Assembly: GCA_031362155.1 (NCBI GenBank)
Contig: JANLRZ010000206.1
Span: 16,805-80,804 of the forward strand
DNA from: Acidimicrobiia bacterium
Lineage (GTDB): Bacteria; Actinomycetota; Acidimicrobiia; IMCC26256; JAENVU01
DNA: 64,000 bases
Reading direction: 5' to 3'
In this document: positions 1 through 64,000 of the stretch, piece by piece
Position numbering within the stretch: position 1 is the stretch's first letter
Layout of the letters: each line of letters opens with the position of its first letter
The notes under the pieces: generated by a model
Database searches by the model: none
What the model was told of the DNA's origin: nothing
What the model saw: the letters and a program-made list of their open reading frames with translations, nothing else
Position numbers and translations under genes: made by a program

Positions 1-1
1 G

Positions 2-1426
2 GCACTCGATTTCGGATTCATCTCGGCCGATGCCGCGAGCCTCTCGGACCTCGCGCTGGCCCAGAAGGAACAGGCCCGTGCGGAGTTCGACCGGACGGTC
101 AGCGAAGCCCGCTGGGGAGCGGCCGCGCTCGGAGTCGTTGCGCTGATCCTCGTCATTGGGCTCAGTCGGTTGATCACGAGGGCAATTCGCGATCCCTTGG
201 CCCAGGTTCAGGAAGCAGCCGAGCGCGCCGCCGCTGGTGATCTCGACGCCGAGGTCGGGATCAATACGGCCGACGAAACCGGGCGACTCGCCCGCGCCTT
301 CGACGCCATGCTCGGCAACCTGCGCATCCGCGAACATGCGTTGCACCTCGACCACCGACGTCAGGAACTCGACGGCCAGGTGCATCGAGCACTCGAGATG
401 GCTGACGACGAACCCGCGGCGATCGAAGTCGTTGGACGCACCCTCTCAGAAATTGTTCCCGATCGCGCGTCCGAACTGCTCCTCGCTGATTCGAGCAAGG
501 CCCACCTCATGCAGGTCGTCGTCTCGGGGCCGGACCCTTCCGGCCCCGCTTGCGGGGTGGAGTCGCCGTTCGCCTGCACCGCCGTTCGCAACGGCCACAC
601 CATGACGTTCGAATCGAGCACCTCGCTCGATGCGTGCCCCAAACTGCGCGGCCGATCCGTGGGCGATTGCTCGGCTGTCTGCGTGCCGGTGACCTTCATG
701 GGTCGCGCGGTCGGGGTGCTGCACGCCATTGGCGAGGATGGCGTGGTCCCTAGTGAAGAAGAGATCACAAGCCTCGAGATGCTCAGCACCCAGGCCGGGG
801 CGCGTATCGGCATGCTGCGATCCATCTCGAAGACTCAGTTGCAGGCGACGACCGACGGCCTGACCGGCATGCTCAACCGGCGCACTTTCGAGACCCGGGT
901 GCGCGCAATGCACCGCGAAGGAGTCCACTTCACGCTCGTGATGGCCGACCTCGATCACTTCAAGCACCTCAATGACACCTTTGGCCACGAGGCTGGCGAT
1001 CGGGCGCTGCGGCTCTTCTCCGAGGTCATGAAGGAGGCCACCCGCACGGGCGACATCGTGGCGCGCTTCGGCGGCGAGGAGTTCATGGTCGCGCTGCCCC
1101 ACACACGGGCTGCCCAGGCGGTCGAGATGGCGGACCGACTTCGCGTGGTCCTCGCCGGTCGCCTCGCCGGCGGCGACTGTCCGGTCTTTACCGCGAGCTT
1201 CGGCGTCGCGGAATCCTCCGTCGCCGAGAAACTCGAAGGCGTCGTGAAGGCCGCGGATGTCGCTCTGTACCGGGCCAAGTCCGAAGGCCGGGACCGGGTG
1301 GTTCTCGCCGACGGCTACTCCTGGGAATCCGAGGATGCCGACCGCGCGGACGACGACGACAACTCGGCCCCGATCCTCACCGGCATTGCGGCCCTCGCCG
1401 ACCACGACGACCCCCTCGACCCGTAG
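2..1426 (+). CDS. Membrane-anchored HAMP / Cys-rich GAF-like / GGDEF diguanylate cyclase (5' end outside window)
   Basis: The frame is open from nt 2 (...AAALGVVALILVIGLSRLITRAIRDPL, a TM helix running into a HAMP domain, DETGRLARAFDAMLGNL). C-terminal GGDEF domain: DGLTGMLNRRTF, ADLDHFKHLNDTFGHEAGD, RFGGEEFMVAL. ORF-track start 170 is only the first TTG in an open frame. Confidence 0.85.
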   Translation, partial: ALDFGFISADAASLSDLALAQKEQARAEFDRTVSEARWGAAALGVVALILVIGLSRLITRAIRDPLAQVQEAAERAAAGDLDAEVGINTADETGRLARAFDAMLGNLRIREHALHLDHRRQELDGQVHRALEMADDEPAAIEVVGRTLSEIVPDRASELLLADSSKAHLMQVVVSGPDPSGPACGVESPFACTAVRNGHTMTFESSTSLDACPKLRGRSVGDCSAVCVPVTFMGRAVGVLHAIGEDGVVPSEEEITSLEMLSTQAGARIGMLRSISKTQLQATTDGLTGMLNRRTFETRVRAMHREGVHFTLVMADLDHFKHLNDTFGHEAGDRALRLFSEVMKEATRTGDIVARFGGEEFMVALPHTRAAQAVEMADRLRVVLAGRLAGGDCPVFTASFGVAESSVAEKLEGVVKAADVALYRAKSEGRDRVVLADGYSWESEDADRADDDDNSAPILTGIAALADHDDPLDP

Positions 1427-1489
1427 ACCCCGCTTGACGCGAGGTCTCTGACCTGACGAGGATCCGGAACCGTCGAGAAGGTAGTTCCG

Positions 1490-2695
1490 ATGCCAATCAC
1501 CGATTTCGCACCCGAGACCGCCGAGTTCTACGGGCGCGATCCCGAGACCGCGTTTGCCCACCTGCGGGCCACTGATCCGGTCCACTGGTACGAGCCGGGC
1601 GGCTTCTGGTGCCTCACGCGTCAGGCCGAGATCCGCGAAGCCTCCCGCCAACCGACGATCTTCTCCTCTGCGTACGGGATCCAGATGTTCCAGATCGCCG
1701 AGGCCCACGCGGGCCACGGCCCGACTCCCGATGACCCGGCTGCCGCGTCGATCCTCCAACTGGACCCTCCCGACCACCTCCGCCATCGCAAGTTGGTGAT
1801 GAGCGCCTTCCGGCCCAAGTACATGGCCGAGCTGGAGACGCGGATCCGGGAGATCGCCGTCGAGTCGCTCGATGCCTGCGATCCGACCTCGGACGTCGAC
1901 TTCGTCGAACAGATCGCGGTGCCGCTCCCGATGCGCGTGATCGCCGAGATGATCGGCGTACCGCCCGGCGATGCCGCGGTCTTCCGACGCTGGTCGGACT
2001 CGATCATCGAGGCCGGCGGCGGCGGCGTGACCGAACAGACCCTTCACGACATGGGCGAGCTGTACGCGTACTTCACTGAGAAGATCGAAGACCATCGCGC
2101 CACGCCTCGTGCCGACATCATCACGATACTGCTCGACGCAGAGATCGAGGGCGAGACCCTCGGCAAGGGCGAGATCCTGATGTTCCTGCTCACTCTGCTC
2201 GTCGCCGGGAACGAGACCACCCGCAACCTCATCGCGGGCGGCGGGCGGGCGCTGGCCGAACACCCCGATCAGCAGCTGCGCCTGGCGGCCGATCCCTCAC
2301 TCATTCCCGGCGCGGTCGACGAGATGTTGCGTTGGGTGACGCCGGTGCGCAGCTTCGTGCGCCGGGCCCAGGTCGATACCGCCATCGGCGGCACGCCGAT
2401 CAAAGCCGAGGACTACGTCGTGATGTTCTACGGCTCCGGCAATCGGGACGAGGCCGTCTTCGGCCCGACTGCGCACGAGTTCGACGTGACGCGTGCCGAC
2501 GCCTATCACCACATCTCGTTCGGCTTCGGCGAACATCTCTGTCTGGGCGCGGCACTGGCCAAGGTCGAAGGCCGCGTGATGTTCGAGGAACTCCTCCGGC
2601 GTTGGCCCAGCTGGGACATCACCGGCGACATCGAGCCGCTCCGGTCCTGCTTGATGAACGGCCTGGTGCACATGCCCGTCGAGCTACGGTCGTGA
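1490..2695 (+). CDS. Cytochrome P450
   Basis: 401 aa. I-helix AGNETT, ExxR (EMLRW) and haem-thiolate loop FGFGEHLCLGAALA (FxxGxxxCxG). Confidence 0.95.
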   Translation: MPITDFAPETAEFYGRDPETAFAHLRATDPVHWYEPGGFWCLTRQAEIREASRQPTIFSSAYGIQMFQIAEAHAGHGPTPDDPAAASILQLDPPDHLRHRKLVMSAFRPKYMAELETRIREIAVESLDACDPTSDVDFVEQIAVPLPMRVIAEMIGVPPGDAAVFRRWSDSIIEAGGGGVTEQTLHDMGELYAYFTEKIEDHRATPRADIITILLDAEIEGETLGKGEILMFLLTLLVAGNETTRNLIAGGGRALAEHPDQQLRLAADPSLIPGAVDEMLRWVTPVRSFVRRAQVDTAIGGTPIKAEDYVVMFYGSGNRDEAVFGPTAHEFDVTRADAYHHISFGFGEHLCLGAALAKVEGRVMFEELLRRWPSWDITGDIEPLRSCLMNGLVHMPVELRS

Positions 2696-2697
2696 CC

Positions 2698-3069
2698 ATG
2701 CGCGAGGGCGAGTGGATCAGGTTCGTCATCCGATTCGAAGTGCTCGACGCGAACCGCTACCGCGAGATGACTGCGGCGATGGTCGAAGTCAGCCGCGGCG
2801 AGCCGGGCACCCTCGTCTACGACTGGTATCTCGACGAGCCGCAGACGACCGGCGTGCTCTACGAGGCCTACGCGTCACGAGATGCGCTCGACGCGCACAC
2901 GCGCGGTGCGGTGTTCACGGATCTCGCCCCGCAGTATCTCGACGCGATTCGCGTGCTCTCGGTCGACGCCTTCGGCGCGGCGACCGGCCTGGCGCGCAGT
3001 GACGTGCTGGGCGCGCCGACGACCTGGTGGGACGCACCGATCGCGGCGATCACCGCCTCGGGCACGTAG
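2698..3069 (+). CDS. ABM-fold (antibiotic-biosynthesis/quinol monooxygenase-like) protein
   Basis: ATG 2698 lies 2 nt after the P450 stop (2693-2695). 123 aa with an ABM-like pattern (IRFEVLD, GTLVYDWYLDE, LYEAYASRDALDAH). The ORF-track start at 2332 would overlap the P450 out of frame. Confidence 0.6.
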   Translation: MREGEWIRFVIRFEVLDANRYREMTAAMVEVSRGEPGTLVYDWYLDEPQTTGVLYEAYASRDALDAHTRGAVFTDLAPQYLDAIRVLSVDAFGAATGLARSDVLGAPTTWWDAPIAAITASGT

Positions 3070-3106
3070 GTCGACCGCAGGGACCAGTCCGCCCCATACT
3101 GGCGCA

Positions 3107-3844
3107 ATGTCCGCAGAAACCGATCTCGTGCTCCGCGCCGACCGCGGGGGCGTGTGCACCCTCACCCTGAACCGACCGGACAAGCTCAACGCGCTGACCC
3201 CCGGATCGTTCGTCGCCCTCCGCGCGCATCTCGACGCGATCGCGGCCGACGGGTCGGTGCACTGCGTCGTGCTCGCGGGCGCGGGACGATCGTTCTGTGC
3301 CGGCCACGACCTCGCGGCCATCGCCAGCGGCGAGCGGGCCCCGAGCCGCCACTTCGAACCCGAGACCGTCGATGCACTCGAGGCGCTCCCTCAGCCGACG
3401 ATCGCGCGGCTCCACGGGCATTGCTTCACCGGCGGACTCGAACTCGCACTCGCGTGTGATCTGCTCGTGGCCGCGACCTCCACGAAGCTCGGCGACACTC
3501 ACGGCCAATGGGGTCTGGTTCCGATCTGGGGCATGTCGATCCGGCTTCCCGAACGGGTCGGGCCTTCGATGGCCAAACAACTGATGTTCACGAGCCGACG
3601 CATCGACGGCACGACCGCAGCCGAGATCGGGCTCGTGGACGTCGCGGTTGCCCACGACGAACTCGATGCCACCGTCCAACATCTCACCGCCGAGATATTG
3701 GCAAACTCGCCGGGCACCAATCGCCGGGTCAAGCGTCTGATCGCGGACCGCGGTGACCGCACGCGCACTGAGGCACTCGTGCACGAGCGGTCGTTGCCTT
3801 ACGGCGTCCCGGAGGACATGGCCGAGCGGATGGGCCGTGGCTGA
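3107..3844 (+). CDS. Enoyl-CoA hydratase/isomerase (crotonase family)
   Basis: ATG 3107 is in frame within ORF 2882..3844. LTLNRPDKLNALT and the oxyanion-hole region LAGAGRSFCAGHDL are present. Confidence 0.9.
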   Translation: MSAETDLVLRADRGGVCTLTLNRPDKLNALTPGSFVALRAHLDAIAADGSVHCVVLAGAGRSFCAGHDLAAIASGERAPSRHFEPETVDALEALPQPTIARLHGHCFTGGLELALACDLLVAATSTKLGDTHGQWGLVPIWGMSIRLPERVGPSMAKQLMFTSRRIDGTTAAEIGLVDVAVAHDELDATVQHLTAEILANSPGTNRRVKRLIADRGDRTRTEALVHERSLPYGVPEDMAERMGRG

Positions 3845-5027
3845 CGAGTGCGCCGGTACCGGCGACTTCCCCGGTCGCGACGAGCTCGAGACTCTGCTCG
3901 ACGAACTCCGGTCGGCTGATCTGGACCGGCCGGCGATCGTTCGCGTCCTGGGGGCGGCCGGCTGGGTCGCGCCGCACTACGACCGCGAGTTCGGGGGCCG
4001 CGGGCTGAGTCGCGAGGACGCCCAGGCGGCGCTGACCCTGCTCGACGAACGGGAGATTCCCCACGTCCCGCGTGGCTCGGGGCTTCCTCTGGCGGCGCCG
4101 ACGATCGACCAGTGGGCGACCGACACCACCAAGCGCCATCTCCTCCCCCCTCTGCTCACCGGCGAGGACCGGTGGTGCCAGCTGTTCTCCGAGCCCGGCG
4201 CCGGGTCGGACATGGCCTCACTGGCGACGACCGCCGAACGCGATGGTGACGAGTGGGTGGTCAACGGACAGAAGGTGTGGACGACGTTCGGCCACGAATC
4301 GGAACGGGCGATGTTGCTGGCCCGCACCGATCCGGAAGCGCCCAAGCACAAGGGCATCACCTACTTCGGGATGGACATGCGAGCACCCGGAGTCGAGGTG
4401 CGACCCCTGATCAACATCGCGGGTCAACTCGAGTTCAACGAGGTGTTCCTGACCGACGTTCGCGTGCCGGACCTCGACCGGATCAGCCCCGTCGGCGAGG
4501 GCTGGGCCGCGGCGATGACGACCCTCGGCGCGGAGCGGCATGCGCTTTCCGGCGTACGGAAGAAGCGCAAGAGTTCCGACGAGATCCTCGGCGGCAAGCC
4601 CTACGCCGAAGTCCAGGCCCTGGCCGCGGCACGGGGAATAGGGTCCGATCCGCTCGGCCGGCAACGCCTGATGAGGGAGTACATCGCCGGTCGGGTGCTG
4701 ACGATGAACCTCCAGCGGGCCCGAGCGCGCGCGGCAGCGGGCCGCCCCCCGGGCCCGGAGGGATCACTGACCAAGATCGCCAAGGCGACCGCGAACCAGG
4801 CGCTGCAAGAACTGGCGATGGACCTGCTCGGCGCGGATTCGACCGCCTGGGTCGACGGCGACGACACCGCCGAATGGGTGGCGCAGTTCCTCCGGACGCG
4901 GGCGAACACGATCGAAGGGGGCACCTCGGAGATCCAGCGCAACATCCTCGGCGAGCGGGTGCTCGGTCTCCCCCGCGAACCCGACCCGTATCACGGCCAA
5001 CCGTGGCGTTCTGTCCCTCGAAGCTGA
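3837..5027 (+). CDS. Acyl-CoA dehydrogenase
   Basis: WCQLFSEPGAGSDMASL, DGDEWVVNGQKVWTT and a C-terminal TIEGGTSEIQRNILGERVLGLP. Start placed at in-frame GTG 3837, which overlaps the crotonase stop (GTGGCTGA). The ORF-track start 3753 would overlap by 92 nt. Start uncertain. Confidence 0.85.
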   Translation: MADECAGTGDFPGRDELETLLDELRSADLDRPAIVRVLGAAGWVAPHYDREFGGRGLSREDAQAALTLLDEREIPHVPRGSGLPLAAPTIDQWATDTTKRHLLPPLLTGEDRWCQLFSEPGAGSDMASLATTAERDGDEWVVNGQKVWTTFGHESERAMLLARTDPEAPKHKGITYFGMDMRAPGVEVRPLINIAGQLEFNEVFLTDVRVPDLDRISPVGEGWAAAMTTLGAERHALSGVRKKRKSSDEILGGKPYAEVQALAAARGIGSDPLGRQRLMREYIAGRVLTMNLQRARARAAAGRPPGPEGSLTKIAKATANQALQELAMDLLGADSTAWVDGDDTAEWVAQFLRTRANTIEGGTSEIQRNILGERVLGLPREPDPYHGQPWRSVPRS

Positions 5028-5061
5028 AGCACCCACCATCGGGGCCTGCAAGGATCGCCCC

Positions 5062-6426
5062 ATGCAGGTACCCGAGACGCACTACGCCCGTGCCGGTGAT
5101 CTTCGGATCGCGTATCAGCAGTGGGGCGAAGGCCCGCCGCTGGTGTTCATCCCTGCCCTGATCTCCAACATCGAGATCGCTTGGGAACACGAGCTGTACC
5201 GTCGGAGCTTCGAACACTTCGGTCGGCATATGACGTGCGTCCAGTTCGACAAGCGCGGCATCGGGCTCTCGGATCGCTTCGAGGGCGTCCCCACGATGCA
5301 ACAACGCAACGAGGACATTTTCGCCGTGATGGACGCGGTCGGATGGGACCGTGCCCATTTCATGGGCGTCTCGGAAGGCGCCGCCATGGCCCAGCAATTC
5401 ACGGCCGACTTCCCCGACAAGGTCGAGAGTCTGATGCTGCTGAACACGTTCGTGTCTCCGCAGTACCGAGACCGCTACCCCGAGTTCGTCCATGAGGGTG
5501 ATCCCCCGATGCTCGGCGTCAACCAGATCGTCGAACGCTTCATGCATATCGCCGCGCTCTGGTCCGAAGACCCGCGCCCGATGGTCGAATGGGAGATGCC
5601 CAGCGCGATCGAGAACGAGTCGTTCATCCGCTGGTGCGGGCGATTGCAACGGATGTCGTGCTCACCCAAGGACTTCATCAAACAACTCGAAAGTGTGGTC
5701 GCGCTCGATGCGGGTGACTCGCCGGAGCGGATCACCACCCGGACGCTGATCATGCACGTCGCCGGCGATCGCGTCCTGCCGGTTGCGGGCGGTCGGCTCC
5801 TCGCCGAGCTGATCCCGGACGCCGAGTACGTCGAGGTCCCCGGCGAGGACCACTTCGCCTGGATCATGCCGAACTGGCGCGAGCTCAACGACGTCTTGAT
5901 CGAGTTCGCCACCGGGACGAAAGTCTCGCGAGCCACGACCCGCACGTTCGCGACCGTGGTGTTCACCGACATCGTCGGATCCACCCGCCAGTCAGCCGAG
6001 CGCGGCGATGCCGAGTGGCGAGCGGTCCTCGACAGCCACGATCGGATCGCCCGTGGCCTCATCGACGACGCCGGCGGTCGTGTGGTCAAGAGCACCGGCG
6101 ACGGTTTGTTGGTCACCTTCGACACGCCGTCCCAGGGCGTCGAGTGTGCGATCACTCTGCGCGATGCCCTCGCGGGGATCGGGATCGACATCCGGTCCGG
6201 CGTCCATGCGGGAGAGATCGAAGTCCATGACGACGGCGACATCTCCGGCATCGCGGTCAACCTCGCGGCGCGCGTGGAGCAGGCCGCGGGCGACGGTGAA
6301 ATCTGGGCATCGTCGACGGTGCGAGACATGATGCTCGGCGGCAGTACAACATTTGCCGAAACCGGCGAGCACGAACTCAAAGGTATCGACGGAACCTGGC
6401 GCCTCTTCTCGGTCGCGTCGGTCTGA
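5062..6426 (+). CDS. alpha/beta-hydrolase :: class III adenylate/guanylate cyclase fusion protein
   Basis: N-terminal domain has the nucleophile elbow GVSEG (Ser104) plus candidate Asp (AGDRV) and His (GEDHF). From aa ~293 (nt ~5938) there is a class III cyclase domain: FATVVFTDIVGST, VKSTGDGLLVTF, IRSGVHAGEIE, GIAVNLAARV. Confidence 0.9.
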   Translation: MQVPETHYARAGDLRIAYQQWGEGPPLVFIPALISNIEIAWEHELYRRSFEHFGRHMTCVQFDKRGIGLSDRFEGVPTMQQRNEDIFAVMDAVGWDRAHFMGVSEGAAMAQQFTADFPDKVESLMLLNTFVSPQYRDRYPEFVHEGDPPMLGVNQIVERFMHIAALWSEDPRPMVEWEMPSAIENESFIRWCGRLQRMSCSPKDFIKQLESVVALDAGDSPERITTRTLIMHVAGDRVLPVAGGRLLAELIPDAEYVEVPGEDHFAWIMPNWRELNDVLIEFATGTKVSRATTRTFATVVFTDIVGSTRQSAERGDAEWRAVLDSHDRIARGLIDDAGGRVVKSTGDGLLVTFDTPSQGVECAITLRDALAGIGIDIRSGVHAGEIEVHDDGDISGIAVNLAARVEQAAGDGEIWASSTVRDMMLGGSTTFAETGEHELKGIDGTWRLFSVASV

Positions 6427-6443
6427 CACCACGGGGGAGCCAC

Positions 6444-7079
6444 ATGACCAACGACCGTCCCGAACGCTTGATCTCCGACATGCGTGGCGTCCGTTACGGC
6501 GAGGTGCTCGCCGTCTCGGCGAAGGGATCCACCTTCGAGGCCGAGGTCTACGGCACGCAGATGTTGAACGACTGCCCCCAGGAACTCTGGGAAACACTCG
6601 ACCCCGTCGCGATCGCGCAGGATCTCGGCGCGTTGATCGTGAAGCTCAACGGCCCGCGCCACTGGATGCTCGACGGCCTCGGCCAGAAGACCGCGCCGGT
6701 CGAACCGGTGTTCCACGACTTCAATGGCCTCACGATGCGCCGGATCGCCGTGGTTGATCTCGGCGACAACCCTGCCGCGGTCCCGTACACCGAGCGGTAC
6801 GTCAACCGAGGGGCAATTTTCTTCTTCGATGCCGGGAAGCCCATTTTCGAACTCGTCAACCCCGAGGGCGTCGCCTACGTGATGCAGGCGTACTGCATCG
6901 GCGTCGACCCGACACTGCACGCCGACGCGCTCCCCTCACTCGGTGAGCGCTTGGCACTTCCCGAAGGCTGGACCTACCGCAGCCGCACCTTGGACGACGA
7001 GCTCGTCGTCGACACGAGCGCGACCATTGCAACGGTCCTCCAGGACGAACTGGAGAACACCTACACCCTGCCGAACTGA
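6444..7079 (+). CDS. Hypothetical protein (no domain recognised)
   Basis: 211-aa ORF starting 17 nt after the cyclase stop on the same strand. Composition looks coding and no competing ORF has motifs. Confidence 0.6.
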   Translation: MTNDRPERLISDMRGVRYGEVLAVSAKGSTFEAEVYGTQMLNDCPQELWETLDPVAIAQDLGALIVKLNGPRHWMLDGLGQKTAPVEPVFHDFNGLTMRRIAVVDLGDNPAAVPYTERYVNRGAIFFFDAGKPIFELVNPEGVAYVMQAYCIGVDPTLHADALPSLGERLALPEGWTYRSRTLDDELVVDTSATIATVLQDELENTYTLPN

Positions 7080-7103
7080 GCCACCGACCGAGACCATCTC
7101 GGC

Positions 7104-8384
7104 TCAGCGCCGGTTGGAGAAGTACTTCTTGTAGTTCTCGGCCGAGGCCGCCAGCGCCGGATCGGCATCGAGCTTGGGCTGCATCTTCGCCCGGGCTGCC
7201 TCCCGCTTGGCCGGGATGTACTCCGTCGGCCAGTACCCCTCGTGCGGGCGGTAGCTCTTGAGCACGTTGCGCGCCACCGTGACTTTGTGCACCTCGTCGA
7301 CGCCGTCGGCCAGGCCCATGGTGGGCGCCGCGGCGTACATCGCCTGGATCGGGGTGAGGTCGGTGGTGCCGAGCGAACCCAGGATGTGCAGCGCGTTGAG
7401 GCTCACGTCCTGGAGCACCTTGGCCATGGTGTACTTCACCGCGGCGATGTCGGTCCGGCACTCTTGCGTGCTGGTGTTGTCGATCTTCCAGGCGGTCTCG
7501 AGGACGAAGAGGCGCAGCATCCGGATCTGCGCGTACGAGTCGGCGATCTTCTCCTGCACCATCTGGTGTTCGCCGATGATCTTGCCGTGCGACTCACGAC
7601 TGAGCGACCGTTCGCACATCATGTCGAAGGCGAGCTTGCATTGGGCGATCGTCCGCATCGCGTGGTGGATGCGCCCGCCGCCGAGGCGCCGTTGGGCGAG
7701 CACCTTGGCGCCATCCTCGGGTCCCAGAAGGTGATCGAGGGGGATGCGCACCTCGTTGTAGATGATGTGGTTGTGGTTGCGCGGCTCGGGTTGGATCTCC
7801 ACACCGGGCGTCTGACGCGGCACCACGAACATTCCGTTGGTACACATGACGAAGAGGATGTCGGCGACGCGACCGGCGCTCGTGAACCACTTCTCACCGT
7901 TGATGACCCACTCGTCGCCGTCACGAGTCGCGTACGTCTTGAACAGGTTGGGGTCCGAGCCACCTTGGGGCTCGGTCATCGAATACGCCGAGAACATCTC
8001 TTGGTTCAGCAGCGGGACGAGCCACCGTTCCTTCTGTTCGTCTGTGCCGTACGCGGCGAGCATCTCCATGTTGCCGGTGTCGGGCGCGGCCGCACCGAAC
8101 ATCTGCGGCGCCGAGCCGTAGCGACCGATGACCTCGTTGAGTAGACCCAACTTGAGTTGACCGAAACCGGGCCCACCCAGTTCCTCGTCGAGGAAGATCG
8201 CCCACAGGCCCTGATCCTTGACCTGCTGTTGCAGGCCGCGTACGTAGGCCTTGACCACCGGATCCGGCGAACGCACCGCGTACGGGAACACGTAGTCGAG
8301 CGGTTCGACCTCTTCACGGCAGAACTCCTCGACCCAATCGAGCTTCTTCTGAAATTCCGGATCGGTCGAAAAGTCCCAAGCCAC
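7104..8384 (-). CDS. Acyl-CoA dehydrogenase (FadE-like)
   Basis: 426 aa. MTEPQGGSDP, DGDEWVINGEKWFTS, and an ACAD C-terminal helical domain. Confidence 0.9.
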   Translation of the reverse strand: MAWDFSTDPEFQKKLDWVEEFCREEVEPLDYVFPYAVRSPDPVVKAYVRGLQQQVKDQGLWAIFLDEELGGPGFGQLKLGLLNEVIGRYGSAPQMFGAAAPDTGNMEMLAAYGTDEQKERWLVPLLNQEMFSAYSMTEPQGGSDPNLFKTYATRDGDEWVINGEKWFTSAGRVADILFVMCTNGMFVVPRQTPGVEIQPEPRNHNHIIYNEVRIPLDHLLGPEDGAKVLAQRRLGGGRIHHAMRTIAQCKLAFDMMCERSLSRESHGKIIGEHQMVQEKIADSYAQIRMLRLFVLETAWKIDNTSTQECRTDIAAVKYTMAKVLQDVSLNALHILGSLGTTDLTPIQAMYAAAPTMGLADGVDEVHKVTVARNVLKSYRPHEGYWPTEYIPAKREAARAKMQPKLDADPALAASAENYKKYFSNRR

Positions 8385-8497
8385 GGTGTCTCCCTTGTCG
8401 GCGTGACGGGGAACCTACGGCATGCACGCCGCCCACGGTCAAGCCGCTGCGGGTAGATGCCGGTCACGCGGCGCGGTACGGCTGCCTGCTCGGCTCC

Positions 8498-10702
8498 TCA
8501 CGATCGCGGCGGGTCCCACCGGTCCGCCGGGATCGCCGCCGGCCGCCCACCGACCCCGGCCTGATCGACGATCGAGCTGACCGTCGACACGTCAGTGAGC
8601 ACGTGGTTCTCGCCGAAGGTGAGGTTCTTCGGATACGACACCCCCTTCGCGTCCGTGTACGGACAGATGTTGAAGAAGCGCTCGGTGCTGTAGGGCGTGA
8701 AGTGCACCAACGACTCGTACCCGGCGCTGTAACCGGCGATGTCCTGTTCGAGCGGTGGCTGGAACCAATGATTGTCCTCGAACCGGATATCGCCGTAGGT
8801 CACACACCCGCCGATCTCACTGCCGTAGCGCTGGCCATCCGCAATCGACAACAGGCCCGAGTAGGCCAGCGGGTCGTCGGCGGGCGGCGGCGGCCCGAAG
8901 TCCAAGAACCCGACCGGGTTGTTGATCGACACATTGCCCGCGACCACCACGTGACGGGTTCCGCCGTCGGTATAGAAGGTGTTGGCGCCGGCGGCCGGCC
9001 GCTTGTTCATCGCGAGGTTGTCCCGAATCTGCAGCGCGGTGGCCGGGCCCCGACCTTGGGCGCCGGTCGTATAGATCGCGCCACCGTCCCACATCACGTT
9101 CAGAAAGTCGTCGATGCGGTTGGCTGCGATGACGTTATGGCGGTTCTGACTCGGCGATGTGACCTTGCCCCACATGCCGCTCGTTGCATTGGGCAATCCG
9201 GGGAAGCTCCCCTGGTCCAGGAGCCCCCAGCCCCACCCGATCGAGATCCCCGTCCACGGCACGTCGACGATCGTGTTGTGCGCGACGTTGGTGTACTCCG
9301 AGAAGCCAATGGTGATACCCGCAGTGTCTACGTACTCGCGCCCGAGATGCTCGAGCAGATTGTTCGCGATCGTGTTGTGCGTCGTGAACTGGTCCGGAGT
9401 CTTGGGGTGCGCGTCGGCTTCGGTTACGTCGCCGAGTTGGATGCCGCCCGCCGAAAGATCGGAGAACACATTGTCTTCGATCCGGTTGTGCTGCGCGCCC
9501 GAACCGAACGACACCCCGATCGCACCGAGGTGTTCGAAGACGTTGCCGCGCACGGTGATCCGGTGAGCGCGATCGAACTGCAGGCTCCCAGGGGTCGCGA
9601 CATCGTGTTGGTCGTGGCCGATGATGTTGGTCGGGTGGCCGCGCCCGACCAGGCGGAAGCCGTTCTGGTCATCCACGTACCCATCGGCCGAGCTGGGTTC
9701 CATCCACGTGGCGCCCGTGAAGGTCATACCCTCGAATCGCAGGTCGGTCACGGGTGCCTTCGCGGTTCCCCGGGCGACGATCAGCCCCTCGGAGCGAGCC
9801 AACTCGACGACGGCCGTGCGCATGTCCTCGCCGGGCCGGGGTAGGTAGAAGAGCGATCCCGCGGCACCGTCGAGGTACCACTCGCCCGGCTCGTCGAGAA
9901 ACGACAAGGAGTTCTCGAACCGCTGCACCTGCCAGAAGCTCCAGATCCCGGGCTGGTTGGTCTTGGCCTGACGAAACACGTTGGCGTTGTCCCAGCCCGG
10001 TCGTTGCATGGTGATCAGCCCGACGCCGGTCCCAGGATCGGCCGCCGCGACCGCCGCGACCGGAACGCTGGTCATCTTCCACTGGTCGTACCCGACGGCG
10101 CGAATGGCGCGCGGGTTCGTCCAGGTCGTCGGATCCCGCCAGCCCGCCGGGTTGAGATCGGTCACCTCGTACTGAATCCCGCGTTCGGCCGGATCCTCGG
10201 ACCAGTGCGGCAGGAATGCGACGGGAAATTCCGTGGTCTGCGCGACCGTCGCCCGCCGGCCGTTGACGTAGAGCTGGCGGGATCCCGCGCGTCCGACCGG
10301 CGCCTTCCAGATGCCGAGAGGGCCATCGACCCGCGACCACGACGGGCCGGGGACCGAGGAGGCGCCGGACACCGTCGCGTGCTCTCCGGGCGTGGATCGG
10401 TAGACGACGTCGTGGCCCGGACGGCCCGAGTCACGACCGTCGAAGCGGAGCGGATGATCGACGCGATACGTGCCGCCCCGCAGGTTGACGGTCACATCAC
10501 CGCGACCGCCCGAGCGGGCGACATCGCGGGCACGATCAAGCGTCCGAAACGGCGAATCCTTGCTCCCCGATCCGTCATCGTGACCGTCGGGCGCCACCCA
10601 GATGGTCCGCGCGCCGGTGGCCGAGTCATCCGACGTGCACCCGAGGACACCCACCGTCATGACCGCAACCAGCAGGGGAACGAGCACACCACGTCGAGTC
10701 AT
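8498..10702 (-). CDS. Secreted lipoprotein with right-handed parallel beta-helix repeats
   Basis: ATG 10702 is preceded by a GAGGGGG RBS. Lipobox LLVAVMTVGVLGC|TSDD. The body carries repeated beta-helix turns (NRIEDNVF, HNTIANNLL, HNTIVDVPWTGISIG, NVIAANRI). Confidence 0.8.
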   Translation of the reverse strand: MTRRGVLVPLLVAVMTVGVLGCTSDDSATGARTIWVAPDGHDDGSGSKDSPFRTLDRARDVARSGGRGDVTVNLRGGTYRVDHPLRFDGRDSGRPGHDVVYRSTPGEHATVSGASSVPGPSWSRVDGPLGIWKAPVGRAGSRQLYVNGRRATVAQTTEFPVAFLPHWSEDPAERGIQYEVTDLNPAGWRDPTTWTNPRAIRAVGYDQWKMTSVPVAAVAAADPGTGVGLITMQRPGWDNANVFRQAKTNQPGIWSFWQVQRFENSLSFLDEPGEWYLDGAAGSLFYLPRPGEDMRTAVVELARSEGLIVARGTAKAPVTDLRFEGMTFTGATWMEPSSADGYVDDQNGFRLVGRGHPTNIIGHDQHDVATPGSLQFDRAHRITVRGNVFEHLGAIGVSFGSGAQHNRIEDNVFSDLSAGGIQLGDVTEADAHPKTPDQFTTHNTIANNLLEHLGREYVDTAGITIGFSEYTNVAHNTIVDVPWTGISIGWGWGLLDQGSFPGLPNATSGMWGKVTSPSQNRHNVIAANRIDDFLNVMWDGGAIYTTGAQGRGPATALQIRDNLAMNKRPAAGANTFYTDGGTRHVVVAGNVSINNPVGFLDFGPPPPADDPLAYSGLLSIADGQRYGSEIGGCVTYGDIRFEDNHWFQPPLEQDIAGYSAGYESLVHFTPYSTERFFNICPYTDAKGVSYPKNLTFGENHVLTDVSTVSSIVDQAGVGGRPAAIPADRWDPPRS

Positions 10703-10853
10703 GACACCCCCTCGACCGACCACTGGTCCGGCTGAACCCTGATTCCCAGGACTCAGCGAGGGTGAGGGGGTCTTGTTCCCGAACGATTAACGGTGTAAAG
10801 TTGCCCAACGTGTTCGGACACTCTTGGGGGGAAACGTTGTGATTGGTCGATTG

Positions 10854-11618
10854 ATGAAGTTTGTGGTGACGGGAGCGCTCGTGGGCTCGCCGCTCCTCGT
10901 GATCGGCGGCCAGCCTGCCGGCGCGGAGACCGTGGCCGTGTCCTGTACCGGGATCCGTTCGATCATCACCCTGAACCCGGCGACGGGGTCCGGCGATGCC
11001 AAGTACACCAAGTGGTCGACGAAGGATTCGGACGGCACCAAGCTCAGTCTGCTCGGATCTCCGATTCCGGCCGACACGCAGGCCTGCACCATCGACGCCG
11101 GGATCAGCACGAATCAGCCCGGTCAGGACGTCAAGTATCTCCTCGACGACCAGACGAACGGCGCGGCCAACCTGACCACGAGCGGCGCGCTGGCCAAGAG
11201 CGTGCTGAGCGTGATCGGCAGTGGCACGTGTCGGGCCGGCGACCCGCTGTTGAGCACCACCTACCCGGCGGCCTACCCATTGCAGGGCAAGGTCATCACC
11301 AAGTTCGACCAGACGAACGCGAGCCTCGTGCAGATCCAGATGCAGTCCTACATCCGACTGGGTTCGGACCCACTCGACACCGACGGTGACGTGACCGTCA
11401 CCGGCCTCGTCATCAAGGGCCCGGCACTTGGCGGAGCCGTCAAGGCCACGTTGGCGCTCTTCCCGACCAACAGCGCGAAGAACCTGAACCCGGTCGACTG
11501 CATCGTTGCCAGCGGTTCGTCGGCCGGCAACGCGGCGATCGCCGAGATGTCACTCCTCCAGTCCGACGGCTCCGACGCCGGGACCGGCATCGACCCGTGG
11601 ACAGTCACCATCCCGTAG
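10854..11618 (+). CDS. Secreted hypothetical protein
   Basis: Signal peptide MKFVVTGALVGSPLLVIGGQPAGA|ET. No domain recognised. Start could also be GTG 10839 (G-rich RBS at 10826-10835). Confidence 0.6.
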   Translation: MKFVVTGALVGSPLLVIGGQPAGAETVAVSCTGIRSIITLNPATGSGDAKYTKWSTKDSDGTKLSLLGSPIPADTQACTIDAGISTNQPGQDVKYLLDDQTNGAANLTTSGALAKSVLSVIGSGTCRAGDPLLSTTYPAAYPLQGKVITKFDQTNASLVQIQMQSYIRLGSDPLDTDGDVTVTGLVIKGPALGGAVKATLALFPTNSAKNLNPVDCIVASGSSAGNAAIAEMSLLQSDGSDAGTGIDPWTVTIP

Positions 11619-11685
11619 CACTGAGTCGCGGTGCCACCGTCGGAGATGGCGGTGGCTCCGCGCTCGCCCTTTCGGGCGCACCTGC

Positions 11686-12168
11686 TCAGGCGTAGATCAT
11701 CCGGGTGACCCATTCGGCCACCAGCGCCGGCTTGTCCTCGCCTTCGATCTCGACCGTGAAGTTCCGCGTCGTCTCGATGGCGCTGCCCTTCAACTCGACG
11801 TTCGCCGTCACCGCGCGAGCCCGAATGCGTGAGCCGACCTTGACCGGGCTCACGAATCGCACCCGGTTGAAGCCGTAGTTGATCCCCATGAGGAGACCCT
11901 CGTATCGCGAGGGATCCGAGGGGGCGCTGCTGGCACCGTGCGCAAGATGCGTGAGCATCGAGAGGGTCAGGAACCCATGCGCAATCGTCGTGCCGAACGG
12001 CGTGTTCTTCGCCGCCTCGGGATCGACGTGGATGAACTGGTGATCCTGGGTCACGTCGGCGAACTGGTCGATCTGGTCCTGGGTGACCTGGAACCATTCC
12101 CCGGTCCCTTCGTCGTTGCCGACGTCGGTGAGGAATTTCTGATAGGCGCTGGCGGCTGCTTCACTCAT
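11686..12168 (-). CDS. MaoC-like (R)-specific enoyl-CoA hydratase / hotdog-fold dehydratase
   Basis: ATG 12168 (aa 77 of the ORF-track call). DHQFIHVDPEAA...TIAHGF hydratase motif. 160 aa. Confidence 0.85.
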   Translation of the reverse strand: MSEAAASAYQKFLTDVGNDEGTGEWFQVTQDQIDQFADVTQDHQFIHVDPEAAKNTPFGTTIAHGFLTLSMLTHLAHGASSAPSDPSRYEGLLMGINYGFNRVRFVSPVKVGSRIRARAVTANVELKGSAIETTRNFTVEIEGEDKPALVAEWVTRMIYA

Positions 12169-12284
12169 GAACGGGACCCTAGAGGCTCTCCGAACGGTCA
12201 TGTTCGGCCGCGCCCCGCTGATTTCACACCGACTGCAACAACCTGGTTCACTGCCCGAGACCGACTGCGACGCCGGAGGGGCCA

Positions 12285-14090
12285 ATGACGACCATCGACA
12301 CCGCGGCCTTGCGAGCAAAGTACGCCGAGGAGCGGGACAAGCGGATTCGCCCGGACGGCAAAGCGCAATACGTGCAACCAACGGGTCGCTTCGCACCCCT
12401 GCTCGAAGATCCGTACACGCCGCGAGTCGAGCGGGAGTCGGTCCACGACGACGTCACCGTCGCCATCATCGGCGGCGGTTTCGGCGGGGTGTGCACCGGG
12501 GCGCAGTTGAAGATCGCCGGCGTCGACGACCTCCGCATCGTCGAAGGTGGCGGCGATGTCGGCGGGGCCTGGTACTGGAACCGTTACCCCGGCGCCATGT
12601 GCGACACGGCCGCGATGATCTACCTGCCGATGCTCGAAGAGACCGGCTACCGGCCGACGATGAAGTACGTGCCGGCAACTGAGATCCATGCGCACGTCCA
12701 ACGCATCGCCACCCAGTACGGCCTCTACGACAACGCGCTCTTCTCCACCGAAGTGACCGAACTCGTCTGGGACGACACCGTCGCCCGCTGGATCATCCGC
12801 ACCGATCGCGGTGACGAGTTCCGAGCCCGGTTCGTGGCGATGGGTACCGGCCCGCTCCACCGCCCGAAGCTCCCGGGGATCCCCGGCATCGAATCGTTCG
12901 CGGGTCCCGCGTTCCACACCTCGCGCTGGGACTACGGCATCACCGGTGGCGGCCCCGACGCACCCATGACGAACCTCGCCGACCAGCGCGTCGGGATCAT
13001 CGGCACCGGCGCGACGGCGGTGCAGTGCATCCCTCCGTTGGGTCGCGACGCGAAGGAACTGTTCGTGTTCCAACGCACGCCGTCATCGATCGACGTTCGG
13101 GCCAACCACGAGATCGACCCCGAGTGGTTCGCCACGCTGCAACCCGGCTGGCAGCACGAGTGGCTGATCAACTTCGCGACCCTCCAGACCGGGGGCTTCG
13201 CCGACGAGGATCTCGTGAAGGACGGCTGGACCGACATCGCGCAGCGCATCCGCGACCGGGTGATCGCCGACATCGCCAACGCGACGGTCGACCAGCCGTT
13301 CGACGCCGATGCGTTCCAGCGCGCTTACCACGACAGCGACGACGAGAAGATGACCGAGATCCGGGCTCGGGTCGACGCGATCGTCGAAGACTCCGCGACC
13401 GCCGAGGCGCTCAAGCCCTGGTACCGCCAGCTGTGCAAACGGCCGTGCTTCCACGACGAGTACCTGCAGGCGTACAACCGGCCGAACGTGCACCTCGTCG
13501 ACACCGACGGTCAGGGGGTCACGCGCATCGACGCAACCGGCGTGTGGGTCGGCGACGCGCACTACGAGCTCGATCTCTTGATCTTCGCCTCGGGCTTCGA
13601 GGTGGGCACGGAGTACGCGCGCCGGTCCGGCTACGAGACGGTCGGGCGCGACGGGCTCACCCTCACCCAGCGGTGGGCCAACGGCACCGAGACCCTGCAC
13701 GGCATCCACATCCGCAACTTCCCCAACCTGTTCATCATCGGCATCTCCCAGGCCGCCAACCTGATCTCGAACATCACCTCGAACCTGGTCGACAGCGGCC
13801 GCACGATCGCGACCGTGGTCCGCCACGCGATCGACGTCGATGCCGACGAGGTCGAGGTCACCGAGGCTGCGGAGCAGGCGTGGGTCCACATGTTGGAGGA
13901 CAACCCCCGGTCGTTCGGCGGCGACCCCACCTGCACGCCGGGCTATTACAACAACGAGGGCCACGAGATCGGCCGCAAGGACTGGCTCGGCGGGAGCGGC
14001 TACCCCGAGGGGCCAGTGGCCTACTTCGCCTTTATCGACCGTTGGCGGAACTCGGGCGAATTCGCGGGTGTGGAGTTCACGACTCGTTGA
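12285..14090 (+). CDS. Baeyer-Villiger (flavin-containing) monooxygenase
   Basis: FAD Rossmann IIGGGFGG, GGAWYWNRYPG, BVMO fingerprint FAGPAFHTSRWD (FxGxxxHxxxW[P/D]) and a second Rossmann IIGTGATA. Confidence 0.95.
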   Translation: MTTIDTAALRAKYAEERDKRIRPDGKAQYVQPTGRFAPLLEDPYTPRVERESVHDDVTVAIIGGGFGGVCTGAQLKIAGVDDLRIVEGGGDVGGAWYWNRYPGAMCDTAAMIYLPMLEETGYRPTMKYVPATEIHAHVQRIATQYGLYDNALFSTEVTELVWDDTVARWIIRTDRGDEFRARFVAMGTGPLHRPKLPGIPGIESFAGPAFHTSRWDYGITGGGPDAPMTNLADQRVGIIGTGATAVQCIPPLGRDAKELFVFQRTPSSIDVRANHEIDPEWFATLQPGWQHEWLINFATLQTGGFADEDLVKDGWTDIAQRIRDRVIADIANATVDQPFDADAFQRAYHDSDDEKMTEIRARVDAIVEDSATAEALKPWYRQLCKRPCFHDEYLQAYNRPNVHLVDTDGQGVTRIDATGVWVGDAHYELDLLIFASGFEVGTEYARRSGYETVGRDGLTLTQRWANGTETLHGIHIRNFPNLFIIGISQAANLISNITSNLVDSGRTIATVVRHAIDVDADEVEVTEAAEQAWVHMLEDNPRSFGGDPTCTPGYYNNEGHEIGRKDWLGGSGYPEGPVAYFAFIDRWRNSGEFAGVEFTTR

Positions 14091-14109
14091 TGACGCGGGA
14101 AGCGACGAG

Positions 14110-14535
14110 TCAGCTCCCCGACACCTCGAGCGTCATCCGAGCCGGTTCCCAGTACGCGCGGAGCGCGACGATCCGACCGTCGTCGTCGACCCGGTACGTG
14201 TAAACACCCTCGACGATCGCGCGCGTGCCGTCGGGAAGCGTCGTCGTGATCCGGCCGACGTTCGCGCACTCGTTCCCCGCCGCGTACGACTCGCGGATCG
14301 AGAACGCCACCCGACCGGACGCGACCACGGTGTCGTAGAAGGCCGCGATCGCCTCGGCGCCGCGGTGGCCCTGGCCCGTTGGGTCGAACCCTGACGGACC
14401 GATCGGGTCCTCGACGCACGCCTCGGGCGCGAACAACGCGAGCCACCCGGCCCGATCGCCCGCCTCCACTGCTCGCATCGAGGCGAACGCGGTGTCGCGG
14501 GCGAGGTGAGACTCGTAACTCTCGGTCTGATCCAC
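14110..14535 (-). CDS. SnoaL/NTF2-like (ketosteroid-isomerase-like) protein
   Basis: 141-aa ORF. Assignment rests on the overall NTF2-like pattern only (FAPEACVEDPIG..., GAEAIAAFYD...). Confidence 0.65.
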   Translation of the reverse strand: MDQTESYESHLARDTAFASMRAVEAGDRAGWLALFAPEACVEDPIGPSGFDPTGQGHRGAEAIAAFYDTVVASGRVAFSIRESYAAGNECANVGRITTTLPDGTRAIVEGVYTYRVDDDGRIVALRAYWEPARMTLEVSGS

Positions 14536-14608
14536 CCCTCGACTCTAGGACTCGATCGCGCGCCGCGTTCGACGGCGGGGTCGACGCCGCGCCTCTACGC
14601 TGCCGACC

Positions 14609-15595
14609 ATGTTCATGCTCCGGTTCGACATGCGGGCACCGGTCAACGGCCCGGCCGCCATCGACGACCTGTACCAATCCGCCATCGAGATGTCCGAGTG
14701 GGGTGAAGCGAACGGCGCGGTCTCGATCGTATTGTCGGAACATCACGGTTCACCGGATGGCTACCTCCCCTCTCCGATGGTCCTCGCCGCCGCAATCGCC
14801 GCGCGCACGACGTCGGTCCCCATCACCGTCGCCGCACTCCTCCTCCCGCTCCACGACCCGGTGCGGATCGCGGAAGACATGGCGGTCCTCGACATCCTCA
14901 GCCGCGGTCGCGTCCTCTATGTCCTCGGGCTCGGCTACCGGCCCGAGGAATACGCGATGTTCGGGCAGTCGCTCGCGGCGCGCGGACGGCGCATGGAGGA
15001 GTGCATCGAGGTACTCCAGCGAGCGAAGTCCGGGGAGACGTTCGAGTACGCCGGACGCACCGTCCGTGTGACCCCTCCGCCCTTCACGCCCGGCGGTCCG
15101 ATGCTCATGTACGGCGGAGGGAGCACCGCCGCCGCCCGGCGCGCGGCACGGCTGGGCATGTCGTTCTTCGCGCAGACCGGTGAGGGCGATCTCGAAGCGA
15201 CCTACCTCGCCGAGTGCGCGGCCCACGGGCGCGAGCCGGGAATGTGCATGATTCCGGCGCCCGGATCGGCCACCACCATGTTCGTGACCGAGGACGTCGA
15301 TCGCGGTTGGGACCAACTTGGCCCGTTCATGCTCCACGACGCTCAGATGTACGCGTCGTGGCTCCTCGACTCCGTGGCGGCCAGCAAGTCGACCGCACCC
15401 ACCATCGACGCGCTCCGCGCCGAACACGGCGCGTACCGAATCGTCACTCCCGATGAGGCGATCGCGTACGCACGCGACCACGGCACACTCCCCCTGCATC
15501 CGTTGTGCGGCGGATGCCCGCCGCACCTGGCGTGGGAGACCCTCAACCTCGTTGCCGATCGGGTGTTGCCCGCACTGTCGGGACCCACAGGCTGA
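14609..15595 (+). CDS. LLM-class (luciferase-like) flavin-dependent oxidoreductase
   Basis: 328 aa with a typical LLM pattern (SIVLSEHHGSPDGYLPSP, RVLYVLGLGYRPEEY). Confidence 0.8.
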   Translation: MFMLRFDMRAPVNGPAAIDDLYQSAIEMSEWGEANGAVSIVLSEHHGSPDGYLPSPMVLAAAIAARTTSVPITVAALLLPLHDPVRIAEDMAVLDILSRGRVLYVLGLGYRPEEYAMFGQSLAARGRRMEECIEVLQRAKSGETFEYAGRTVRVTPPPFTPGGPMLMYGGGSTAAARRAARLGMSFFAQTGEGDLEATYLAECAAHGREPGMCMIPAPGSATTMFVTEDVDRGWDQLGPFMLHDAQMYASWLLDSVAASKSTAPTIDALRAEHGAYRIVTPDEAIAYARDHGTLPLHPLCGGCPPHLAWETLNLVADRVLPALSGPTG

Positions 15596-15598
15596 GCA

Positions 15599-16177
15599 TC
15601 AGCGGTGAGGGTTGCACGCGGCGCGTTCGGCCGCGTTGCCTTGGCCGTAGGGGTCGATGCCACTCCGCTCGCCGGTGAGCACCCAACTGTTGTGCGCTTC
15701 ATTCATGTAGACGAACGGTGCCGGACACGCAATGCGGATGATGCGCATCCCTTCGCACATCCCGGGCTGGTTGACACACGTGAAGCCGAGGTGGCCGAGC
15801 GCGATCCCGTCGGCACACGTCGAGTCGAAGCCGGGCGCCTGGTTGGCGACGAGGTACGCCAACGCATCGGCACACGTCGTCGACCACGCCGGCGGTGTTG
15901 GCGGTGATGGTTGTGGTCGCGGTGTCGAGTCCGCGCTCGGCGGCGGGTCCGCCGTCGGCGGCGTCGGTGGCGGTTCTGCGGTCGCGATCGCGATCGTGAC
16001 CGACCGCGTCGGCGGCGGCGTTTTCACGACCCGCGCGCCCAGCACCTCGACCGGTGTCGGGTCGCGACGATCGGTCAGCGCGGTCGGCTGCCCGCTCCCC
16101 GCGGCAGTCGCGGCCACGAGCAGGATCACCGGAGCAGCCAGTCCACCGAGCGCGCGCTGAGTTGGCGTCCACACCAC
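15599..16177 (-). CDS. Secreted/anchored protein with a Pro-rich linker and a Cys-rich C-terminal domain
   Basis: N-terminal hydrophobic segment LGGLAAPVILLVAATAAGSG, a PT/PS-rich linker, and a ~95-aa C-terminal domain with 6 Cys. No family recognised. Confidence 0.5.
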   Translation of the reverse strand: MVWTPTQRALGGLAAPVILLVAATAAGSGQPTALTDRRDPTPVEVLGARVVKTPPPTRSVTIAIATAEPPPTPPTADPPPSADSTPRPQPSPPTPPAWSTTCADALAYLVANQAPGFDSTCADGIALGHLGFTCVNQPGMCEGMRIIRIACPAPFVYMNEAHNSWVLTGERSGIDPYGQGNAAERAACNPHR

Positions 16178-16237
16178 GCCGGCAGTTTCGTACGGCCCGA
16201 TTGGTAACGAAAGGGTTGAACTACCTATTTCGCCCGT

Positions 16238-17662
16238 TCAGGCGCCGTAGCCCATGATCGCCTTGGTCTCAAGGTATTCCTCGAAGCCGAGCGCACCCCA
16301 CTCGCGACCGTTGCCCGACTGGCGGTAGCCACCGAACGGCGCGTTGAAGTCGGGCCCGGCACCGTTGACGTGCACATTGCCGCTACGGATCCGGCGCGCC
16401 ATCGCCTTGGCCCGGTCGGGTGAACCCGAGATGTAGCCCGACAGCCCGTACACGGTGTCGTTGGCGATGCGCACCGCGTCATCGTCGTCCTCGTATCCGA
16501 TCATCACGAGCACCGGACCGAAGATCTCCTGCTGGGCGATCGTCATGTCGTTGGTGACGTGCGAGAACACCGTCGGCTGCACGTAGTACCCCGTGTCGAG
16601 CCCGGCGGGCTTCCCGGCCCCGCCGACTTCAACCTTCGCGCCTTCGCCGATCCCCTTCTCGATGAGCTGTTGGATCCGCCCGTACTGGGTCTCGGACACG
16701 ACGGGCCCGATGGTGATGCCGTCGGCACGCGGGTCGCCGACCACGACGTTCTTCGCGGCCTCCGCCGCGATCGCGGCGGCTTCATCCATCCGCGCCGCGG
16801 GAACGAGCATGCGAGTAGGTGCGTTGCACGACTGACCCGAGTTGTTGCACATCCCGGCGACATCGCGTGCGATTACTTCGGCGAAGTCGGCGTCGTCGAG
16901 GATGATGTTGGCCGACTTGCCGCCGAGTTCCTGCGCCACGCGCTTCACCGACGGCGCGGCGGCCCGAGCGACCTCGACGCCGGCGCGAGTCGAACCCGTG
17001 AACGACACCATGTCGACATCGGGGTGGGACGCAAGCGGGGCGCCGACGTTGATGCCGTCGCCGTTCACCAGGTTGAACACCCCGGCCGGGACACCAGCAG
17101 TGTCGAGGATCTCCGCGAACAGGATCGCGTTCAGCGGCGCCACCTCGGACGGCTTGAGCACCATCGTGCAGCCGGCCGCGATCGCCGGACCGACCTTGCA
17201 GGCGATCTGGTTCAGCGGCCAGTTCCAGGGTGTGATCATCCCGCAGACGCCGATCGGCTCCCGCGCGATGAGGGTCGTGCCCAACATGGATTCGAACTCG
17301 AAATCGGCCAACACCGCACGGGCGGTCGCCAGGTGGCCAAGGCCGGCAGCCGACTGGGCGATCTGGGCCAGCCACAGCGGTGCGCCGACTTCTTGGCTCA
17401 GAATGTCGGAGAGCTCTTCCATGCGGCCGGCGTACACGCCGATGATGCTGTCGAGCAGCGCAAGGCGCTCGTCTTTGCTGGTGAGGGAGAACGTCTCGAA
17501 CGCGGCCTTCGCCGCGGCCACTGCCGCGTCGACGTCGTCCGGGCCACCCATCGCGATCGATTCGATCGGCTGTTCCGTCGCCGGGTTGATCACCGCGAGC
17601 GTCTCGCGGGTGAGCGGCGCGACCCATTGGCCGTTGATGTAGAACTGCTGGGCGTGTTCCAT
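16238..17662 (-). CDS. NAD(P)-dependent aldehyde dehydrogenase
   Basis: FTGSTRAGVEV, ELGGKSANII, and the catalytic-Cys region NSGQSCNAPTR. 474 aa. Confidence 0.95.
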   Translation of the reverse strand: MEHAQQFYINGQWVAPLTRETLAVINPATEQPIESIAMGGPDDVDAAVAAAKAAFETFSLTSKDERLALLDSIIGVYAGRMEELSDILSQEVGAPLWLAQIAQSAAGLGHLATARAVLADFEFESMLGTTLIAREPIGVCGMITPWNWPLNQIACKVGPAIAAGCTMVLKPSEVAPLNAILFAEILDTAGVPAGVFNLVNGDGINVGAPLASHPDVDMVSFTGSTRAGVEVARAAAPSVKRVAQELGGKSANIILDDADFAEVIARDVAGMCNNSGQSCNAPTRMLVPAARMDEAAAIAAEAAKNVVVGDPRADGITIGPVVSETQYGRIQQLIEKGIGEGAKVEVGGAGKPAGLDTGYYVQPTVFSHVTNDMTIAQQEIFGPVLVMIGYEDDDDAVRIANDTVYGLSGYISGSPDRAKAMARRIRSGNVHVNGAGPDFNAPFGGYRQSGNGREWGALGFEEYLETKAIMGYGA

Positions 17663-17771
17663 GGGGGAGTCTCCTCGTTGGCCCGACGGAGCCGGGAATC
17701 GATCAAACGGCCGACCCGGGCACGTTAGAGGCTACGAGCGAAACCTGCCGCACGCCGTAGCCTGCGCCGCC

Positions 17772-19580
17772 GTGATCCTGATCGACGCCAGCGGCCTGCG
17801 GGCGACCCGGCCGAACCGACCGCTGTTCTCGGACCTCTCGCTGACCCTGAGCGACGGCGATCGGATCGGCGTCGTCGGGCTCAACGGCTGCGGCAAGAGC
17901 ACCCTGCTCAGCATGCTCAGTGGCGAGCGCGAACCCGAGGCCGGCGTCGTGCGGTTCGGACGCGGTGCGCGTGTCGGGGCGTTGGGCCAGACCCCGGTCC
18001 TTCCACCGGGTCCCGTGCGCTCGGTCGTGTGCGACGGGCTCGACGGTCAGGAATGGCAGGGCGAAGCGATGCTCGACCGGCTCGGCATGGCCGGGATGCT
18101 CGATGCGCCGACCGACCAACTCTCCGGCGGTCAGCGCAAGCGTGTCGCACTCGCCGCGTTGCTCGCCCGCGAGTGGGATGCCCTCATTCTCGATGAACCG
18201 ACCAACCATCTCGACCTCGACGCGATCGCGTTCCTCGAGACGTGGTTGGCCGACTTCACCGGTGGCCTGCTCCTCGTCACCCACGATCGCCATGTCCTCG
18301 ATCGGGTCACCACGAAGGTGCTCGAGATCGATCGGGGCACGGGCTACATGCACGTGCCCCTCAATCGGACTGCCGGTTCCGGCTACGCCGCCTATCTCGC
18401 GGCCCGCACCGAACGCGAAGAGCACGCCGCGGCCGCGGAACAGACGCGCAAGAACCTCGCGCGCCGTGAACTCGCATGGCTCCAGCGCGGCGCGCCCGCT
18501 CGTTCCACGAAACCGAAGGCACGCGTCGACACGGCCAAGGCACTTATCGCACGCGGTCCCCAGGCGGCCGCCCGCGACGGCGACCTCGGCCTGACCTTGG
18601 GCAGCTCACGCCTCGGCTCGCGCGGCATAGAACTCCACGACGTCGACTTCTCCTGGCCCGACGATCCGCGTCTCGTTCTCGACCGAATCAACCACATGTT
18701 CGAACCCGGAGATCGCGTCGGAATCGTCGGAGCGAACGGGGTCGGAAAGAGCACCCTGCTCGATCTCATCGCGGGCCGCCGGCAGCCCACGCGCGGCACG
18801 GTCGACATCGGCACCACCGTGAAGGTCGGCTACTACGACCAACTCGGTCGCGACCTGGATCTCGGTCAACGCGTGCGGGATGCCGTGGCCGGTGAGAAGG
18901 GCGCACCGTCGGTGGCCGACGGCAAGCTGATGCGCCAGTTCTGGTTCGACGATGACACCCAAATGGCCCCGATCGGCACCCTCTCCGGCGGCGAACGGCG
19001 GCGATTGCAGCTGCTCCTGACGTTGGTGGAACAGCCGAACGTGCTCCTGCTCGACGAACCCACCAACGACCTCGACCTCGATACCCTGCGCGCGCTCGAG
19101 GAGTTCCTCGACGACTGGCCGGGCATCGTCGTGGTCGTCAGCCACGACCGGGTCTTCCTCGATCGCACCGTCGAAGACGTGTTGGCCATCGACGTACACG
19201 CCCATGCCGCGGTGGTACGGGGTGGCGTCACGGGATGGCTCTCGCACCGCACCTCGTCGAGCCCACCCCCGAGTACCGCCCGGACGAGCAGCACCCGCAA
19301 CCCGCCGACTGCCGCGCCGACCGTCCCACCGGCTCGCGCGCCATCCAAGAAGAGCCCGAGCACCCTGCGCCGTCAGCTCGCAGTCGCGGAACGCGACCTC
19401 GCCGCGGCGATCGCTGCGCACGATGAACTCCAAACGCGACTCCACATCGCGACCACCGACCACGAGGCGTTGGCCCGAATCAGCTCCGAGCTCGCGGCGT
19501 CTCAGACCCAGGTCGACGACGCCGAGGAGCGCTGGCTCACCCTGGCCGACCAAGCCGAGTCCATCGGCATGGACATCTGA
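17772..19580 (+). CDS. ABC-F family ATPase (Uup/EttA-like, soluble)
   Basis: Two cassettes (Walker A GLNGCGKST and GANGVGKST; signatures LSGGQRKR and LSGGERRR), no TM segments, and a C-terminal coiled-coil tail. Start moved to GTG 17772, immediately before ILIDASGL. ORF-track start 17661 overlaps the ALDH start. Confidence 0.9.
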   Translation: MILIDASGLRATRPNRPLFSDLSLTLSDGDRIGVVGLNGCGKSTLLSMLSGEREPEAGVVRFGRGARVGALGQTPVLPPGPVRSVVCDGLDGQEWQGEAMLDRLGMAGMLDAPTDQLSGGQRKRVALAALLAREWDALILDEPTNHLDLDAIAFLETWLADFTGGLLLVTHDRHVLDRVTTKVLEIDRGTGYMHVPLNRTAGSGYAAYLAARTEREEHAAAAEQTRKNLARRELAWLQRGAPARSTKPKARVDTAKALIARGPQAAARDGDLGLTLGSSRLGSRGIELHDVDFSWPDDPRLVLDRINHMFEPGDRVGIVGANGVGKSTLLDLIAGRRQPTRGTVDIGTTVKVGYYDQLGRDLDLGQRVRDAVAGEKGAPSVADGKLMRQFWFDDDTQMAPIGTLSGGERRRLQLLLTLVEQPNVLLLDEPTNDLDLDTLRALEEFLDDWPGIVVVVSHDRVFLDRTVEDVLAIDVHAHAAVVRGGVTGWLSHRTSSSPPPSTARTSSTRNPPTAAPTVPPARAPSKKSPSTLRRQLAVAERDLAAAIAAHDELQTRLHIATTDHEALARISSELAASQTQVDDAEERWLTLADQAESIGMDI

Positions 19581-19668
19581 CCCACTTCGCCAGAACCCCC
19601 TCGTCCCGGTATGGTTCCCGTCGACCGGCCTGTTCGCAGAGTGCGGACCCGAGTGCGGGGGGCAGGTA

Positions 19669-20688
19669 TTGATTCTCGCAGCGCTGCGTGATCTGCAGTG
19701 GCGGTGGAAGCGGTTCACGATCGCGATCGTCGCCACCGCGCTCGTCTTCAGCATGAGCCTGGTGATGTCCGGACTCTCGGATTCCTTCCCGAGTGAGATC
19801 AACCGATTGGTCGACACCCTCGGAGGTCAGAGTTACCTGGCGCCGACGGGAGAGGTCGGGCCGTTCACCAGCACCTCGATCGTGCCGACGGACCAGGCGC
19901 CTGACGCGGCACCGATGCTCTACTGGAGCGCAGCGCTGCGCGTGGGCGATGCCGACCGCCAAGCCGGGCTCTTCGGCCTCCCCATCGGCTGGCCCCTCAC
20001 TATCCATGACGGACGCACCACCCGGCGCGCCGGTGAAGTGGTGGTCGACGACTCCCTCGGTCTGTCGGTGGGAGACGCACTCCGCCTCGGTCCGAACCGC
20101 TACCGAGTGGTCGGCACGATGAGCCAGCGCACGATGTTCGGCGGCCAGCCGTTAGTCATCATGACGATCGGGGACGCACAGAATCAGCTGGCCGGCGGTG
20201 CGCGTATTACTCGCGCGTTCATCGACGACAAGCCCGCCGACGCACCGGCGCCCAAGGGGCTCGCCCGGTATTCGCTCGCCGAGGCACGCGAAGACCTCCT
20301 CCGACCGATGAAGAGCGCCAGCCAATCGATCACCTTCGTCAACGTGCTCCTCTGGCTCGTGGCGATCTGCATCATCGGCTCGGTCGTCTTCCTCAGCGCG
20401 CTCGAGCGCAGCCGCGACTTCGCGGTGTTCAAGGCCACCGGTGTGAAGTCCTGGCAGATGGGGCTCGGCTTGGCCCTCCAAGCGGTCGTACTCGCGGTCA
20501 TCGCATCGCTGCTGGCGATCGGCCTTGCGTACCTGCTCGCGCCGGCCTTCCCGATGCCCGTCTCGATCCCGCCGTCTGCCGCGATCAGCCTTCCGTTCAT
20601 CGCGATCGGCATCGGCTTCCTGGCGAGCCTGGCCGGATTACGCAAAACGATGGCCGCCGATCCGGTCGAAGCCTTCGGAGGACGCTGA
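19669..20688 (+). CDS. FtsX/MacB-type ABC transporter permease
   Basis: TTG 19669 follows a G-rich RBS. Layout is TM1 (FTIAIVATALVFSMSLV), a ~210-aa extracytoplasmic domain, then a 3-TM FtsX domain. The upstream part of ORF 19204 is R/P-rich and overlaps the ABC-F gene. Confidence 0.8.
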   Translation: MILAALRDLQWRWKRFTIAIVATALVFSMSLVMSGLSDSFPSEINRLVDTLGGQSYLAPTGEVGPFTSTSIVPTDQAPDAAPMLYWSAALRVGDADRQAGLFGLPIGWPLTIHDGRTTRRAGEVVVDDSLGLSVGDALRLGPNRYRVVGTMSQRTMFGGQPLVIMTIGDAQNQLAGGARITRAFIDDKPADAPAPKGLARYSLAEAREDLLRPMKSASQSITFVNVLLWLVAICIIGSVVFLSALERSRDFAVFKATGVKSWQMGLGLALQAVVLAVIASLLAIGLAYLLAPAFPMPVSIPPSAAISLPFIAIGIGFLASLAGLRKTMAADPVEAFGGR

Positions 20689-20689
20689 G

Positions 20690-21673
20690 ATGCCGAAACT
20701 GACCATCGACCAACTGACCGTGCGGTACGGACAGGGCGAGAACGCCGTCACCCCACTCGACCGCTTCACCGCCGAAGTCCAGGAAGGCACGCTCGCGGTA
20801 CTGCTCGGTCCATCCGGCTGTGGCAAGACCACGCTCCTCTCGTGCGTCGCCGGGATCCAGCATCCGACCGACGGCACGATCACCTTCGGCGACACCGAGG
20901 TCACCGACCTCGACGCCGCCGGGCTCAACTCGTACCGCAGCGGCACCGTCGGCATCGTGTTCCAAGGCTTCAACCTCATCCCGTCGCTCAACGCGCTCGA
21001 GAACGTCCAGGTGCCCATGCGTGCGACCGCGGTATCCCGGGCCGAGTCTCGGAGTCGCGCGACGGCGTTGCTCGAGGATGTCGGCCTGGCCGAACGCGCC
21101 GCCCACCACCCCGATGGCCTCTCGGGCGGGCAGCAGCAGCGAGTCGCGATCGCGCGGGCGCTCGCACTCGATCCGCCGCTGATCGTCGCCGACGAGCCCA
21201 CCGCAAGCCTCGACCACGTGCAGGTCGAAGTCGTGCTCCGCATCCTGCGGAGCCTGACCAACCGGGGTCGCACCGTTGTCGTCTCGACGCACGACCCTCG
21301 GTTGATTCCGCTCGCCGACCAGCTGATCGAGATGCAGCCCCACGCGGCGCCCACCCCCGGCGGTCCGGCCATCGACGTCGCCTGTGCCGCGGGCGAGTTC
21401 CTCTTCGAGCAGGAGAGCGTCGGCGATCGGATCTACGAAATTCTCGATGGTGCGATCGAGATCACCCAGGAGCGCCCCGACGGATCCCGCCACGTCCTCA
21501 CGACCCTCGGGCCCGGCGACCAGTTCGGGGAGATGGGTCCGTTGTTCGACCTCCCGCGATCGGCCTCGGCGCGCGCGGTCTCGGCCACGACACTGCGGGC
21601 CTACACAGTCGACGGGTTCCGATCGCAGTTCGGCGCCGAACGACTCAAAGCTCTTGTCTCCCGCAACTCCTGA
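20690..21673 (+). CDS. ABC transporter ATP-binding protein fused to a C-terminal cyclic-nucleotide-binding domain
   Basis: ATG 20690 lies 1 nt after the permease TGA (20686-20688). Walker A GPSGCGKTT, signature LSGGQQQR, Walker B LIVADEPT. aa ~228-320 form a cNMP beta-roll with phosphate-binding cassette LGPGDQFGEMGPLFDLPRSASARA. Confidence 0.9.
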   Translation: MPKLTIDQLTVRYGQGENAVTPLDRFTAEVQEGTLAVLLGPSGCGKTTLLSCVAGIQHPTDGTITFGDTEVTDLDAAGLNSYRSGTVGIVFQGFNLIPSLNALENVQVPMRATAVSRAESRSRATALLEDVGLAERAAHHPDGLSGGQQQRVAIARALALDPPLIVADEPTASLDHVQVEVVLRILRSLTNRGRTVVVSTHDPRLIPLADQLIEMQPHAAPTPGGPAIDVACAAGEFLFEQESVGDRIYEILDGAIEITQERPDGSRHVLTTLGPGDQFGEMGPLFDLPRSASARAVSATTLRAYTVDGFRSQFGAERLKALVSRNS

Positions 21674-21691
21674 ACTCGGCGACCGGTCGGG

Positions 21692-23791
21692 CTACCGCAG
21701 GTCTTCGACGAACGAATCCCCCACACCATTGAGGTCGGCGACCGCGAGGTTGGTCGCGGAACTGCCGAACAGCGCTACCAGACCGTCATAGGAGACATCG
21801 CTCACACCGGCACCACCCCACCAGCCGGTCTCCTCGTTGACCGGCCAGGTGCCGTCGTCAGCCACGCCGATCGCTCGCGTCTCGTTCGTGAGTAGGTCGC
21901 GACGGATCGACGCCGAGTCGGTGATGTACGGCGCGGCGGGCAGCGGTTCACCACACTGGCAGCTGTAGAACGCGTAGCGGCCGTTCCCACTGATCGCGAG
22001 CGGGTAGCTCCCCTGGTTGGGCGGCACCTCGGTGTCAAGGAGCCGAGTCGTACCGGCAATCCGGTCGCGCAGGTAGACGTGCGGCGACGGCGCGGCGCCG
22101 TTCACGCCGCCGAGATCGGCGGAGCTCGTGGCGCCCGGGTACAGATTCCAGCCCGCCGATTGCAATTCGACGAGACGACCATCGGGGCTAATCACCGGTG
22201 TGCCGTAGCTGCACCCCGGAACCGATCCGTTGGTCTGCTGTGGCTGCTCGGCGTCGGTCACACTCACACGCTCGAAGCTATTGCCGTCCACGTCATAGAC
22301 GAACGTGTCGGCACAACCGTTGGAATCCCCGGCAACGCGGGTGCTCGATCCATCGGTGAACGCAACGAATCTCCCATTCCCACTGATGCGCGGGGTTCCC
22401 CAGTTGTACTGCCATGGTGCGACGAATTCCGGCGAGCGGCGAGCGAACTCGGTGGTCGTACCCGCACCTCGATCGACCAGCGTGAGCACCGTGATCGCCG
22501 CAGACTGCGCAGGGTCATACTCATAGCGGGTGCCCACCACCCGCATGCCGTCGTCGCTGATCGATCCTGCGGTGCCGGCGCCCAGATCAATCGTCGTCCC
22601 CGCGACGCGGTCCCGTACCAAGAGGTGGTCTTGAGAGAATGCACCGCTCGTGAAGAGTACGTAGCGCCCGTCGCTGCTCAATCCCTGTGGGGTCGCACCA
22701 CCGGCCCAGAGATTGGTGCTGAAGAATTGACCACCGGCGGCTGGGATGCTCACCAGCTCCGTGGTCTGGGCAAGGCGGTCGCGAACAAAGACGTCGGAGA
22801 GCTCGTTCGTGTCACCGATAACGAGGTTCGCGGACTTTGACGAAAACAGTGTGTAGCGGCCGTCGCCACTGATCTCGCTCGGGGCAGAGCCGCCGATCGT
22901 TCCCAACGAGCAGCTCGCGATGCTTTCTGCCTCTTGCTCGTCGTCGCCAACACCGACGCGCTCGATGTGGCCCTTCCACACTGGCGGTGCCGGAGGCGGG
23001 CTGCTCCCGTCGTCGTCGAGAATCTCGGAGGAACCGATCGAGTCGCCGACGATCGCGGGTCCGGACATCACCTGAATGCTCTGGATGATGTTCTCGCGAA
23101 ACGCCTCAGGCGTGGTGTCCGCGAGCACTTGAATCTTCACGCTCTTCGTTCGTTGACCGGCCGCGAATGCGACATTGGCGGCAGTGAGCACCGCATAATC
23201 CTCGCCAAGGGTCGCCGACGCGCAATTGGCATTGATGTGCACGACGATCTTCGAGGGCGCTGGTCGTGAGAGCGTGAGCGGGATCAGCGCGTAGTGATTG
23301 CCACTGTCAGCTTCGCTGACCGTGATCTCACCGACGGTCGCTTCGATCGCGGTCGCTACACCGTCGGAGTCGTCATCGACGATGGTGATCCCGCCCGGCG
23401 AATCCCCGAGTGTGGCGTTGAACGGGCTGCTCAAGACGACTCGGATGTGCTCGTCCGATTCCGGATCCGTGTCGCCGTAGACCGCGATGTTGAGTTGCTT
23501 CGTGGCCACGCCCGGCAAGAAGGACAACTTGCCCGAACGCGCAACGAAGTCGGCGCCCGTCGCAGTATCGGCGACGACCGCGAACTTGACCGTTGTCGTC
23601 GCCGTGGGGTTCGGCGCCGAGAGGTCGATCGGCACGTTGACGACCGCGGTGCCACTGTCGCCCTCGACCACCGTCGCGTTCCCTGCGCTGACCGTGGACA
23701 GCTCGACCGCCGCCGCCGGACCCGAGATGATTCCGAGCAGTCCCGCACTGGCAAGACCGAGACCGGAAAGGACCGAGATCGTTCGCCGCAT
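21692..23791 (-). CDS. Secreted protein: two Calx-beta-like domains plus TolB/PD40-type beta-propeller repeats
   Basis: RBS GGGGGGGAAACG precedes ATG 23791. Signal peptide LGLASAGLLGIISGPAAA|VE. Calx-beta pattern (VVEGDSGTAVVNVPIDL..., FLPGVATKQLNIAVYGDTDPESDE). Reiterated S.DGRY..F.S.A.NLV..D.N...DVFV.D blades. Confidence 0.8.
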   Translation of the reverse strand: MRRTISVLSGLGLASAGLLGIISGPAAAVELSTVSAGNATVVEGDSGTAVVNVPIDLSAPNPTATTTVKFAVVADTATGADFVARSGKLSFLPGVATKQLNIAVYGDTDPESDEHIRVVLSSPFNATLGDSPGGITIVDDDSDGVATAIEATVGEITVSEADSGNHYALIPLTLSRPAPSKIVVHINANCASATLGEDYAVLTAANVAFAAGQRTKSVKIQVLADTTPEAFRENIIQSIQVMSGPAIVGDSIGSSEILDDDGSSPPPAPPVWKGHIERVGVGDDEQEAESIASCSLGTIGGSAPSEISGDGRYTLFSSKSANLVIGDTNELSDVFVRDRLAQTTELVSIPAAGGQFFSTNLWAGGATPQGLSSDGRYVLFTSGAFSQDHLLVRDRVAGTTIDLGAGTAGSISDDGMRVVGTRYEYDPAQSAAITVLTLVDRGAGTTTEFARRSPEFVAPWQYNWGTPRISGNGRFVAFTDGSSTRVAGDSNGCADTFVYDVDGNSFERVSVTDAEQPQQTNGSVPGCSYGTPVISPDGRLVELQSAGWNLYPGATSSADLGGVNGAAPSPHVYLRDRIAGTTRLLDTEVPPNQGSYPLAISGNGRYAFYSCQCGEPLPAAPYITDSASIRRDLLTNETRAIGVADDGTWPVNEETGWWGGAGVSDVSYDGLVALFGSSATNLAVADLNGVGDSFVEDLR

Positions 23792-24069
23792 CGTTTCCCC
23801 CCCAAGGACCCCAGGCTGGCGCCGGCCCGGGCGGCACCCTACAAGTCCGAGGTTGCCCCGGCAATGAACCTCATTCCAGGTGGGGCGGGAAGTCTGGCCA
23901 CGCGAGCATGGATCCGTGGCAGCCGCGCGGCGTCAAGTCCGCGGCACGTCGACCGTCATCTGGAGTTGGGGATCAATGTGGGGGCGGAGAAGCGCTGCGC
24001 GTCGATCGAGAAGCGCCACGTTGGCTGAGGTTTCGCGCCGCAGCGAACCATCAGCTGCTCTGGCCAACC

Positions 24070-24720
24070 TCAGGTACGGGACCTCAGCACGGCGACGCCG
24101 TCGCCATCGAGATCGTCGAACCCGCTCGCGCGCTGAGTGATCGCCATGGCGATCGACACGGCCGGCCCCCGGACCAACGCACCGTCACCGTGGGACCAGT
24201 CGACGTCGCTCGCTTCGAAACGCAGCCCGTCGATGATTCCCTTCTTGACGAACCCTCGCTGCGCTTTCGGTGACACACAGAGGCCCGCCACGATCGCCGC
24301 CGCATCCGCCGGCACCGGCCGGACGATCCCCAGCGGCCGACAGATGTCCTGCCCGTGGAGCACCACATCGCTGAGTGGTGCCTCGAAACCGAACCCCGGC
24401 GGCTTGAACTGCGTTCGGGCGTTGGCGCGGATCACGGCACTGAGTTCCGGGCCCGGCCGCGGGTCCTCGAGTGCGACCCGGTTCGCGACCCGGTTGAAGT
24501 CCCCGCGCGCACCGATCATCTTGATCATCAAGCGCGGCAGCGAGACCTCGAAGGGCATGGCCAGATGGGCGGCCACGTTGCGCACCGTCCAGCCGGCGCA
24601 AAGGCTCGGCGTCTTCCACTGCTCGTCGGTGAATCCGTCCAGCGTGTCGGCGAGCGAGACCCGCTGGGTGCTGATCAGTTGGTGAATGTCAGTCACGGTT
24701 GCACTCCTCGCGGCGACCAC
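24070..24720 (-). CDS. DinB/MDMPI-family (mycothiol-dependent maleylpyruvate-isomerase-like) protein
   Basis: N-terminal pattern LADTLDGFTDEQWKTPSLCAGWTVRNVAAHL is typical of the actinobacterial MDMPI_N/DinB_2 metal-binding domain. Confidence 0.75.
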   Translation of the reverse strand: MVAARSATVTDIHQLISTQRVSLADTLDGFTDEQWKTPSLCAGWTVRNVAAHLAMPFEVSLPRLMIKMIGARGDFNRVANRVALEDPRPGPELSAVIRANARTQFKPPGFGFEAPLSDVVLHGQDICRPLGIVRPVPADAAAIVAGLCVSPKAQRGFVKKGIIDGLRFEASDVDWSHGDGALVRGPAVSIAMAITQRASGFDDLDGDGVAVLRSRT

Positions 24721-24806
24721 GGACGCGGCACCTGCCAGCGCCTCACCCCGGACAATAGGGTCGCAGCCCGCGGATCGCTACGAATCGCTCCGGTACGATT
24801 TCGGCG

Positions 24807-25895
24807 ATGCAGAACCCGCCTGCCAACGAGATCGGGGCCCGTCGCGCTTACGGGACGATGATCGCCGTCGCCGCGATGGCCATCGCGCTCAGCGGCCTGG
24901 CCGTCGTCTCGGAACCGGCCGCCGCGAACCACCGGCAGGGGACGTTGCGTCGTCTTGCGCAGGTACGACACCGGTTGGTCGGAACCGCGATCGGCCTGCC
25001 CGAGTTGACGACGGATCCGGAGCACCGCATCGTCGCGGCGCGCGAGTACTCGAGCGTGACCCCCGAGAACGCCATGAAATGGGCCGAGATCCATCCTGAG
25101 CAGGGCCGGTACGACTTCACCGGCGCCGACCAGACGGTGACCTTCGCCGAGGCCAACCGGATGAGCGTTCGCGGCCACGCGTTGGTGTGGCACCGCCAGA
25201 ATCCGGCGTGGCTCACCTCGGGGACCTTCAGCCGTGATGAGCTCATTGCGATCCTGCGCGATCACATCCACACCGTGGTCGGCCACTTTCGAGACCGTGT
25301 CCGGCAGTGGGACGTCGTCAACGAAGTGGTTGCCGACGATGGTTCCGGTCTGCGCGACAACCTCTGGCTCCGCGGCATCGGGCCCGAGTACGTCATGCTC
25401 GCGTTCCAGTTCGCGCACGAAGCCGATCCGCACGCCAAGCTCTTCATCAACGACTACCTGAGCGAGACGATCAACCCGAAGTCGAACTTCATCTACGACT
25501 ACGCATCGCTCGTCCGCGCGTACGGGATACCGATCCATGGCATCGGCGTCCAGATGCACCGGTTCCTCCTGCTGCCCGAATCGGCGGCCGACATCGAGGC
25601 CAACCTCCGTCGCCTGTCCGACGCCCGGTTTCTCGTCTGGATCACCGAAATGGACGTCGCGGTCTTGCTACCGGCCGACGCGACCAAGCTGGCCGACCAG
25701 GCCACCGTCTACGGCGAGGTCGTGACTGCCTGTCTGCGGGTGCGCCGGTGCCGAGGCATCACCACCTGGGGATTCACCGACCGCTACTCCTGGATCCCGG
25801 GCGAGTTCCCCGGCTTCGGTGCGGGCCTGCCGTTCGACGAGTCCCTCCAGGCCAAGCCCGCCTACGCCGCGATCGCCGCCGCCCTGCGCGGTTGA
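24807..25895 (+). CDS. Secreted GH10 endo-1,4-beta-xylanase
   Basis: Signal peptide. ENAMKW, HALVWHRQNPAWL, acid/base WDVVNE and nucleophile ITEMDV. Start may be the downstream Met (MIAVAAM). Confidence 0.9.
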   Translation: MQNPPANEIGARRAYGTMIAVAAMAIALSGLAVVSEPAAANHRQGTLRRLAQVRHRLVGTAIGLPELTTDPEHRIVAAREYSSVTPENAMKWAEIHPEQGRYDFTGADQTVTFAEANRMSVRGHALVWHRQNPAWLTSGTFSRDELIAILRDHIHTVVGHFRDRVRQWDVVNEVVADDGSGLRDNLWLRGIGPEYVMLAFQFAHEADPHAKLFINDYLSETINPKSNFIYDYASLVRAYGIPIHGIGVQMHRFLLLPESAADIEANLRRLSDARFLVWITEMDVAVLLPADATKLADQATVYGEVVTACLRVRRCRGITTWGFTDRYSWIPGEFPGFGAGLPFDESLQAKPAYAAIAAALRG

Positions 25896-25969
25896 CCGAG
25901 CTGATGGACCGTCCCGGGGAGCCGACGACCGGAGCCTGAGCTGAAGATCCACTCCGATTCGCCGGTCCC

Positions 25970-26431
25970 CTACTCCGACGGGCGCGGGCTCGGGGTGGAG
26001 GGACTCGATGCGCGGGACATCCATCGTTGCACCGCCGGCACCAACACCACGAGGGCGGCGACCCCGGAGACGACGGCGGCGGCACCGGCGAGTCGGTGCC
26101 CGTCGGCCAACGCGACAACCGCGCCGCCACCCACGAGCAGGCCGAGCGCCGAGAGCACGAACGCCGCCTGCCCCGCCCTGGTTGCAGTGAGCGCGTTGGT
26201 CGCGCTGACCGCCTGCGACTTCGTACGGTCCAACACTCGTTCGGCCCACGCGAACTCGGTCGCCAACACCGAGAACCCGACCACAAGCACCACCAGGCCG
26301 GGGCCGGGCAGGACGAGCATGACCAGCCCGGCGCCGAGGAGCCCGGCGCCGACCAACAGCACGACAAGCCGCCGGGTGTTGGACAGGATCCAGCGCAGCC
26401 ACACGGTGGGGTGGTGAAGTCCGGCACTCAT
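25970..26431 (-). CDS. PGPGW-family small membrane protein
   Basis: 153 aa from ATG 26431. LVMLVLPGPGLVVLVVGFSVLATEFAWAE motif and 4 predicted TM segments. The ATG overlaps the ATPase stop (ATGA at 26428-26431). The ORF-track extension to 26965 lies out of frame inside the ATPase gene. Confidence 0.7.
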   Translation of the reverse strand: MSAGLHHPTVWLRWILSNTRRLVVLLVGAGLLGAGLVMLVLPGPGLVVLVVGFSVLATEFAWAERVLDRTKSQAVSATNALTATRAGQAAFVLSALGLLVGGGAVVALADGHRLAGAAAVVSGVAALVVLVPAVQRWMSRASSPSTPSPRPSE

Positions 26432-29238
26432 CGTGCAACCATCATGCCGACATCCGACCGCTCGTGGCGAGCGCGACTGCGAACCCAGGCCTTGTGCGCT
26501 TCGAGCACGGCGAGGAGCGCCACACCGGCGCCGACACAGACACCGAGATCGAACGCGCTGAGGGGATCGAGGTCGAGAAAGCCCCGGAGCGGGGTCATGA
26601 TCGCCGCGAGCTGCAGGACCACCACGACCCCGATGAGCGCCATCATCACCGGATTCGTCCGGAACCCGAGCGTGCGCAGGGACTCGGTTGCCGATCGAGT
26701 ACCCAGCGCTTGGAACACCTGGAGGAAGGCCAGACTGGTGAACATCATCGTCTGCCAGTTCTCGTGCCCTCGGGCCTCGTAGGTCAGGCCGATCCCGAGC
26801 GCCGCGCCGCCGATCAATCCTCCGATCCATACCGCCTGACGACCCAATCCACCGGCCCACATGGACGCGCCCGGAGCGTGGGGCGGACGATCCATCACCC
26901 CGCGCTCGGGCGGTTCGACGCCGAGCGAGAGGCCGAGCAAGCCGTCGGTCATCAGGTTCAACCACAGCAACTGGAGTGGCAAGAGGGCCACCGCCGCCGC
27001 TCCGTCACCGGCCAGCAGGAACGGGAGAGGCCAGCCGATCATCACAATGATCTTGCCGATGTTGCCGGCGACCGCGAACTTCACGAACCGTCGGAGGTTG
27101 TCGTAGATGACCCGTCCCTCCTCGACCGCAGCGACGATCGAAGCGAAGTTGTCGTCGCGCAGCACCATGTCGGACGCATCCTTCGAGACGTCCGTGCCGG
27201 TGATGCCCATGGCCACACCGATGTCTGCCTGCTTCAATGCCGGCGCGTCGTTCACCCCGTCGCCGGTCATCGCCACGACCTGGCCCTGATTCTCAAGCGA
27301 CTTGACGATGCGCAGCTTGTGTTCCGGCGAGACGCGCGCGAACACCGAACGGTGTCGCACTGCGTGGTCGACGCCGGCATCGTCGAGGGCATCGAACTCG
27401 GCGCCCGTCACCACGCCACCGTCGGTGGGGATGCCCAGATCGTCGGCGATCGCCTTGGCGGTAGACGGGTGATCACCCGTGATCATCACTGTGCGGACTC
27501 CGGCGCGCGTGCAGGTCGCGATCGCATCTCGCACTTCGGGGCGCGGGGGGTCGATGATGCCCACCAGGCCCACGAACGTGAGTTGATCCTCGGCGAAGTC
27601 GTCGGCGCCGGCATCGTCAATCGTGCGGTACGCGAGGCCGAGCACCCGCATTCCGTCCGCGGCCAAGGCGCTCTCGGCTCGGGTGATGCGATCACACCAC
27701 TCGGCAGTCACGGCCACGGGCGCCTCGCCGTCCCAGACCGAGACCGTTCGCTCCACCAAGCTACCGACCGCACCCTTCACGAAGGCCGTGCATCCCGCAA
27801 TCGCCGCCGGGAGCATCGCAGTCGCAGCGCCACCGAGGTCATGCACTGTGCTCATGCGCTTCCGGTCGGCGTCGAAGGGCAGCTCCCCGACCCGTGGCGC
27901 GGCTCCGCGAAGAGCGTCGATATCGATCCCGGCGGTGTGGGCAGCAACGAGCAGCGCGGTCTCCGTGGGATCACCGGTGGTCGAGAAATCTCCGCCGTGA
28001 TCGACCCGGCCATTGCCGTCGTTGCACAGAACCCCCGCAACCAGAGCCAGCGCCGCGGCACTCGAGAGAGGCAGAGCGATCGGCTCGTCCAGTCGTTGCG
28101 TCTGACCGGCGACATCCAACACCGCAGCCGACATCCGGTTCTGAGTGAGCGTCCCGGTCTTGTCGGTGCAGATGACCGTGACGGACCCCAGCGTCTCGAC
28201 CGCGGGGAGTTTTCGGATCAGCGCATTCCGTCGCAACATGCGTTGGGCGCCGATCGCAAGCGTCACGGTGACCACCGCCGGCAGTCCTTCGGGGATGACC
28301 GCGACTGCGACACTGATGGCGGTGAGGAGCAGGTCCGCAACCGGTTCGCCACCGAGTGCGCCCATGATCATCACGAGGGCGGCAACCACGACGCCGACGA
28401 CCGCGAGCTGCTTCCCGACGGCGTCCAAGCGATCTTGGAGCGGCGTCGGCGCCGTGGTCACTCCTTGCAACATTCGAGCGATCTGACCCAACTCGGTCGT
28501 CATGCCCGTCGCGGTGACGACTGCACGCCCTCGGCCTTGGGTCACCTGCGTGCCCGCGTAGACCATGTTCGTTCGATCACCGAGCGGTGGTTCGGCCACG
28601 CCGAGTGCCGCGGTCTGCTTGAAGATCGGATCCGATTCGCCGGTGAGCGCGGCCTCCTCCACACGCAAGCCGACGGTGTCGATCAGCCGAGCGTCGGCCG
28701 GCACCATGTTGCCGGCCTGGAGCATCACTACGTCTCCCCGGACCAACTCAGACGATGCTCGCGTCACCTCGAGACCGTCGCGAAGCACCTGGACGGTCGG
28801 TTCGGCCATGGCTTGGAGTGCCGCGATGGCACGTTCCGCGCGGTGCTCCTGGATGAACCCCAGCAACACGAACAGCACCACGATGACCGCAATCGCGCCG
28901 GCCTCGAATGCTTTGCCGAGCACGAGCGAGAGGGCGGCCGCACCGAGCAGGATGAGCACCATGACCGCGGTCAGCTGCTCCCAGAGCGAGCGGAGTGAGC
29001 TCCGTCGGCGCGCGGCGCGCAACTCGTTGGGTCCGTCTTCGTCGAGCCGGCGTTGCGCTTCGGCCGTATCGAGTCCAGTGACCGTGGAGTGGAGTCCGCT
29101 GACCACGACATCGACACCGACGGCGTGCCACAGAGGTTCGGATGCGGTCGGGTTGCTCAGGGGTGGTCCCGGCGGGTCTTCGGGGAATTCGGGGGCCGAC
29201 GCGCCCGGCGCGCTCGACTTCGACGCAGTGAGGAACAC
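26428..29238 (-). CDS. P-type cation-transporting ATPase, P2 (Ca2+-ATPase/CtpF-like)
   Basis: DKTGTLT phosphorylation site, [36 protein letters not shown]4 has VIPEGLP and M6 has LWLNLMTDG, both typical of Ca-type pumps. Start set at GTG 29238, 5 nt after AGGAGA. ORF-track TTG 29409 lies in the promoter region. Confidence 0.93.
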
Positions 29239-29386
29239 TCGAGTCTCCTGTCTCCTGACGCAGTTGCGCCGCTGACAGGAGGTCTCCCCCAACCCGCGGG
29301 TCTGGCGGGTGCTCGGGCCGGAGCGACATGGATCGCACGTATTGACGGCACCGAAACTTGAACTGGGGTACTCCCCTCCTCCCGAG

Positions 29387-29416
29387 ATGATACCTCCACC
29401 CGGAACCAAGAGTCAA
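29387..29416 (-). promoter_or_regulatory. Candidate sigma70-type promoter for the P-type ATPase operon
   Basis: Minus strand reads TTGACT (29416-29411), an 18-nt spacer, then TATCAT (29392-29387), within a locally AT-richer stretch ~150 nt upstream of GTG 29238. Confidence 0.3.
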
Positions 29417-29605
29417 GAAATGCAACCCACGAATCATAGAACGGGTATAACAGCAATCTGCTCGACCGTCAGAACCTGCGTCCGTTGGACGCCTCGCCAT
29501 GTTCGACGGCGAGAAGTAGCCACAATCCAGCGCAAGGCCCGGCTCGTCGCGTGACCTTCACACCCACCCCGACCAGGGCAAAAAATGTCGAATCGACAAC
29601 AGCAG

Positions 29606-29679
29606 TGGAGGTGAGGGGACTTGAACCCCTGACTTCTACGATGCGAACGTAGCGCTCTACCGGGCTGAGCTACACCCCC
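29606..29679 (-). tRNA. tRNA-Ala (anticodon CGC)
   Basis: Minus strand GGGGGTGTAGCTCAGCCCGGTAGAGCGCTACGTTCGCATCGTAGAAGTCAGGGGTTCAAGTCCCCTCACCTCCA folds as a cloverleaf: 7-bp acceptor stem with the G3:U70 Ala identity pair, anticodon loop TTCGCAT, T-loop TTCAAGT. CCA is not encoded. Confidence 0.9.
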
Positions 29680-29744
29680 GAAGGAACTGCGAGGGTAGCA
29701 AACGCCGGTTCCCACCCACGAGATGTCCTCCGCCGGAGCCGGGC

Positions 29745-31814
29745 TCAGTCGCGGTTCTCCGGCGGGATCGAAGCGCGACACGCCCTCCCCCGGCACCCGT
29801 CGGACACCGAACCGTTGGACTTCCAGAACTCGCTCTTCATCGTGCGCACACGCGGGATGTTCGGAGTGTCATCGTGAGGATCGTGGCCCTCCCGGGGCGG
29901 CACGTTCGGTGCCGGCGACCGTGGCGAGCCGGTGTCCCACAGCCAGTAGGACGAACCCGAGAACGGATACCGCGAAATGGTGTCGAGCATGGCCTCGGGC
30001 CGGCGCTGGACCAACCGACCGGGTCGGGCGATCGGAGTGTGCGCCGAAGCTCCAATCGTGGCTGCCTCGACCCGGAGGCTGAACTCGCTCACCTGATGGT
30101 CACCCACCGCCCCGATCAACATCACCCGGTGACGCGGCGTCTTCGGCAACGGATCCGTCGTCATGTGGTTCGCGTAGCCGTTGGCCTCGCCGCGATCCCA
30201 CAACAATTGCGCCACCTCGAGACCGATCACGCGGTCCTGGCGCGCCGGATACGAGGGCCGCATCACGTTGAGGTACTCGTCGAAGTCGACGCTGCGGTCG
30301 AGCAGGATCGAATAGTTCATCCCGGCCTCGGCGAGCACGGACCGGGTGAAGTCGGTCGCGACTGCAGTCAGTGCGCCGCCCAGGATCGCGCCCTGGCTAT
30401 TACCGTCGTAATAGAGCGCGCGCCGGTCGATCGCGGGTCGGCCATCGACTTGGAACGCGGCATTCGCCGAGAACCCCTGGGGGTGGACCATGGCCCGGCC
30501 CAGGAAGAGGAACGCCAGGATCCCCTGGTGCAGCCGGTCGGCGAGCGACGGGAACTTCGACAGATCCTGGAGGATCGCCGCGGCGTTGCCGATGTCGTCC
30601 TCGGCCATTCCGTACCAGTCGGTGGCGCAATAGGCGATGTTGTGGTCGGCGGCCATCCGCTGCGTGAGGCTGCCGTTGACCTCGGACTGATCGCCGAGCA
30701 ACCCGTGCCCGTAGAGCGCGAGCCGCGAGGGAGTCGCGGTGGTCGACTCGGGCAGATTGCACGTGTAGCGCGCCGTGAAGGTTCCGGGCTGGCGTTGGGG
30801 GACTCCCTCGTCGTCCAACACCAACCGGCCGCCGGGCGCGCCGCCGTCGGTGAGGTAGAGCGGCATCTCGATGGTGCCTTCGATCCTGCGCGCGAAGAAT
30901 TCGCTCGGCCGTTCGGTCACGGTATCGACGGTGACGCTCGGCGCCGCCGAACCGAGCGAGCCGAAGGCGTCGTCACGGATCGATAGCATCCGACCGGTCA
31001 GGCTCTGCGTGCTCGCGACGGTGAAGTCCCATGCGAGCTGCAGGCTCCCGCGGCGCACTCCCGCGCGGGTGAGGCTCGCGAACACGCGATTCATGCGCGG
31101 TCGTCGAGACTCGAAGGTCGCGTTCGTCGTGCGCTGCCCGTCGCGGTACGCGGCGAAGGCGGCCGTGGCCCGAATCCGTCGACCCCGAGCGTCACGAAGG
31201 TTGCGCAGGCCGACCACGATGCGATGGCCATCGGCGAAGTTGCGCGCCGGGTGCACCATCAGGAGCGGCGGTTCCCCCGGGTCGGGCTGGGCATCGAGCT
31301 CGGCCCAGAACGGATGCCGCTCCCCCGTCGTCGCATCGATGAGCACGACGCTGGCATCCGGCGCGAGTGACTGTTTCCAATCCCGGATCGACGGAAGCCG
31401 GGACCGGGCGGCATCGAGCCGGGGGATCTGGGCCAGCAGCGTCGAGCCGGGGCTCCACCCGTCGGCTCGGTTCTGATCGGTCACGTCGATACGCACGCCC
31501 GCCGTGTTGGCCGGCATCGAGGCCGAATCCAGCGCGAGCCGGCGGCCGGTCGGGGTGTCCGGGTCGGCCTTCGTGAAGGTGTCGTTCGGCAGCGGGAGCA
31601 GACACCCACGACCGATCGGATCACAACGCGAGGTCGTCGCCGGATCGACGCCCAAACGATCGAGCGCCACCGGCGCAGCATCGGCCTGCGGGAGGTGGGC
31701 GCGCCCAGCCGACGAGTGGAGCGCCGCCCACGCGCTCGCGGACGCGCTCGTCAGTACCCCGACGACGACGATCAGGCTGAGCCAGCCCCGACCATCGCTT
31801 CTCGCCTGTTTCAT
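29745..31814 (-). CDS. Secreted alpha/beta-hydrolase-like protein (putative lipase/esterase)
   Basis: Signal peptide WLSLIVVVGVLTSASASAWA. Candidate nucleophile elbow YYDGNSQGAILGG and His in IGAVGDHQV. Family not identified by eye. Confidence 0.55.
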   Translation of the reverse strand: MKQARSDGRGWLSLIVVVGVLTSASASAWAALHSSAGRAHLPQADAAPVALDRLGVDPATTSRCDPIGRGCLLPLPNDTFTKADPDTPTGRRLALDSASMPANTAGVRIDVTDQNRADGWSPGSTLLAQIPRLDAARSRLPSIRDWKQSLAPDASVVLIDATTGERHPFWAELDAQPDPGEPPLLMVHPARNFADGHRIVVGLRNLRDARGRRIRATAAFAAYRDGQRTTNATFESRRPRMNRVFASLTRAGVRRGSLQLAWDFTVASTQSLTGRMLSIRDDAFGSLGSAAPSVTVDTVTERPSEFFARRIEGTIEMPLYLTDGGAPGGRLVLDDEGVPQRQPGTFTARYTCNLPESTTATPSRLALYGHGLLGDQSEVNGSLTQRMAADHNIAYCATDWYGMAEDDIGNAAAILQDLSKFPSLADRLHQGILAFLFLGRAMVHPQGFSANAAFQVDGRPAIDRRALYYDGNSQGAILGGALTAVATDFTRSVLAEAGMNYSILLDRSVDFDEYLNVMRPSYPARQDRVIGLEVAQLLWDRGEANGYANHMTTDPLPKTPRHRVMLIGAVGDHQVSEFSLRVEAATIGASAHTPIARPGRLVQRRPEAMLDTISRYPFSGSSYWLWDTGSPRSPAPNVPPREGHDPHDDTPNIPRVRTMKSEFWKSNGSVSDGCRGRACRASIPPENRD

Positions 31815-31931
31815 GGTTCGTGGTCTACCAGGACCACGCCACGACGCGCTGGGGTTCGGGCGCTGGGTTCGGGCGCCGGGGTTCGACGCGGGTGTTCGGC
31901 GCCATCCGCGATCGCGGGTCTGACCCCAGCG

Positions 31932-33209
31932 CTACGGCAGCGACTCGACGAGGTCCGAGGTGCACCAACTCGGCGAGTTGACCGGGTTGCAGCGCGCCGG
32001 GGTGCCGCCGGGGATCTGCACGAAGTACTCGGTGCCGAAGGCACGACCGGGCACGACGTAGTCGGTACTCACCCATTGCGCCGCCGACGCCAGCGCCGCC
32101 TCCCGGGTCGTGGTGTCGTTGATCCGCGCCTCGTGCGTGTCGGCATCGGTCCGGGTACGAATTACATAGCCCTGCGCCACGAGCGACTGGATGTCGGCGA
32201 GGCTGCCCTTGGCATCGTTGCGCTTGACGAACGCGGCGTCGTCGTCACCGGGGTTCGCGTTGGTGAAGAGCACCCGACCAGCTAGGCCCGGGTGACCGGC
32301 TCGATACCACGACCGCAACGTGCCGCCGTTGTCCATCATGAACATCACCTGGCCGCGCACGGCGTTGATCTCGGGCCAGCCGTCGATGGAGATGGCTTGG
32401 GGCAAGGTCGCGTGGTGGCGGCGCAGATCGTCCGGCGTGAACATCCGGTCCTCAGTGAACACCGAACGCAGCGCCGCATCGAGTGGGTCGAGATCGGCGG
32501 GAGTCCAGTTGTGGTACGGGAGACCGCCGACGTTGAAGTCGTTGTTCTTCAGTTCCAGCAGGATCGCGAGAGGGACGTGCTGCGGATGCGCGTCCGACCA
32601 CGTGCGGATGGTGGCCAGGCAGTCGAGCAACGCCCGGCACGTGGTTCCCTCGTCGATTCCCTGGATGTGCCCGACGCTGAAGGTGCCGTCGTTGTTCGCG
32701 TTGATGTCGAGTTCGAACTGGCGCACGCCTTGGTCTTGGAGTTGCACGTCGAGCGGATCCTCGAAGTACTGCAAGACCTCGATCGCGTCCAGTCCCGGCG
32801 TGGGGTAGGTGTGGTAGCTGTTGTGAGAACCCAGCGCCTGGATCTGGTTCAGACGGATCCCGCCGGTGAAGTACCCGATCCCTCGGCGCTTCTCGTCGCC
32901 GATCCGACTGCGCACCCAGAACGAGTGCGTGCCCGGTCCGGCCGTACCCACGTCGAAGGTGAACGTGAACGGCAAGGTCGCACTGCTGGCCACGAACGGA
33001 CCGGCTTTGCTGTCGAGCTGCACCGTGGTGTTCGCGGCGGTGCCGGCGGGCAGGTCCGGCGCGCTCACCGTGACCGTGCGAGCGCCCTGCGCGCCCGGCG
33101 GGCTGACGCGAACCTCGAGGACCGGTCCGTACCCGGGGCGAGGTGCGAGCCATTGACACCCTGCGCCCACCATTGCGAGCACGGCTACGACTGCAATTCG
33201 CTTCAGCAT
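31932..33209 (-). CDS. Lipoprotein with PLC-like phosphodiesterase (PI-PLC X-like) domain
   Basis: ATG 33209 with lipobox VAVLAMVGAGC. N-terminal beta-rich module, then QALGSHNSYH and a (beta/alpha)-barrel PLC-like pattern. The ORF-track N-terminal extension to 33803 is Arg/Gly-rich and overlaps the translin-like gene out of frame. Confidence 0.65.
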   Translation of the reverse strand: MLKRIAVVAVLAMVGAGCQWLAPRPGYGPVLEVRVSPPGAQGARTVTVSAPDLPAGTAANTTVQLDSKAGPFVASSATLPFTFTFDVGTAGPGTHSFWVRSRIGDEKRRGIGYFTGGIRLNQIQALGSHNSYHTYPTPGLDAIEVLQYFEDPLDVQLQDQGVRQFELDINANNDGTFSVGHIQGIDEGTTCRALLDCLATIRTWSDAHPQHVPLAILLELKNNDFNVGGLPYHNWTPADLDPLDAALRSVFTEDRMFTPDDLRRHHATLPQAISIDGWPEINAVRGQVMFMMDNGGTLRSWYRAGHPGLAGRVLFTNANPGDDDAAFVKRNDAKGSLADIQSLVAQGYVIRTRTDADTHEARINDTTTREAALASAAQWVSTDYVVPGRAFGTEYFVQIPGGTPARCNPVNSPSWCTSDLVESLP

Positions 33210-33274
33210 GACCCCAACGCCTCCCCAGGTGTCCGGAAGGTCCGGATTGTAGGCGCGCGATGTGACCACCGGTT

Positions 33275-33913
33275 TCAGGCGTCGACGATGCGGCTGCTCT
33301 CGATGGCCGCGCGCAGGCGCTGGGCCACCAACGCGTTGGTGAGATCGCCCCGCGTCCGTTCGATGACCGCGCGCAACGCGTCGGTCGTGCGCCGTAGTCC
33401 CCCGGTGATCGCATCCGGGTAGTCGACGGTGACGAGGAGTGCGTAGACCTCGTCCATCACGCCCAGGAGCTCTTCGGCACGACTCACACGGTCGGCACGC
33501 AGGCAATCCAGTATGTGTCGACGGAGTTCGCTGGCCGCTTCGGCCATGCCGTTGAGGTAGGCCGCGGTCTCCACGTGGATCGTCTCGGCCGCGGGCAGCG
33601 GATCGCCACGGACGAACGCCAGAGTCAGGTGCGCCTCGGCGAACTCCTTCTTGGCATCGTGCAGGTAGCCGCCGTGACGCACGTCGCGTTGGTCGGCCAC
33701 GGCCAGATCGGCCCGGGCCAGGTGGTCGCCCGCTTCGGCGATGAGCTCCTCGGCCCGCGCGAACTCTTCGCGTTGCACGGCGCGAATTGCCGCCGCACAA
33801 CACTGGATGGCGAGTCGGCAGGCGCCGAGCGTGACTTCGCGGGCTTGATGCTTGGCGTCGAGAATCGGCCGAGCGGTGTCGGCGATCTCGGCGATCTCGG
33901 ATCGGCGATCCAT
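33275..33913 (-). CDS. Translin-family protein (tentative)
   Basis: 212-aa all-helical sequence. AAYLNGMAEAASELRRHILDCLR...MDEVYALLVTVDYPDAITGGLRRTTDALRAVIERTRGDL resembles the translin/TRAX core (Y..G..D..GEL.R ... lr.k.d...vE). Read by eye only. Confidence 0.5.
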   Translation of the reverse strand: MDRRSEIAEIADTARPILDAKHQAREVTLGACRLAIQCCAAAIRAVQREEFARAEELIAEAGDHLARADLAVADQRDVRHGGYLHDAKKEFAEAHLTLAFVRGDPLPAAETIHVETAAYLNGMAEAASELRRHILDCLRADRVSRAEELLGVMDEVYALLVTVDYPDAITGGLRRTTDALRAVIERTRGDLTNALVAQRLRAAIESSRIVDA

Positions 33914-33931
33914 GACCGCGTGTCGAAACCG

Positions 33932-34444
33932 CTAGGAGTTGACGCTGCTGCGGTGCAGCACGAGCGCCCGCGGCTGGACCGATGGTCCCGGCAGGAAATG
34001 CACCTTGGCGCGGCGCTCATCGGCCCGACGCCGGATCGAGATCAACAGCCCCACGTAGGCCACCAACAACCCTGTGGCAACGAGATTGACCATCCACATG
34101 AGGGTGCTGCCGACCACCACGGCGAGCACCAGCGTTCCGAGCGCGGCCACGGCGAACACCATGAGTGCGTCGCGTCGGCGACGCTGGGCCACTGGCGACA
34201 TCGGCAATCCGGGCGTGGCACCCGCGGGTGCGCCAAACGCGGTCGGCTGGCGGGGAAGGTTGGGCATCGAGCTGCGGGCCGACGGCCGGCTCGGGAAGTG
34301 GCCCGTGGCCCGACCGACCATCGAGACGCGCTTGGAGAAGGCTCCGATAGAGCTTCGGCCACCGCCTGAACGGCGACGCTGCACGGACGGCCAGATGAAG
34401 AACGCCGCCCACAGCACTGCGAGGATCACGAGGATGATCGTCAA
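33932..34444 (-). CDS. Small membrane protein: TM, disordered Arg/Ser/Pro-rich loop, then 2 TM
   Basis: 170 aa. TM1 is IILVILAVLWAAFFIW, followed by a ~85-aa low-complexity basic region and two further TM helices. Stop lies 18 nt before the translin-like start. Confidence 0.6.
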   Translation of the reverse strand: MTIILVILAVLWAAFFIWPSVQRRRSGGGRSSIGAFSKRVSMVGRATGHFPSRPSARSSMPNLPRQPTAFGAPAGATPGLPMSPVAQRRRRDALMVFAVAALGTLVLAVVVGSTLMWMVNLVATGLLVAYVGLLISIRRRADERRAKVHFLPGPSVQPRALVLHRSSVNS

Positions 34445-34610
34445 AGCTCCCGGTCGCTTTCCGTGTCGCGGACGCTAACAAGCAGGAAACACTGGGCGGT
34501 GGATACCACCGACGGGCTCCGGCTGAGGTGCACCGGACCCTAGACGGGTCGAACCGGACGAGTCGAGCCGCGAAGCAAACAGACGTTCGGTGTTCGGTGC
34601 TGCGCTGGGG

Positions 34611-35111
34611 TCAGAGGGCGAATTCGTCGCCGTCGCGCCCGGGCCGGCGGTAGGTGCCGGAACGGCCGCCGGTCTTCTCCCAGAGGGCTAAATCGCCAAT
34701 GGTCATGGCCCGATCGACCGACTTGCACATGTCGTAGATGGTCAGGGCCGCGACCGCACAGGCGTGCAGGGCCTCCATCTCGACGCCGGTGCGGTCCACC
34801 GTGTCGACCTGGGCCTCGACCTCCACGTGGAGTTCCTCGAGCCGGAAGTTGACGAAGACCGAACCCACCAACAGGGGGTGACAGAGGGGCAGCATCATGG
34901 CCGTCTGCTTCGCCGCCTGGATGCCCGCCACGCGGGCGACTGCGAGCACGTCGCCCTTGGTAATGGCTCCGGTGGCGATCTTGGACGCCGTCTCGGGCTC
35001 CATGTACACCCGACACCGGGCGATCGCCCGCCGGTGCGAGGGGTCCTTGGCGGTCACGTCCACCATCCGCGCGCGCCCGAGCGGATCCAAATGCGTGAAC
35101 TCAGAAGCCAT
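34611..35111 (-). CDS. moaC: Cyclic pyranopterin monophosphate synthase MoaC
   Basis: ATG 35111 (MASEFTHLDPLGRARMVDVTAKD...). Conserved KGDVLAVARVAGIQAAKQT and MLPLCHPL. Confidence 0.9.
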   Translation of the reverse strand: MASEFTHLDPLGRARMVDVTAKDPSHRRAIARCRVYMEPETASKIATGAITKGDVLAVARVAGIQAAKQTAMMLPLCHPLLVGSVFVNFRLEELHVEVEAQVDTVDRTGVEMEALHACAVAALTIYDMCKSVDRAMTIGDLALWEKTGGRSGTYRRPGRDGDEFAL

Positions 35112-35214
35112 CGGAAACAGCTTAGAAGCTGAGGTGCCTCGCCCCGACCTTCCGCCAGGAGTCACGGACGGATTGATCAGTCCGGCAACGAACCTCCCGG
35201 CACCTCAGGATGTG

Positions 35215-36231
35215 TCAGCCCCCGATTTGGCTCATGGAGCGGTCCGGGCGGATGAAGTTGACCGCACCGATGTTGTGACCGGCCCACTTGGTTCCGACGG
35301 CTTGACTGATCGCCGCGGCCAGTTCGTCGTCGGTGCCACCGTCGCGCAGGACCATCCGCAGGTCGGTCTCGTCGAGTGCGAAGAGGCAGGTGCGGAACTT
35401 GCCTTCGGCGGTGATCCGGACCCGGTCGCAGCTCTCGCAGAACGGTTCGGTCACGCTGGGGATCACCCCGACATCGCCGATGCCGTCGCGGTACCGATAC
35501 CGGGCGGCGGGCTCGACGTGGGCGGCGTCGGCGTGGGTCTGCTCCAGGGGGAACACCGCATCGATGCGCTCGAGCATCTCGGTCGCCGAGACCACCTGGT
35601 CCATCCGCCACTCGGCCGGCGCGTCGAGCGGCATGAACTCGATGAAGCGGATGCCGACGCCTTTGTCCCGTCCGAATGCGGCGAGGTCGACGATCTCGTC
35701 GTCGTTCACATCCCGGATCACCACGCAGTTGACTTTCACCGGGCCCAGACCAGCGTCGAGTGCGGCGTCGATCCCGGCAAGGGTGCGATCGAGTTCGTCC
35801 CGGCGGGTCAGCGCAAGAAAGGTCTCACGCTTGAGGCTGTCGAGCGAGACGTTGACCCGATTGAGCCCGGCGGCCTTGAGGTCGACCGCCATGTCGGGGA
35901 GCTTGACGCCGTTGGTGGTCATGGCCAGGTCCACGCCGAGCGGAGCGAGCATCTCGAAGAGTCGGGCGAGTCCGTGACGGAGAGTGGGCTCCCCACCGGT
36001 GATACGGATGCCGTCGAACCCCCATCGCTCCACACACACGCCCGCGATCCGGGCCAGTTCTTCGTAGGTGAGCAGTTCGGAGCGGTCGAGCCACTGGAGC
36101 CCGGCTTCGGGCATGCAGTAGGTACAGCGGAAATTGCAGCGATCGGTAACCGACAGGCGCAGGTCCCGGACCCGACGTGCAAACGGGTCGACGAGTGGTG
36201 TCGGGTTGGTCACAGGCCCAGGGTAGGTCAC
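35215..36231 (-). CDS. moaA: GTP 3',8-cyclase MoaA (radical SAM)
   Basis: GTG 36231. CNFRCTYCMP radical-SAM cluster motif, a GGEPTLR-like ITGGEPTLR, and a C-terminal Cys cluster FCESCDRVRITAEGKFRTCLF. Confidence 0.95.
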   Translation of the reverse strand: MTYPGPVTNPTPLVDPFARRVRDLRLSVTDRCNFRCTYCMPEAGLQWLDRSELLTYEELARIAGVCVERWGFDGIRITGGEPTLRHGLARLFEMLAPLGVDLAMTTNGVKLPDMAVDLKAAGLNRVNVSLDSLKRETFLALTRRDELDRTLAGIDAALDAGLGPVKVNCVVIRDVNDDEIVDLAAFGRDKGVGIRFIEFMPLDAPAEWRMDQVVSATEMLERIDAVFPLEQTHADAAHVEPAARYRYRDGIGDVGVIPSVTEPFCESCDRVRITAEGKFRTCLFALDETDLRMVLRDGGTDDELAAAISQAVGTKWAGHNIGAVNFIRPDRSMSQIGG

Positions 36232-36516
36232 GGTTCGGCCCCGGTCCCCGTCGAATCTCCCCAGCTTTGATGACCACGCTGGGTCGTCCGAACCATTCCA
36301 TGTACGCGCGGAGAGTGATTACATACGGGACGTTCCACGCACTGCTCGGGAGGCAGGTGCATCGGAACCTTGACAGATTGACCAGGTCACACCTCGGGGA
36401 GGCGTTGATCCGCAAGCGTCCATATGGTCGCAGCAGCTTGCGGGGAGCCAGTGCGAAACCGGCCCCACCCAAACGGGGCCGGTCTTTTCGTAGAACCAAC
36501 GACCCGAGGTTTTCTC

Positions 36517-37260
36517 TTGCGACTGCCTTCCCACCGGGCTCACCGATTTGCCGCTGCCGCACTCGTTGCCGGCTTCGGTGCGGTGCTGCTCCCAGGTACT
36601 GCCGGCGCCACGACCACGCCTCTCACCATCGTCGTCTCCGGCAACGGACCCGCATTCGGTGCCGAGGTCGTGGTGACATGCGAGAGCGCGCCCGTCCCGA
36701 GCACGGGCGGAGTCGACATCGGCGGCGCAGCACGCGCCGAGCGCCACACGGTGGCTGTGGCCGAACACGGCGACGCCACCCTCCAGATCTCTGACCTCAC
36801 CGACGGCACTGCCTGTTCAGTTACCGCGTCGGGCTTGGGAGCAGCCCTTCTAGATGCGGTTGACGGCGGCGTTGCGCTCGTCGGTTCGGATGGGCAGGCC
36901 AGTGGGGTGGCTGTGACGGTGGATCGGGGGACCCCCGTCACAGCGCACCTCACGTTCAAGATCCCGGTCGTGATTCCCGCGCCGGCATCGTCTTCGACGG
37001 TGCTGGACGCGACGAACGCGACCGGTTCGGGCAGCGCGGCTTCACTACCGCCTGCGCTGCCAGGGAGTGATGGTGCAGCATCCGCCGCAGCACCCGTCGC
37101 ACTCGCAGCCGCTCGGTCGACGACAACGGCGTCGTCGGCCGCGCTGCCCGATCCATCTGGTACCGGAACTGCGCTCGTCATCGCCAGCATCGGTGTCCTC
37201 ATCTGCGGAGCTGCGGCCTACGCGCTCACACTCACCCGACGGGAGCCACGCGCTCACTGA
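36517..37260 (+). CDS. Secreted Ala/Thr/Ser-rich protein with a C-terminal motif-TM-basic tail
   Basis: Start set at TTG 36517, 7 nt after GAGG (36506-36509). Signal peptide HRFAAAALVAGFGAVLLPGTAGA|TTTP. C-terminus is LPDPSGTG + ALVIASIGVLICGAAAYALTL + TRREPRAH. ORF-track start 36424 would put a strong hairpin (36458-36482) inside the coding region. Confidence 0.55.
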   Translation: MRLPSHRAHRFAAAALVAGFGAVLLPGTAGATTTPLTIVVSGNGPAFGAEVVVTCESAPVPSTGGVDIGGAARAERHTVAVAEHGDATLQISDLTDGTACSVTASGLGAALLDAVDGGVALVGSDGQASGVAVTVDRGTPVTAHLTFKIPVVIPAPASSSTVLDATNATGSGSAASLPPALPGSDGAASAAAPVALAAARSTTTASSAALPDPSGTGTALVIASIGVLICGAAAYALTLTRREPRAH

Positions 37261-37300
37261 GCCGGCCCTTCAGCTCCATCCAGATCGTGCGGGAGGCCAA

Positions 37301-37326
37301 GTGCCCGGGGGTTCGCCCTCGGGCAC
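37301..37326 (+). terminator. GC-rich hairpin with UUCG tetraloop downstream of the 36517-37260 gene
   Basis: GTGCCCGGGGG-TTCG-CCCTCGGGCAC gives an 11-bp stem (one G.U), 41 nt after the stop. Only a weak U tract follows (TTCC). Confidence 0.45.
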
Positions 37327-37344
37327 TTCCGCGCCCCGGCCCCT

Positions 37345-37396
37345 CGAACTTGCGTCAATAACCCTCGCGATCGGAAGGGTTATTGTCGCAAGTTCG
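37345..37396. repeat. 21-bp-arm inverted repeat (long hairpin) in a convergent intergenic region
   Basis: CGAACTTGCGTCAATAACCCT-(10 nt)-AGGGTTATTGTCGCAAGTTCG, with a single central mismatch (37355/37386). It lies between the stops of the 36517-37260 gene and moeA. Confidence 0.6.
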
Positions 37397-37414
37397 GGTC
37401 AGGTCAAGTTCGGG

Positions 37415-38617
37415 TTAGGTCAGGAGCATGACCTGGACGGGCGCGCCGGGATCGAGGCCGGGACCGTCGGGCAGGATCGCCAACCCGTTGGCGAGCGCCA
37501 TCCCCGACAGCACGTTGCTCGCCTGCGTTCCGCTTCGCACCGCCACGTAGTGATCACCGTCGTAGTGGACGCGCACACGGTCGAAATAGAGCTTCCCGTC
37601 GGCGCGTCGGGGCATGCCCTCACCTGCGATCGCGGTCACGACCGGCCGATCGACCTCGATGTGGCCCATCATCTGGCGCAATGCCGGGCGGGCGAACAAT
37701 TCGAAACTCACATGCGAACTCACCGGGTTCCCGGGCAGCCCGAACACCGGGGTCCCGTCGATCCGGGCAAAAGCCAACGGCTTCGCCGGCTTGATCGACA
37801 CCTGCCACCACTCGAGGACCCCGAGCTGCTCGAGCACCGCCTTCACGACGTCGTAGTCCCCCACCGAGACTCCACCGGTCGTCACGATCGCGTCGCACGC
37901 CGCCGCAGCATCACGGAACATCGCGGTCACCGCGGATTCGTCGTCCCGGCCGATACCGAGGTCGATCGCTTCGCATCCGGCCTCGGCCACCAGGGCCAAC
38001 ATCATCGGTCGATTCGAGTCCCGGATCTGTCCGGGCGCGAGCACGCCCGGTCCTTCACGGAGTTCGTCGCCCGTGGAGATCACGCCCACGCGAATCCGCG
38101 GATAGGCCGGCACGTCGGCCAACCCGAGCGACGCCAACACCCCGAGGTGGGCAGGACTCAGCACCGCGCCCTTGGTGAACACGAGATCGCCTTCGGCCAC
38201 GTCGCCGCCCGGACGGCGGATGTGATCGCCGTGCGTCGCCTCAACCTGGATCATGACGCCGTCATCACCGTCGCGGTCGGTGCGTTCGACCATGACAATC
38301 GCGTCGGCACCTTGTGGCATCGGCGCGCCCGTCATGATGCGAATGGCTTCACCGGATCCGACGGGAATCGTCGGCGCGTGGCCGGCCGCCAGATCACCCA
38401 CCACTCGTAACCGCACCGGCGCCCCGGCGGTGTCGACAGCCCGAACTGCGTATCCGTCCATTGCGGTGTTCGCGAACGGCGGCACGGCTTCACCGGCCAC
38501 GATGTCGCCGGCCAGCACCAGGCCGAGCGCGTCTCGTAACGGCACCATCCCCGCGTGCGGGGTCGGGACCGCGGCGCGGATGTGCGCCTGCACGACCTCG
38601 AGTGACTCCACGACCAT
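37415..38617 (-). CDS. moeA: Molybdopterin molybdenumtransferase MoeA / gephyrin-like protein
   Basis: 400 aa. MoeA N-terminal and MoCF-binding pattern (PPFANTAMDGYAV, ISTGDEL, TTGGVSVGDYD, GLPGNPVSS). Confidence 0.9.
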   Translation of the reverse strand: MVVESLEVVQAHIRAAVPTPHAGMVPLRDALGLVLAGDIVAGEAVPPFANTAMDGYAVRAVDTAGAPVRLRVVGDLAAGHAPTIPVGSGEAIRIMTGAPMPQGADAIVMVERTDRDGDDGVMIQVEATHGDHIRRPGGDVAEGDLVFTKGAVLSPAHLGVLASLGLADVPAYPRIRVGVISTGDELREGPGVLAPGQIRDSNRPMMLALVAEAGCEAIDLGIGRDDESAVTAMFRDAAAACDAIVTTGGVSVGDYDVVKAVLEQLGVLEWWQVSIKPAKPLAFARIDGTPVFGLPGNPVSSHVSFELFARPALRQMMGHIEVDRPVVTAIAGEGMPRRADGKLYFDRVRVHYDGDHYVAVRSGTQASNVLSGMALANGLAILPDGPGLDPGAPVQVMLLT

Positions 38618-38651
38618 CTCCTTCCGCGCGCCGCACTCAGGCGGCGCCCGG

Positions 38652-39536
38652 TCAGATGATGCCGCGTCGGGACAGGGTTTCGAGCAAGAACCGCTCCAGC
38701 TCGGGCGCGAGGTCCTCCCGGTCCAACGCCAGTTCGACGTTGGCGCGCAGGAAATCGACCTTCTGACCGATGTCGAACCGGCCGTCGGTGAACACCTGGC
38801 CGTAGACCGTCTGGTCCTGATTCAGCAATCCGATCGCGTCGGTCAACTGCAGTTCGCCGCCGGCACCCGGCTCGATCCGGTCCAACGCCTCGAAGATCTC
38901 GGGCGTGAACACGTAGCGACCGATGACCGCCAGGTTCGACGGCGCGTCTTCCTGCTTCGGCTTCTCGACGATCGATCGCACCCGCACCAAGGTCTCCTCG
39001 ACCTCTTCGGGCTCGACACAGCCGTACGAAGAGATCTCCTCCGGCTTGACCTGCTTCAGCGCAAGGACGGAGCGGCCGTAGCGGTCGTGCACATCGAGCA
39101 TGGCGCGGAGCAGCGCAGAATCGTCGACCATGATGTCGTCGCCGAGCATCACCGCGAACGGTTCGTCACCGACGTGCTCGCGTGCGACCGACACCGCGTG
39201 TCCGAGACCCAGCGGATCCTTCTGCCGGATGAAGTGGATGTTGCCGAGCTCGGACGACTCTTGCACTTCCTTCAACAGGTCGGTCTTGCCCTGCTGCTCG
39301 AGGTAGTACTCGAGCTCGAAGTTGCGGTCGAAGTGGTCCTCGATCGCGCGCTTGCCCCGACCCGTGATGATGAGAATGTCGGTGAGCCCGGCGCGGACGG
39401 CCTCCTCCACCACGTACTGGATCGACGGCTTGTCGACGACCGGCAGCATCTCCTTCGGCTGGCTCTTGGTCGCCGGGAGAAACCGGGTACCCATACCTGC
39501 GGCGGGAATAACGGCCTTACGGACGCGGGGGTTCAT
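38652..39536 (-). CDS. galU: UTP--glucose-1-phosphate uridylyltransferase
   Basis: AVIPAAGMGTRFLPATKSQPKEMLPVVDKP, LGDD, VEKP motifs. 294 aa. Confidence 0.95.
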   Translation of the reverse strand: MNPRVRKAVIPAAGMGTRFLPATKSQPKEMLPVVDKPSIQYVVEEAVRAGLTDILIITGRGKRAIEDHFDRNFELEYYLEQQGKTDLLKEVQESSELGNIHFIRQKDPLGLGHAVSVAREHVGDEPFAVMLGDDIMVDDSALLRAMLDVHDRYGRSVLALKQVKPEEISSYGCVEPEEVEETLVRVRSIVEKPKQEDAPSNLAVIGRYVFTPEIFEALDRIEPGAGGELQLTDAIGLLNQDQTVYGQVFTDGRFDIGQKVDFLRANVELALDREDLAPELERFLLETLSRRGII

Positions 39537-39603
39537 CGGGTCTCACACCTCATACGGAGCTGACGGTACTGCCTACCCCGGCGTTTTCGGCAGGTCGATG
39601 CGC

Positions 39604-40221
39604 TCAGTTGACTCCTGATTCCGGTGGAGATGTCCCATCCGTCCGGAGTTCGGCCCCGCGGAGCAGTCGCCGGAGGTTCGGCAGGTGTCGAATGATCACC
39701 AGGAGGGCGAGCACGCTCGTGATCCCGATCTCCCATCCGGCTCGACCGGTCAGTGCACAGCCGACGGGGAACAGCACGGCGATGACGAGCGACCCGACCG
39801 AGGCCAATTTCAAGACCCGGGCCGCGACGAACCACACGGCGGCCAATACGAGCGACACCAGCGGGTTCAACACTGCGAGCATCCCGCCCGCGGTCGCCAC
39901 GCCCTTGCCACCCCGAAAACCCCGGGTGACGGGATAGGTGTGACCGATCACGGCCAGGAACCCGAGGACATAGGCCGCCGGCCGACCCGACACCACGAGC
40001 CCGACGCCCGCGGCGATCGCGCCCTTGGCCAGGTCGCCGGCCATGACGAGCAGTCCCGCCTTCCAGCCCATGATGCGGGCGACATTCGACGCCCCCGGAT
40101 TGCCCGAACCTTCGGCGGTGACGTCGTGGCCCCCGGCGCGCGCCACGAGGATGGCCGTCGGGAACGTGCCCAGGAGGTACGCCGGCACCGCAAGGAGGCA
40201 GATCCAGAGGGCGTCGGTCAT
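39604..40221 (-). CDS. plsY: Glycerol-3-phosphate acyltransferase PlsY
   Basis: 205-aa polytopic protein with GSGNPGASNV and FRGGKGVAT motifs. Confidence 0.9.
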   Translation of the reverse strand: MTDALWICLLAVPAYLLGTFPTAILVARAGGHDVTAEGSGNPGASNVARIMGWKAGLLVMAGDLAKGAIAAGVGLVVSGRPAAYVLGFLAVIGHTYPVTRGFRGGKGVATAGGMLAVLNPLVSLVLAAVWFVAARVLKLASVGSLVIAVLFPVGCALTGRAGWEIGITSVLALLVIIRHLPNLRRLLRGAELRTDGTSPPESGVN

Positions 40222-40309
40222 AGGACCCCATTATTCAAGGCCACAGGGGTGTCGGGTAGGATGGAAGGTCCCTCATTCACCCCGTTCTCCCTTTGAGGTC
40301 GCACCGAAA

Positions 40310-40693
40310 ATGCCCACCTATGAGTACGTCTGCTCGAAGTGCGACCAGCACATCGAGGTGTACCAGACCTTCGCCGAAGACCCGCTCAAGCGGCATGCGG
40401 GGTGTGGCGGCAAGCTGACCAAGGTGCTGGGTGCGGTCGGGATCGTCCTCAAGGGGTCGGGGTTCTACCGCACCGACAACCCGTCGTCGTCGCGGCGCAG
40501 CGCCGAGAAGTCCGACAGCTCGTCGTCGAGTTCGGCGTCCGGCAGTGGTTCCGATTCCAAGTCGTCCGATTCGAAGTCGTCGGACTCCAAGTCGTCGGAT
40601 TCCAAGTCGTCCGACTCCGGAAGTTCGTCGAAATCGGATTCGGGCACCAAGAAATCCGACCCGAAGAAATCCAGTACCAAGAAATCGGCGTAA
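40310..40693 (+). CDS. FmdB-family zinc-ribbon protein with a disordered Ser/Asp/Lys tail (Ruc/Rv0991c-like)
   Basis: ATG 40310. MPTYEYVCSKCDQ...HAGCGGKL CxxC...CxxC zinc ribbon, GSGFYRTDN, then a ~65-aa S/D/K low-complexity tail. Confidence 0.85.
   Translation: MPTYEYVCSKCDQHIEVYQTFAEDPLKRHAGCGGKLTKVLGAVGIVLKGSGFYRTDNPSSSRRSAEKSDSSSSSSASGSGSDSKSSDSKSSDSKSSDSKSSDSGSSSKSDSGTKKSDPKKSSTKKSA
40553..40627 (+). repeat. 15-bp in-frame tandem repeat x5 (encodes DSKSS units)
   Basis: gattccaagtcgtcc / gattcgaagtcgtcg / gactccaagtcgtcg / gattccaagtcgtcc / gactccggaagttcg, inside the zinc-ribbon gene tail. Confidence 0.85.
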
Positions 40694-40792
40694 TATCCCG
40701 GCGCGGGTGACGACCCGCGGCACCGAACTCGCGAGGCCCTGCCGCCTCCCCCCTTCCCCGACAGTGTTCATCTCTCCTGTCCGGGGGTTCCC

Positions 40793-41446
40793 ATGTTCCG
40801 ACGTTCTCCACGCGCCGCGATGCTGTGGGCGGCGGCCGCACTCGTTGCCGTCGTCACTGCTACCACGGTGATCAGCACGCTCTCCTCGCTCCGCCACCAA
40901 GACCAAGCCTTCGGCGCGCTCAGCTCGATCGTGGTGGCACGCCGCGATCTCCCGCTCGGCACGCGCCTCACCCGCGAAGATCTGGCGCTGCGCCAACTCC
41001 GTGGCGAATCGCCGGATTCCGATGTGCTGCACTCCACCGCCGCGGCCGCCGGCCGCACGCTCACGACGCCGCTCCTCCGCGGCGGTGTCCTGACCCGTCG
41101 GCATGTCGCACCGGCCGACCGCGGTGGCCTCGGTGCCGTCGTCCCCCCTGATCAGCGCGCCGTGCGCCTGGTCATCGAACACGGGTTGCAACCCGCGGTC
41201 GGCGACCTCGTCGATGTACTGGCCACGTTTGATCCCGCCACACTGGGCGACGGCGGGGACCCGACGATCGTCATCGCACCCGCGGTGCCGGTGCTCGCGG
41301 TCGAGTCGGGCACCGACGCGGGCGACACCGTCGCCGTCACCGTGCTGGTGATGCCACGCACCGCCAGCCGGCTGGCATTCGCGAGTGCCACCGGGACCCT
41401 CAGCCTCGCGCTGGCACCACCCGAAGCCGCGGCGAATCGGGGATGA
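40793..41446 (+). CDS. SAF-domain (CpaB/RcpC-like) membrane-anchored protein
   Basis: N-terminal TM MLWAAAALVAVVTATTVI, then a SAF-like segment IVVARRDLPLGTRLTREDL. 217 aa. Confidence 0.6.
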   Translation: MFRRSPRAAMLWAAAALVAVVTATTVISTLSSLRHQDQAFGALSSIVVARRDLPLGTRLTREDLALRQLRGESPDSDVLHSTAAAAGRTLTTPLLRGGVLTRRHVAPADRGGLGAVVPPDQRAVRLVIEHGLQPAVGDLVDVLATFDPATLGDGGDPTIVIAPAVPVLAVESGTDAGDTVAVTVLVMPRTASRLAFASATGTLSLALAPPEAAANRG

Positions 41447-41486
41447 GCGGCGACACGAACCGAGGGAGCGAACAGACGCGTCCGGG

Positions 41487-42842
41487 TTAACCACCCGCCA
41501 TGGTCATGTCGCCGATCAAGATCGTGAGGCCCGCAGTTCCGCCGGGCAGCCACGTCAGATCGGATCCGAGCGCAAGCACGTCGAGCAGCATCCGCGGCAA
41601 CGTGGAGGCGATCGTGATCTCTCGCACCGGTCCCGCGAACTGCCCGTCGCGCACCATGAGGCCCTCCGCCCCCACCGAGAAGTCTCCGCTCGCCGTGTTG
41701 GTGCCCGAGTGCAGCCCCGACACCGATTGGACGTAGAGCGCCTCGGGCACCGCAGCCATGACCTCGGCCGCACTCATCGTTCCCGGAACGAAATGCAGTG
41801 CCCGGGCCCCGACCCCCGGCGTGGAGGCGTAGCCCCGCACCGCGGAACCCGTGGTCTGCGCGCCGGTCCGGCGCGCGGTATAGAGGTTGTGGAGAAAGCT
41901 CTCCAACCGACCATCGCGCACCAGTGTGGTCGGCCGCGTCGGGACCCCTTCACCGTCGACGGGGCTCGCGCCGAACGCGGCCGGGTTGGTGGGGTCGTCG
42001 ACGATCGTCACCCGCGTGGCGCCAACCATCTCCCCCATGCGGTCGGCAAACATGGAACGGCCCTTCAGTACCGCCTCGCCGTTGAGTGCCGCGCCGAGCA
42101 ACCCGAGGAACGACGACGTCACGAGCGGGTCGAGGATCACGGGAAGCCGCTGGGTCTTGGGTTGGGTTGCCCCCAAGAGCCGGGTCGCTCGCTCCGCTGC
42201 CATGGTCGCGGCGTGATCGATGTCGAGATCGGCGTAGGCCCGGCCGACGGAAAAACCGTACCCGGTCTGGGTGGCATCCCGATCTCCCGCGAGCGCGGCA
42301 CTACTCACCGACGTCATCGTGCGGGCCAGCGACGCCGAGACGCCAGTGGACGCGACCATTGCCATCTCGAGCGAAGCGTCGCCGTAGTCGGTCGATTCGA
42401 CGCCGCGCACGCGAGCGTCGGCCGCGAGCACGGCGCGATCCAATGCGATGGCGAGCGCGACTTTGTCTTCGGTGGGCGTCGATCCGACGTCGCCGCGCCA
42501 GAGGTCGAGTTCAACGGGGGTGCGGCCATCAACGTCGGCGGGCTCGGTCAGTCCGTAACCGTCATCCGGTGACCCGTAGGCAGCGTTGTCGCGGGCGTCG
42601 GCGGTCGTCGCCGCGACGACCTCCGGTTCGAGCGACCCCGCGTACGCGATGCCTTGGCGCCCGTCGACGATCACCCGGACACCGATCCCTGCGACCTCGG
42701 CGACGGCGAGCGACTCGACGTTGCCGTTGAAGACTTTGACTTCGGTCTCGCGCGACTGGATCACGTAGGCCTCGAGCTGCTCGCCCGGCTGCACGCCCTC
42801 GACGACGCGCGCGGCAATGGAATGCAGGTCGGAAGTGCTCAC
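41487..42842 (-). CDS. pmbA: PmbA/TldE-family metalloprotease subunit
   Basis: 451 aa, TldD/PmbA fold pattern without HExxxH. The GTG start overlaps the tldD stop (GTGA at 42839-42842). Confidence 0.85.
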   Translation of the reverse strand: MSTSDLHSIAARVVEGVQPGEQLEAYVIQSRETEVKVFNGNVESLAVAEVAGIGVRVIVDGRQGIAYAGSLEPEVVAATTADARDNAAYGSPDDGYGLTEPADVDGRTPVELDLWRGDVGSTPTEDKVALAIALDRAVLAADARVRGVESTDYGDASLEMAMVASTGVSASLARTMTSVSSAALAGDRDATQTGYGFSVGRAYADLDIDHAATMAAERATRLLGATQPKTQRLPVILDPLVTSSFLGLLGAALNGEAVLKGRSMFADRMGEMVGATRVTIVDDPTNPAAFGASPVDGEGVPTRPTTLVRDGRLESFLHNLYTARRTGAQTTGSAVRGYASTPGVGARALHFVPGTMSAAEVMAAVPEALYVQSVSGLHSGTNTASGDFSVGAEGLMVRDGQFAGPVREITIASTLPRMLLDVLALGSDLTWLPGGTAGLTILIGDMTMAGG

Positions 42843-44224
42843 GTGGCGGTCCCGCCCACCGTGAGTTCAGCCACCCGCAGGGTGGGTTGGCCGGACGACA
42901 CCGGCACGCTCTGACCGTCCTTGCCACACATGCCGGTCCACGTCTCGAAGTCGTTGCCGACGACGTCGACCGCGCGCAGCGCTTCGGGGCCGTTTCCGAT
43001 GAGCTGGGCCGCTCGCACGGGGTAGGTGATCTCACCGTTCTCGATCATGTACGCCTCCGTGATCCCGAAGACGAAGTCGCCGGTCGCGGTGTTGACCTGT
43101 CCGCCGCCGAGTGCGACGCAATAGAGCCCGTACGGCGTCTGGCGGATGATCTCGTCCGGATCCTCCTTGCCCGGGGTGATGTAAGTGTTCGTCATCCGCA
43201 CCATAGGAAGGTGTTGATACGTCTCGCGCCGCCCGTTCCCCGAACTCGCCCGTCCATCACGACGGGCGCGCAGCAGGTCCCACATGTAGTCGGTGAGGAT
43301 GCCGTCGTCGATGAGCACGTTGCGTTGTGCGGGTGCGCCTTCGTCGTCGATCGTGCACGCACCCCAATCGTGAGCGAGGCCACCGTCGTCGACCAGCGTG
43401 ACCCCCTGACCCGCGACGCGATCGCCCACGCGACCCGCGAACACCGACGCGTCGCGAGCCACCAGATCGGCTTCCAGACCGTGCCCGCATGCTTCGTGGA
43501 ACAGCACCCCGCCGGCACCTCGACGCAAGACGACCGGCAACTTGCCGCTCGGCGCGGGCCGAGCCTCGAGCTTCGACACCGCGCGGGCCGCCGCGATACG
43601 GGCGATCTCCTCGGGTGGGTGCTCGTCGAAGAACTCGAATCCGACGGTTCGCCCTGGTGCTTCGCTCCCGGTCTGGAGCCCGGTGTCGGCTGCGGCGACG
43701 CAGCTCACAACGAAACGGGTCCGCACCTGGTCGTCCGAGGCCAGCACACCATCGGAGTTGGCGACGAGGAAGCGACGCCGGCCATCGGCGTAACTCGCGG
43801 TGACCTGGGTGATGGAGTCCGAGTGCGAGCGGGCGGCGGCGTCGGCTCGCTCGAGCATCTCGACCTTCGCCTGCTTCGACACCGACTCGGGCAGCGTCAC
43901 GATCGCCTGCGGGGTGTTCACGCTCGGTGTGAGTGCCGCGACCCGAGTCCCGGGACCACCGGCACTGGCCGCAGCCGACGCCGCCTGGGCGGCTGCCCCG
44001 AGTCCGGCCTCGGTGAGGTCGGACGTGTGGGCGAATCCAGTGGTCTCACCCTTGACGACCCGGATCCCCGCACCCCGGCTGCGCCCGGACCGCATCTCCT
44101 CGACCTTGCCGTCGTCGAAGGTGGCCGAGGTCGACGCTCGATCCTCGACGAAGACGTCGGCGAAATCGCCGCCGCCCGCCATTGCGCGGTCCAGCGTGGC
44201 TTCCACGATACGAGTCTCGATCAA
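42839..44224 (-). CDS. tldD: TldD-family metalloprotease
   Basis: HExxxH site FHEACGHGLEAD. Start set at TTG 44224, 8 nt after GGAGG (LIETRIVEATLDRAMAGGG...). The ORF-track extension to 44509 is Arg/Pro-rich. Confidence 0.88.
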   Translation of the reverse strand: MIETRIVEATLDRAMAGGGDFADVFVEDRASTSATFDDGKVEEMRSGRSRGAGIRVVKGETTGFAHTSDLTEAGLGAAAQAASAAASAGGPGTRVAALTPSVNTPQAIVTLPESVSKQAKVEMLERADAAARSHSDSITQVTASYADGRRRFLVANSDGVLASDDQVRTRFVVSCVAAADTGLQTGSEAPGRTVGFEFFDEHPPEEIARIAAARAVSKLEARPAPSGKLPVVLRRGAGGVLFHEACGHGLEADLVARDASVFAGRVGDRVAGQGVTLVDDGGLAHDWGACTIDDEGAPAQRNVLIDDGILTDYMWDLLRARRDGRASSGNGRRETYQHLPMVRMTNTYITPGKEDPDEIIRQTPYGLYCVALGGGQVNTATGDFVFGITEAYMIENGEITYPVRAAQLIGNGPEALRAVDVVGNDFETWTGMCGKDGQSVPVSSGQPTLRVAELTVGGTAT

Positions 44225-44277
44225 CCCGTTCACCTCCGATGTGCTCAGTTCGTCCAGCGAGTGCGTATGGTACGTCC

Positions 44278-44664
44278 GTGCCGCTCGATGCAGGTCTCTC
44301 CGGGTTCGTCTCCCACGTGGTCTTGGAGTCCGACACCGCGCTCGCGCAAGGAACCGGTTCGGTTGCCGTGATCTCGACCCCCGAAGTTGTCCGGCTGGCC
44401 GAGCAGGCCGCCGTCGCGGCGGTCGATGGCCATGTCCCCGAAGGCCACACGACCGTGGGCTACCGGGTGCAGTTGGATCACCTCGCACCCGTCGCGGTCG
44501 GCGAATCACTCACGGCCGAAGCGGTCCTCGAGACGATCGAAGGTCGGCGGCTGACGTTCCGGGTGTCGGTGAAGTACCGCGCCGGCCTCGTGGCCGCGGG
44601 TCGCATCACCCGGGTGGCGGTGGAGGAAGCCCGATTCCTCGCCCGCGCCGCCGGCAGCACGTAG
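44278..44664 (+). CDS. Hotdog-fold thioesterase (fluoroacetyl-CoA-thioesterase-like family)
   Basis: GTG 44278 (VPLDAGLSGFVSHVVLESDTA...GSVAVISTPEVVRLAEQAA...). Start uncertain; ATG 44239 is an alternative. Confidence 0.65.
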   Translation: MPLDAGLSGFVSHVVLESDTALAQGTGSVAVISTPEVVRLAEQAAVAAVDGHVPEGHTTVGYRVQLDHLAPVAVGESLTAEAVLETIEGRRLTFRVSVKYRAGLVAAGRITRVAVEEARFLARAAGST

Positions 44665-44703
44665 CAGGCGCTCCCCGCGGCGGCCCTTGCTGTGCGGCCG
44701 TTG

Positions 44704-45537
44704 CTAGCCGACGGTTGCGGCGGCGTCGATCGACGCGAGGAAGCGGCGCAGCTCCGCCAGCCACGCGTCGCCGTTTTCGAACTGCGGTGAGTGACCCGCG
44801 TCGGGAATGACCACCAGCTCCGCACCGGGAATGGCCGCGGCCATGGCGTGCGATCCCGTAAGGAACGGTCGGTCTTGCGCACCGACCATCACCAAGGTCG
44901 GACACGACACCGCGACGGCCAACTGGTCGAGTTGCTCGGGTTGGTCGCGTACGTCGATCAGCATCTTCGTGTACATCGCCTGGCGCAGCGTCGCCCACTT
45001 GCGATCGCCGAACTCCCGGTAGCCGGGACGCTCGCGCAACATCTGCTCGTACGCCGGCGTCCCCAGCGGAGAGAACGCGTCCATGACGCGCTTGAGTTCG
45101 TCCATACCCTGCTCGTTCGCGATCTGGACCCCGAGGTCGATGATCTCGGAGTCCAGCGTCGGCACCGGGCCCGATGACGTGTCCATCAACACGAGTGCGT
45201 CGATCCGCTCAGGGGTGCGCAGGACGAACCGCCGCACCAGCATCCCGCCCATCGAGTGGCCCAACACTCGGAAGGTCGAGATGCCGAGTTGGTCGACCAC
45301 GCACTCGAGGTCGCTCGCGAACCGATCGAGGGAGTAGGCGTCCTCGTCCTCGGGGCCACCACTCGCCCCGTGGCCGCGTAGGTCGAACGCCACCACCCGG
45401 TGGTCGACCGCTAGATCGTCGATCTGATCGAAGAAGTCTTCCTTGGCGCCACCGAATCCGTGCACCAGCACCAGCACCGGCCCGGCGCCGCGATCGACGA
45501 CTTCCAACTCGACACCATCATCGGCGATGACGCGCAC
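44704..45537 (-). CDS. alpha/beta hydrolase
   Basis: HGFGGA oxyanion region, nucleophile elbow GHSMGG, His in DAGHSPQ. Start moved to GTG 45537, preceded by the strong RBS GGAGGAGGG-AAAC. ORF-track ATG 45588 would leave only 13 bp to the divergent gene. Confidence 0.85.
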   Translation of the reverse strand: MRVIADDGVELEVVDRGAGPVLVLVHGFGGAKEDFFDQIDDLAVDHRVVAFDLRGHGASGGPEDEDAYSLDRFASDLECVVDQLGISTFRVLGHSMGGMLVRRFVLRTPERIDALVLMDTSSGPVPTLDSEIIDLGVQIANEQGMDELKRVMDAFSPLGTPAYEQMLRERPGYREFGDRKWATLRQAMYTKMLIDVRDQPEQLDQLAVAVSCPTLVMVGAQDRPFLTGSHAMAAAIPGAELVVIPDAGHSPQFENGDAWLAELRRFLASIDAAATVG

Positions 45538-45601
45538 GTTTCCCTCCTCCGCATCCAAGACGCCACGGAAGGCGCCGAAGGACCCCATAGGCTAGGCCCT
45601 C

Positions 45602-46618
45602 ATGGAGGACCTCGACGCCGGAACCGACCGCGTCCCCACCCGACGGGGTCGGGTCGGCCTGGGAATCCGATTGGTGGTCAGCGCCGCACTCCTCGCCCTC
45701 CTGATCTCGAAGATCGACTTCGATGCCGTCGTCCCGCGTGAACGCCACTTCTCGACCCTGGTGTGGTTCGGGCTGGCGCTCGCGACGGCCTTCGTCGGCA
45801 TCATCCTGTCGGCGTGGCGGTGGCAACGGGTGATCCAGGCGTTCGGGATCCACGTGCCGCTGCGAACCCTGACCACGCACTACTTCGCCGGCCAGTTCGT
45901 CGGCAACGTCCTGCCCTCCACCATCGGCGGAGACGTCCTGCGGGTGACCCGGAGCGCGAAGAACATCGGATCTCGCGAGACCGCGTTCGCGGCAGTCGCA
46001 CTCGAACGCCTCACGGGGTTTCTCGTGCTGCCGCTCATCAGTGCAACCGGGTTCGTCATCGACCCGAACTTGCTCTCGTCTGACAAAGCGTGGGTCGCGC
46101 TGCTGATCTCCGGGATCACGCTCGCCGCGCTCAGCGTCATCCTGGTGCTCGCCGGCCACCCGAATGCGGCCGGGCGGTTCCAGCACAACGAGAACTGGAC
46201 CCGGTTCCTCGGCGCGGTGCACGTGGGCATCGGATATCTCCGCCGCGACCGGAGCCAGATCCTCGGCGTCGTCGGGACCGCGCTCATCTACCAAGCGTCC
46301 GTCGTGGTCATGGTCGGATTCCTGGTCCTCACCTTCGACGCCGGCATTCCCGCCGCGGCGCTCATCGCGTTCGTCCCGATCGTTGCCATCGCCCAGGTCG
46401 TTCCGATCTCGTTGTCCGGTCTCGGTGTCCGGGAAGGCATGTTGGTGCTGTTGCTCCACCCGCTCGGCGTGTCGACTGGGCACGCGGTCGGTATCGGCCT
46501 CGCCTGGTACGCAACGATGCTCATCGTCAGCTTGTTCGGCGCCCCGGCCTTCGCGGTCGGTCACCGCACACCCGCAACACCAACCTCTGCCGCCGAGAGC
46601 TCGCCGACGCCCACATGA
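45602..46618 (+). CDS. Flippase-like polytopic membrane protein (LPG-synthase-TM / UPF0104 family)
   Basis: 338 aa, ~8 TM. Pattern RWQRVIQAFGIHVPL...YFAGQFVGNVLPSTIGGDVLRV is typical of the MprF flippase-like domain family. Confidence 0.75.
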   Translation: MEDLDAGTDRVPTRRGRVGLGIRLVVSAALLALLISKIDFDAVVPRERHFSTLVWFGLALATAFVGIILSAWRWQRVIQAFGIHVPLRTLTTHYFAGQFVGNVLPSTIGGDVLRVTRSAKNIGSRETAFAAVALERLTGFLVLPLISATGFVIDPNLLSSDKAWVALLISGITLAALSVILVLAGHPNAAGRFQHNENWTRFLGAVHVGIGYLRRDRSQILGVVGTALIYQASVVVMVGFLVLTFDAGIPAAALIAFVPIVAIAQVVPISLSGLGVREGMLVLLLHPLGVSTGHAVGIGLAWYATMLIVSLFGAPAFAVGHRTPATPTSAAESSPTPT

Positions 46619-47421
46619 GCGACATCGTCCTCGAGGAACCTTCGGCGAGACTCCGACGCCTTCCGGGCGCTCGCATCCTGACCGGCGGCCGGGTGATCTA
46701 TTGGTGGTTCGAGATCATCGCGGTGCTGTCGTACTACTTCATCTATAGCGCCGTCCGGAATGCCGATGCCGACAAGCCCGAACTCGCACGCCAGCACGCC
46801 CTCCAACTGATCAACTTCCAGAAGACCCTCGGCATTTACCACGAGCAGGCAATCCACAAGTGGGCCATCCAGATCGAGCCCATGATCGTGACCGCCAACT
46901 ACTTCTACGGGTCGCTGCATTTCGTGGTCACGATCGGCGTCGCGATCTTCCTCTTCCGGAAGTTCCCGGACGACTATCCACTGTGGCGCAACACGCTCGC
47001 CATCGCCACCGCGCTCGCGCTCATCGGCTTCCGTTTCTGGCCGCTCATGCCGCCGCGCCTGCTTCCCCACCACTACGGGTTCGTCGACACGCTCGCCAAG
47101 TACCCGACGTTCTGGAGTTTCAACTCGGGGACGATGAAGAAGATCTCCAACCAGTTCGCAGCGATGCCGAGCGTGCACTGCGCCTGGGCACTGTGGTGCG
47201 CGTGCGTCTTGGTCCCGCGGTTGCGCTCGACCTGGGCCAAGCTGCTCGCGGGCTTGTACCCGGCGATGACGGTCACGGTCATTGTGGTCACGGCGAATCA
47301 CTACCTTCTCGATGCGGTCGGTGGCTTTGCCATCCTCGGCATCGGGTACGCGGCCGCGCGTGCACTCACGCGGGCTGGTCGTCCCCCGACCCTCGTTTCA
47401 CCCTCCGGCGAGCCGACATGA
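46615..47421 (+). CDS. PAP2-superfamily membrane protein, sphingomyelin/IPC-synthase-like (PAP2_C type)
   Basis: ATG 46615 overlaps the upstream stop (ATGA). Polytopic. C2-like PSVHCAW (SxH) and C3-like NHYLLDAVGG (HYxxD) motifs. Confidence 0.7.
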   Translation: MSDIVLEEPSARLRRLPGARILTGGRVIYWWFEIIAVLSYYFIYSAVRNADADKPELARQHALQLINFQKTLGIYHEQAIHKWAIQIEPMIVTANYFYGSLHFVVTIGVAIFLFRKFPDDYPLWRNTLAIATALALIGFRFWPLMPPRLLPHHYGFVDTLAKYPTFWSFNSGTMKKISNQFAAMPSVHCAWALWCACVLVPRLRSTWAKLLAGLYPAMTVTVIVVTANHYLLDAVGGFAILGIGYAAARALTRAGRPPTLVSPSGEPT

Positions 47422-48047
47422 GGGTCCGGACCCGCCTGCGCGATGCCGCGCGTTTCGCGGCCTACCGAGTCGGTGTGCGAAACGCGAGCCACCTTCGCCC
47501 GTGGCCCACCGGAACCTGGAACGACGACTGGCAGGCCGGCACATGGGACTACATGGCCGACACCGCCGAAGCACCGCGATACGCGTTACTCGCAGGGCTC
47601 ATTCTCTCCGAAGGTTCGCCCGGCACCGTCCTCGACATCGGCTGCGGCTCGGGGACCCTGCGCCACCATCTCCACCCCGACAGCTTCACGTCCTATCGCG
47701 GCGTCGACATCGCGCCGAGTGCGATCGAACGGGCGGCGAGCGCCGGGTACGAACGCAGCACGTTCGCGTGCACCGACGCGAGCACCCAGCCTCTCGATCC
47801 GGCTGAGACCGTGGTGCTCAACGAGGTTGCCTACCTCGTCGCCGACCCGGCGGCATTCATTGCCGACGTGGGCCGATTGGTCGTGCCGGGGGGCCGACTG
47901 ATCGCGTCGATCTATCGCCACCCCGGCGACATCGTCCATTGGCGGGCGCTCGACCGGGTCGGGCTCGCCACCGAGCGGATCTGGGTACGGAACAAAAACC
48001 CGAGCGCGCCGTACGGCACTCGGATCGTCTCGTACCGCATGCCCTGA
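47418..48047 (+). CDS. Class I SAM-dependent methyltransferase
   Basis: ATG 47418 overlaps the upstream stop (ATGA). Motif I VLDIGCGSGTL, post-I YRGVDIAPSAI, motif II-like VVLNEV. Confidence 0.8.
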   Translation: MRVRTRLRDAARFAAYRVGVRNASHLRPWPTGTWNDDWQAGTWDYMADTAEAPRYALLAGLILSEGSPGTVLDIGCGSGTLRHHLHPDSFTSYRGVDIAPSAIERAASAGYERSTFACTDASTQPLDPAETVVLNEVAYLVADPAAFIADVGRLVVPGGRLIASIYRHPGDIVHWRALDRVGLATERIWVRNKNPSAPYGTRIVSYRMP

Positions 48048-48077
48048 ACGCGCCGGGTCGCAGGCGCCGCCCGAAGG

Positions 48078-48965
48078 TCAGGTTCGTCGGGTGAAGCCCA
48101 CGATGCCCATGACCGCATCGCGCACCGCGAGGTCGGCCAACGACATCGGCGCGCCCTTCAGGGTGGCGAGACCTAACTGACGCCGAGGAAGGTCAACGAT
48201 GTCGAAGGTCCGCATGCCTTCGAGACTCGGAGGTACCGCGGTCTCAGGCAGCACGGCAATGCCCGCGCCCGCGGCCACGAGGTCCGCGATCAGCCGGATT
48301 CCTTCCACTTCCACCGGCACTTCGAGGTGCACCCCGAGCGCGGCCGCCGCGTTCTCGATCTCGGCCCGCAACGGGTTCACTTCTGGCGGGAGCACGAGCC
48401 GCATCCGCGCCAGATCCTTGACCTTGAGTGGTCCCGGCGGCAGGTCGGCATCGGCGGGCGCGAGCCCGACCATCGGCTCGTCGGCCAGGTGTTCGAACAC
48501 GATGCGCGGGTCATGCACCGGTGCGGTCACCAACGCCAAGGCGAGGTCTTGGGACACGACCTCGCCGATGAGCCGCTCCGACGCGCCTTCGTGCACGAGC
48601 AGTCGAACGCCCGGTGCCTGCTCTCGTAAGTGGGCCACGAGTTGGGGCACCAACCAGCGACTCGCGGTCCCCACCACTCCGAACGACGCGTTTCCGACGC
48701 GCAGTCCCTGCAGCGCGGCCAGTTCCTCGTGCAGCAGCTCGATCTCCCGCCGGACCCGACGCGCGTGCTCCAACACCACCCGACCGGACTCGGTCGGTCG
48801 GGCACCGCCTCGACCGCGAGCGAGCAGCGTGACGCCGAGTTCGCGCTCGAGCTGACGGACTTGTTCGGACACGTTCGACTGGACGGTTCGCAGCGCATCC
48901 GCCGCGGCCGTGAACGTTCCGGTCTCATCGATAGCGATCAGGGTGTCGAAATGGCGAAGTTCCAC
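48078..48965 (-). CDS. LysR-family transcriptional regulator
   Basis: N-terminal wHTH MELRHFDTLIAIDETGTFTAAADALRTVQSNVSEQVRQLEREL plus a LysR substrate-binding domain. 295 aa. Confidence 0.95.
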   Translation of the reverse strand: MELRHFDTLIAIDETGTFTAAADALRTVQSNVSEQVRQLERELGVTLLARGRGGARPTESGRVVLEHARRVRREIELLHEELAALQGLRVGNASFGVVGTASRWLVPQLVAHLREQAPGVRLLVHEGASERLIGEVVSQDLALALVTAPVHDPRIVFEHLADEPMVGLAPADADLPPGPLKVKDLARMRLVLPPEVNPLRAEIENAAAALGVHLEVPVEVEGIRLIADLVAAGAGIAVLPETAVPPSLEGMRTFDIVDLPRRQLGLATLKGAPMSLADLAVRDAVMGIVGFTRRT

Positions 48966-49121
48966 AAGGCCCTCCGAGGCTGGTGCGATTGGTCACATCG
49001 AGTTGCCCACACCGACGCTCCGGCACGTCACGGCTCATCAATCTGTTTTGTAGATACTACCTATCACAACTACCTGTTGGACAGATCACTACCAGAGGGT
49101 GTTACCTAATGACGTACTGAG

Positions 49122-49157
49122 GTCAGGGAGCCGGGGCCCCCCGCCGGCTCCCCTGAC
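49122..49157 (+). promoter_or_regulatory. GC-rich hairpin in the whiB-family gene leader
   Basis: GTCAGGGAGCCGG-(loop ggcccccc)-GCCGGCTCCCCTGAC: 13-bp stem with one bulged C, 50 nt upstream of ATG 49207. Confidence 0.3.
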
Positions 49158-49206
49158 TTCATCTCCCGCATCGGTCCCACTCGGACCACACGAACTTGAG
49201 GACATC

Positions 49207-49554
49207 ATGGCTGCCGAAAGCCTTTCCACCTTGATCTTTACCGGCCCACTCTCATGGACGGCCGACGCATCCTGCGAAGGTCGCACGGAGCTCTTCTTCG
49301 CTCCGGCGGGTGAGCGTCCCGAGGCCCGCGCGGTCCGGGAGGGCAAGGCCCGCGGTGTCTGCGCCGAGTGTGAAGCGTTGATCGCGTGCCGCGACTGGGC
49401 CCGCGAGCACCGCGAGTACGGATTCTGGGGTGGCGAGTCCGAGGAAGACCGCGCCGCAGCCGGTTTCCGAGTCGATATGCCCGTCGGCCGCGTCGCCCGC
49501 TACCCGAAGGGCAACGGCGTCCCGGTCGCCCCTCGCACCCCCAAGGTCGCCTGA
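49207..49554 (+). CDS. WhiB-family (Wbl) transcriptional regulator
   Basis: Four Cys (ASCEG ... GVCAECEALIAC), a GFWGG turn, and a basic C-terminal tail. ATG 49207. Confidence 0.9.
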   Translation: MAAESLSTLIFTGPLSWTADASCEGRTELFFAPAGERPEARAVREGKARGVCAECEALIACRDWAREHREYGFWGGESEEDRAAAGFRVDMPVGRVARYPKGNGVPVAPRTPKVA

Positions 49555-49586
49555 GCGCTGACTAGTGTCCGCGGCTCTATGGGAGC

Positions 49587-50642
49587 ATGCGGATGACTGA
49601 GACGACCGAGGGAGTCGACCTCGATCGACTCCAAGCATTCTTCGCGGCCAACGTCGCCGGAGCGACGGGCGGACCGCTGCAGGCGACCTTGATCGCCGGC
49701 GGACGCTCGAACCTCACCTACTCGATCACCGACGGTGCCTCGACCTGGGTGTTGCGGCGTCCACCCCTGGGACACGTGCTGCCGACCGCGCACGACATGG
49801 CACGCGAGTACCGCGTCATGTCGGCACTCGCGTCGACCGAGGTCCCGGTACCCCGCACGTTGGCCATGTGTGACGACCTGGCGGTGAACGGTGCGCCGTT
49901 CTACGTCATGGAACTCGTCGAAGGAACGATCTACCGCGACGGCAATGCGCTTGCCACGCTCGACGCGTCCGACGCCCGTCGTGCGTCCGAAGCCCTCGTC
50001 GACGTGCTCGCGGCCATCCACGCGGTCGACTACCGGTCCGTCGGCCTCGAAGACTTCGGTCGACCCGAAGGCTTCCTCGAGCGGCAAGTGCGGCGCTGGG
50101 GCGAACAGTGGGAACGATCCAAGACCCGTGAGCTCCCCAACGTCGACGAACTCGCTCGTCGTCTACGCAACGCGCTGCCCGAATCGGGTCCGCCGACGAT
50201 CGTGCACGGCGACTATCGCCTCGACAACACGATGATGGCGAACGACGACCCTGGGACGATCGTCGCGGTACTGGATTGGGAGATGTCGACCCTCGGCGAT
50301 CCGCTGACCGATCTCGGCCTCTTCCTCCTCTACTGGGGCCAGGCCGACGCGCAGATCATCGCGACCGGCGCCGCAATCGGCAGTCAGGACGGCTTCCTGA
50401 GCCGGGACGACATCGTGGCCCGGTACGCGTCGGCCAGCGGTCGCGCCGTCGACCAACTCGACTGGTACCAGATCCTCGCGTCCTACAAGTTGGCGATCAT
50501 CGTGGAAGGCATCAACGCCCGATACCAGATGGGTAAGACCCTCGGCGAGGGCTTCGAGACGATGGGCGCCATGGTGTCCGGGCTCATCGACAGTGCCCTC
50601 GAACACGCCAACCGCTCCGAGATCGTCGCCCTGCGCGGATGA
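49587..50642 (+). CDS. Phosphotransferase (APH/choline-kinase-like) family protein
   Basis: GGRSNLTY, catalytic loop IVHGDYRLDNTMM, and DWE motif VLDWEMSTLGDP. Confidence 0.85.
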   Translation: MRMTETTEGVDLDRLQAFFAANVAGATGGPLQATLIAGGRSNLTYSITDGASTWVLRRPPLGHVLPTAHDMAREYRVMSALASTEVPVPRTLAMCDDLAVNGAPFYVMELVEGTIYRDGNALATLDASDARRASEALVDVLAAIHAVDYRSVGLEDFGRPEGFLERQVRRWGEQWERSKTRELPNVDELARRLRNALPESGPPTIVHGDYRLDNTMMANDDPGTIVAVLDWEMSTLGDPLTDLGLFLLYWGQADAQIIATGAAIGSQDGFLSRDDIVARYASASGRAVDQLDWYQILASYKLAIIVEGINARYQMGKTLGEGFETMGAMVSGLIDSALEHANRSEIVALRG

Positions 50643-50663
50643 TCGCCGTGCTCACAGGGGTGA

Positions 50664-50694
50664 ACGCGGCCGGGGCTCGACGGGCCGCGTTTCC
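50664..50694 (+). terminator. Candidate intrinsic terminator after the phosphotransferase gene
   Basis: ACGCGGCC-(11 nt)-GGCCGCGT 8-bp stem followed by TTCC. The U tract is weak. Confidence 0.3.
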
Positions 50695-50752
50695 TCCCGT
50701 CCGCAGCACCTCCGCGTGAACGGTTGACGGGTCCACCCCCTACCATCGGGGG

Positions 50753-51610
50753 ATGAGTTCGTTGCAGTGGGACCACGAGCCGGTCCTCATCGACCCCGTG
50801 GTGCTCGCGGCTTTCACCGGTTGGAACGATGCGGCCGACGCCGCCAGCGACGCCGCCGACTGGGTCGCCGCCCGCTTCGGAGCCGTGGAGTTCGCGACGA
50901 TCGACCCACAGGTCCACATCGATTTCCAGGCGCAGCGACCCGTGGTCACGCTGATCGACGGCGTGACGCGTGACCTCTCTTGGCCGCAGTACTCGATCCG
51001 CGCTGCGGCCACGACCGACGGACAACCCGACCTCGTCGTCATCACCGGCCCGGAACCGAACTACGACTGGCGCGGCTTCTGCGACGCCATCATGGAGGTC
51101 GCCCGCACCGTCGGATCGACCACCGTGGTCACCTTCGGATCGCTGCTGGCCGACAGCCCCCATTCCCACGCGCCCCGCATCACGGGCAGCGCGACCGATC
51201 CCGACATCATGGATCGCATCGGCCTGACTCGGTCCCGATACGAAGGCCCGACCGGCATCGTCGGCGTCGTGCACGATACGTGTCGCCAGGCCGGGTTCGT
51301 CTCTGCGTCGCTGTGGGTGCCGGTGCCGCACTACGTGGCCGCCCCGCCCAACCCTCCGGCCATCACCGCCCTCCTCGAAGGCTTCTCCCGCACGGTCGGG
51401 CTCGACCTGGATCTGCGCGAGTTGCGCGTCGCCTCGGACGCGTGGCGGACCCGAGTCGATGCCGCGCTGGCCGCCGACGACGATCTGCGTGAGTACGTCG
51501 ACAATCTCGAAGCCCAGCAGGTCGACGATACGGTCGACCCTGACGAACTGCCCGACGGCGAATCGATCGCCGAAGCGTTCGAGGAGTACCTGCGCGACCA
51601 GGGATCCTGA
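50753..51610 (+). CDS. PAC2-family (proteasome-assembly-chaperone-like) protein
   Basis: LAAFTGWNDAADAAS..., ITGPEPNYDWRGF..., and an acidic C-terminus. This pattern is typical of actinobacterial PAC2 proteins. Confidence 0.8.
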   Translation: MSSLQWDHEPVLIDPVVLAAFTGWNDAADAASDAADWVAARFGAVEFATIDPQVHIDFQAQRPVVTLIDGVTRDLSWPQYSIRAAATTDGQPDLVVITGPEPNYDWRGFCDAIMEVARTVGSTTVVTFGSLLADSPHSHAPRITGSATDPDIMDRIGLTRSRYEGPTGIVGVVHDTCRQAGFVSASLWVPVPHYVAAPPNPPAITALLEGFSRTVGLDLDLRELRVASDAWRTRVDAALAADDDLREYVDNLEAQQVDDTVDPDELPDGESIAEAFEEYLRDQGS

Positions 51611-52930
51611 TCAGTTCAGAACATCGTCGGCGAGGGCGAGCCAGAGCTGGGTCGAAAGCTCGAGGCTCTCTTGATCGACCCGCTCGTCATGGCCATGGAA
51701 CATCCGGGCGTAGTCCTCAAAACCGATCCGTTGGCTGAAGAGTCCGAAGCCATACCCGACTGAGCCCGCCCGCCGGAAGAACCGGTTGTCGGTTCCGCCC
51801 GTCATGATCGTGGGGACCAGAGCCGAACCCTCACACAATCGGCCGGTCACCCGGCTCAGCGATTCCCAGAGCGGTGTGTCGACGGGCGACGCGGTAGCAG
51901 GATCGTCGTTCGAGGAGATCTCGACGCGGTCGGCGAGGTCGCCGATCGCTTCCATGAGCAACGCTTCGGCGGCCGCGCCGGATTGGCCCGGCATCGTGCG
52001 CACATCGACCTGCAGTTCGACGCGATCCGGGATGATGTTCGTCTTTGTGCCGCCGTGTACGACGGTCGGCGCCATCGTTGTGTGGGTGCACGAATGGGCG
52101 ATGCGACCGAGCGCGACCGGCAGGTCGGCGATGAGACCTTCGATCTGTTCCGGGTCGGTGAGCCCCGACGGAAACCCCAGGCCCTCGACGTAGCGACGCC
52201 AGGTGTCGCCGATCTGTACCTCCGGTCGGAACTCGGAGATCCGGCGCACGATCTCGGCCGCCGTCACCAAGGCGTTGTCGGTCTTGTACGCCTGTGAGGC
52301 GTGACTCGGCGTCCCGTGGACGACGATCTTGGACCAGAACGTGCCCTTCTCCTCGACCATGATCGGTAGCCGGGTTCCCATCGGCGTGGGCACCTGATAC
52401 CCGCCCGACTCCGTAATCACGTAATCCGAGCGCATCGCATCGAGTTCGTGCTCGATCAGATACTTCGCACCCCACGTGCCGAGTGCTTCCTCGTCGGCGA
52501 CGCCGAGGAACATGAGCGTGCCCTTCGGCGTGAAGCCCGAGTGGGCAAGGTGCTTGAACGCGACGGCCATCGTGGACGTCAGGTTGAGCATGTCGACCGC
52601 GCCGCGGCCCCAGATCATGCCGTCGTCGAGTTCGGCGCCGAAGGGATCACGCGTCCAGCCATCCGGGTTCACCGGCACGACATCGGTGTGGCCCATCAAC
52701 ATCAGAGTGGGAGCAGCAGGATCAGACCCTTCGATCTTGGCCAGCACGCTGCGCCGCCCCGGTTGGGGCTCGTAGTGCTCGAGGTCGGCACCGCAGCCTT
52801 CGAGATACCCGGTCAGCAGATCCGAGCTGCGAATCTCGTGGCCGGATTCCACCGCACCGTCGTTGACACACTCATTCCGGATCAAGTCCTGGAGGAGCGC
52901 CGTGGCTTCCTTGGTGAGATCGTCGACCAT
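51611..52930 (-). CDS. M20/M25/M40-family metallopeptidase / deacylase
   Basis: LMGHTDVVP, GRGAVDML, ADEE, and a dimerisation-domain pattern. 439 aa. Confidence 0.85.
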   Translation of the reverse strand: MVDDLTKEATALLQDLIRNECVNDGAVESGHEIRSSDLLTGYLEGCGADLEHYEPQPGRRSVLAKIEGSDPAAPTLMLMGHTDVVPVNPDGWTRDPFGAELDDGMIWGRGAVDMLNLTSTMAVAFKHLAHSGFTPKGTLMFLGVADEEALGTWGAKYLIEHELDAMRSDYVITESGGYQVPTPMGTRLPIMVEEKGTFWSKIVVHGTPSHASQAYKTDNALVTAAEIVRRISEFRPEVQIGDTWRRYVEGLGFPSGLTDPEQIEGLIADLPVALGRIAHSCTHTTMAPTVVHGGTKTNIIPDRVELQVDVRTMPGQSGAAAEALLMEAIGDLADRVEISSNDDPATASPVDTPLWESLSRVTGRLCEGSALVPTIMTGGTDNRFFRRAGSVGYGFGLFSQRIGFEDYARMFHGHDERVDQESLELSTQLWLALADDVLN

Positions 52931-52959
52931 CGAAAGGACGGTAGTCCCCCCGGCCGGGT

Positions 52960-54150
52960 TCAGCTCGCGGCCGCAACCCGATACATGAACGTGCCGTCGT
53001 CATCCCATCGTTCGGCTTGGCCGGACTGACGGAGATGTTCGAGGTGAGCGAACGTTTCGCTCTCGGCCATCACACCCCAGTGGCGTTCCGGGAACAGTTC
53101 GTGGGAGAGGCCCACCACGCTCGCCGCTCCGAGCGCGAGGGACGCTTCCCGCAGTTTCTCCATGCGTTCGAAGTGATGATCCTTGATGGCCTCGACCCGG
53201 CCGGGCACATCCTCGAACGGGTGACCGTGCGCCGGCAGACCCAAACGAACGCCATCGAGCGAGCCCACCAGATCCAGGGTGGCCAAGTACGAGTTGAGCG
53301 CATCGCCCTGCCCGGACCCGGCCACGTGCGGAGTGATCGTGGGCAACACGTGATCGCCGGAAAGCAGCACACCGTGTTCGGGGTCGTAGAGACACAGATG
53401 ATCCAAGGTGTGGCCCGGCGTATGCACCGCAAGCCAGTCTCGACCACCCAACCGGATCGGCGAACCGTGACGAACTCGGCGGGTCGGATCCGGCGGTGCG
53501 AACAACAGCCGCATCGCCCGGATCATCATGCGTCGGGAGAGCGGCGGGTTGGGGTGGGTACTTCCACCCCAAGGGGTCGTGCCGCCCCACGGGACCGACA
53601 TGCGCTGGGTCTCGGCGGTGATGTCGTCGAGCGCGGCGTGATCGTCGTCGGTCATCGACGGCAACTCGTCGAGTGACGGTCCGTGATAGTGCGCGGCTTC
53701 GGCGATCGCCGCTTGTTCCAGACGCTCGGCGTCGGATTCACTCAGCGTCGCACCGCGACGTTGGAGCGACCACGTCGTGAACGCCTTGTGCGCAATCAGT
53801 TGCGCTCCCGCCTCCTTCTTGATCCGACCCGCCGCCCCGAAGTGGTCGGGGTGCGAGTGGGTCACGAGCACCGTGTGAATGTCTTTCACCTTGTAACCCG
53901 CCGATGCGAGACGCGACTTCAACGCCTTCCAGCTCGACGGGCCCGGCAGACCCGGGTCGACCACCGCCAGGCCGCGGTCGTCCATCAGGCCGTACATGTT
54001 CACGTGGCCCAGGCCCGGCAGCCAGATCGGCAGTTGCATGCGCAACACCCCCGGTGCCACTTCGGTGATCTCCTCCGAAGCGTGTTCCTGTTCCTGTTTG
54101 GGTGGCCTGGACGCCCGCGGGTCGCCCGGCCGACTGGCAATGTCGGTCAC
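52960..54150 (-). CDS. MBL-fold metallo-hydrolase
   Basis: GTG 54150 overlaps the amidase stop (GTGA at 54147-54150). HxHxDH motif THSHPDHFGAAG. The ORF-track extension to 54774 lies out of frame inside the amidase gene. Confidence 0.85.
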   Translation of the reverse strand: MTDIASRPGDPRASRPPKQEQEHASEEITEVAPGVLRMQLPIWLPGLGHVNMYGLMDDRGLAVVDPGLPGPSSWKALKSRLASAGYKVKDIHTVLVTHSHPDHFGAAGRIKKEAGAQLIAHKAFTTWSLQRRGATLSESDAERLEQAAIAEAAHYHGPSLDELPSMTDDDHAALDDITAETQRMSVPWGGTTPWGGSTHPNPPLSRRMMIRAMRLLFAPPDPTRRVRHGSPIRLGGRDWLAVHTPGHTLDHLCLYDPEHGVLLSGDHVLPTITPHVAGSGQGDALNSYLATLDLVGSLDGVRLGLPAHGHPFEDVPGRVEAIKDHHFERMEKLREASLALGAASVVGLSHELFPERHWGVMAESETFAHLEHLRQSGQAERWDDDGTFMYRVAAAS

Positions 54151-55583
54151 GCCGGGAGCGTACCCGGGGCGAACTTCGGCCACGGACGGACCGCCTCGAG
54201 CACCGCGCCTGCCGCGAGACACAACTCGTCTTCGTGCCGACGGGCCACGATCTGGAGTCCGCAGGGCATCCCACCAACCAGCGCCGACGGTATCGACATT
54301 CCGGGCTGACCGGTCATGTTGAACGGCACTGTGAACGGTGCCGAGAGGTACAACAGATCGACCTCGCGACCGTTGAGATCGCCGACGAGGGTGCCCTCGG
54401 CCTGGTACGCGGTGGTCGGCGTGGTCGGGACCAACAGGAGGTCGACCTGGTCGAACACCTCGGCCGACGCACACAGAACCTCTTGGCGACGCCGTACTGC
54501 CGCGCCGAGGTGACGCGCCCGCAGCCTCGGCAACCCCTCGACCGAGATCCGCGCCAGGACGTCGAGTTCGTCGATCTGTTCGGTGCACCGATCGAGCTTC
54601 CACGCGGCCAGGTCGCCGGCGCCCAGCATCCCCCACGCGCGGCCGGGCTTCGGGAACGCCATCGGAACATCGATCAGTTCGAGGCCGACCGCCTCGACCA
54701 ACGCCATCGCGAGGTCGTGGGTCGAGGCTTCCACCGCGTGATCGGTTTCGGCGTACCCGAGGGTGGAGCTCCACGCAACCCGTCGACCGCGCAGAAGATC
54801 GCGAGCACGGTCGACGTCGGCCACGAGCGGCTCGTAGGGCGCGGGCCGGGGCAGCGAGGTGGGATCGGCCACGTGCGGACCACTCGTCGCGTCGAGGTAG
54901 CGCGCTGCATCACGGACCGACCGCACCATGGGACCACTGACCGAGGTGAGGCCGGTGTCGAACGGGTCGTGCATGCCGCCGTGCGCGATGCGTCCGAACG
55001 TGGGCTTCATGCCCGGCAATCCGGTATAGGCCGACGGGATCCGAATCGAACCACCACCGTCACTCCCGGTGCACAGCGGCAACAGGCCCGCCGAGATCGC
55101 CGCCGCTGACCCGCCCGACGAGCCACCCGGCGTACGGTCGGTATTCCACGGGTTGCGCGTCACGCCATGGAGTGGACTCGCCGTGTAGCTCGGGATCCCG
55201 AACTCCGGGGCCGTGGTCAACGCGGTGACCACCGCGCCCGCGCCCCGCAGGCCGGCCACCTCGGGACAATCCTCGGGCGCGATCTCGTCGCGATACACGA
55301 CGGATGCGTGCGTGTCCGGGAACCCCTTCGCCTGGGCCAGTTCCTTCACGCCGAGCGGCACACCCGCGAACCGGCCCGGATCCTCACCGCGAGCCACCGC
55401 CGCGTCGATCTCGACGGCGCGAGCCCGCGCGCCCTCCTCATCCAGGAAGCACACCGCGTTGAGTCCGCCATTGCGATCGGCGATCCGCGCCAGCGACTCT
55501 TCGAGGATCGCAGTCGACGAGATCTCCCCACTGCGAACGGCGTCAGCCAGCTGCCACGCATCCTGTTGCCAGAGTTGAGTCAT
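54147..55583 (-). CDS. Amidase (amidase-signature family)
   Basis: GGSSGGSAAAISAG signature, catalytic Lys region LGVKEL. The ATG overlaps the upstream stop (ATGA at 55580-55583). Confidence 0.95.
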   Translation of the reverse strand: MTQLWQQDAWQLADAVRSGEISSTAILEESLARIADRNGGLNAVCFLDEEGARARAVEIDAAVARGEDPGRFAGVPLGVKELAQAKGFPDTHASVVYRDEIAPEDCPEVAGLRGAGAVVTALTTAPEFGIPSYTASPLHGVTRNPWNTDRTPGGSSGGSAAAISAGLLPLCTGSDGGGSIRIPSAYTGLPGMKPTFGRIAHGGMHDPFDTGLTSVSGPMVRSVRDAARYLDATSGPHVADPTSLPRPAPYEPLVADVDRARDLLRGRRVAWSSTLGYAETDHAVEASTHDLAMALVEAVGLELIDVPMAFPKPGRAWGMLGAGDLAAWKLDRCTEQIDELDVLARISVEGLPRLRARHLGAAVRRRQEVLCASAEVFDQVDLLLVPTTPTTAYQAEGTLVGDLNGREVDLLYLSAPFTVPFNMTGQPGMSIPSALVGGMPCGLQIVARRHEDELCLAAGAVLEAVRPWPKFAPGTLPA

Positions 55584-57007
55584 CCGACGGCTCCTTCGGC
55601 CACGTCGACGGGTTGATCGGCGTGGCGTAGCTCGGCGAGGGCGGTAAGGAGATCGTCGCCCAGTTCATCAAGATCGGGATTGGCATCAGCGTCGGCGTAC
55701 AGCCCGAAGTGCAAGGTGTCGCAGTACGACAAGATCGCGATGCCCAGACTCAGATTGTGCGTGAGTGGCACCAAGGGGTACGCCGCCTTCATGCGCCCGC
55801 CGAGGCAGTAGAGCGGCACCGGCGGTCCCGGGACGTTGGTGACCACGAGGTTCACGAACGGTTGGCGATGAATCGCCCGGGCGGCCAGACCCAAGAGCGT
55901 GGGCGCCGCGAAGTGGGTGAGGTCGAGCAAGAACGATGCGCCGACCGCTTGCTCCCGATCTTTCAGCGCCCGGGTGCACACACTGATCTCGCGCAGTCGC
56001 GTCACGGCATCGGGCTCGGCGATCGGGAGATCGACGAAGAGCGCTGAGATTTGGTTTCCGAGCTCGACATCGCTTCCGGGCTCGCGCACCGACACCGGGC
56101 ACAAGACCCGCAGGTGCTCCGGAAGGTCGTCGCCCCGGTCGATGAACCGCCGCCGCAACGCGCCGCTCACGATCGCCAGCACCACGTCGTTCACCGTGCC
56201 ACCACTCGTGCCCCGGATGGTCTGGACCTCGGCAAGCGGGATGGGCACGCCGACGAAACGGCGACGACGGCCCACGTCCACGTTGAGCGATGTACGCGGG
56301 GCGATCGGCGATCGATCGAACAGACTGCGGATTCCCTGACCCACCCGACTGGTCTTCTCCACGGCCCGATGCGGCGCGCGGGCCAGACCGCGCATCGTGC
56401 GCGCGATCTCGGTAGGTTCGGTCGAGCGTTCGACCAGCGTGTCGGCCAGCAGCCGAGCACTCGACGGTGCGGGTTCGGCGGTCCACGGTGGCGGCGGTTC
56501 GACCACGAAGTCCGGCGTGATATCGAGCAGCACCGTGGCCACGTCGACGCCCGACACCCCGTCGGTCATCGCGTGATGGGTCTTGTGGAGGAGCCCGACC
56601 GACCCATCCTCGAGCCCTTCGACGAACCACAGCTCCCACAACGGTCGCGAGCGGTCGAGCATGTGCGCTTGCACCCGGGCCGTGAGCTCGAGCAGTTGAC
56701 TCCACGAGCCGGGACGCGCCAACGCGGTCAACCGCACATGATACGAGATGTCGAATCGATCGTCATCTACCCAGATGGGGCGACCCTGTTCCATCGGCAC
56801 CGACATCAGGCGCTGACGGAACTTGGGGATCTGGTGCAAACGAGAAGCGACGAGCGCTCGGACATCTGCGAGTCGAAACCGGCCAGAGGCATCGAAGAAC
56901 GGCGCCCCCTCGAACGTGGCGAGCGTGCCCACGTGCATCGGAGTCTCGGGGGACTCCAGGTGCAGGAAGGAGGTGTCGAGCGAGCTCAACCGTTGGTACA
57001 CCGTCAC
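55580..57007 (-). CDS. Wax ester synthase / diacylglycerol O-acyltransferase (WS/DGAT)
   Basis: Active site HHAMTDGVSG (HHxxxDG). N-terminus ...YQRLSSLDTSFLHLE. Start is ambiguous between GTG 57007/57001 and ATG 57067. Confidence 0.9.
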   Translation of the reverse strand: MTVYQRLSSLDTSFLHLESPETPMHVGTLATFEGAPFFDASGRFRLADVRALVASRLHQIPKFRQRLMSVPMEQGRPIWVDDDRFDISYHVRLTALARPGSWSQLLELTARVQAHMLDRSRPLWELWFVEGLEDGSVGLLHKTHHAMTDGVSGVDVATVLLDITPDFVVEPPPPWTAEPAPSSARLLADTLVERSTEPTEIARTMRGLARAPHRAVEKTSRVGQGIRSLFDRSPIAPRTSLNVDVGRRRRFVGVPIPLAEVQTIRGTSGGTVNDVVLAIVSGALRRRFIDRGDDLPEHLRVLCPVSVREPGSDVELGNQISALFVDLPIAEPDAVTRLREISVCTRALKDREQAVGASFLLDLTHFAAPTLLGLAARAIHRQPFVNLVVTNVPGPPVPLYCLGGRMKAAYPLVPLTHNLSLGIAILSYCDTLHFGLYADADANPDLDELGDDLLTALAELRHADQPVDVAEGAVG

Positions 57008-57065
57008 GTGGCGGATCGTACCGGCCGGCGGTGAAGTCGGGTCGGGGTGCCAGTAGCGTCGCCTC

Positions 57066-57551
57066 ATGCAAACGGCGGCCGCACTCTGGCAGATCTCTCC
57101 CGAGCTCGTACTCGCGATGGACGCCGACCTCGGCCTCCCCGTCGACAGCTACGTCAACGGTTCCCAGACCTGGTTCACCGGAGAGCCAGTCCTGGAGTGG
57201 CGCCTGCATCCGGTGAAGGGATATCAGCCGCCCCCCGGGCTCTCCCCGTACGACCTCTGGGAAATCGTCGTCGGTTCGCTCGAACGTGACAACGATCCCA
57301 CCGCGATTCCGCTCGGCTCGGAGGCACGCGCCTTGACCGGTCTCTGGGACGGCCTCGAATGCTTCCCGGCCTATGGCGACGAACTCGAACCTGCGACCCT
57401 CGCCGAGCGGGTCCGTGAGGTCCTGACCATCGCGCCGGCGGCCTGCGGCCTGGTCGACCACGAGGTGGTCGGGAACGAGTGGGAGCGCACCCAGGGCGCA
57501 ATCTCGATCGTCAGCCTGCTCGGCGAACAGCTCGGTCTCACCGCTCGCTGA
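57066..57551 (+). CDS. Hypothetical protein
   Basis: 161-aa acidic ORF divergent from WS/DGAT. No domain recognised. Confidence 0.45.
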   Translation: MQTAAALWQISPELVLAMDADLGLPVDSYVNGSQTWFTGEPVLEWRLHPVKGYQPPPGLSPYDLWEIVVGSLERDNDPTAIPLGSEARALTGLWDGLECFPAYGDELEPATLAERVREVLTIAPAACGLVDHEVVGNEWERTQGAISIVSLLGEQLGLTAR

Positions 57552-57575
57552 CGATCACCGGCCGCGGCCGCGTCG

Positions 57576-58250
57576 TCAGTCGCCCCGCCACGGTGGGGTC
57601 CGAGGCAAGTCGAAATCGGCGGGGAAGGTCTCACCATCGATCGCCCGGAATGCGAGTTCGCCCCACCGGTGAATCCCGGCGATCGGCTGCGGGAGCCGGT
57701 CTCGGGGGAAGAACCCGACCGCACGGGTCTCGAGCGGATGCCCGCGAAGCTCCCCGCCGATCATGCGACAGTGGAAGACCAGCGAATACATGGGGATCCG
57801 GGCGAACCCGAGGCGGAGACCGTCGAGCACGGTGATCAGCGACTGCACCTCCACTTCGATCCCGGTCTCTTCGTAGACCTCCTTGATTGCGATCTCCGAC
57901 GGGGAGTACCCGACGTCGGCCCACCCAACGGGGTAGAGCCAGATACCGCTGTCGGCCCGTTGCGTGAGCAGGATCTCGCCAGCCTCGTTCCCGACGATCG
58001 CCGCGACGGCGACCTTGGGGGTGACGTAGCCCGCAACGCCCTCGCCGACGGTGCTCAGCCATTCCTCGTAGAGCGCCTCGGCTCCCGCCTCTTCGATGGC
58101 TGCGGCACGGATGTCGGCAGCGACTTTGAGCACCTCCTCGAACCGTTCCTGTTCGTACAGACTCTGGGTGAAACCCAGGCCGGTTCGCGCGATGGCCGAG
58201 AGTGTCTCGGCCCACCGCAATACATCCGAGGCAGCGATCGCGTCATCCAT
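57576..58250 (-). CDS. NUDIX hydrolase with NUDIX N-terminal helical domain
   Basis: Nudix box GWADVGYSPSEIAIKEVYEETGIEV. N-terminal LRWAETLSAIARTGLGFTQSLYEQERF. Confidence 0.85.
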   Translation of the reverse strand: MDDAIAASDVLRWAETLSAIARTGLGFTQSLYEQERFEEVLKVAADIRAAAIEEAGAEALYEEWLSTVGEGVAGYVTPKVAVAAIVGNEAGEILLTQRADSGIWLYPVGWADVGYSPSEIAIKEVYEETGIEVEVQSLITVLDGLRLGFARIPMYSLVFHCRMIGGELRGHPLETRAVGFFPRDRLPQPIAGIHRWGELAFRAIDGETFPADFDLPRTPPWRGD

Positions 58251-58261
58251 CGCCGCGGAAC

Positions 58262-62279
<4,018 letters not shown>

Positions 62280-62354
62280 CGTCACCCTCCCGTGTAGGTG
62301 ACGGCATTCTGCCAATACCGAGCCCCTGCCGCGCAAATGGGTTTTGGAGGAGGG

Positions 62355-64000
62355 TCAGCTCCCCCACGCGCCGCGTTCGTCGATCCAGGGCTGGGCGTGG
62401 AGGAGACCGGCGAACTCGTTGGGATCGCGCGGTCCCGAGAACCAGTAGCCCTGGGCTCGATCGCAACCCAGTCGCAAGAGTTCCTGCAACTGCCCACTCG
62501 TCTCGACGCCCTCGGCCACCACCGACAGGCCCAGCGCGTGACCGAGGCTGACGACGGCGGTGACGATGGCGGAGTCCTCGGAATCGGTGCCGAGCCCGTC
62601 GACGAAGGAGCGGTCGACTTTGACCGAGTCGACCGGGAACCGCTTGAGGTAACCGAGCGATGAGTATCCGGTGCCGAAGTCGTCGATGGAGAGCCGCACC
62701 CCGAGATCCCGCAGTGATTGCATCGCACTGACGGACGAGTCCTCCATGAGGACACTCTCGGTGATCTCGAGACAGATGCGAGACGCCATGGGACCGCTGC
62801 GCTCGATGACCGCTCGCACCTTCTCCGCCAGGTCGCTCTGGGCCACCTGCCGGGCCGAGAGGTTGACTGCCATCGTGAACTCGGGGCTGAGCAATCCGAC
62901 CTCTTCCCACCGCGCCACGGTGCGGCAAGCTTCGGCGAGCGCCCATTCCCCGATGGGGATGATCAAACCCGACTCTTCGGCCAGGCCAATGAAGGCGTCG
63001 GGCGTGACCAGACCGCGGTCGGGATGCTGCCAACGCAACAAGGCTTCCGCTCCGGTGCAGCGGCCGGTACGGAGGTCGACGATCGGTTGCAGGAACAACC
63101 GGAACTCGTCGCGCTCGAGTGCACGCTCCAACTGACTTTCCAGATCGAGGCGGGCGTCCAGGTGCGAACGCATCGCGTCGTCGAAGACCTCGCATCGCGC
63201 CTTGCCATGCTCCTTGGCGCTGTACATCGCGGCGTCGGCATCGCGGAGGAGGTCCTCGGCCGTCGAGTCCGGTGCCGCCATGGCAATCCCGAGACTCGCC
63301 GAGAGCTTGCGGTCCTCACCGTCGATCGAGATGGGTTGTTCGATCACGTCAAGCAGCCGACGGGCAACCTCGCGCGCCTGCGCCTCGGCCCGCGCCGGAT
63401 CCAGGCTGTCGCACAGCACGGTGAACTCGTCACCACCGAAACGGGCGACGACATCACTCGGACGCATCGCGTCCTGGAGACGGTGGGCCAACTCCGCGAG
63501 CAGCTCATCCCCTACGTCATGACCGAGTCCGTCATTGATGTGCTTGAAGCGATCGAGGTCGAGAAACAGCACCGCGAGCGTGCCGCCGTCGCGCTGGGAT
63601 CGCGCCAGCGACATCGACAGGAACTCGAGGAACAGCGCCCGATTGGGCAGGCTCGTGAGCGAGTCGTGGTTCGCCCGGTGGGCCAGCAGATCCTCGGCCA
63701 CTTGACGCTCGATCGCGATTGCTGCGGTCTGGGAGAACATCTGCACGACTTCACGCTCGTGCGGCGACGGCTCGTGGGAGTGATCGAAGAAGATCGCGAG
63801 TGTCCCGATGATTCGCTGACCGTTGGAATCGAAGACCGGCGTCGACCAGACGCCGGCCACGCCGACCCGACGGGCAACGTCGCGCAACGACGTGGTGCGC
63901 GGGTCTGCGTCGATATCGAGCACCACTGCGGTCGAGCCCAGGGCGGCGGTAGATCCGAAGGCATCCTCGGTCCCCCCGATCTGAATGCCCTCGCACGCCT
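62355..64000 (-). CDS. GAF-GGDEF-EAL c-di-GMP turnover protein (5' end outside window)
   Basis: The frame stays open to nt 64000; the ORF-track 'M' at 63926 is an internal GTG. End of a GAF domain, then GGDEF (RFGGDEFTVL) and EAL (EALLRW, DDFGTGYSSL, KVDRSFV). Confidence 0.9.
   Translation of the reverse strand, partial: ACEGIQIGGTEDAFGSTAALGSTAVVLDIDADPRTTSLRDVARRVGVAGVWSTPVFDSNGQRIIGTLAIFFDHSHEPSPHEREVVQMFSQTAAIAIERQVAEDLLAHRANHDSLTSLPNRALFLEFLSMSLARSQRDGGTLAVLFLDLDRFKHINDGLGHDVGDELLAELAHRLQDAMRPSDVVARFGGDEFTVLCDSLDPARAEAQAREVARRLLDVIEQPISIDGEDRKLSASLGIAMAAPDSTAEDLLRDADAAMYSAKEHGKARCEVFDDAMRSHLDARLDLESQLERALERDEFRLFLQPIVDLRTGRCTGAEALLRWQHPDRGLVTPDAFIGLAEESGLIIPIGEWALAEACRTVARWEEVGLLSPEFTMAVNLSARQVAQSDLAEKVRAVIERSGPMASRICLEITESVLMEDSSVSAMQSLRDLGVRLSIDDFGTGYSSLGYLKRFPVDSVKVDRSFVDGLGTDSEDSAIVTAVVSLGHALGLSVVAEGVETSGQLQELLRLGCDRAQGYWFSGPRDPNEFAGLLHAQPWIDERGAWGS

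Follow-up and report, generated by a model that had tools for sequence, protein, structure and literature searches.

Two tightly spaced genes in the stretch of Acidimicrobiia DNA that was analyzed (64 kb, referred to here as the window) encode a type VII ABC system of the MacB/FtsX superfamily whose ATPase ends in a cyclic-nucleotide-binding (CNB) domain, and both genes almost certainly belong to the family of Rv0072/Rv0073 and Rv2563/Rv2564 of Mycobacterium tuberculosis. The fusion of ATPase and CNB domain and the pairing of the two genes are conserved throughout that family. The best overall explanation, to which we assign a probability of roughly 55% that reflects its mechanistic part, is that the two genes, which would be translationally coupled, form an actinobacterial type VII ABC machine whose ATPase responds to cAMP.

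The ATPase gene (20690 to 21673, plus strand) has an ATG start and encodes 327 amino acids (aa). The initial annotation had described the two genes as tightly coupled, and indeed only one base separates the TGA of the permease gene from the ATPase ATG at 20690. It had also assigned the nucleotide-binding domain (NBD; aa 1 to 215, 20690 to 21334, plus strand) to the MacB/LolD-type cassettes; Pfam, NCBIfam, and Foldseek agree on this assignment, and the motifs that it quoted are present. Pfam placed ABC_tran at aa 24 to 172 (E value, 4.2e-32), and the domain contains the Walker A motif GPSGCGKTT (aa 40 to 48), the Q-loop residue Q92, the signature LSGGQQQR (aa 144 to 151), the Walker B motif LIVADEPT (D168 and E169), and the H-switch residue H201. 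The residues of all five elements were invariant in an alignment of 117 sequences. The best NCBIfam models were those for DevA, FtsE, LolD, and MacB, each of which scored below its own cutoff, and the best PDB matches were MJ0796, YtrE, YbbA, MacB, and LolD. Foldseek superimposed the NBD on MacB, LolD, and YbbA at an rmsd of about 2 Å over 214 to 217 columns, with 37 to 40% identity, and on MJ0796 also at about 2 Å. Judged by its sequence, the ATPase is a MacB/LolD-clade cassette predicted to be catalytically complete, with every motif intact.

The NBD is followed by a Pro/Ala-rich linker (aa 216 to 226, 21335 to 21367, plus strand) that was delimited from the AlphaFold2 (AF2) model and the alignments and that is the variable region in both alignments A1 and A2. 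Residues 217 to 219 of the linker form the sole low-confidence stretch (pLDDT, <50) in the AF2 model of the full ATPase (pLDDT, 88.4), and with a pTM of 0.67 the model does not fix the orientation of the NBD relative to the CNB domain.

The CNB domain occupies aa 227 to 327 (21368 to 21673, plus strand), as delimited by Pfam, phmmer, and AF2. The Pfam cNMP_binding profile matched aa 233 to 312 (E value, 9.5e-17; 61.2 bits versus a cutoff of 27.5) over profile positions 5 to 84 of 89, so that the protein carries PF00005 and PF00027, as had been expected of it. In a phmmer search against the PDB, the domain matched the CNB domains of PKA-R, PKG, and M. tuberculosis CRP, with E values from 1e-17 to 1e-11. 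The phosphate-binding cassette (PBC), FGEMGPLFDLPRSASARA (aa 279 to 296, 21524 to 21577, plus strand), was located by alignment to PKA-R and PKG; it aligns with FGELALMYGTPRAASVQA of PKA-R and with the PKG cassettes, and its core, FGEMGPLFDLPRSA, fits the consensus FGE...PR[ST]A. Glu281 stands at the position of the ribose (2'-OH) contact and Arg290 at that of the phosphate contact. Across the 117 sequences, G280, E281, F286, L288, and R290 were invariant, and F279, M282, P284, P289, S291, A292, and A296 were at least 90% conserved. The earlier reading of the C-terminal ~100 aa as a cNMP domain with a canonical PBC was thus confirmed by both the profile score and the invariant Glu/Arg pair.

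In the AF2 model, the CNB domain consists of strands within aa 227 to 305 and two short helices (aa 307 to 314 and 316 to 323). It is a minimal beta-roll that starts right after the linker, and it has neither the N-terminal helical (N3A) segment nor a long C-terminal hinge or lid helix. PKA, Epac, and CRP relay ligand binding through these elements, and their absence counts against cAMP gating of the ATPase, for which the coupling route is less obvious. In sum, the ATPase carries a minimal CNB beta-roll with a fully canonical PBC on a short flexible linker. An HMM search for a second copy of the family's CNB domain found none in the window.

The permease gene (19669 to 20688, plus strand; stop codon TGA at 20686 to 20688) starts with TTG rather than ATG and encodes 339 aa; its product is identical to a 339-aa protein (P0448) called in public assemblies. 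Pfam recognized MacB_PCD at aa 20 to 177 (27.2 bits versus a cutoff of 27) and FtsX at aa 223 to 330 (E value, 6.6e-15), and hydropathy analysis gave four hydrophobic segments, including transmembrane (TM) segments at aa 14 to 38 and about 222 to 246. The AF2 model (pLDDT, 92.5; pTM, 0.82) comprises an elbow/TM1 and stalk helix (aa 2 to 51), an extracytoplasmic domain (ECD; aa 52 to 202), TM2 (aa 203 to 246), a coupling helix (aa 248 to 256), TM3 (aa 261 to 293), and TM4 (aa 302 to 328). The layout proposed initially, with TM1, an ECD, and an FtsX domain, therefore stands, but the ECD is shorter than the ~210 aa given there, at about 150 to 180 aa by AF2 and hydropathy. As modeled, the protein is a compact FtsX-type subunit in which a large ECD (about 150 aa) separates the first of four TM helices from the second and the FtsX domain lies at the C terminus, which is the arrangement of type VII permeases. 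Foldseek ranked HrtB (7W7A/7W78) first, followed by MacB, LolE, and YbbP, with LolC/E and BceB also among the top matches; the closest fold to the model is that of HrtB, not FtsX. Promoter, terminator, and Rfam scans of positions 19000 to 22500 returned nothing beyond chance.

The possibility that a frameshift or an assembly artifact had created the fusion was rejected, because the fusion is conserved in relatives, with the CNB domain in the reading frame of the NBD. Both PF00005 and PF00027 were found in all 120 of the best database homologues of the ATPase, and the CNB domain lay within the NBD open reading frame in 79 of 80 metagenomic loci, the 80th of which ends at a contig edge. The permease gene was directly upstream in all 66 metagenomic loci with upstream DNA, at a distance of -1 to 51 nucleotides (nt), and it was also present in all 10 inspected contexts. 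The nearest named homologues were proteins from Acidimicrobiia metagenome-assembled genomes, with 83 to 87% identity. The contig profile search with the full-length alignment A1 relied on peptides from the generic Walker A and B motifs; among the matches listed were 78 ordinary ABC ATPases and 2 fusions (L001 and L002). In a search of protein representatives with aa 200 to 327, generic CNB domains and eukaryote-like proteins with several CNB domains prevailed, and among the best 150 matches only about 38 started at the end of the NBD.

The architecture is not as rare as the initial annotation implied: the Rv0072/Rv0073 and Rv2563/Rv2564 pairs of M. tuberculosis share it, and it is common in Actinobacteria rather than new. 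Rv0073 and Rv2564 were reportedly first listed as cNMP-binding ABC proteins by McCue et al. in 2000. That study is cited in PMC3938503. By BLASTP, the window ATPase is 52% identical over its full 327 aa (E value, 2e-111) to Rv0073 (P0342; UniRef name, "Uncharacterized ABC transporter ATP-binding protein Rv0073"). The genes of Rv0072/Rv0073 are arranged in the order seen in the window and are likewise tightly coupled; in two loci of the M. tuberculosis complex, L169 and L170, the permease gene lies 2 nt upstream of the ATPase gene. The protein architectures also correspond: the Rv0072-type permease has 349 aa with MacB_PCD and FtsX, and Rv0073 has 330 aa with ABC_tran, cNMP_binding, and an intact PBC, FGEIGVLFHLPRSATVRA. 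Rv2563/Rv2564 is a paralogue of Rv0072/Rv0073; Rv2564 (glnQ) is listed with PF00027 (PMC4886424), and its transmembrane domain has been described as MacB-like (PMC7761784). The window pair differs from the M. tuberculosis pairs in its host, a member of the Acidimicrobiia, and in its flanking genes, and, unlike the Rv2563-Rv2565 arrangement, it is not followed by a cNMP-patatin gene of the Rv2565 type. The mycobacterial homologues are described in reviews as "experimentally not characterized," and Rv0072/73, in the RD105 region, is deleted in all Beijing/W strains.

Comparison with other systems suggests how such a machine may work. HrtBA of Corynebacterium diphtheriae (PDB 7W78 to 7W7D) is likewise a compact actinobacterial type VII system, with a permease of ~340 aa, four TM helices, an ECD of ~150 aa, and an NBD of the same clade; HrtA, however, ends after its NBD (221 to 231 aa), whereas the window ATPase continues into the CNB domain. 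The Gram-negative systems MacB, LolCDE, and YbbAP have the structurally closest NBDs, and their permeases likewise combine the FtsX four-helix topology with the MacB_PCD extracytoplasmic core, but their periplasmic domains are larger, they work with outer-membrane or adaptor partners, and they carry no cytoplasmic sensor domain on the NBD; no conserved adaptor gene was found at the window pair. MetN (with a C2/ACT-like domain), MalK, and ModC resemble the window ATPase in bearing a small ligand-binding domain at the C terminus of the NBD; these domains dimerize beneath the NBDs and control NBD closure (trans-inhibition). Foldseek aligned MetN, MalK, and GlcV to the ATPase over more than 350 columns, but at an rmsd of 10 to 13 Å. 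The likeness is further limited by fold (a CNB beta-roll versus ACT/OB-like domains), by ligand class (putatively a second messenger versus the transported substrate), and by transporter class (type VII versus type I importers).

On these analogies, the window proteins would probably assemble as (permease)2(ATPase)2, built like HrtBA. The CNB domains may bind cAMP, which is the prevalent cyclic nucleotide in Actinobacteria, and may act as the appended regulatory domains of MetN, MalK, or ModC do, sitting beneath the NBD dimer and altering the ease with which it closes on ATP. In this way, cAMP in the cytoplasm would determine how fast the permease does its extracytoplasmic work, which by analogy with HrtB, MacB, and LolCDE could be the expulsion of a lipophilic or membrane-outer-leaflet substrate. 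We give even odds to direct control of ATPase activity by a cyclic nucleotide, as predicted from the sequence. No characterized FtsX/MacB-class system with a cNMP-gated NBD, or any other cNMP-gated type VII ABC system, was found in the literature searched, in agreement with the initial annotation, although the architecture itself was already known in uncharacterized proteins. The literature likewise yielded nothing on cAMP or cGMP binding by any family member and nothing that connected Rv0073 or Rv0998 with cyclic nucleotides.

Gating by cAMP is plausible. In some relatives, the pair has genes for cyclases, Crp regulators, or cNMP-patatin lipases as neighbors. In locus L082, the pair is surrounded by genes for Crp, a class III cyclase, a standalone CNB protein, and a metallophosphoesterase. 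Directly downstream of the pair are cNMP-patatin lipase genes in L107, L148, L159, and L165, a homologous N-terminal fragment in L111 (its likeness to cNMP-patatin resting on homology, not on Pfam), a Crp regulator gene in L141, and a standalone CNB protein gene in L089; a cyclase domain occurs in the flanks of 6 of 80 loci (raw count). No cNMP gene adjoins the pair in the window, and most relatives likewise have no such neighbor. The initial annotation had also pointed to a cyclase gene at 5062 to 6426. That gene exists and encodes Abhydrolase_1 and Guanylate_cyc domains, but it lies 14 kb away, and nothing in the window connects it with the ABC pair.

In a different reading, the C-terminal domain has the CNB fold but is no cAMP or cGMP sensor and either binds another ligand or serves as a constitutive module for NBD dimerization or docking; NtcA, for example, binds 2-oxoglutarate. 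HetC, an ABC exporter of Nostoc PCC 7120, has a fused CNB-type domain that is needed for function in vivo and binds ppGpp in vitro (PMC10986499), and a canonical fold is therefore no guarantee of a cNMP ligand. The minimal form of the window domain, stripped of the relay helices, and the missing cyclase or phosphodiesterase neighbors at most loci are in keeping with this reading. The HetC domain is N-terminal and belongs to a peptidase-containing type IV/PCAT full-length exporter, whereas the window domain lies at the C terminus of an NBD that forms a subunit of its own in a type VII system. Against this reading, the PBC of the window domain agrees with the cNMP consensus at every residue. The conservation of its Glu and Arg also makes a purely structural domain unexpected, and the recurrence of Crp, cyclase, and cNMP-patatin genes beside the pair points toward cyclic nucleotides. 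We consider the noncyclic-nucleotide reading unlikely, though it deserves to be taken seriously.

Some type VII ABC systems, FtsEX among them, are pure mechanotransmitters, and the pair might similarly move no substrate and instead activate an extracellular partner. A candidate partner or cargo had been seen in the product of the convergent open reading frame at 21692 to 23791, in which Pfam identified Calx-beta, as predicted; the gene encodes a signal peptide, and 18 nt lie between its end and the stop codon of the ATPase gene. That role was not upheld. The gene lies within a 2.4-kb strain-variable segment (21674 to 24068) that is replaced by an unrelated ODP gene in a 94%-identical syntenic relative, and no Calx-beta homologue was found in any of 80 related loci or 10 inspected contexts. 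FtsE is among the best NCBIfam models, but its score (TIGR02673; 177.3 bits versus a cutoff of 264.85) and that of FtsX_actino (NF038346; 19.9 bits versus a cutoff of 250) fall far below the equivalog cutoffs, on which ground an FtsEX paralogue was rejected. Furthermore, the 50 best Foldseek matches of the permease include HrtB, MacB, LolCE, and YbbP but no FtsX chain. Mechanotransmission of this kind is improbable.

Orthology with the heme exporter HrtBA is more doubtful still. HrtB is the sole PDB sequence match of the permease (phmmer E value, 5.7e-7, full length) and its best fold match (TM score, 0.73), yet the two proteins share only 19% identity. Glu219 at the top of TM2 of HrtB is a heme ligand (PMC9271180); it pairs with Ala217 here, and the family consensus is also Ala, a moderately secure correspondence given that it comes from a single pairwise alignment at this low identity. 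A CNB domain is absent from HrtA, and no heme-responsive two-component system was found beside the pair in any inspected locus; HrtBA orthology was rejected on these grounds. The historical annotation of the mycobacterial homologues as GlnQ, the ATPase of a glutamine or polar amino acid importer, survives in the source names of Rv0073-cluster proteins, for example "glutamine ABC transporter ATP-binding protein," but it was dismissed as scarcely credible. The NCBIfam GlnQ model (NF007027) gave 162.5 bits, far short of its cutoff of 379; the ATPase is paired with an FtsX/MacB permease instead of one of the type I importer class; the inspected loci showed no conserved gene for a binding protein near the pair; and a review had already doubted the annotation (PMC7761784).

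The window extends the family to the Acidimicrobiia with every functional residue conserved and leaves the permease as the only obligate partner of the ATPase, but it adds little to the question of cAMP control of envelope machines. Mycobacteria and other Actinobacteria have many cyclases and few characterized cAMP effectors; M. tuberculosis has ten predicted cNMP-binding proteins, and studies have dealt mainly with the transcription factors and the acetyltransferase among them. An ABC ATPase that binds a cyclic nucleotide would connect cAMP directly with an envelope machine at the posttranslational level, and to our knowledge no type VII ABC system is under the control of a cytoplasmic second messenger. 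More speculatively, the family could be a direct cAMP-to-envelope effector in which the CNB domain gates a type VII mechanotransmitter and which, in lineages where it adjoins cNMP-patatin lipases as in Rv2563-Rv2565, would form a cAMP-controlled module for membrane-lipid remodeling or extrusion. The M. tuberculosis and Mycobacterium smegmatis homologues are the obvious experimental entry points. If cAMP gating proves true, the family would be the first second-messenger-gated MacB-class machine, and two long-orphaned cNMP-binding proteins of M. tuberculosis would gain a function.

Within a window of about 67% G+C along its whole length, the permease gene (positions 19669 to 20688, plus strand, with the TGA at 20686 to 20688) encodes 339 aa, and the ATPase gene (ATG at 20690 to 21673, plus strand) opens 1 base past that stop codon and encodes 327 aa. 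Pfam assigned MacB_PCD to aa 20 to 177 of the permease, barely over threshold, and FtsX to aa 223 to 330 (E = 6.6e-15), while the ATPase received ABC_tran (PF00005) at aa 24 to 172 (E = 4.2e-32) and cNMP_binding (PF00027) at aa 233 to 312 (E = 9.5e-17; 61 bits versus a cutoff of 27.5). The presence of these domains, of which the ATPase pair had been expected on the 327-aa protein, and of every ABC and cyclic-nucleotide-binding (CNB) motif quoted in the initial annotation confirmed its central observation. Its domain analysis was accurate, except that the extracytoplasmic domain of the permease spans about 150 to 180 aa rather than 210, and the description was further adjusted by a TTG start codon. 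TTG 19669 is the first in-frame start past the end of the upstream ABC-F gene (19580) with a purine-rich stretch before it, and the copy of the permease in public assemblies has the same length and sequence. The ABC-F gene itself (EttA/Uup-like ATPase, 17661 to 19580) stops 88 nt short of the permease gene. A 94% identical relative, L081, has it in the syntenic position, but no other context showed it beside the pair. Positions 21378 to 21396, within the ATPase open reading frame (ORF) at the junction of the nucleotide-binding domain (NBD) and the CNB domain, hold a terminator-like hairpin whose T tract is weak; a single such site falls within chance expectation (0.7 ± 0.9).

The fusion of ATPase and CNB domain, as first proposed, is real and kept among relatives. 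The best 120 matches in a search of 5.8 billion proteins all carried PF00005 and PF00027 and were 310 to 342 aa long, save for one 243-aa fragment. In a 117-sequence alignment (a smaller alignment of 20 sequences was also made), no variation was seen at the residues of Walker A, the Q-loop, the signature, Walker B, or the H-switch, nor at five positions of the phosphate-binding cassette (G280, E281, F286, L288, and R290). Scanning metagenomes with an alignment of the C-terminal third of the ATPase as seed returned 80 loci; the CNB domain was in the reading frame of the NBD in 79, and the remaining locus ends at a contig edge. Wherever the DNA upstream exceeded about 180 nt, an FtsX-type permease ORF lay directly upstream on the same strand, separated by −1 to 51 nt, and the same pair was read from called genes in ten more contexts. 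At locus L165 (3739 to 4946), an internal deletion has removed the TM3-TM4 region and the NBD N terminus, so that the permease (profile positions 4 to 234) is joined to an NBD whose match begins at profile position 150. The remnant represents a pseudogene or else a misassembly.

The CNB domain aligned with those of PKA-R, PKG, and Mycobacterium tuberculosis CRP (E = 1e-17 to 1e-11), placing Glu281 at the ribose-contact and Arg290 at the phosphate-contact position. In the AF2 model of the ATPase (pLDDT, 88.4), an 11-residue Pro/Ala linker, the sole low-confidence stretch, leads directly into the beta-roll, which is followed by two short helices. Given the alignment, the contact residues, and the modeled domain, ligand binding is predicted to be likely. 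The domain is minimal in the model, and since both the N3A bundle and the long lid helix are absent, the relay from CNB domain to NBD cannot be of the PKA/Epac type.

Among the matches listed from the genome collection, at least two were fusions, one from an Acidimicrobiales MAG and one from Mycobacterium asiaticum. The M. asiaticum locus (3705 to 7842) carries two tandem pairs (3705 to 4754/4758 to 5750 and 5795 to 6844/about 6850 to 7842), indicating local duplication of the family in some mycobacteria and echoing the two paralog pairs of M. tuberculosis. When the M. asiaticum ATPase served as query, the matches included a 330-aa protein present on more than 1,000 M. tuberculosis complex contigs and named “glutamine ABC transporter ATP-binding protein” or “Uncharacterized ABC transporter ATP-binding protein Rv0073.” Along the full 327 residues of the window ATPase, this protein was 52% identical (E = 2e-111); the phosphate-binding cassette of the retrieved protein reads FGEIGVLFHLPRSATVRA. 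Its gene lies 2 nt past that of a 349-aa MacB_PCD+FtsX permease, with serine dehydratase, SHMT, amidohydrolase, and Rv0078B genes as neighbors. We therefore assign the window pair to the Rv0072/Rv0073 family with a probability of about 0.95. The architecture is already known: a large actinobacterial family, annotated long ago, has it, and the M. tuberculosis members of that family are famous yet unstudied. Ten cNMP-binding proteins, Rv0073 and Rv2564 among them, were reportedly cataloged by McCue et al. in 2000. That work is cited in PMC3938503, and Rv2564 and Rv2565 are listed with PF00027 (PMC4886424). Rv0072/73 and Rv2563/64 have been described as having MacB-like transmembrane domains and an external domain, with the glutamine annotation doubted (PMC7761784), and these mycobacterial systems have been termed “experimentally not characterized” (PMC7034087). 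Rv0072 and Rv0073 are wholly deleted in Beijing/W strains, as RD105 (PMC6347829).

As for the type of machine, the best NCBIfam models for the NBD were DevA, FtsE, LolD, and MacB, and all equivalog cutoffs were missed. Foldseek aligned 214 to 217 columns of the ATPase model to MacB, LolD, YbbA, and MJ0796 at about 2 Å; no PDB chain matching both NBD and CNB domain was found, and sequence matches to PDB chains covered only aa 1 to 226 of the ATPase. The permease model (pLDDT, 92.5; pTM, 0.82) comprises a long TM1/stalk helix (aa 2 to 51), a beta-rich extracytoplasmic domain (aa 52 to 202), TM2 (aa 203 to 246), a coupling helix (aa 248 to 256), TM3, TM4, and a short C-terminal helix. Its closest fold was HrtB of Corynebacterium diphtheriae (TM, 0.73), also its sole PDB sequence match (E = 5.7e-7), followed by MacB, LolE, Spr0695, and YbbP. 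The heme ligand of HrtB, Glu219 (PMC9271180), aligns with Ala217 of the window permease, and the pair was therefore not filed as a heme exporter. An FtsE identity was rejected at a score of 177 versus a cutoff of 265, and the top 50 Foldseek matches of the permease model contained no FtsX chain. GlnQ fell further short, at 162 versus 379.

The recurrent extra genes around the pair in relatives were cNMP-signaling genes. Locus L082 (4404 to 10209) is a compact island, bordered by transposase genes, in which the FtsX permease gene and then the ATPase-CNB gene are preceded by genes for a Crp-type regulator and a class III cyclase (172 aa), in that order, and followed by genes for a standalone CNB protein (151 aa) and a metallophosphoesterase (250 aa) that is possibly a phosphodiesterase. 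At four loci (L107, 3934 to 5664; L148, 7691 to 9439; L159, 7071 to 9017; L165, 4984 to 6711), Pfam identified a cNMP_binding and patatin/NTE-like lipase of about 580 to 650 aa directly downstream of the ATPase, and an 88-aa contig-end fragment (L111, 1188 to 1451) is homologous, by similarity alone, to the L107 and L165 lipase N termini. The order is also that of Rv2563-Rv2564-Rv2565 and may point to a module with a lipid-related role under cNMP control. A Crp regulator (L141) or a standalone CNB protein (L089) also occurred downstream of the pair, and a cyclase domain lay within the fetched flanks of 6 of the 80 loci. These raw counts are suggestive of a possible functional link, but most loci, the window included, have none of these neighbors. 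In two Mycobacterium/Mycolicibacterium-type loci (L086, 2675 to 6993, and L087), the pair sits right behind LppX_LprAFG lipoprotein and MFS transporter genes (LprG/P55-like), with riboflavin genes on one side and ribD-rpe-fmu-fmt on the other, a further neighborhood tied to envelope lipid transport.

The Calx-beta protein (21692 to 23791, minus strand; signal peptide), suggested earlier as a partner or cargo, failed as a conserved partner. Its gene lies in a 2.4-kb strain-variable segment (21674 to 24068): L081 (94% DNA identity) follows the gene order of the window collinearly from 12681 to exactly 21673, the ATPase stop, and again from 24069, at the MDMPI_N gene, and carries an unrelated 0.8-kb ODP (PF19583) gene in between. 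No Calx-beta homolog was found in the 80 metagenomic loci. The cyclase fusion noted at 5062 to 6426 does exist. Its 454-aa product joins an alpha/beta-hydrolase domain at the N terminus to a class III cyclase domain at the C terminus (Guanylate_cyc, E = 1.3e-9), from which it follows that cyclic nucleotides are made by this organism. The gene lies 14 kb away from the ABC pair, and nothing evident connects the two.

Three points make the best-supported model one in which cAMP-loaded CNB domains would control NBD dimerization allosterically: no partner other than the permease is obligate, the ATPase retains its catalytic motifs intact, and the NBD carries the sensor at its C terminus. C-terminal regulatory domains exert such control in the importers MetN, MalK, and ModC, to which we liken the CNB domain of the window ATPase. 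Such control would set how fast the HrtB/MacB-like permease performs its work outside the cytoplasm. The chances that cNMPs gate the ABC machine directly are roughly even. The possible gating of a type VII ABC machine by cAMP poses a genuine question, one not particular to this locus, and mycobacteria are the best place to address it.

Follow-up and report, generated by a model that had tools for sequence, protein, structure and literature searches.

A start/stop-coupled MprF-type flippase-like and Aur1/Ipt1-class PAP2_3 gene pair from an uncultured Acidimicrobiia bacterium, a candidate module for outer-leaflet lipid headgroup remodelling

A coupled gene set of an uncultured Acidimicrobiia bacterium encodes a standalone MprF-type flippase-like protein (ORF1), an Aur1/Ipt1-class PAP2_3 enzyme (ORF2) and a methyltransferase (ORF3). 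Judging from family assignments and predicted structures, ORF1, as a flippase or scramblase, and ORF2, as an outward-facing enzyme, probably remodel the phosphate headgroup of a lipid at the membrane's outer face. The model as a whole, a two-gene module in which a lipid is flipped and its headgroup is then transferred by ORF2, with ORF3 as an accessory, is given a probability of about one half. The unit worth study is the ORF1-ORF2 pair and not the trio.

Organization of the locus

The genes were found in a 64,000-nucleotide stretch of contig JANLRZ010000206.1, here called the window. The three open reading frames, their lengths and the two ATGA overlaps that join them agreed in every detail with the initial annotation (Table 1), as did the motifs PSVHCAW, NHYLLDAVGG and VLDIGCGSG, and its family calls for ORF1 (PF03706), ORF2 (PAP2) and ORF3 (class I SAM methyltransferase) proved correct by profile search. 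With GC3 at about 0.87 in ORF1, compared with an overall GC of 0.67 in the window, and with homologue matches of the three genes reaching E-values of 1e-176, 2e-195 and 8e-128, all three are real genes. Four-base start/stop overlaps are frequent in compact operons, so the ATGA overlaps are unremarkable on their own, and they do not show the stoichiometric co-function that had been read from the tight coupling.

Table 1 Features of the coupled gene set and its flanks (window coordinates)
Feature	Coordinates	Strand	Size	Assignment	Basis
ORF1	45602-46618	+	338 aa	Standalone MprF-flippase-domain (PplT/UPF0104/YbhN-type) membrane protein	PF03706, TIGR00374, fold
ORF1/ORF2 overlap	46615-46618	+		ATGA start/stop overlap	Read from sequence
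ORF2	46615-47421	+	268 aa	Six-TM PAP2_3 (Aur1/Ipt1-class) enzyme	PF14378, triad, AF2 fold
ORF2/ORF3 overlap	47418-47421	+		ATGA start/stop overlap	Read from sequence
ORF3	47418-48047	+	209 aa	Soluble class I SAM methyltransferase, NodS-like	Pfam methyltransferase models
Hydrolase gene	44704-45588	-		Divergent alpha/beta-fold hydrolase	PF00561, E 3.7e-38
Intergenic region	45538-45601	.	64 bp, or 13 bp with hydrolase start 45588	Divergent intergenic region	
LysR gene	48078-48965	-		LysR-family regulator, convergent to ORF3	PF00126 + PF03466

The divergent hydrolase gene has two possible starts, an ATG at 45588 that gives 294 residues, as in the related locus L088, and a GTG at 45537 that gives 277 residues, as in locus L084. 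The distance of 64 bp to ORF1 given in the initial annotation holds for the GTG start, for which position 45538 is the first intergenic base and not the start of ORF1, and shrinks to 13 bp with the ATG start. The intergenic region presumably holds promoters for both directions; a promoter scan of it found no sigma-70 consensus. The hydrolase is cytoplasmic by sequence and adjoins the pair in 23 of 39 flippase-containing loci, as against 3 of 52 loci with PAP2_3 alone, which makes it a frequent neighbour with a possible functional tie. In several relatives it is followed by a gene for a TPP enzyme, and the two were considered as a MenH-MenD set; this was rejected, as the hydrolase scored 98 bits against the MenH cut-off of 208 and the TPP gene is absent from the window. 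The LysR gene was likewise rejected as a regulator of the operon, being convergent with ORF3, divergent from a whiB-like gene at about 49.1 kb and syntenic in the closest clade only, and it probably lies outside the module.

ORF1 is a standalone MprF-type flippase-like protein

PF03706, the profile put forward for ORF1 in the initial annotation, matched nearly end to end (E 2.9e-39; 135.8 bits, cut-off 33.4; positions 3-300 of the 302 in the profile), and TIGR00374 was passed as well (48.4 bits, cut-off 43.2), whereas the MprF equivalog model gave 17 bits, far under its cut-off of 600. About 7-8 hydrophobic segments were counted. PDB searches by sequence or profile returned no meaningful match, and the AF2 model (pLDDT 79) had confident PDB fold matches to six MprF cryo-EM structures only (probability 1.00, TMq 0.51-0.58, 315-345 aligned columns). 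Family and predicted fold mark ORF1 as a standalone PplT protein of the MprF type, a putative lipid translocase or scramblase.

ORF2 is an Aur1/Ipt1-class PAP2_3 enzyme

The two profiles proposed for ORF2 did not fit: PF14360 (PAP2_C, sphingomyelin-synthase type) had no match at E <= 0.01, and PF01569 reached 18.5 bits, below its cut-off of 27.2. Instead, ORF2 belongs to PF14378 (PAP2_3; E 8.7e-45; 153.3 bits, cut-off 27; positions 2-189 of the 190 in the profile). The actinobacterial PAP2_3 family behind the pair is large and uncharacterised, with 4,453 clusters at 50% identity. The C2 S-x-H motif (S186 and H188 in PSVHCAW) and the C3 H-x3-D motif (H229 and D233 in NHYLLDAVGG) were identified, and all four residues were invariant in 22 homologues together with R148. 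The latter is all that the loop equivalent to C1 has of the KX6RP motif, by which the initial annotation would have recognized an ordinary lipid phosphatase; the PAP2_C signature is absent too. The SR of C3 is also missing, with V and I at five to six residues before H229. In PgpB- and BcrC-type PAP2 phosphatases, the KX6RP and C3 SR residues bind the terminal phosphate.

In a fold search with the AF2 model of ORF2 (pLDDT 81), the IPC synthases 9vj4 and 9ivc ranked at the top with weak E-values (~1e-2), the phosphatase LpxE was nearly as good, PgpB was also among the matches, and SMSr (8ijq) came at rank 10 with a probability of 0.30. PDB sequence and profile searches with ORF2 and its alignment returned nothing, even at E 10, and in the equivalog model for bacterial phosphoinositol-dihydroceramide synthase (NF052609; 18.5 bits, cut-off 480) the catalytic core at residues 174-244 alone aligned. 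Family and triad place ORF2, a predicted six-helix protein, in the Aur1/Ipt1 class of PAP2_3 enzymes, as does, at weak E-values, the ranking of the fold search, and the membership in PF14378 and not PF01569, the missing KX6RP and SR residues, the invariant H-H-D triad and the IPC synthases among the top folds support a closer relationship to Aur1/IPC-synthase-type enzymes than to ordinary lipid phosphatases, as had been proposed initially. The short loops had a K+R density of 0.19-0.35 and the catalytic loops one of 0.00-0.12, a charge distribution that places the latter outside the cell, and we infer that the active site (H188, H229 and D233) faces the extracytoplasmic side. Separately, a single partial record from Streptomyces sparsus (P0232) contains a GT87 fragment fused to PAP2_3, and is noted as a lead only.

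Sequence cannot tell a transferase from a hydrolase in this family, and ORF2 might alternatively face outward as a phosphatase of lipid phosphates or polyprenyl diphosphates in carrier-lipid recycling, with ORF1 moving polyprenyl-PP out and polyprenyl-P back. The PAP2 superfamily membership and the LpxE and PgpB fold matches are consistent with such a role, and so is the genomic context in other Acidimicrobiales: in 19 loci the ORF2 homologue is followed on its own strand, within 300 bp, by dxs, in three the next gene downstream encodes a polyprenyl synthetase, and in 20 bacA/uppP is found at a distance of up to 6 kb. The dxs link may however be inherited synteny, isoprenoid genes are not found next to the pair in the clade of the window itself, the phosphatase-typical residues are lacking, PF01569 stays below threshold and the top folds are transferases, which together make a hydrolase unlikely.

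The ORF1-ORF2 pair is conserved

Neighbouring genes of related loci were compared using GC3-filtered stop-to-stop ORFs, a procedure by which some neighbours are fused. The flippase and PAP2_3 genes were found adjacent in 40 related loci, so that their partnership, which the initial annotation had assumed, was borne out. An NTGA overlap was present in 28 of the 40 orthologous pairs (16 ATGA, 11 GTGA and 1 TTGA). One sequence, P0158, appeared to be a Rosetta-stone fusion of a partial flippase domain with PAP2_3; as a singleton from an ENA contig with truncated domain matches it was discarded, the probable cause being a frameshift that merged the two genes at their four-base overlap.

Part of the adjacency is inherited synteny, since the region as a whole is a long, conserved syntenic block whose genes are unrelated to one another, among them housekeeping genes (TldD/PmbA, FlK thioesterase) and those for hydrolase, LysR, WhiB and APH. 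Furthermore, no flippase gene adjoins in 52 of 91 ORF2-homologue loci, including all those of Streptomyces and Kitasatospora, from which it follows that ORF2 does not strictly require a dedicated flippase neighbour; the Streptomyces orthologues are solitary, between a LacI/maltose-type cluster and glnE. These observations, and the commonness of four-base overlaps, would fit two co-transcribed housekeeping membrane proteins of independent function, brought together by genome compaction and inherited synteny. Against this, the start/stop-coupled pair is retained in lineages that have other genes on either side, with bacA or FlK upstream and dxs or polyprenyl synthase downstream, both products would act on membrane lipids, and the flippase domain has repeatedly been found travelling with lipid-headgroup enzymes. 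Functional independence is therefore regarded as rather improbable, and the comparison supports ORF1 and ORF2, and not the trio, as the conserved functional unit.

A methyltransferase in a variable third slot

ORF3 carries motif I of class I SAM methyltransferases (VLDIGCGSG; GxGxG) and exceeded the cut-offs of PF13489, PF08242, PF08241, PF13847 and PF13649. PF05401 (NodS) was just passed (26.6 bits, cut-off 24), while the NodS equivalog gave 28 bits, under its cut-off of 300. In the PDB, 3ofj matched with E 1.2e-5 and 8ys9 generically with E 4.7e-4. No NCBIfam model for phospholipid N-methyltransferases of the PmtA type was among the 19 matches. The family is tiny, with 10 homologues among 5.8 billion proteins; one relative of 46% identity has GT2 and polysaccharide deacetylase genes beside it in a glycan cluster, a NodB/C/S-like set that makes a glycolipid or amine substrate plausible, and another is found in an unrelated catabolic context.

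The initial annotation had described an obligate trio, in which flippase, headgroup transferase and methyltransferase act in stoichiometric amounts to build, methylate and flip one unusual lipid. The ATGA coupling of all three genes and the glycan cluster are in keeping with this, as is the placement of the methyltransferase directly after PAP2_3 in four of six sampled lineages of its family, down to 56% identity (the other two are elsewhere). These four lineages were reached by searching from the methyltransferase itself; the ATGA overlap of ORF2 and ORF3 recurs in loci L088, L093 and L094. Nevertheless, the expected co-conservation of the three genes was contradicted: the methyltransferase was found in none of the 80 species-level relative loci, is restricted to a few lineages and is absent even where ORF2 of a near relative is 81-87% identical, the slot being otherwise empty or occupied by a Glyoxalase_4 (glyoxalase-like) gene, by both genes or by dxs. 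With the unrelated catabolic context of one relative, the lack of a match to phospholipid N-methyltransferase models and a soluble SAM enzyme that cannot reach an outer-leaflet product unless that product returns, an obligate trio is unlikely, and by its distribution ORF3 is a lineage-restricted accessory gene outside the conserved core.

Proposed mechanism

In the preferred two-gene model, ORF1 would carry a lipid from the cytoplasmic leaflet, where it is made, to the outer one, or bring back a product such as diacylglycerol; MprF-type domains are known to scramble many lipids, with the partner enzyme setting the role (PMC11980842). Outside, ORF2 would attack the phosphate of the lipid headgroup via a phospho-histidine intermediate on H229. 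[quoted passage not shown] Most likely, the phospho-headgroup would be handed to a hydroxyl of another lipid, a glycolipid or a lipoglycan in an Aur1/Ipt1-like manner, freeing diacylglycerol, and water would be a less likely acceptor. Phosphatidylinositol is a plausible donor, since cultivated Acidimicrobiia contain PI and PIMs (PMC12263773).

As the active site of ORF2 is predicted to lie outside, the order would be to flip and then modify. The initially suggested sequence of building, methylating and flipping is at odds with extracytoplasmic catalytic loops and with a soluble SAM enzyme that must act in the cytoplasm. If ORF3 takes part in the pathway, it would tailor an amine or sugar of the cytoplasm-facing precursor headgroup before translocation. 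Should the model be true, it would open a first functional approach to the Aur1-like membrane enzymes of actinobacteria, an unstudied family that is very large and highly conserved.

A wider and rather speculative reading, which we would not expect to hold, is that the pair and the large PAP2_3 family form an outward-facing phospho-headgroup transferase system of Actinomycetota, moving in an Ipt1- or LtaS-like manner an inositol-phosphate, glycerol-phosphate or related group from PI, PG or PE to an outer-leaflet glycolipid, lipoglycan or wall polymer, with the NodS-like methyltransferase pre-tailoring the headgroup in a few lineages. Such a system would give an enzyme to decorations for which no transferase has yet been assigned.

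Comparison with known systems

The accessory methyltransferase resembles NodS, the Nod-factor N-methyltransferase, in its class I SAM fold, the PF05401 and 3ofj matches and the relative encoded beside GT2 and deacetylase genes, but falls far short of the NodS equivalog. With the phosphatases PgpB, LpxE and BcrC and the transferase LpxT, ORF2 shares the superfamily fold, the outward active site and the C3 histidine nucleophile, but not the C1 lysine, the RP dipeptide, the C3 SR or a PF01569 score above threshold. It has more in common with Aur1/Ipt1 and the PI-dihydroceramide synthase BT_1522 of Bacteroides, to which it is linked by PF14378, the S-x-H/H-x3-D His-His-Asp triad and its best, albeit weak, structural matches. 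It differs from Aur1 in having no Kei1-like partner, and from the BT_1522 family in its very low score on the model of the only characterised bacterial member. Ceramide is not known among actinobacterial lipids; Ipt1 provides a precedent for the sugar of a glycolipid as acceptor.

Standalone UPF0104/PplT proteins encoded with lipid-headgroup enzymes have been described for clsB-ybhN (pplT) of E. coli, gpgSDF of P. aeruginosa and hexSDF of C. difficile. These resemble ORF1-ORF2 in placing a separate UPF0104/PplT protein beside a headgroup enzyme, but there it is accompanied by a PLD-type cardiolipin synthase, or by a glycosyltransferase together with a deacetylase, and GpgS and GpgD are predicted to be cytoplasmic. 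No mention of a PAP2_3 partner for a standalone flippase was found in the ClsB-YbhN/GpgSDF literature or in other literature retrieved; searches on PF14378/PAP2_3 gave unrelated "PAP23" matches only, and those combining PAP2 with flippase, MprF or Streptomyces gave nothing on a pair of this type. The statement that no characterised pathway contains the trio thus stands as far as the literature was searched, while the general design was already present in ClsB-YbhN, GpgSDF and HexSDF: the pairing of a standalone flippase-like protein with a lipid enzyme is a known pattern, and within the same literature PAP2_3 has not been described as the enzyme partner.

MprF itself has the same transmembrane domain as ORF1, by Pfam and by predicted fold, and in both cases a lipid-headgroup enzyme is coupled to a translocase. 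MprF is a fusion of the flippase with a cytoplasmic tRNA-dependent aminoacyl-phosphatidylglycerol synthase, and its product is first made and then exported, whereas ORF2 is a PAP2_3 protein of its own, integral to the membrane and with a predicted outward active site, so that translocation would precede catalysis. If the pair works as proposed, the MprF-type flippase module extends to an outer-leaflet enzyme class, with the flippase supplying the substrate of the enzyme and not exporting its product.

Organization of the locus and its surroundings

The initial annotation had described three plus-strand ORFs joined by two ATGA start/stop overlaps, and both the coordinates and the lengths were confirmed from the sequence (table below). 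ORF1, ORF2 and ORF3 are all genuine genes, with very strong homologues and high third-position GC; the GC content of the window is 67%, and among named relatives Acidimicrobiia MAGs come closest to it. For the divergent alpha/beta hydrolase, a GTG start at 45537 yields a protein of 277 aa (matching the call in the related locus L084) and a gap of 64 bp to ORF1, and an ATG start at 45588 gives 294 aa (as called in another relative, L088) and a gap of 13 bp. Position 45538, where the initial annotation began the locus, is the first intergenic base with the GTG start. On the strand opposite to ORF3, a hairpin of 11 pairs and a subsequent T-run resemble a terminator. They lie within the 3' end of ORF3, shortly after the stop of the convergent LysR gene at 48078, and may be a LysR terminator embedded in the ORF3 coding sequence.

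Features of the window (positions in the 64,000-nt stretch)
Feature	Position	Strand	Length or remark
ABC-transporter ATPase fused to cyclic-nucleotide-binding domain	20447-21670	+	adjoins FtsX-like permease
Alpha/beta hydrolase domain + adenylate/guanylate cyclase catalytic domain	4771-6423	+	single ORF
Large ORF	29748-31931	-	728 aa, GC3 0.84
Smaller ORF	32296-32805	+
Smaller ORF	33278-34474	-
PlsY (glycerol-3-phosphate acyltransferase)	39607-40230	-	~5 kb upstream of operon
Divergent alpha/beta hydrolase	44704-45588	-
ORF1	45602-46618	+	338 aa
ATGA overlap ORF1/ORF2	46615-46618	+
ORF2	46615-47421	+	268 aa
ATGA overlap ORF2/ORF3	47418-47421	+
ORF3	47418-48047	+	209 aa
Terminator-like hairpin	47997-48026	-
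APH-like gene	49587-50642
PAC2 gene	50753-51610
WS/DGAT (wax-ester synthase/diacylglycerol acyltransferase)	55583-57148	-	~7.5 kb downstream of operon

Two crcB (fluoride channel) genes separate APH from PAC2 in relatives, among them L088, where the three operon proteins share 92-93% identity with those of the window. No crcB gene is present at 50643-50752 of the window, which suggests a recent deletion in the window or an insertion in the relatives. Two genes of the wider surroundings, WS/DGAT and PlsY, are lipid genes of candidate relevance only; diacylglycerol would be the by-product of an Aur1-type reaction. The 728-aa ORF and three smaller ORFs, two of them listed in the table, had no Pfam match at E <= 1e-5, and GGDEF and GGDEF-EAL proteins are encoded at both ends of the window.

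Families, predicted folds and topology of ORF1 and ORF2

ORF1 matched PF03706 (E 2.9e-39) and scored above the cut-off of TIGR00374 in profile searches. Its AlphaFold model (pLDDT 79) matched six MprF cryo-EM structures and no others in the PDB (probability 1.00, TMq 0.51-0.58), and by family and predicted fold it is a standalone MprF-flippase-domain protein.

PF14378 (PAP2_3, the Aur1/Ipt1 family) spans the full length of ORF2 with an E-value of 8.7e-45; the general PAP2 model PF01569 scored under threshold and the sphingomyelin-synthase model PF14360 gave no match. The residues S186, H188, H229, D233 and R148 are invariant across 22 homologues (61-83% identity). Neither the C1 motif KX6RP nor the SR of C3, both typical of lipid phosphate phosphatases, was found in the ORF2 sequence or the 22-homologue alignment. 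H188, H229 and D233 are the counterparts of the Aur1 triad H255/H294/D298, for which cryo-EM structures and mutagenesis led to the proposal of a phosphohistidine transfer mechanism (PMC13133130). The best fold matches of the ORF2 model (pLDDT 81) were the IPC synthases 9vj4 and 9ivc, with weak E-values and the phosphatases LpxE and PgpB next. With the model for the Bacteroides PI-dihydroceramide synthase, the one characterized bacterial PAP2_3 member, ORF2 reached 18.5 bits where the cut-off is 480, and it is thus not an orthologue of that enzyme. At 50% identity, the large ORF2 family comprises 4,453 clusters for E <= 1e-3 and 378 for E <= 1e-30. In a single partial record on a 1267-bp contig (WP_461030571.1, Streptomyces sparsus), a PAP2_3 domain is fused to the C-terminal portion of a GT87 domain; GT87 is a family of polyprenyl-phosphate-mannose-dependent mannosyltransferases, and the fusion could connect the ORF2 family with glycolipids of the PIM or lipomannan type.

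Six hydrophobic segments were identified in ORF2. In the family as a whole, the N-terminus, the two short loops and the C-terminus have K+R densities of 0.19-0.35, compared with 0.12, 0.08 and 0.00 for the three loops bearing the conserved polar residues and the triad. The positive-inside rule thus predicts an extracytoplasmic active site, consistent with the luminal triad of Aur1.

Conservation of the ORF1-ORF2 pair

Eighty loci from species-representative genomes were collected with an ORF2 profile, loci of individual metagenomic homologues were added, and all were screened with the proteins of the window. ORF1 and ORF2 are adjacent in 40 loci, window included; 28 of the pairs have an NTGA overlap, and in the others the genes overlap by 1 base or are 7-22 bases apart. 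The pair is kept in Acidimicrobiales lineages in which both flanks are unlike those of the window, with bacA or an FlK thioesterase upstream, and dxs or a polyprenyl synthetase replacing LysR-WhiB-APH downstream. No ORF1 homologue was adjacent in about half of the ORF2-homologue loci screened, among them Ilumatobacteraceae, some Microthrixaceae and all Streptomyces, Kitasatospora and Actinacidiphila loci, which argues against strict dependence of ORF2 on ORF1. The Streptomyces orthologues are solitary, flanked by a LacI/sugar-ABC/alpha-glucosidase cluster and glnE.

A recurring isoprenoid neighbourhood surrounds the PAP2_3 gene in other Acidimicrobiales (loci among L018-L083; e.g. L083 6808-8676, L024 6772-8652 and L036 6801-7898): dxs follows on the same strand within 300 bp in 19 loci, mostly within 100 bp, in 3 the next gene downstream is instead a polyprenyl synthetase, and 20 loci have bacA/uppP no more than 6 kb away. 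Six Acidimicrobiales loci (e.g. L028 3916-4947 (-) and L078 3848-5179 (-)) encode a predicted lipoprotein between the hydrolase and the flippase-like gene, with the lipobox LTACGG, an Ala/Gly/Asp-rich sequence and no Pfam match.

ORF3 and the variable third slot

ORF3 is, by sequence, a soluble class I SAM methyltransferase; its profile matches are generic class I models and, marginally, NodS, and none of the phospholipid N-methyltransferase models matched. A homologue was found in 0 of the 80 species-level loci, and in close relatives whose ORF2 is 87% and 81% identical the third slot is empty or contains a Glyoxalase_4 gene. Only 10 matches were found among 5.8 billion proteins, tracing to six lineages, four of which place the gene directly after PAP2_3 with an overlap or a gap of at most 2 bases: the window's own (L084, 99%; L088, 92%), L093 (69%), L094 (59%) and L089 with L090 (56%), the last two lineages followed by a glyoxalase-like gene. 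Elsewhere it lies in a catabolic-looking cluster (L091) and, 46% identical, in a glycan cluster (L092 1-6628). With none in the 80 loci and four of six lineages in the slot, ORF3 is an accessory gene restricted to a few lineages; the third slot is variable and can be empty or contain a VOC-family gene, the methyltransferase, both, or dxs.

Within one genome ORF3 is 56% identical, compared to 78% for ORF2 and 72% for ORF1; by these identities it evolves faster than the core pair, and the fact that it has been retained in the slot makes a functional link with the pair plausible. The L092 cluster encodes an epimerase/dehydratase-like protein (called by eye from sequence), GT2, the methyltransferase, a 475-aa polytopic protein without a Pfam match, a polysaccharide deacetylase, a second GT2 and a Wzt-like ABC ATPase, a composition resembling NodB/C/S. 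This context and the NodS resemblance hint at an amino sugar or glycan as substrate. The commonest occupant after PAP2_3 is a two-domain Glyoxalase_4/VOC protein of ~250 aa, absent from the window, found in at least 12 loci and often start/stop-coupled (e.g. L085 2218-2982, L089 7632-8417 and L001 8887-9642).

Proposed function and comparison with known systems

We favour, at a probability of about 0.5, a two-gene module of ORF1 and ORF2 that remodels headgroups on the outer leaflet. ORF2 would attack a lipid phosphodiester via H229 and pass the phospho-headgroup to a hydroxyl of another lipid or a glycan, and ORF1, if coupled to it, would move a lipid across the membrane or return diacylglycerol. 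The lipids of cultivated Acidimicrobiia include DPG, PI, PIMs and, in some cases, PC (PMC12263773), and PI would thus be an available donor. The initial annotation's IPC-synthase-like call for ORF2 holds, as does its link to the flippase-like gene. Its order of steps (build, methylate, flip) is at odds with the predicted topology, since a cytoplasmic SAM enzyme could not act on a product made outside; flipping before modification, with any methylation preceding translocation, is consistent with that topology.

The isoprenoid neighbours speak for a phosphatase paired with a carrier-lipid translocase, but ORF2 lacks the phosphatase motifs and the window's own clade has no isoprenoid neighbour, and we consider this pairing unlikely. 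Somewhat less likely still is that ORF1 and ORF2 are co-transcribed with no common function. An obligate trio with ORF3, as initially annotated, is the least probable, as its co-conservation fails across the species-level loci.

Known families make up the module and its architecture is not surprising, and the pair offers a clean, testable lead into a large uncharacterized actinobacterial enzyme family. The flippase domain is reported to be widespread, either on its own or as a fusion with a variety of enzymes; the E. coli protein is encoded with the cardiolipin synthase ClsB (preprint 10.1101/2022.03.11.483950). MprF of P. aeruginosa acts as a promiscuous scramblase that is independent of energy, and its partner enzyme was proposed to determine the physiological substrate (PMC11980842). 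In the GpgSDF and HexSDF operons, a standalone flippase-like protein is encoded together with a glycosyltransferase and a deacetylase. Literature searches found no flippase-domain/PAP2_3 pairing. The ORF1-ORF2 pair shares with the ClsB, GpgSDF and HexSDF systems the design of a lipid enzyme with a flippase-domain protein, but differs in that its enzyme is a PAP2_3 protein and in that catalysis is predicted on the outer leaflet.
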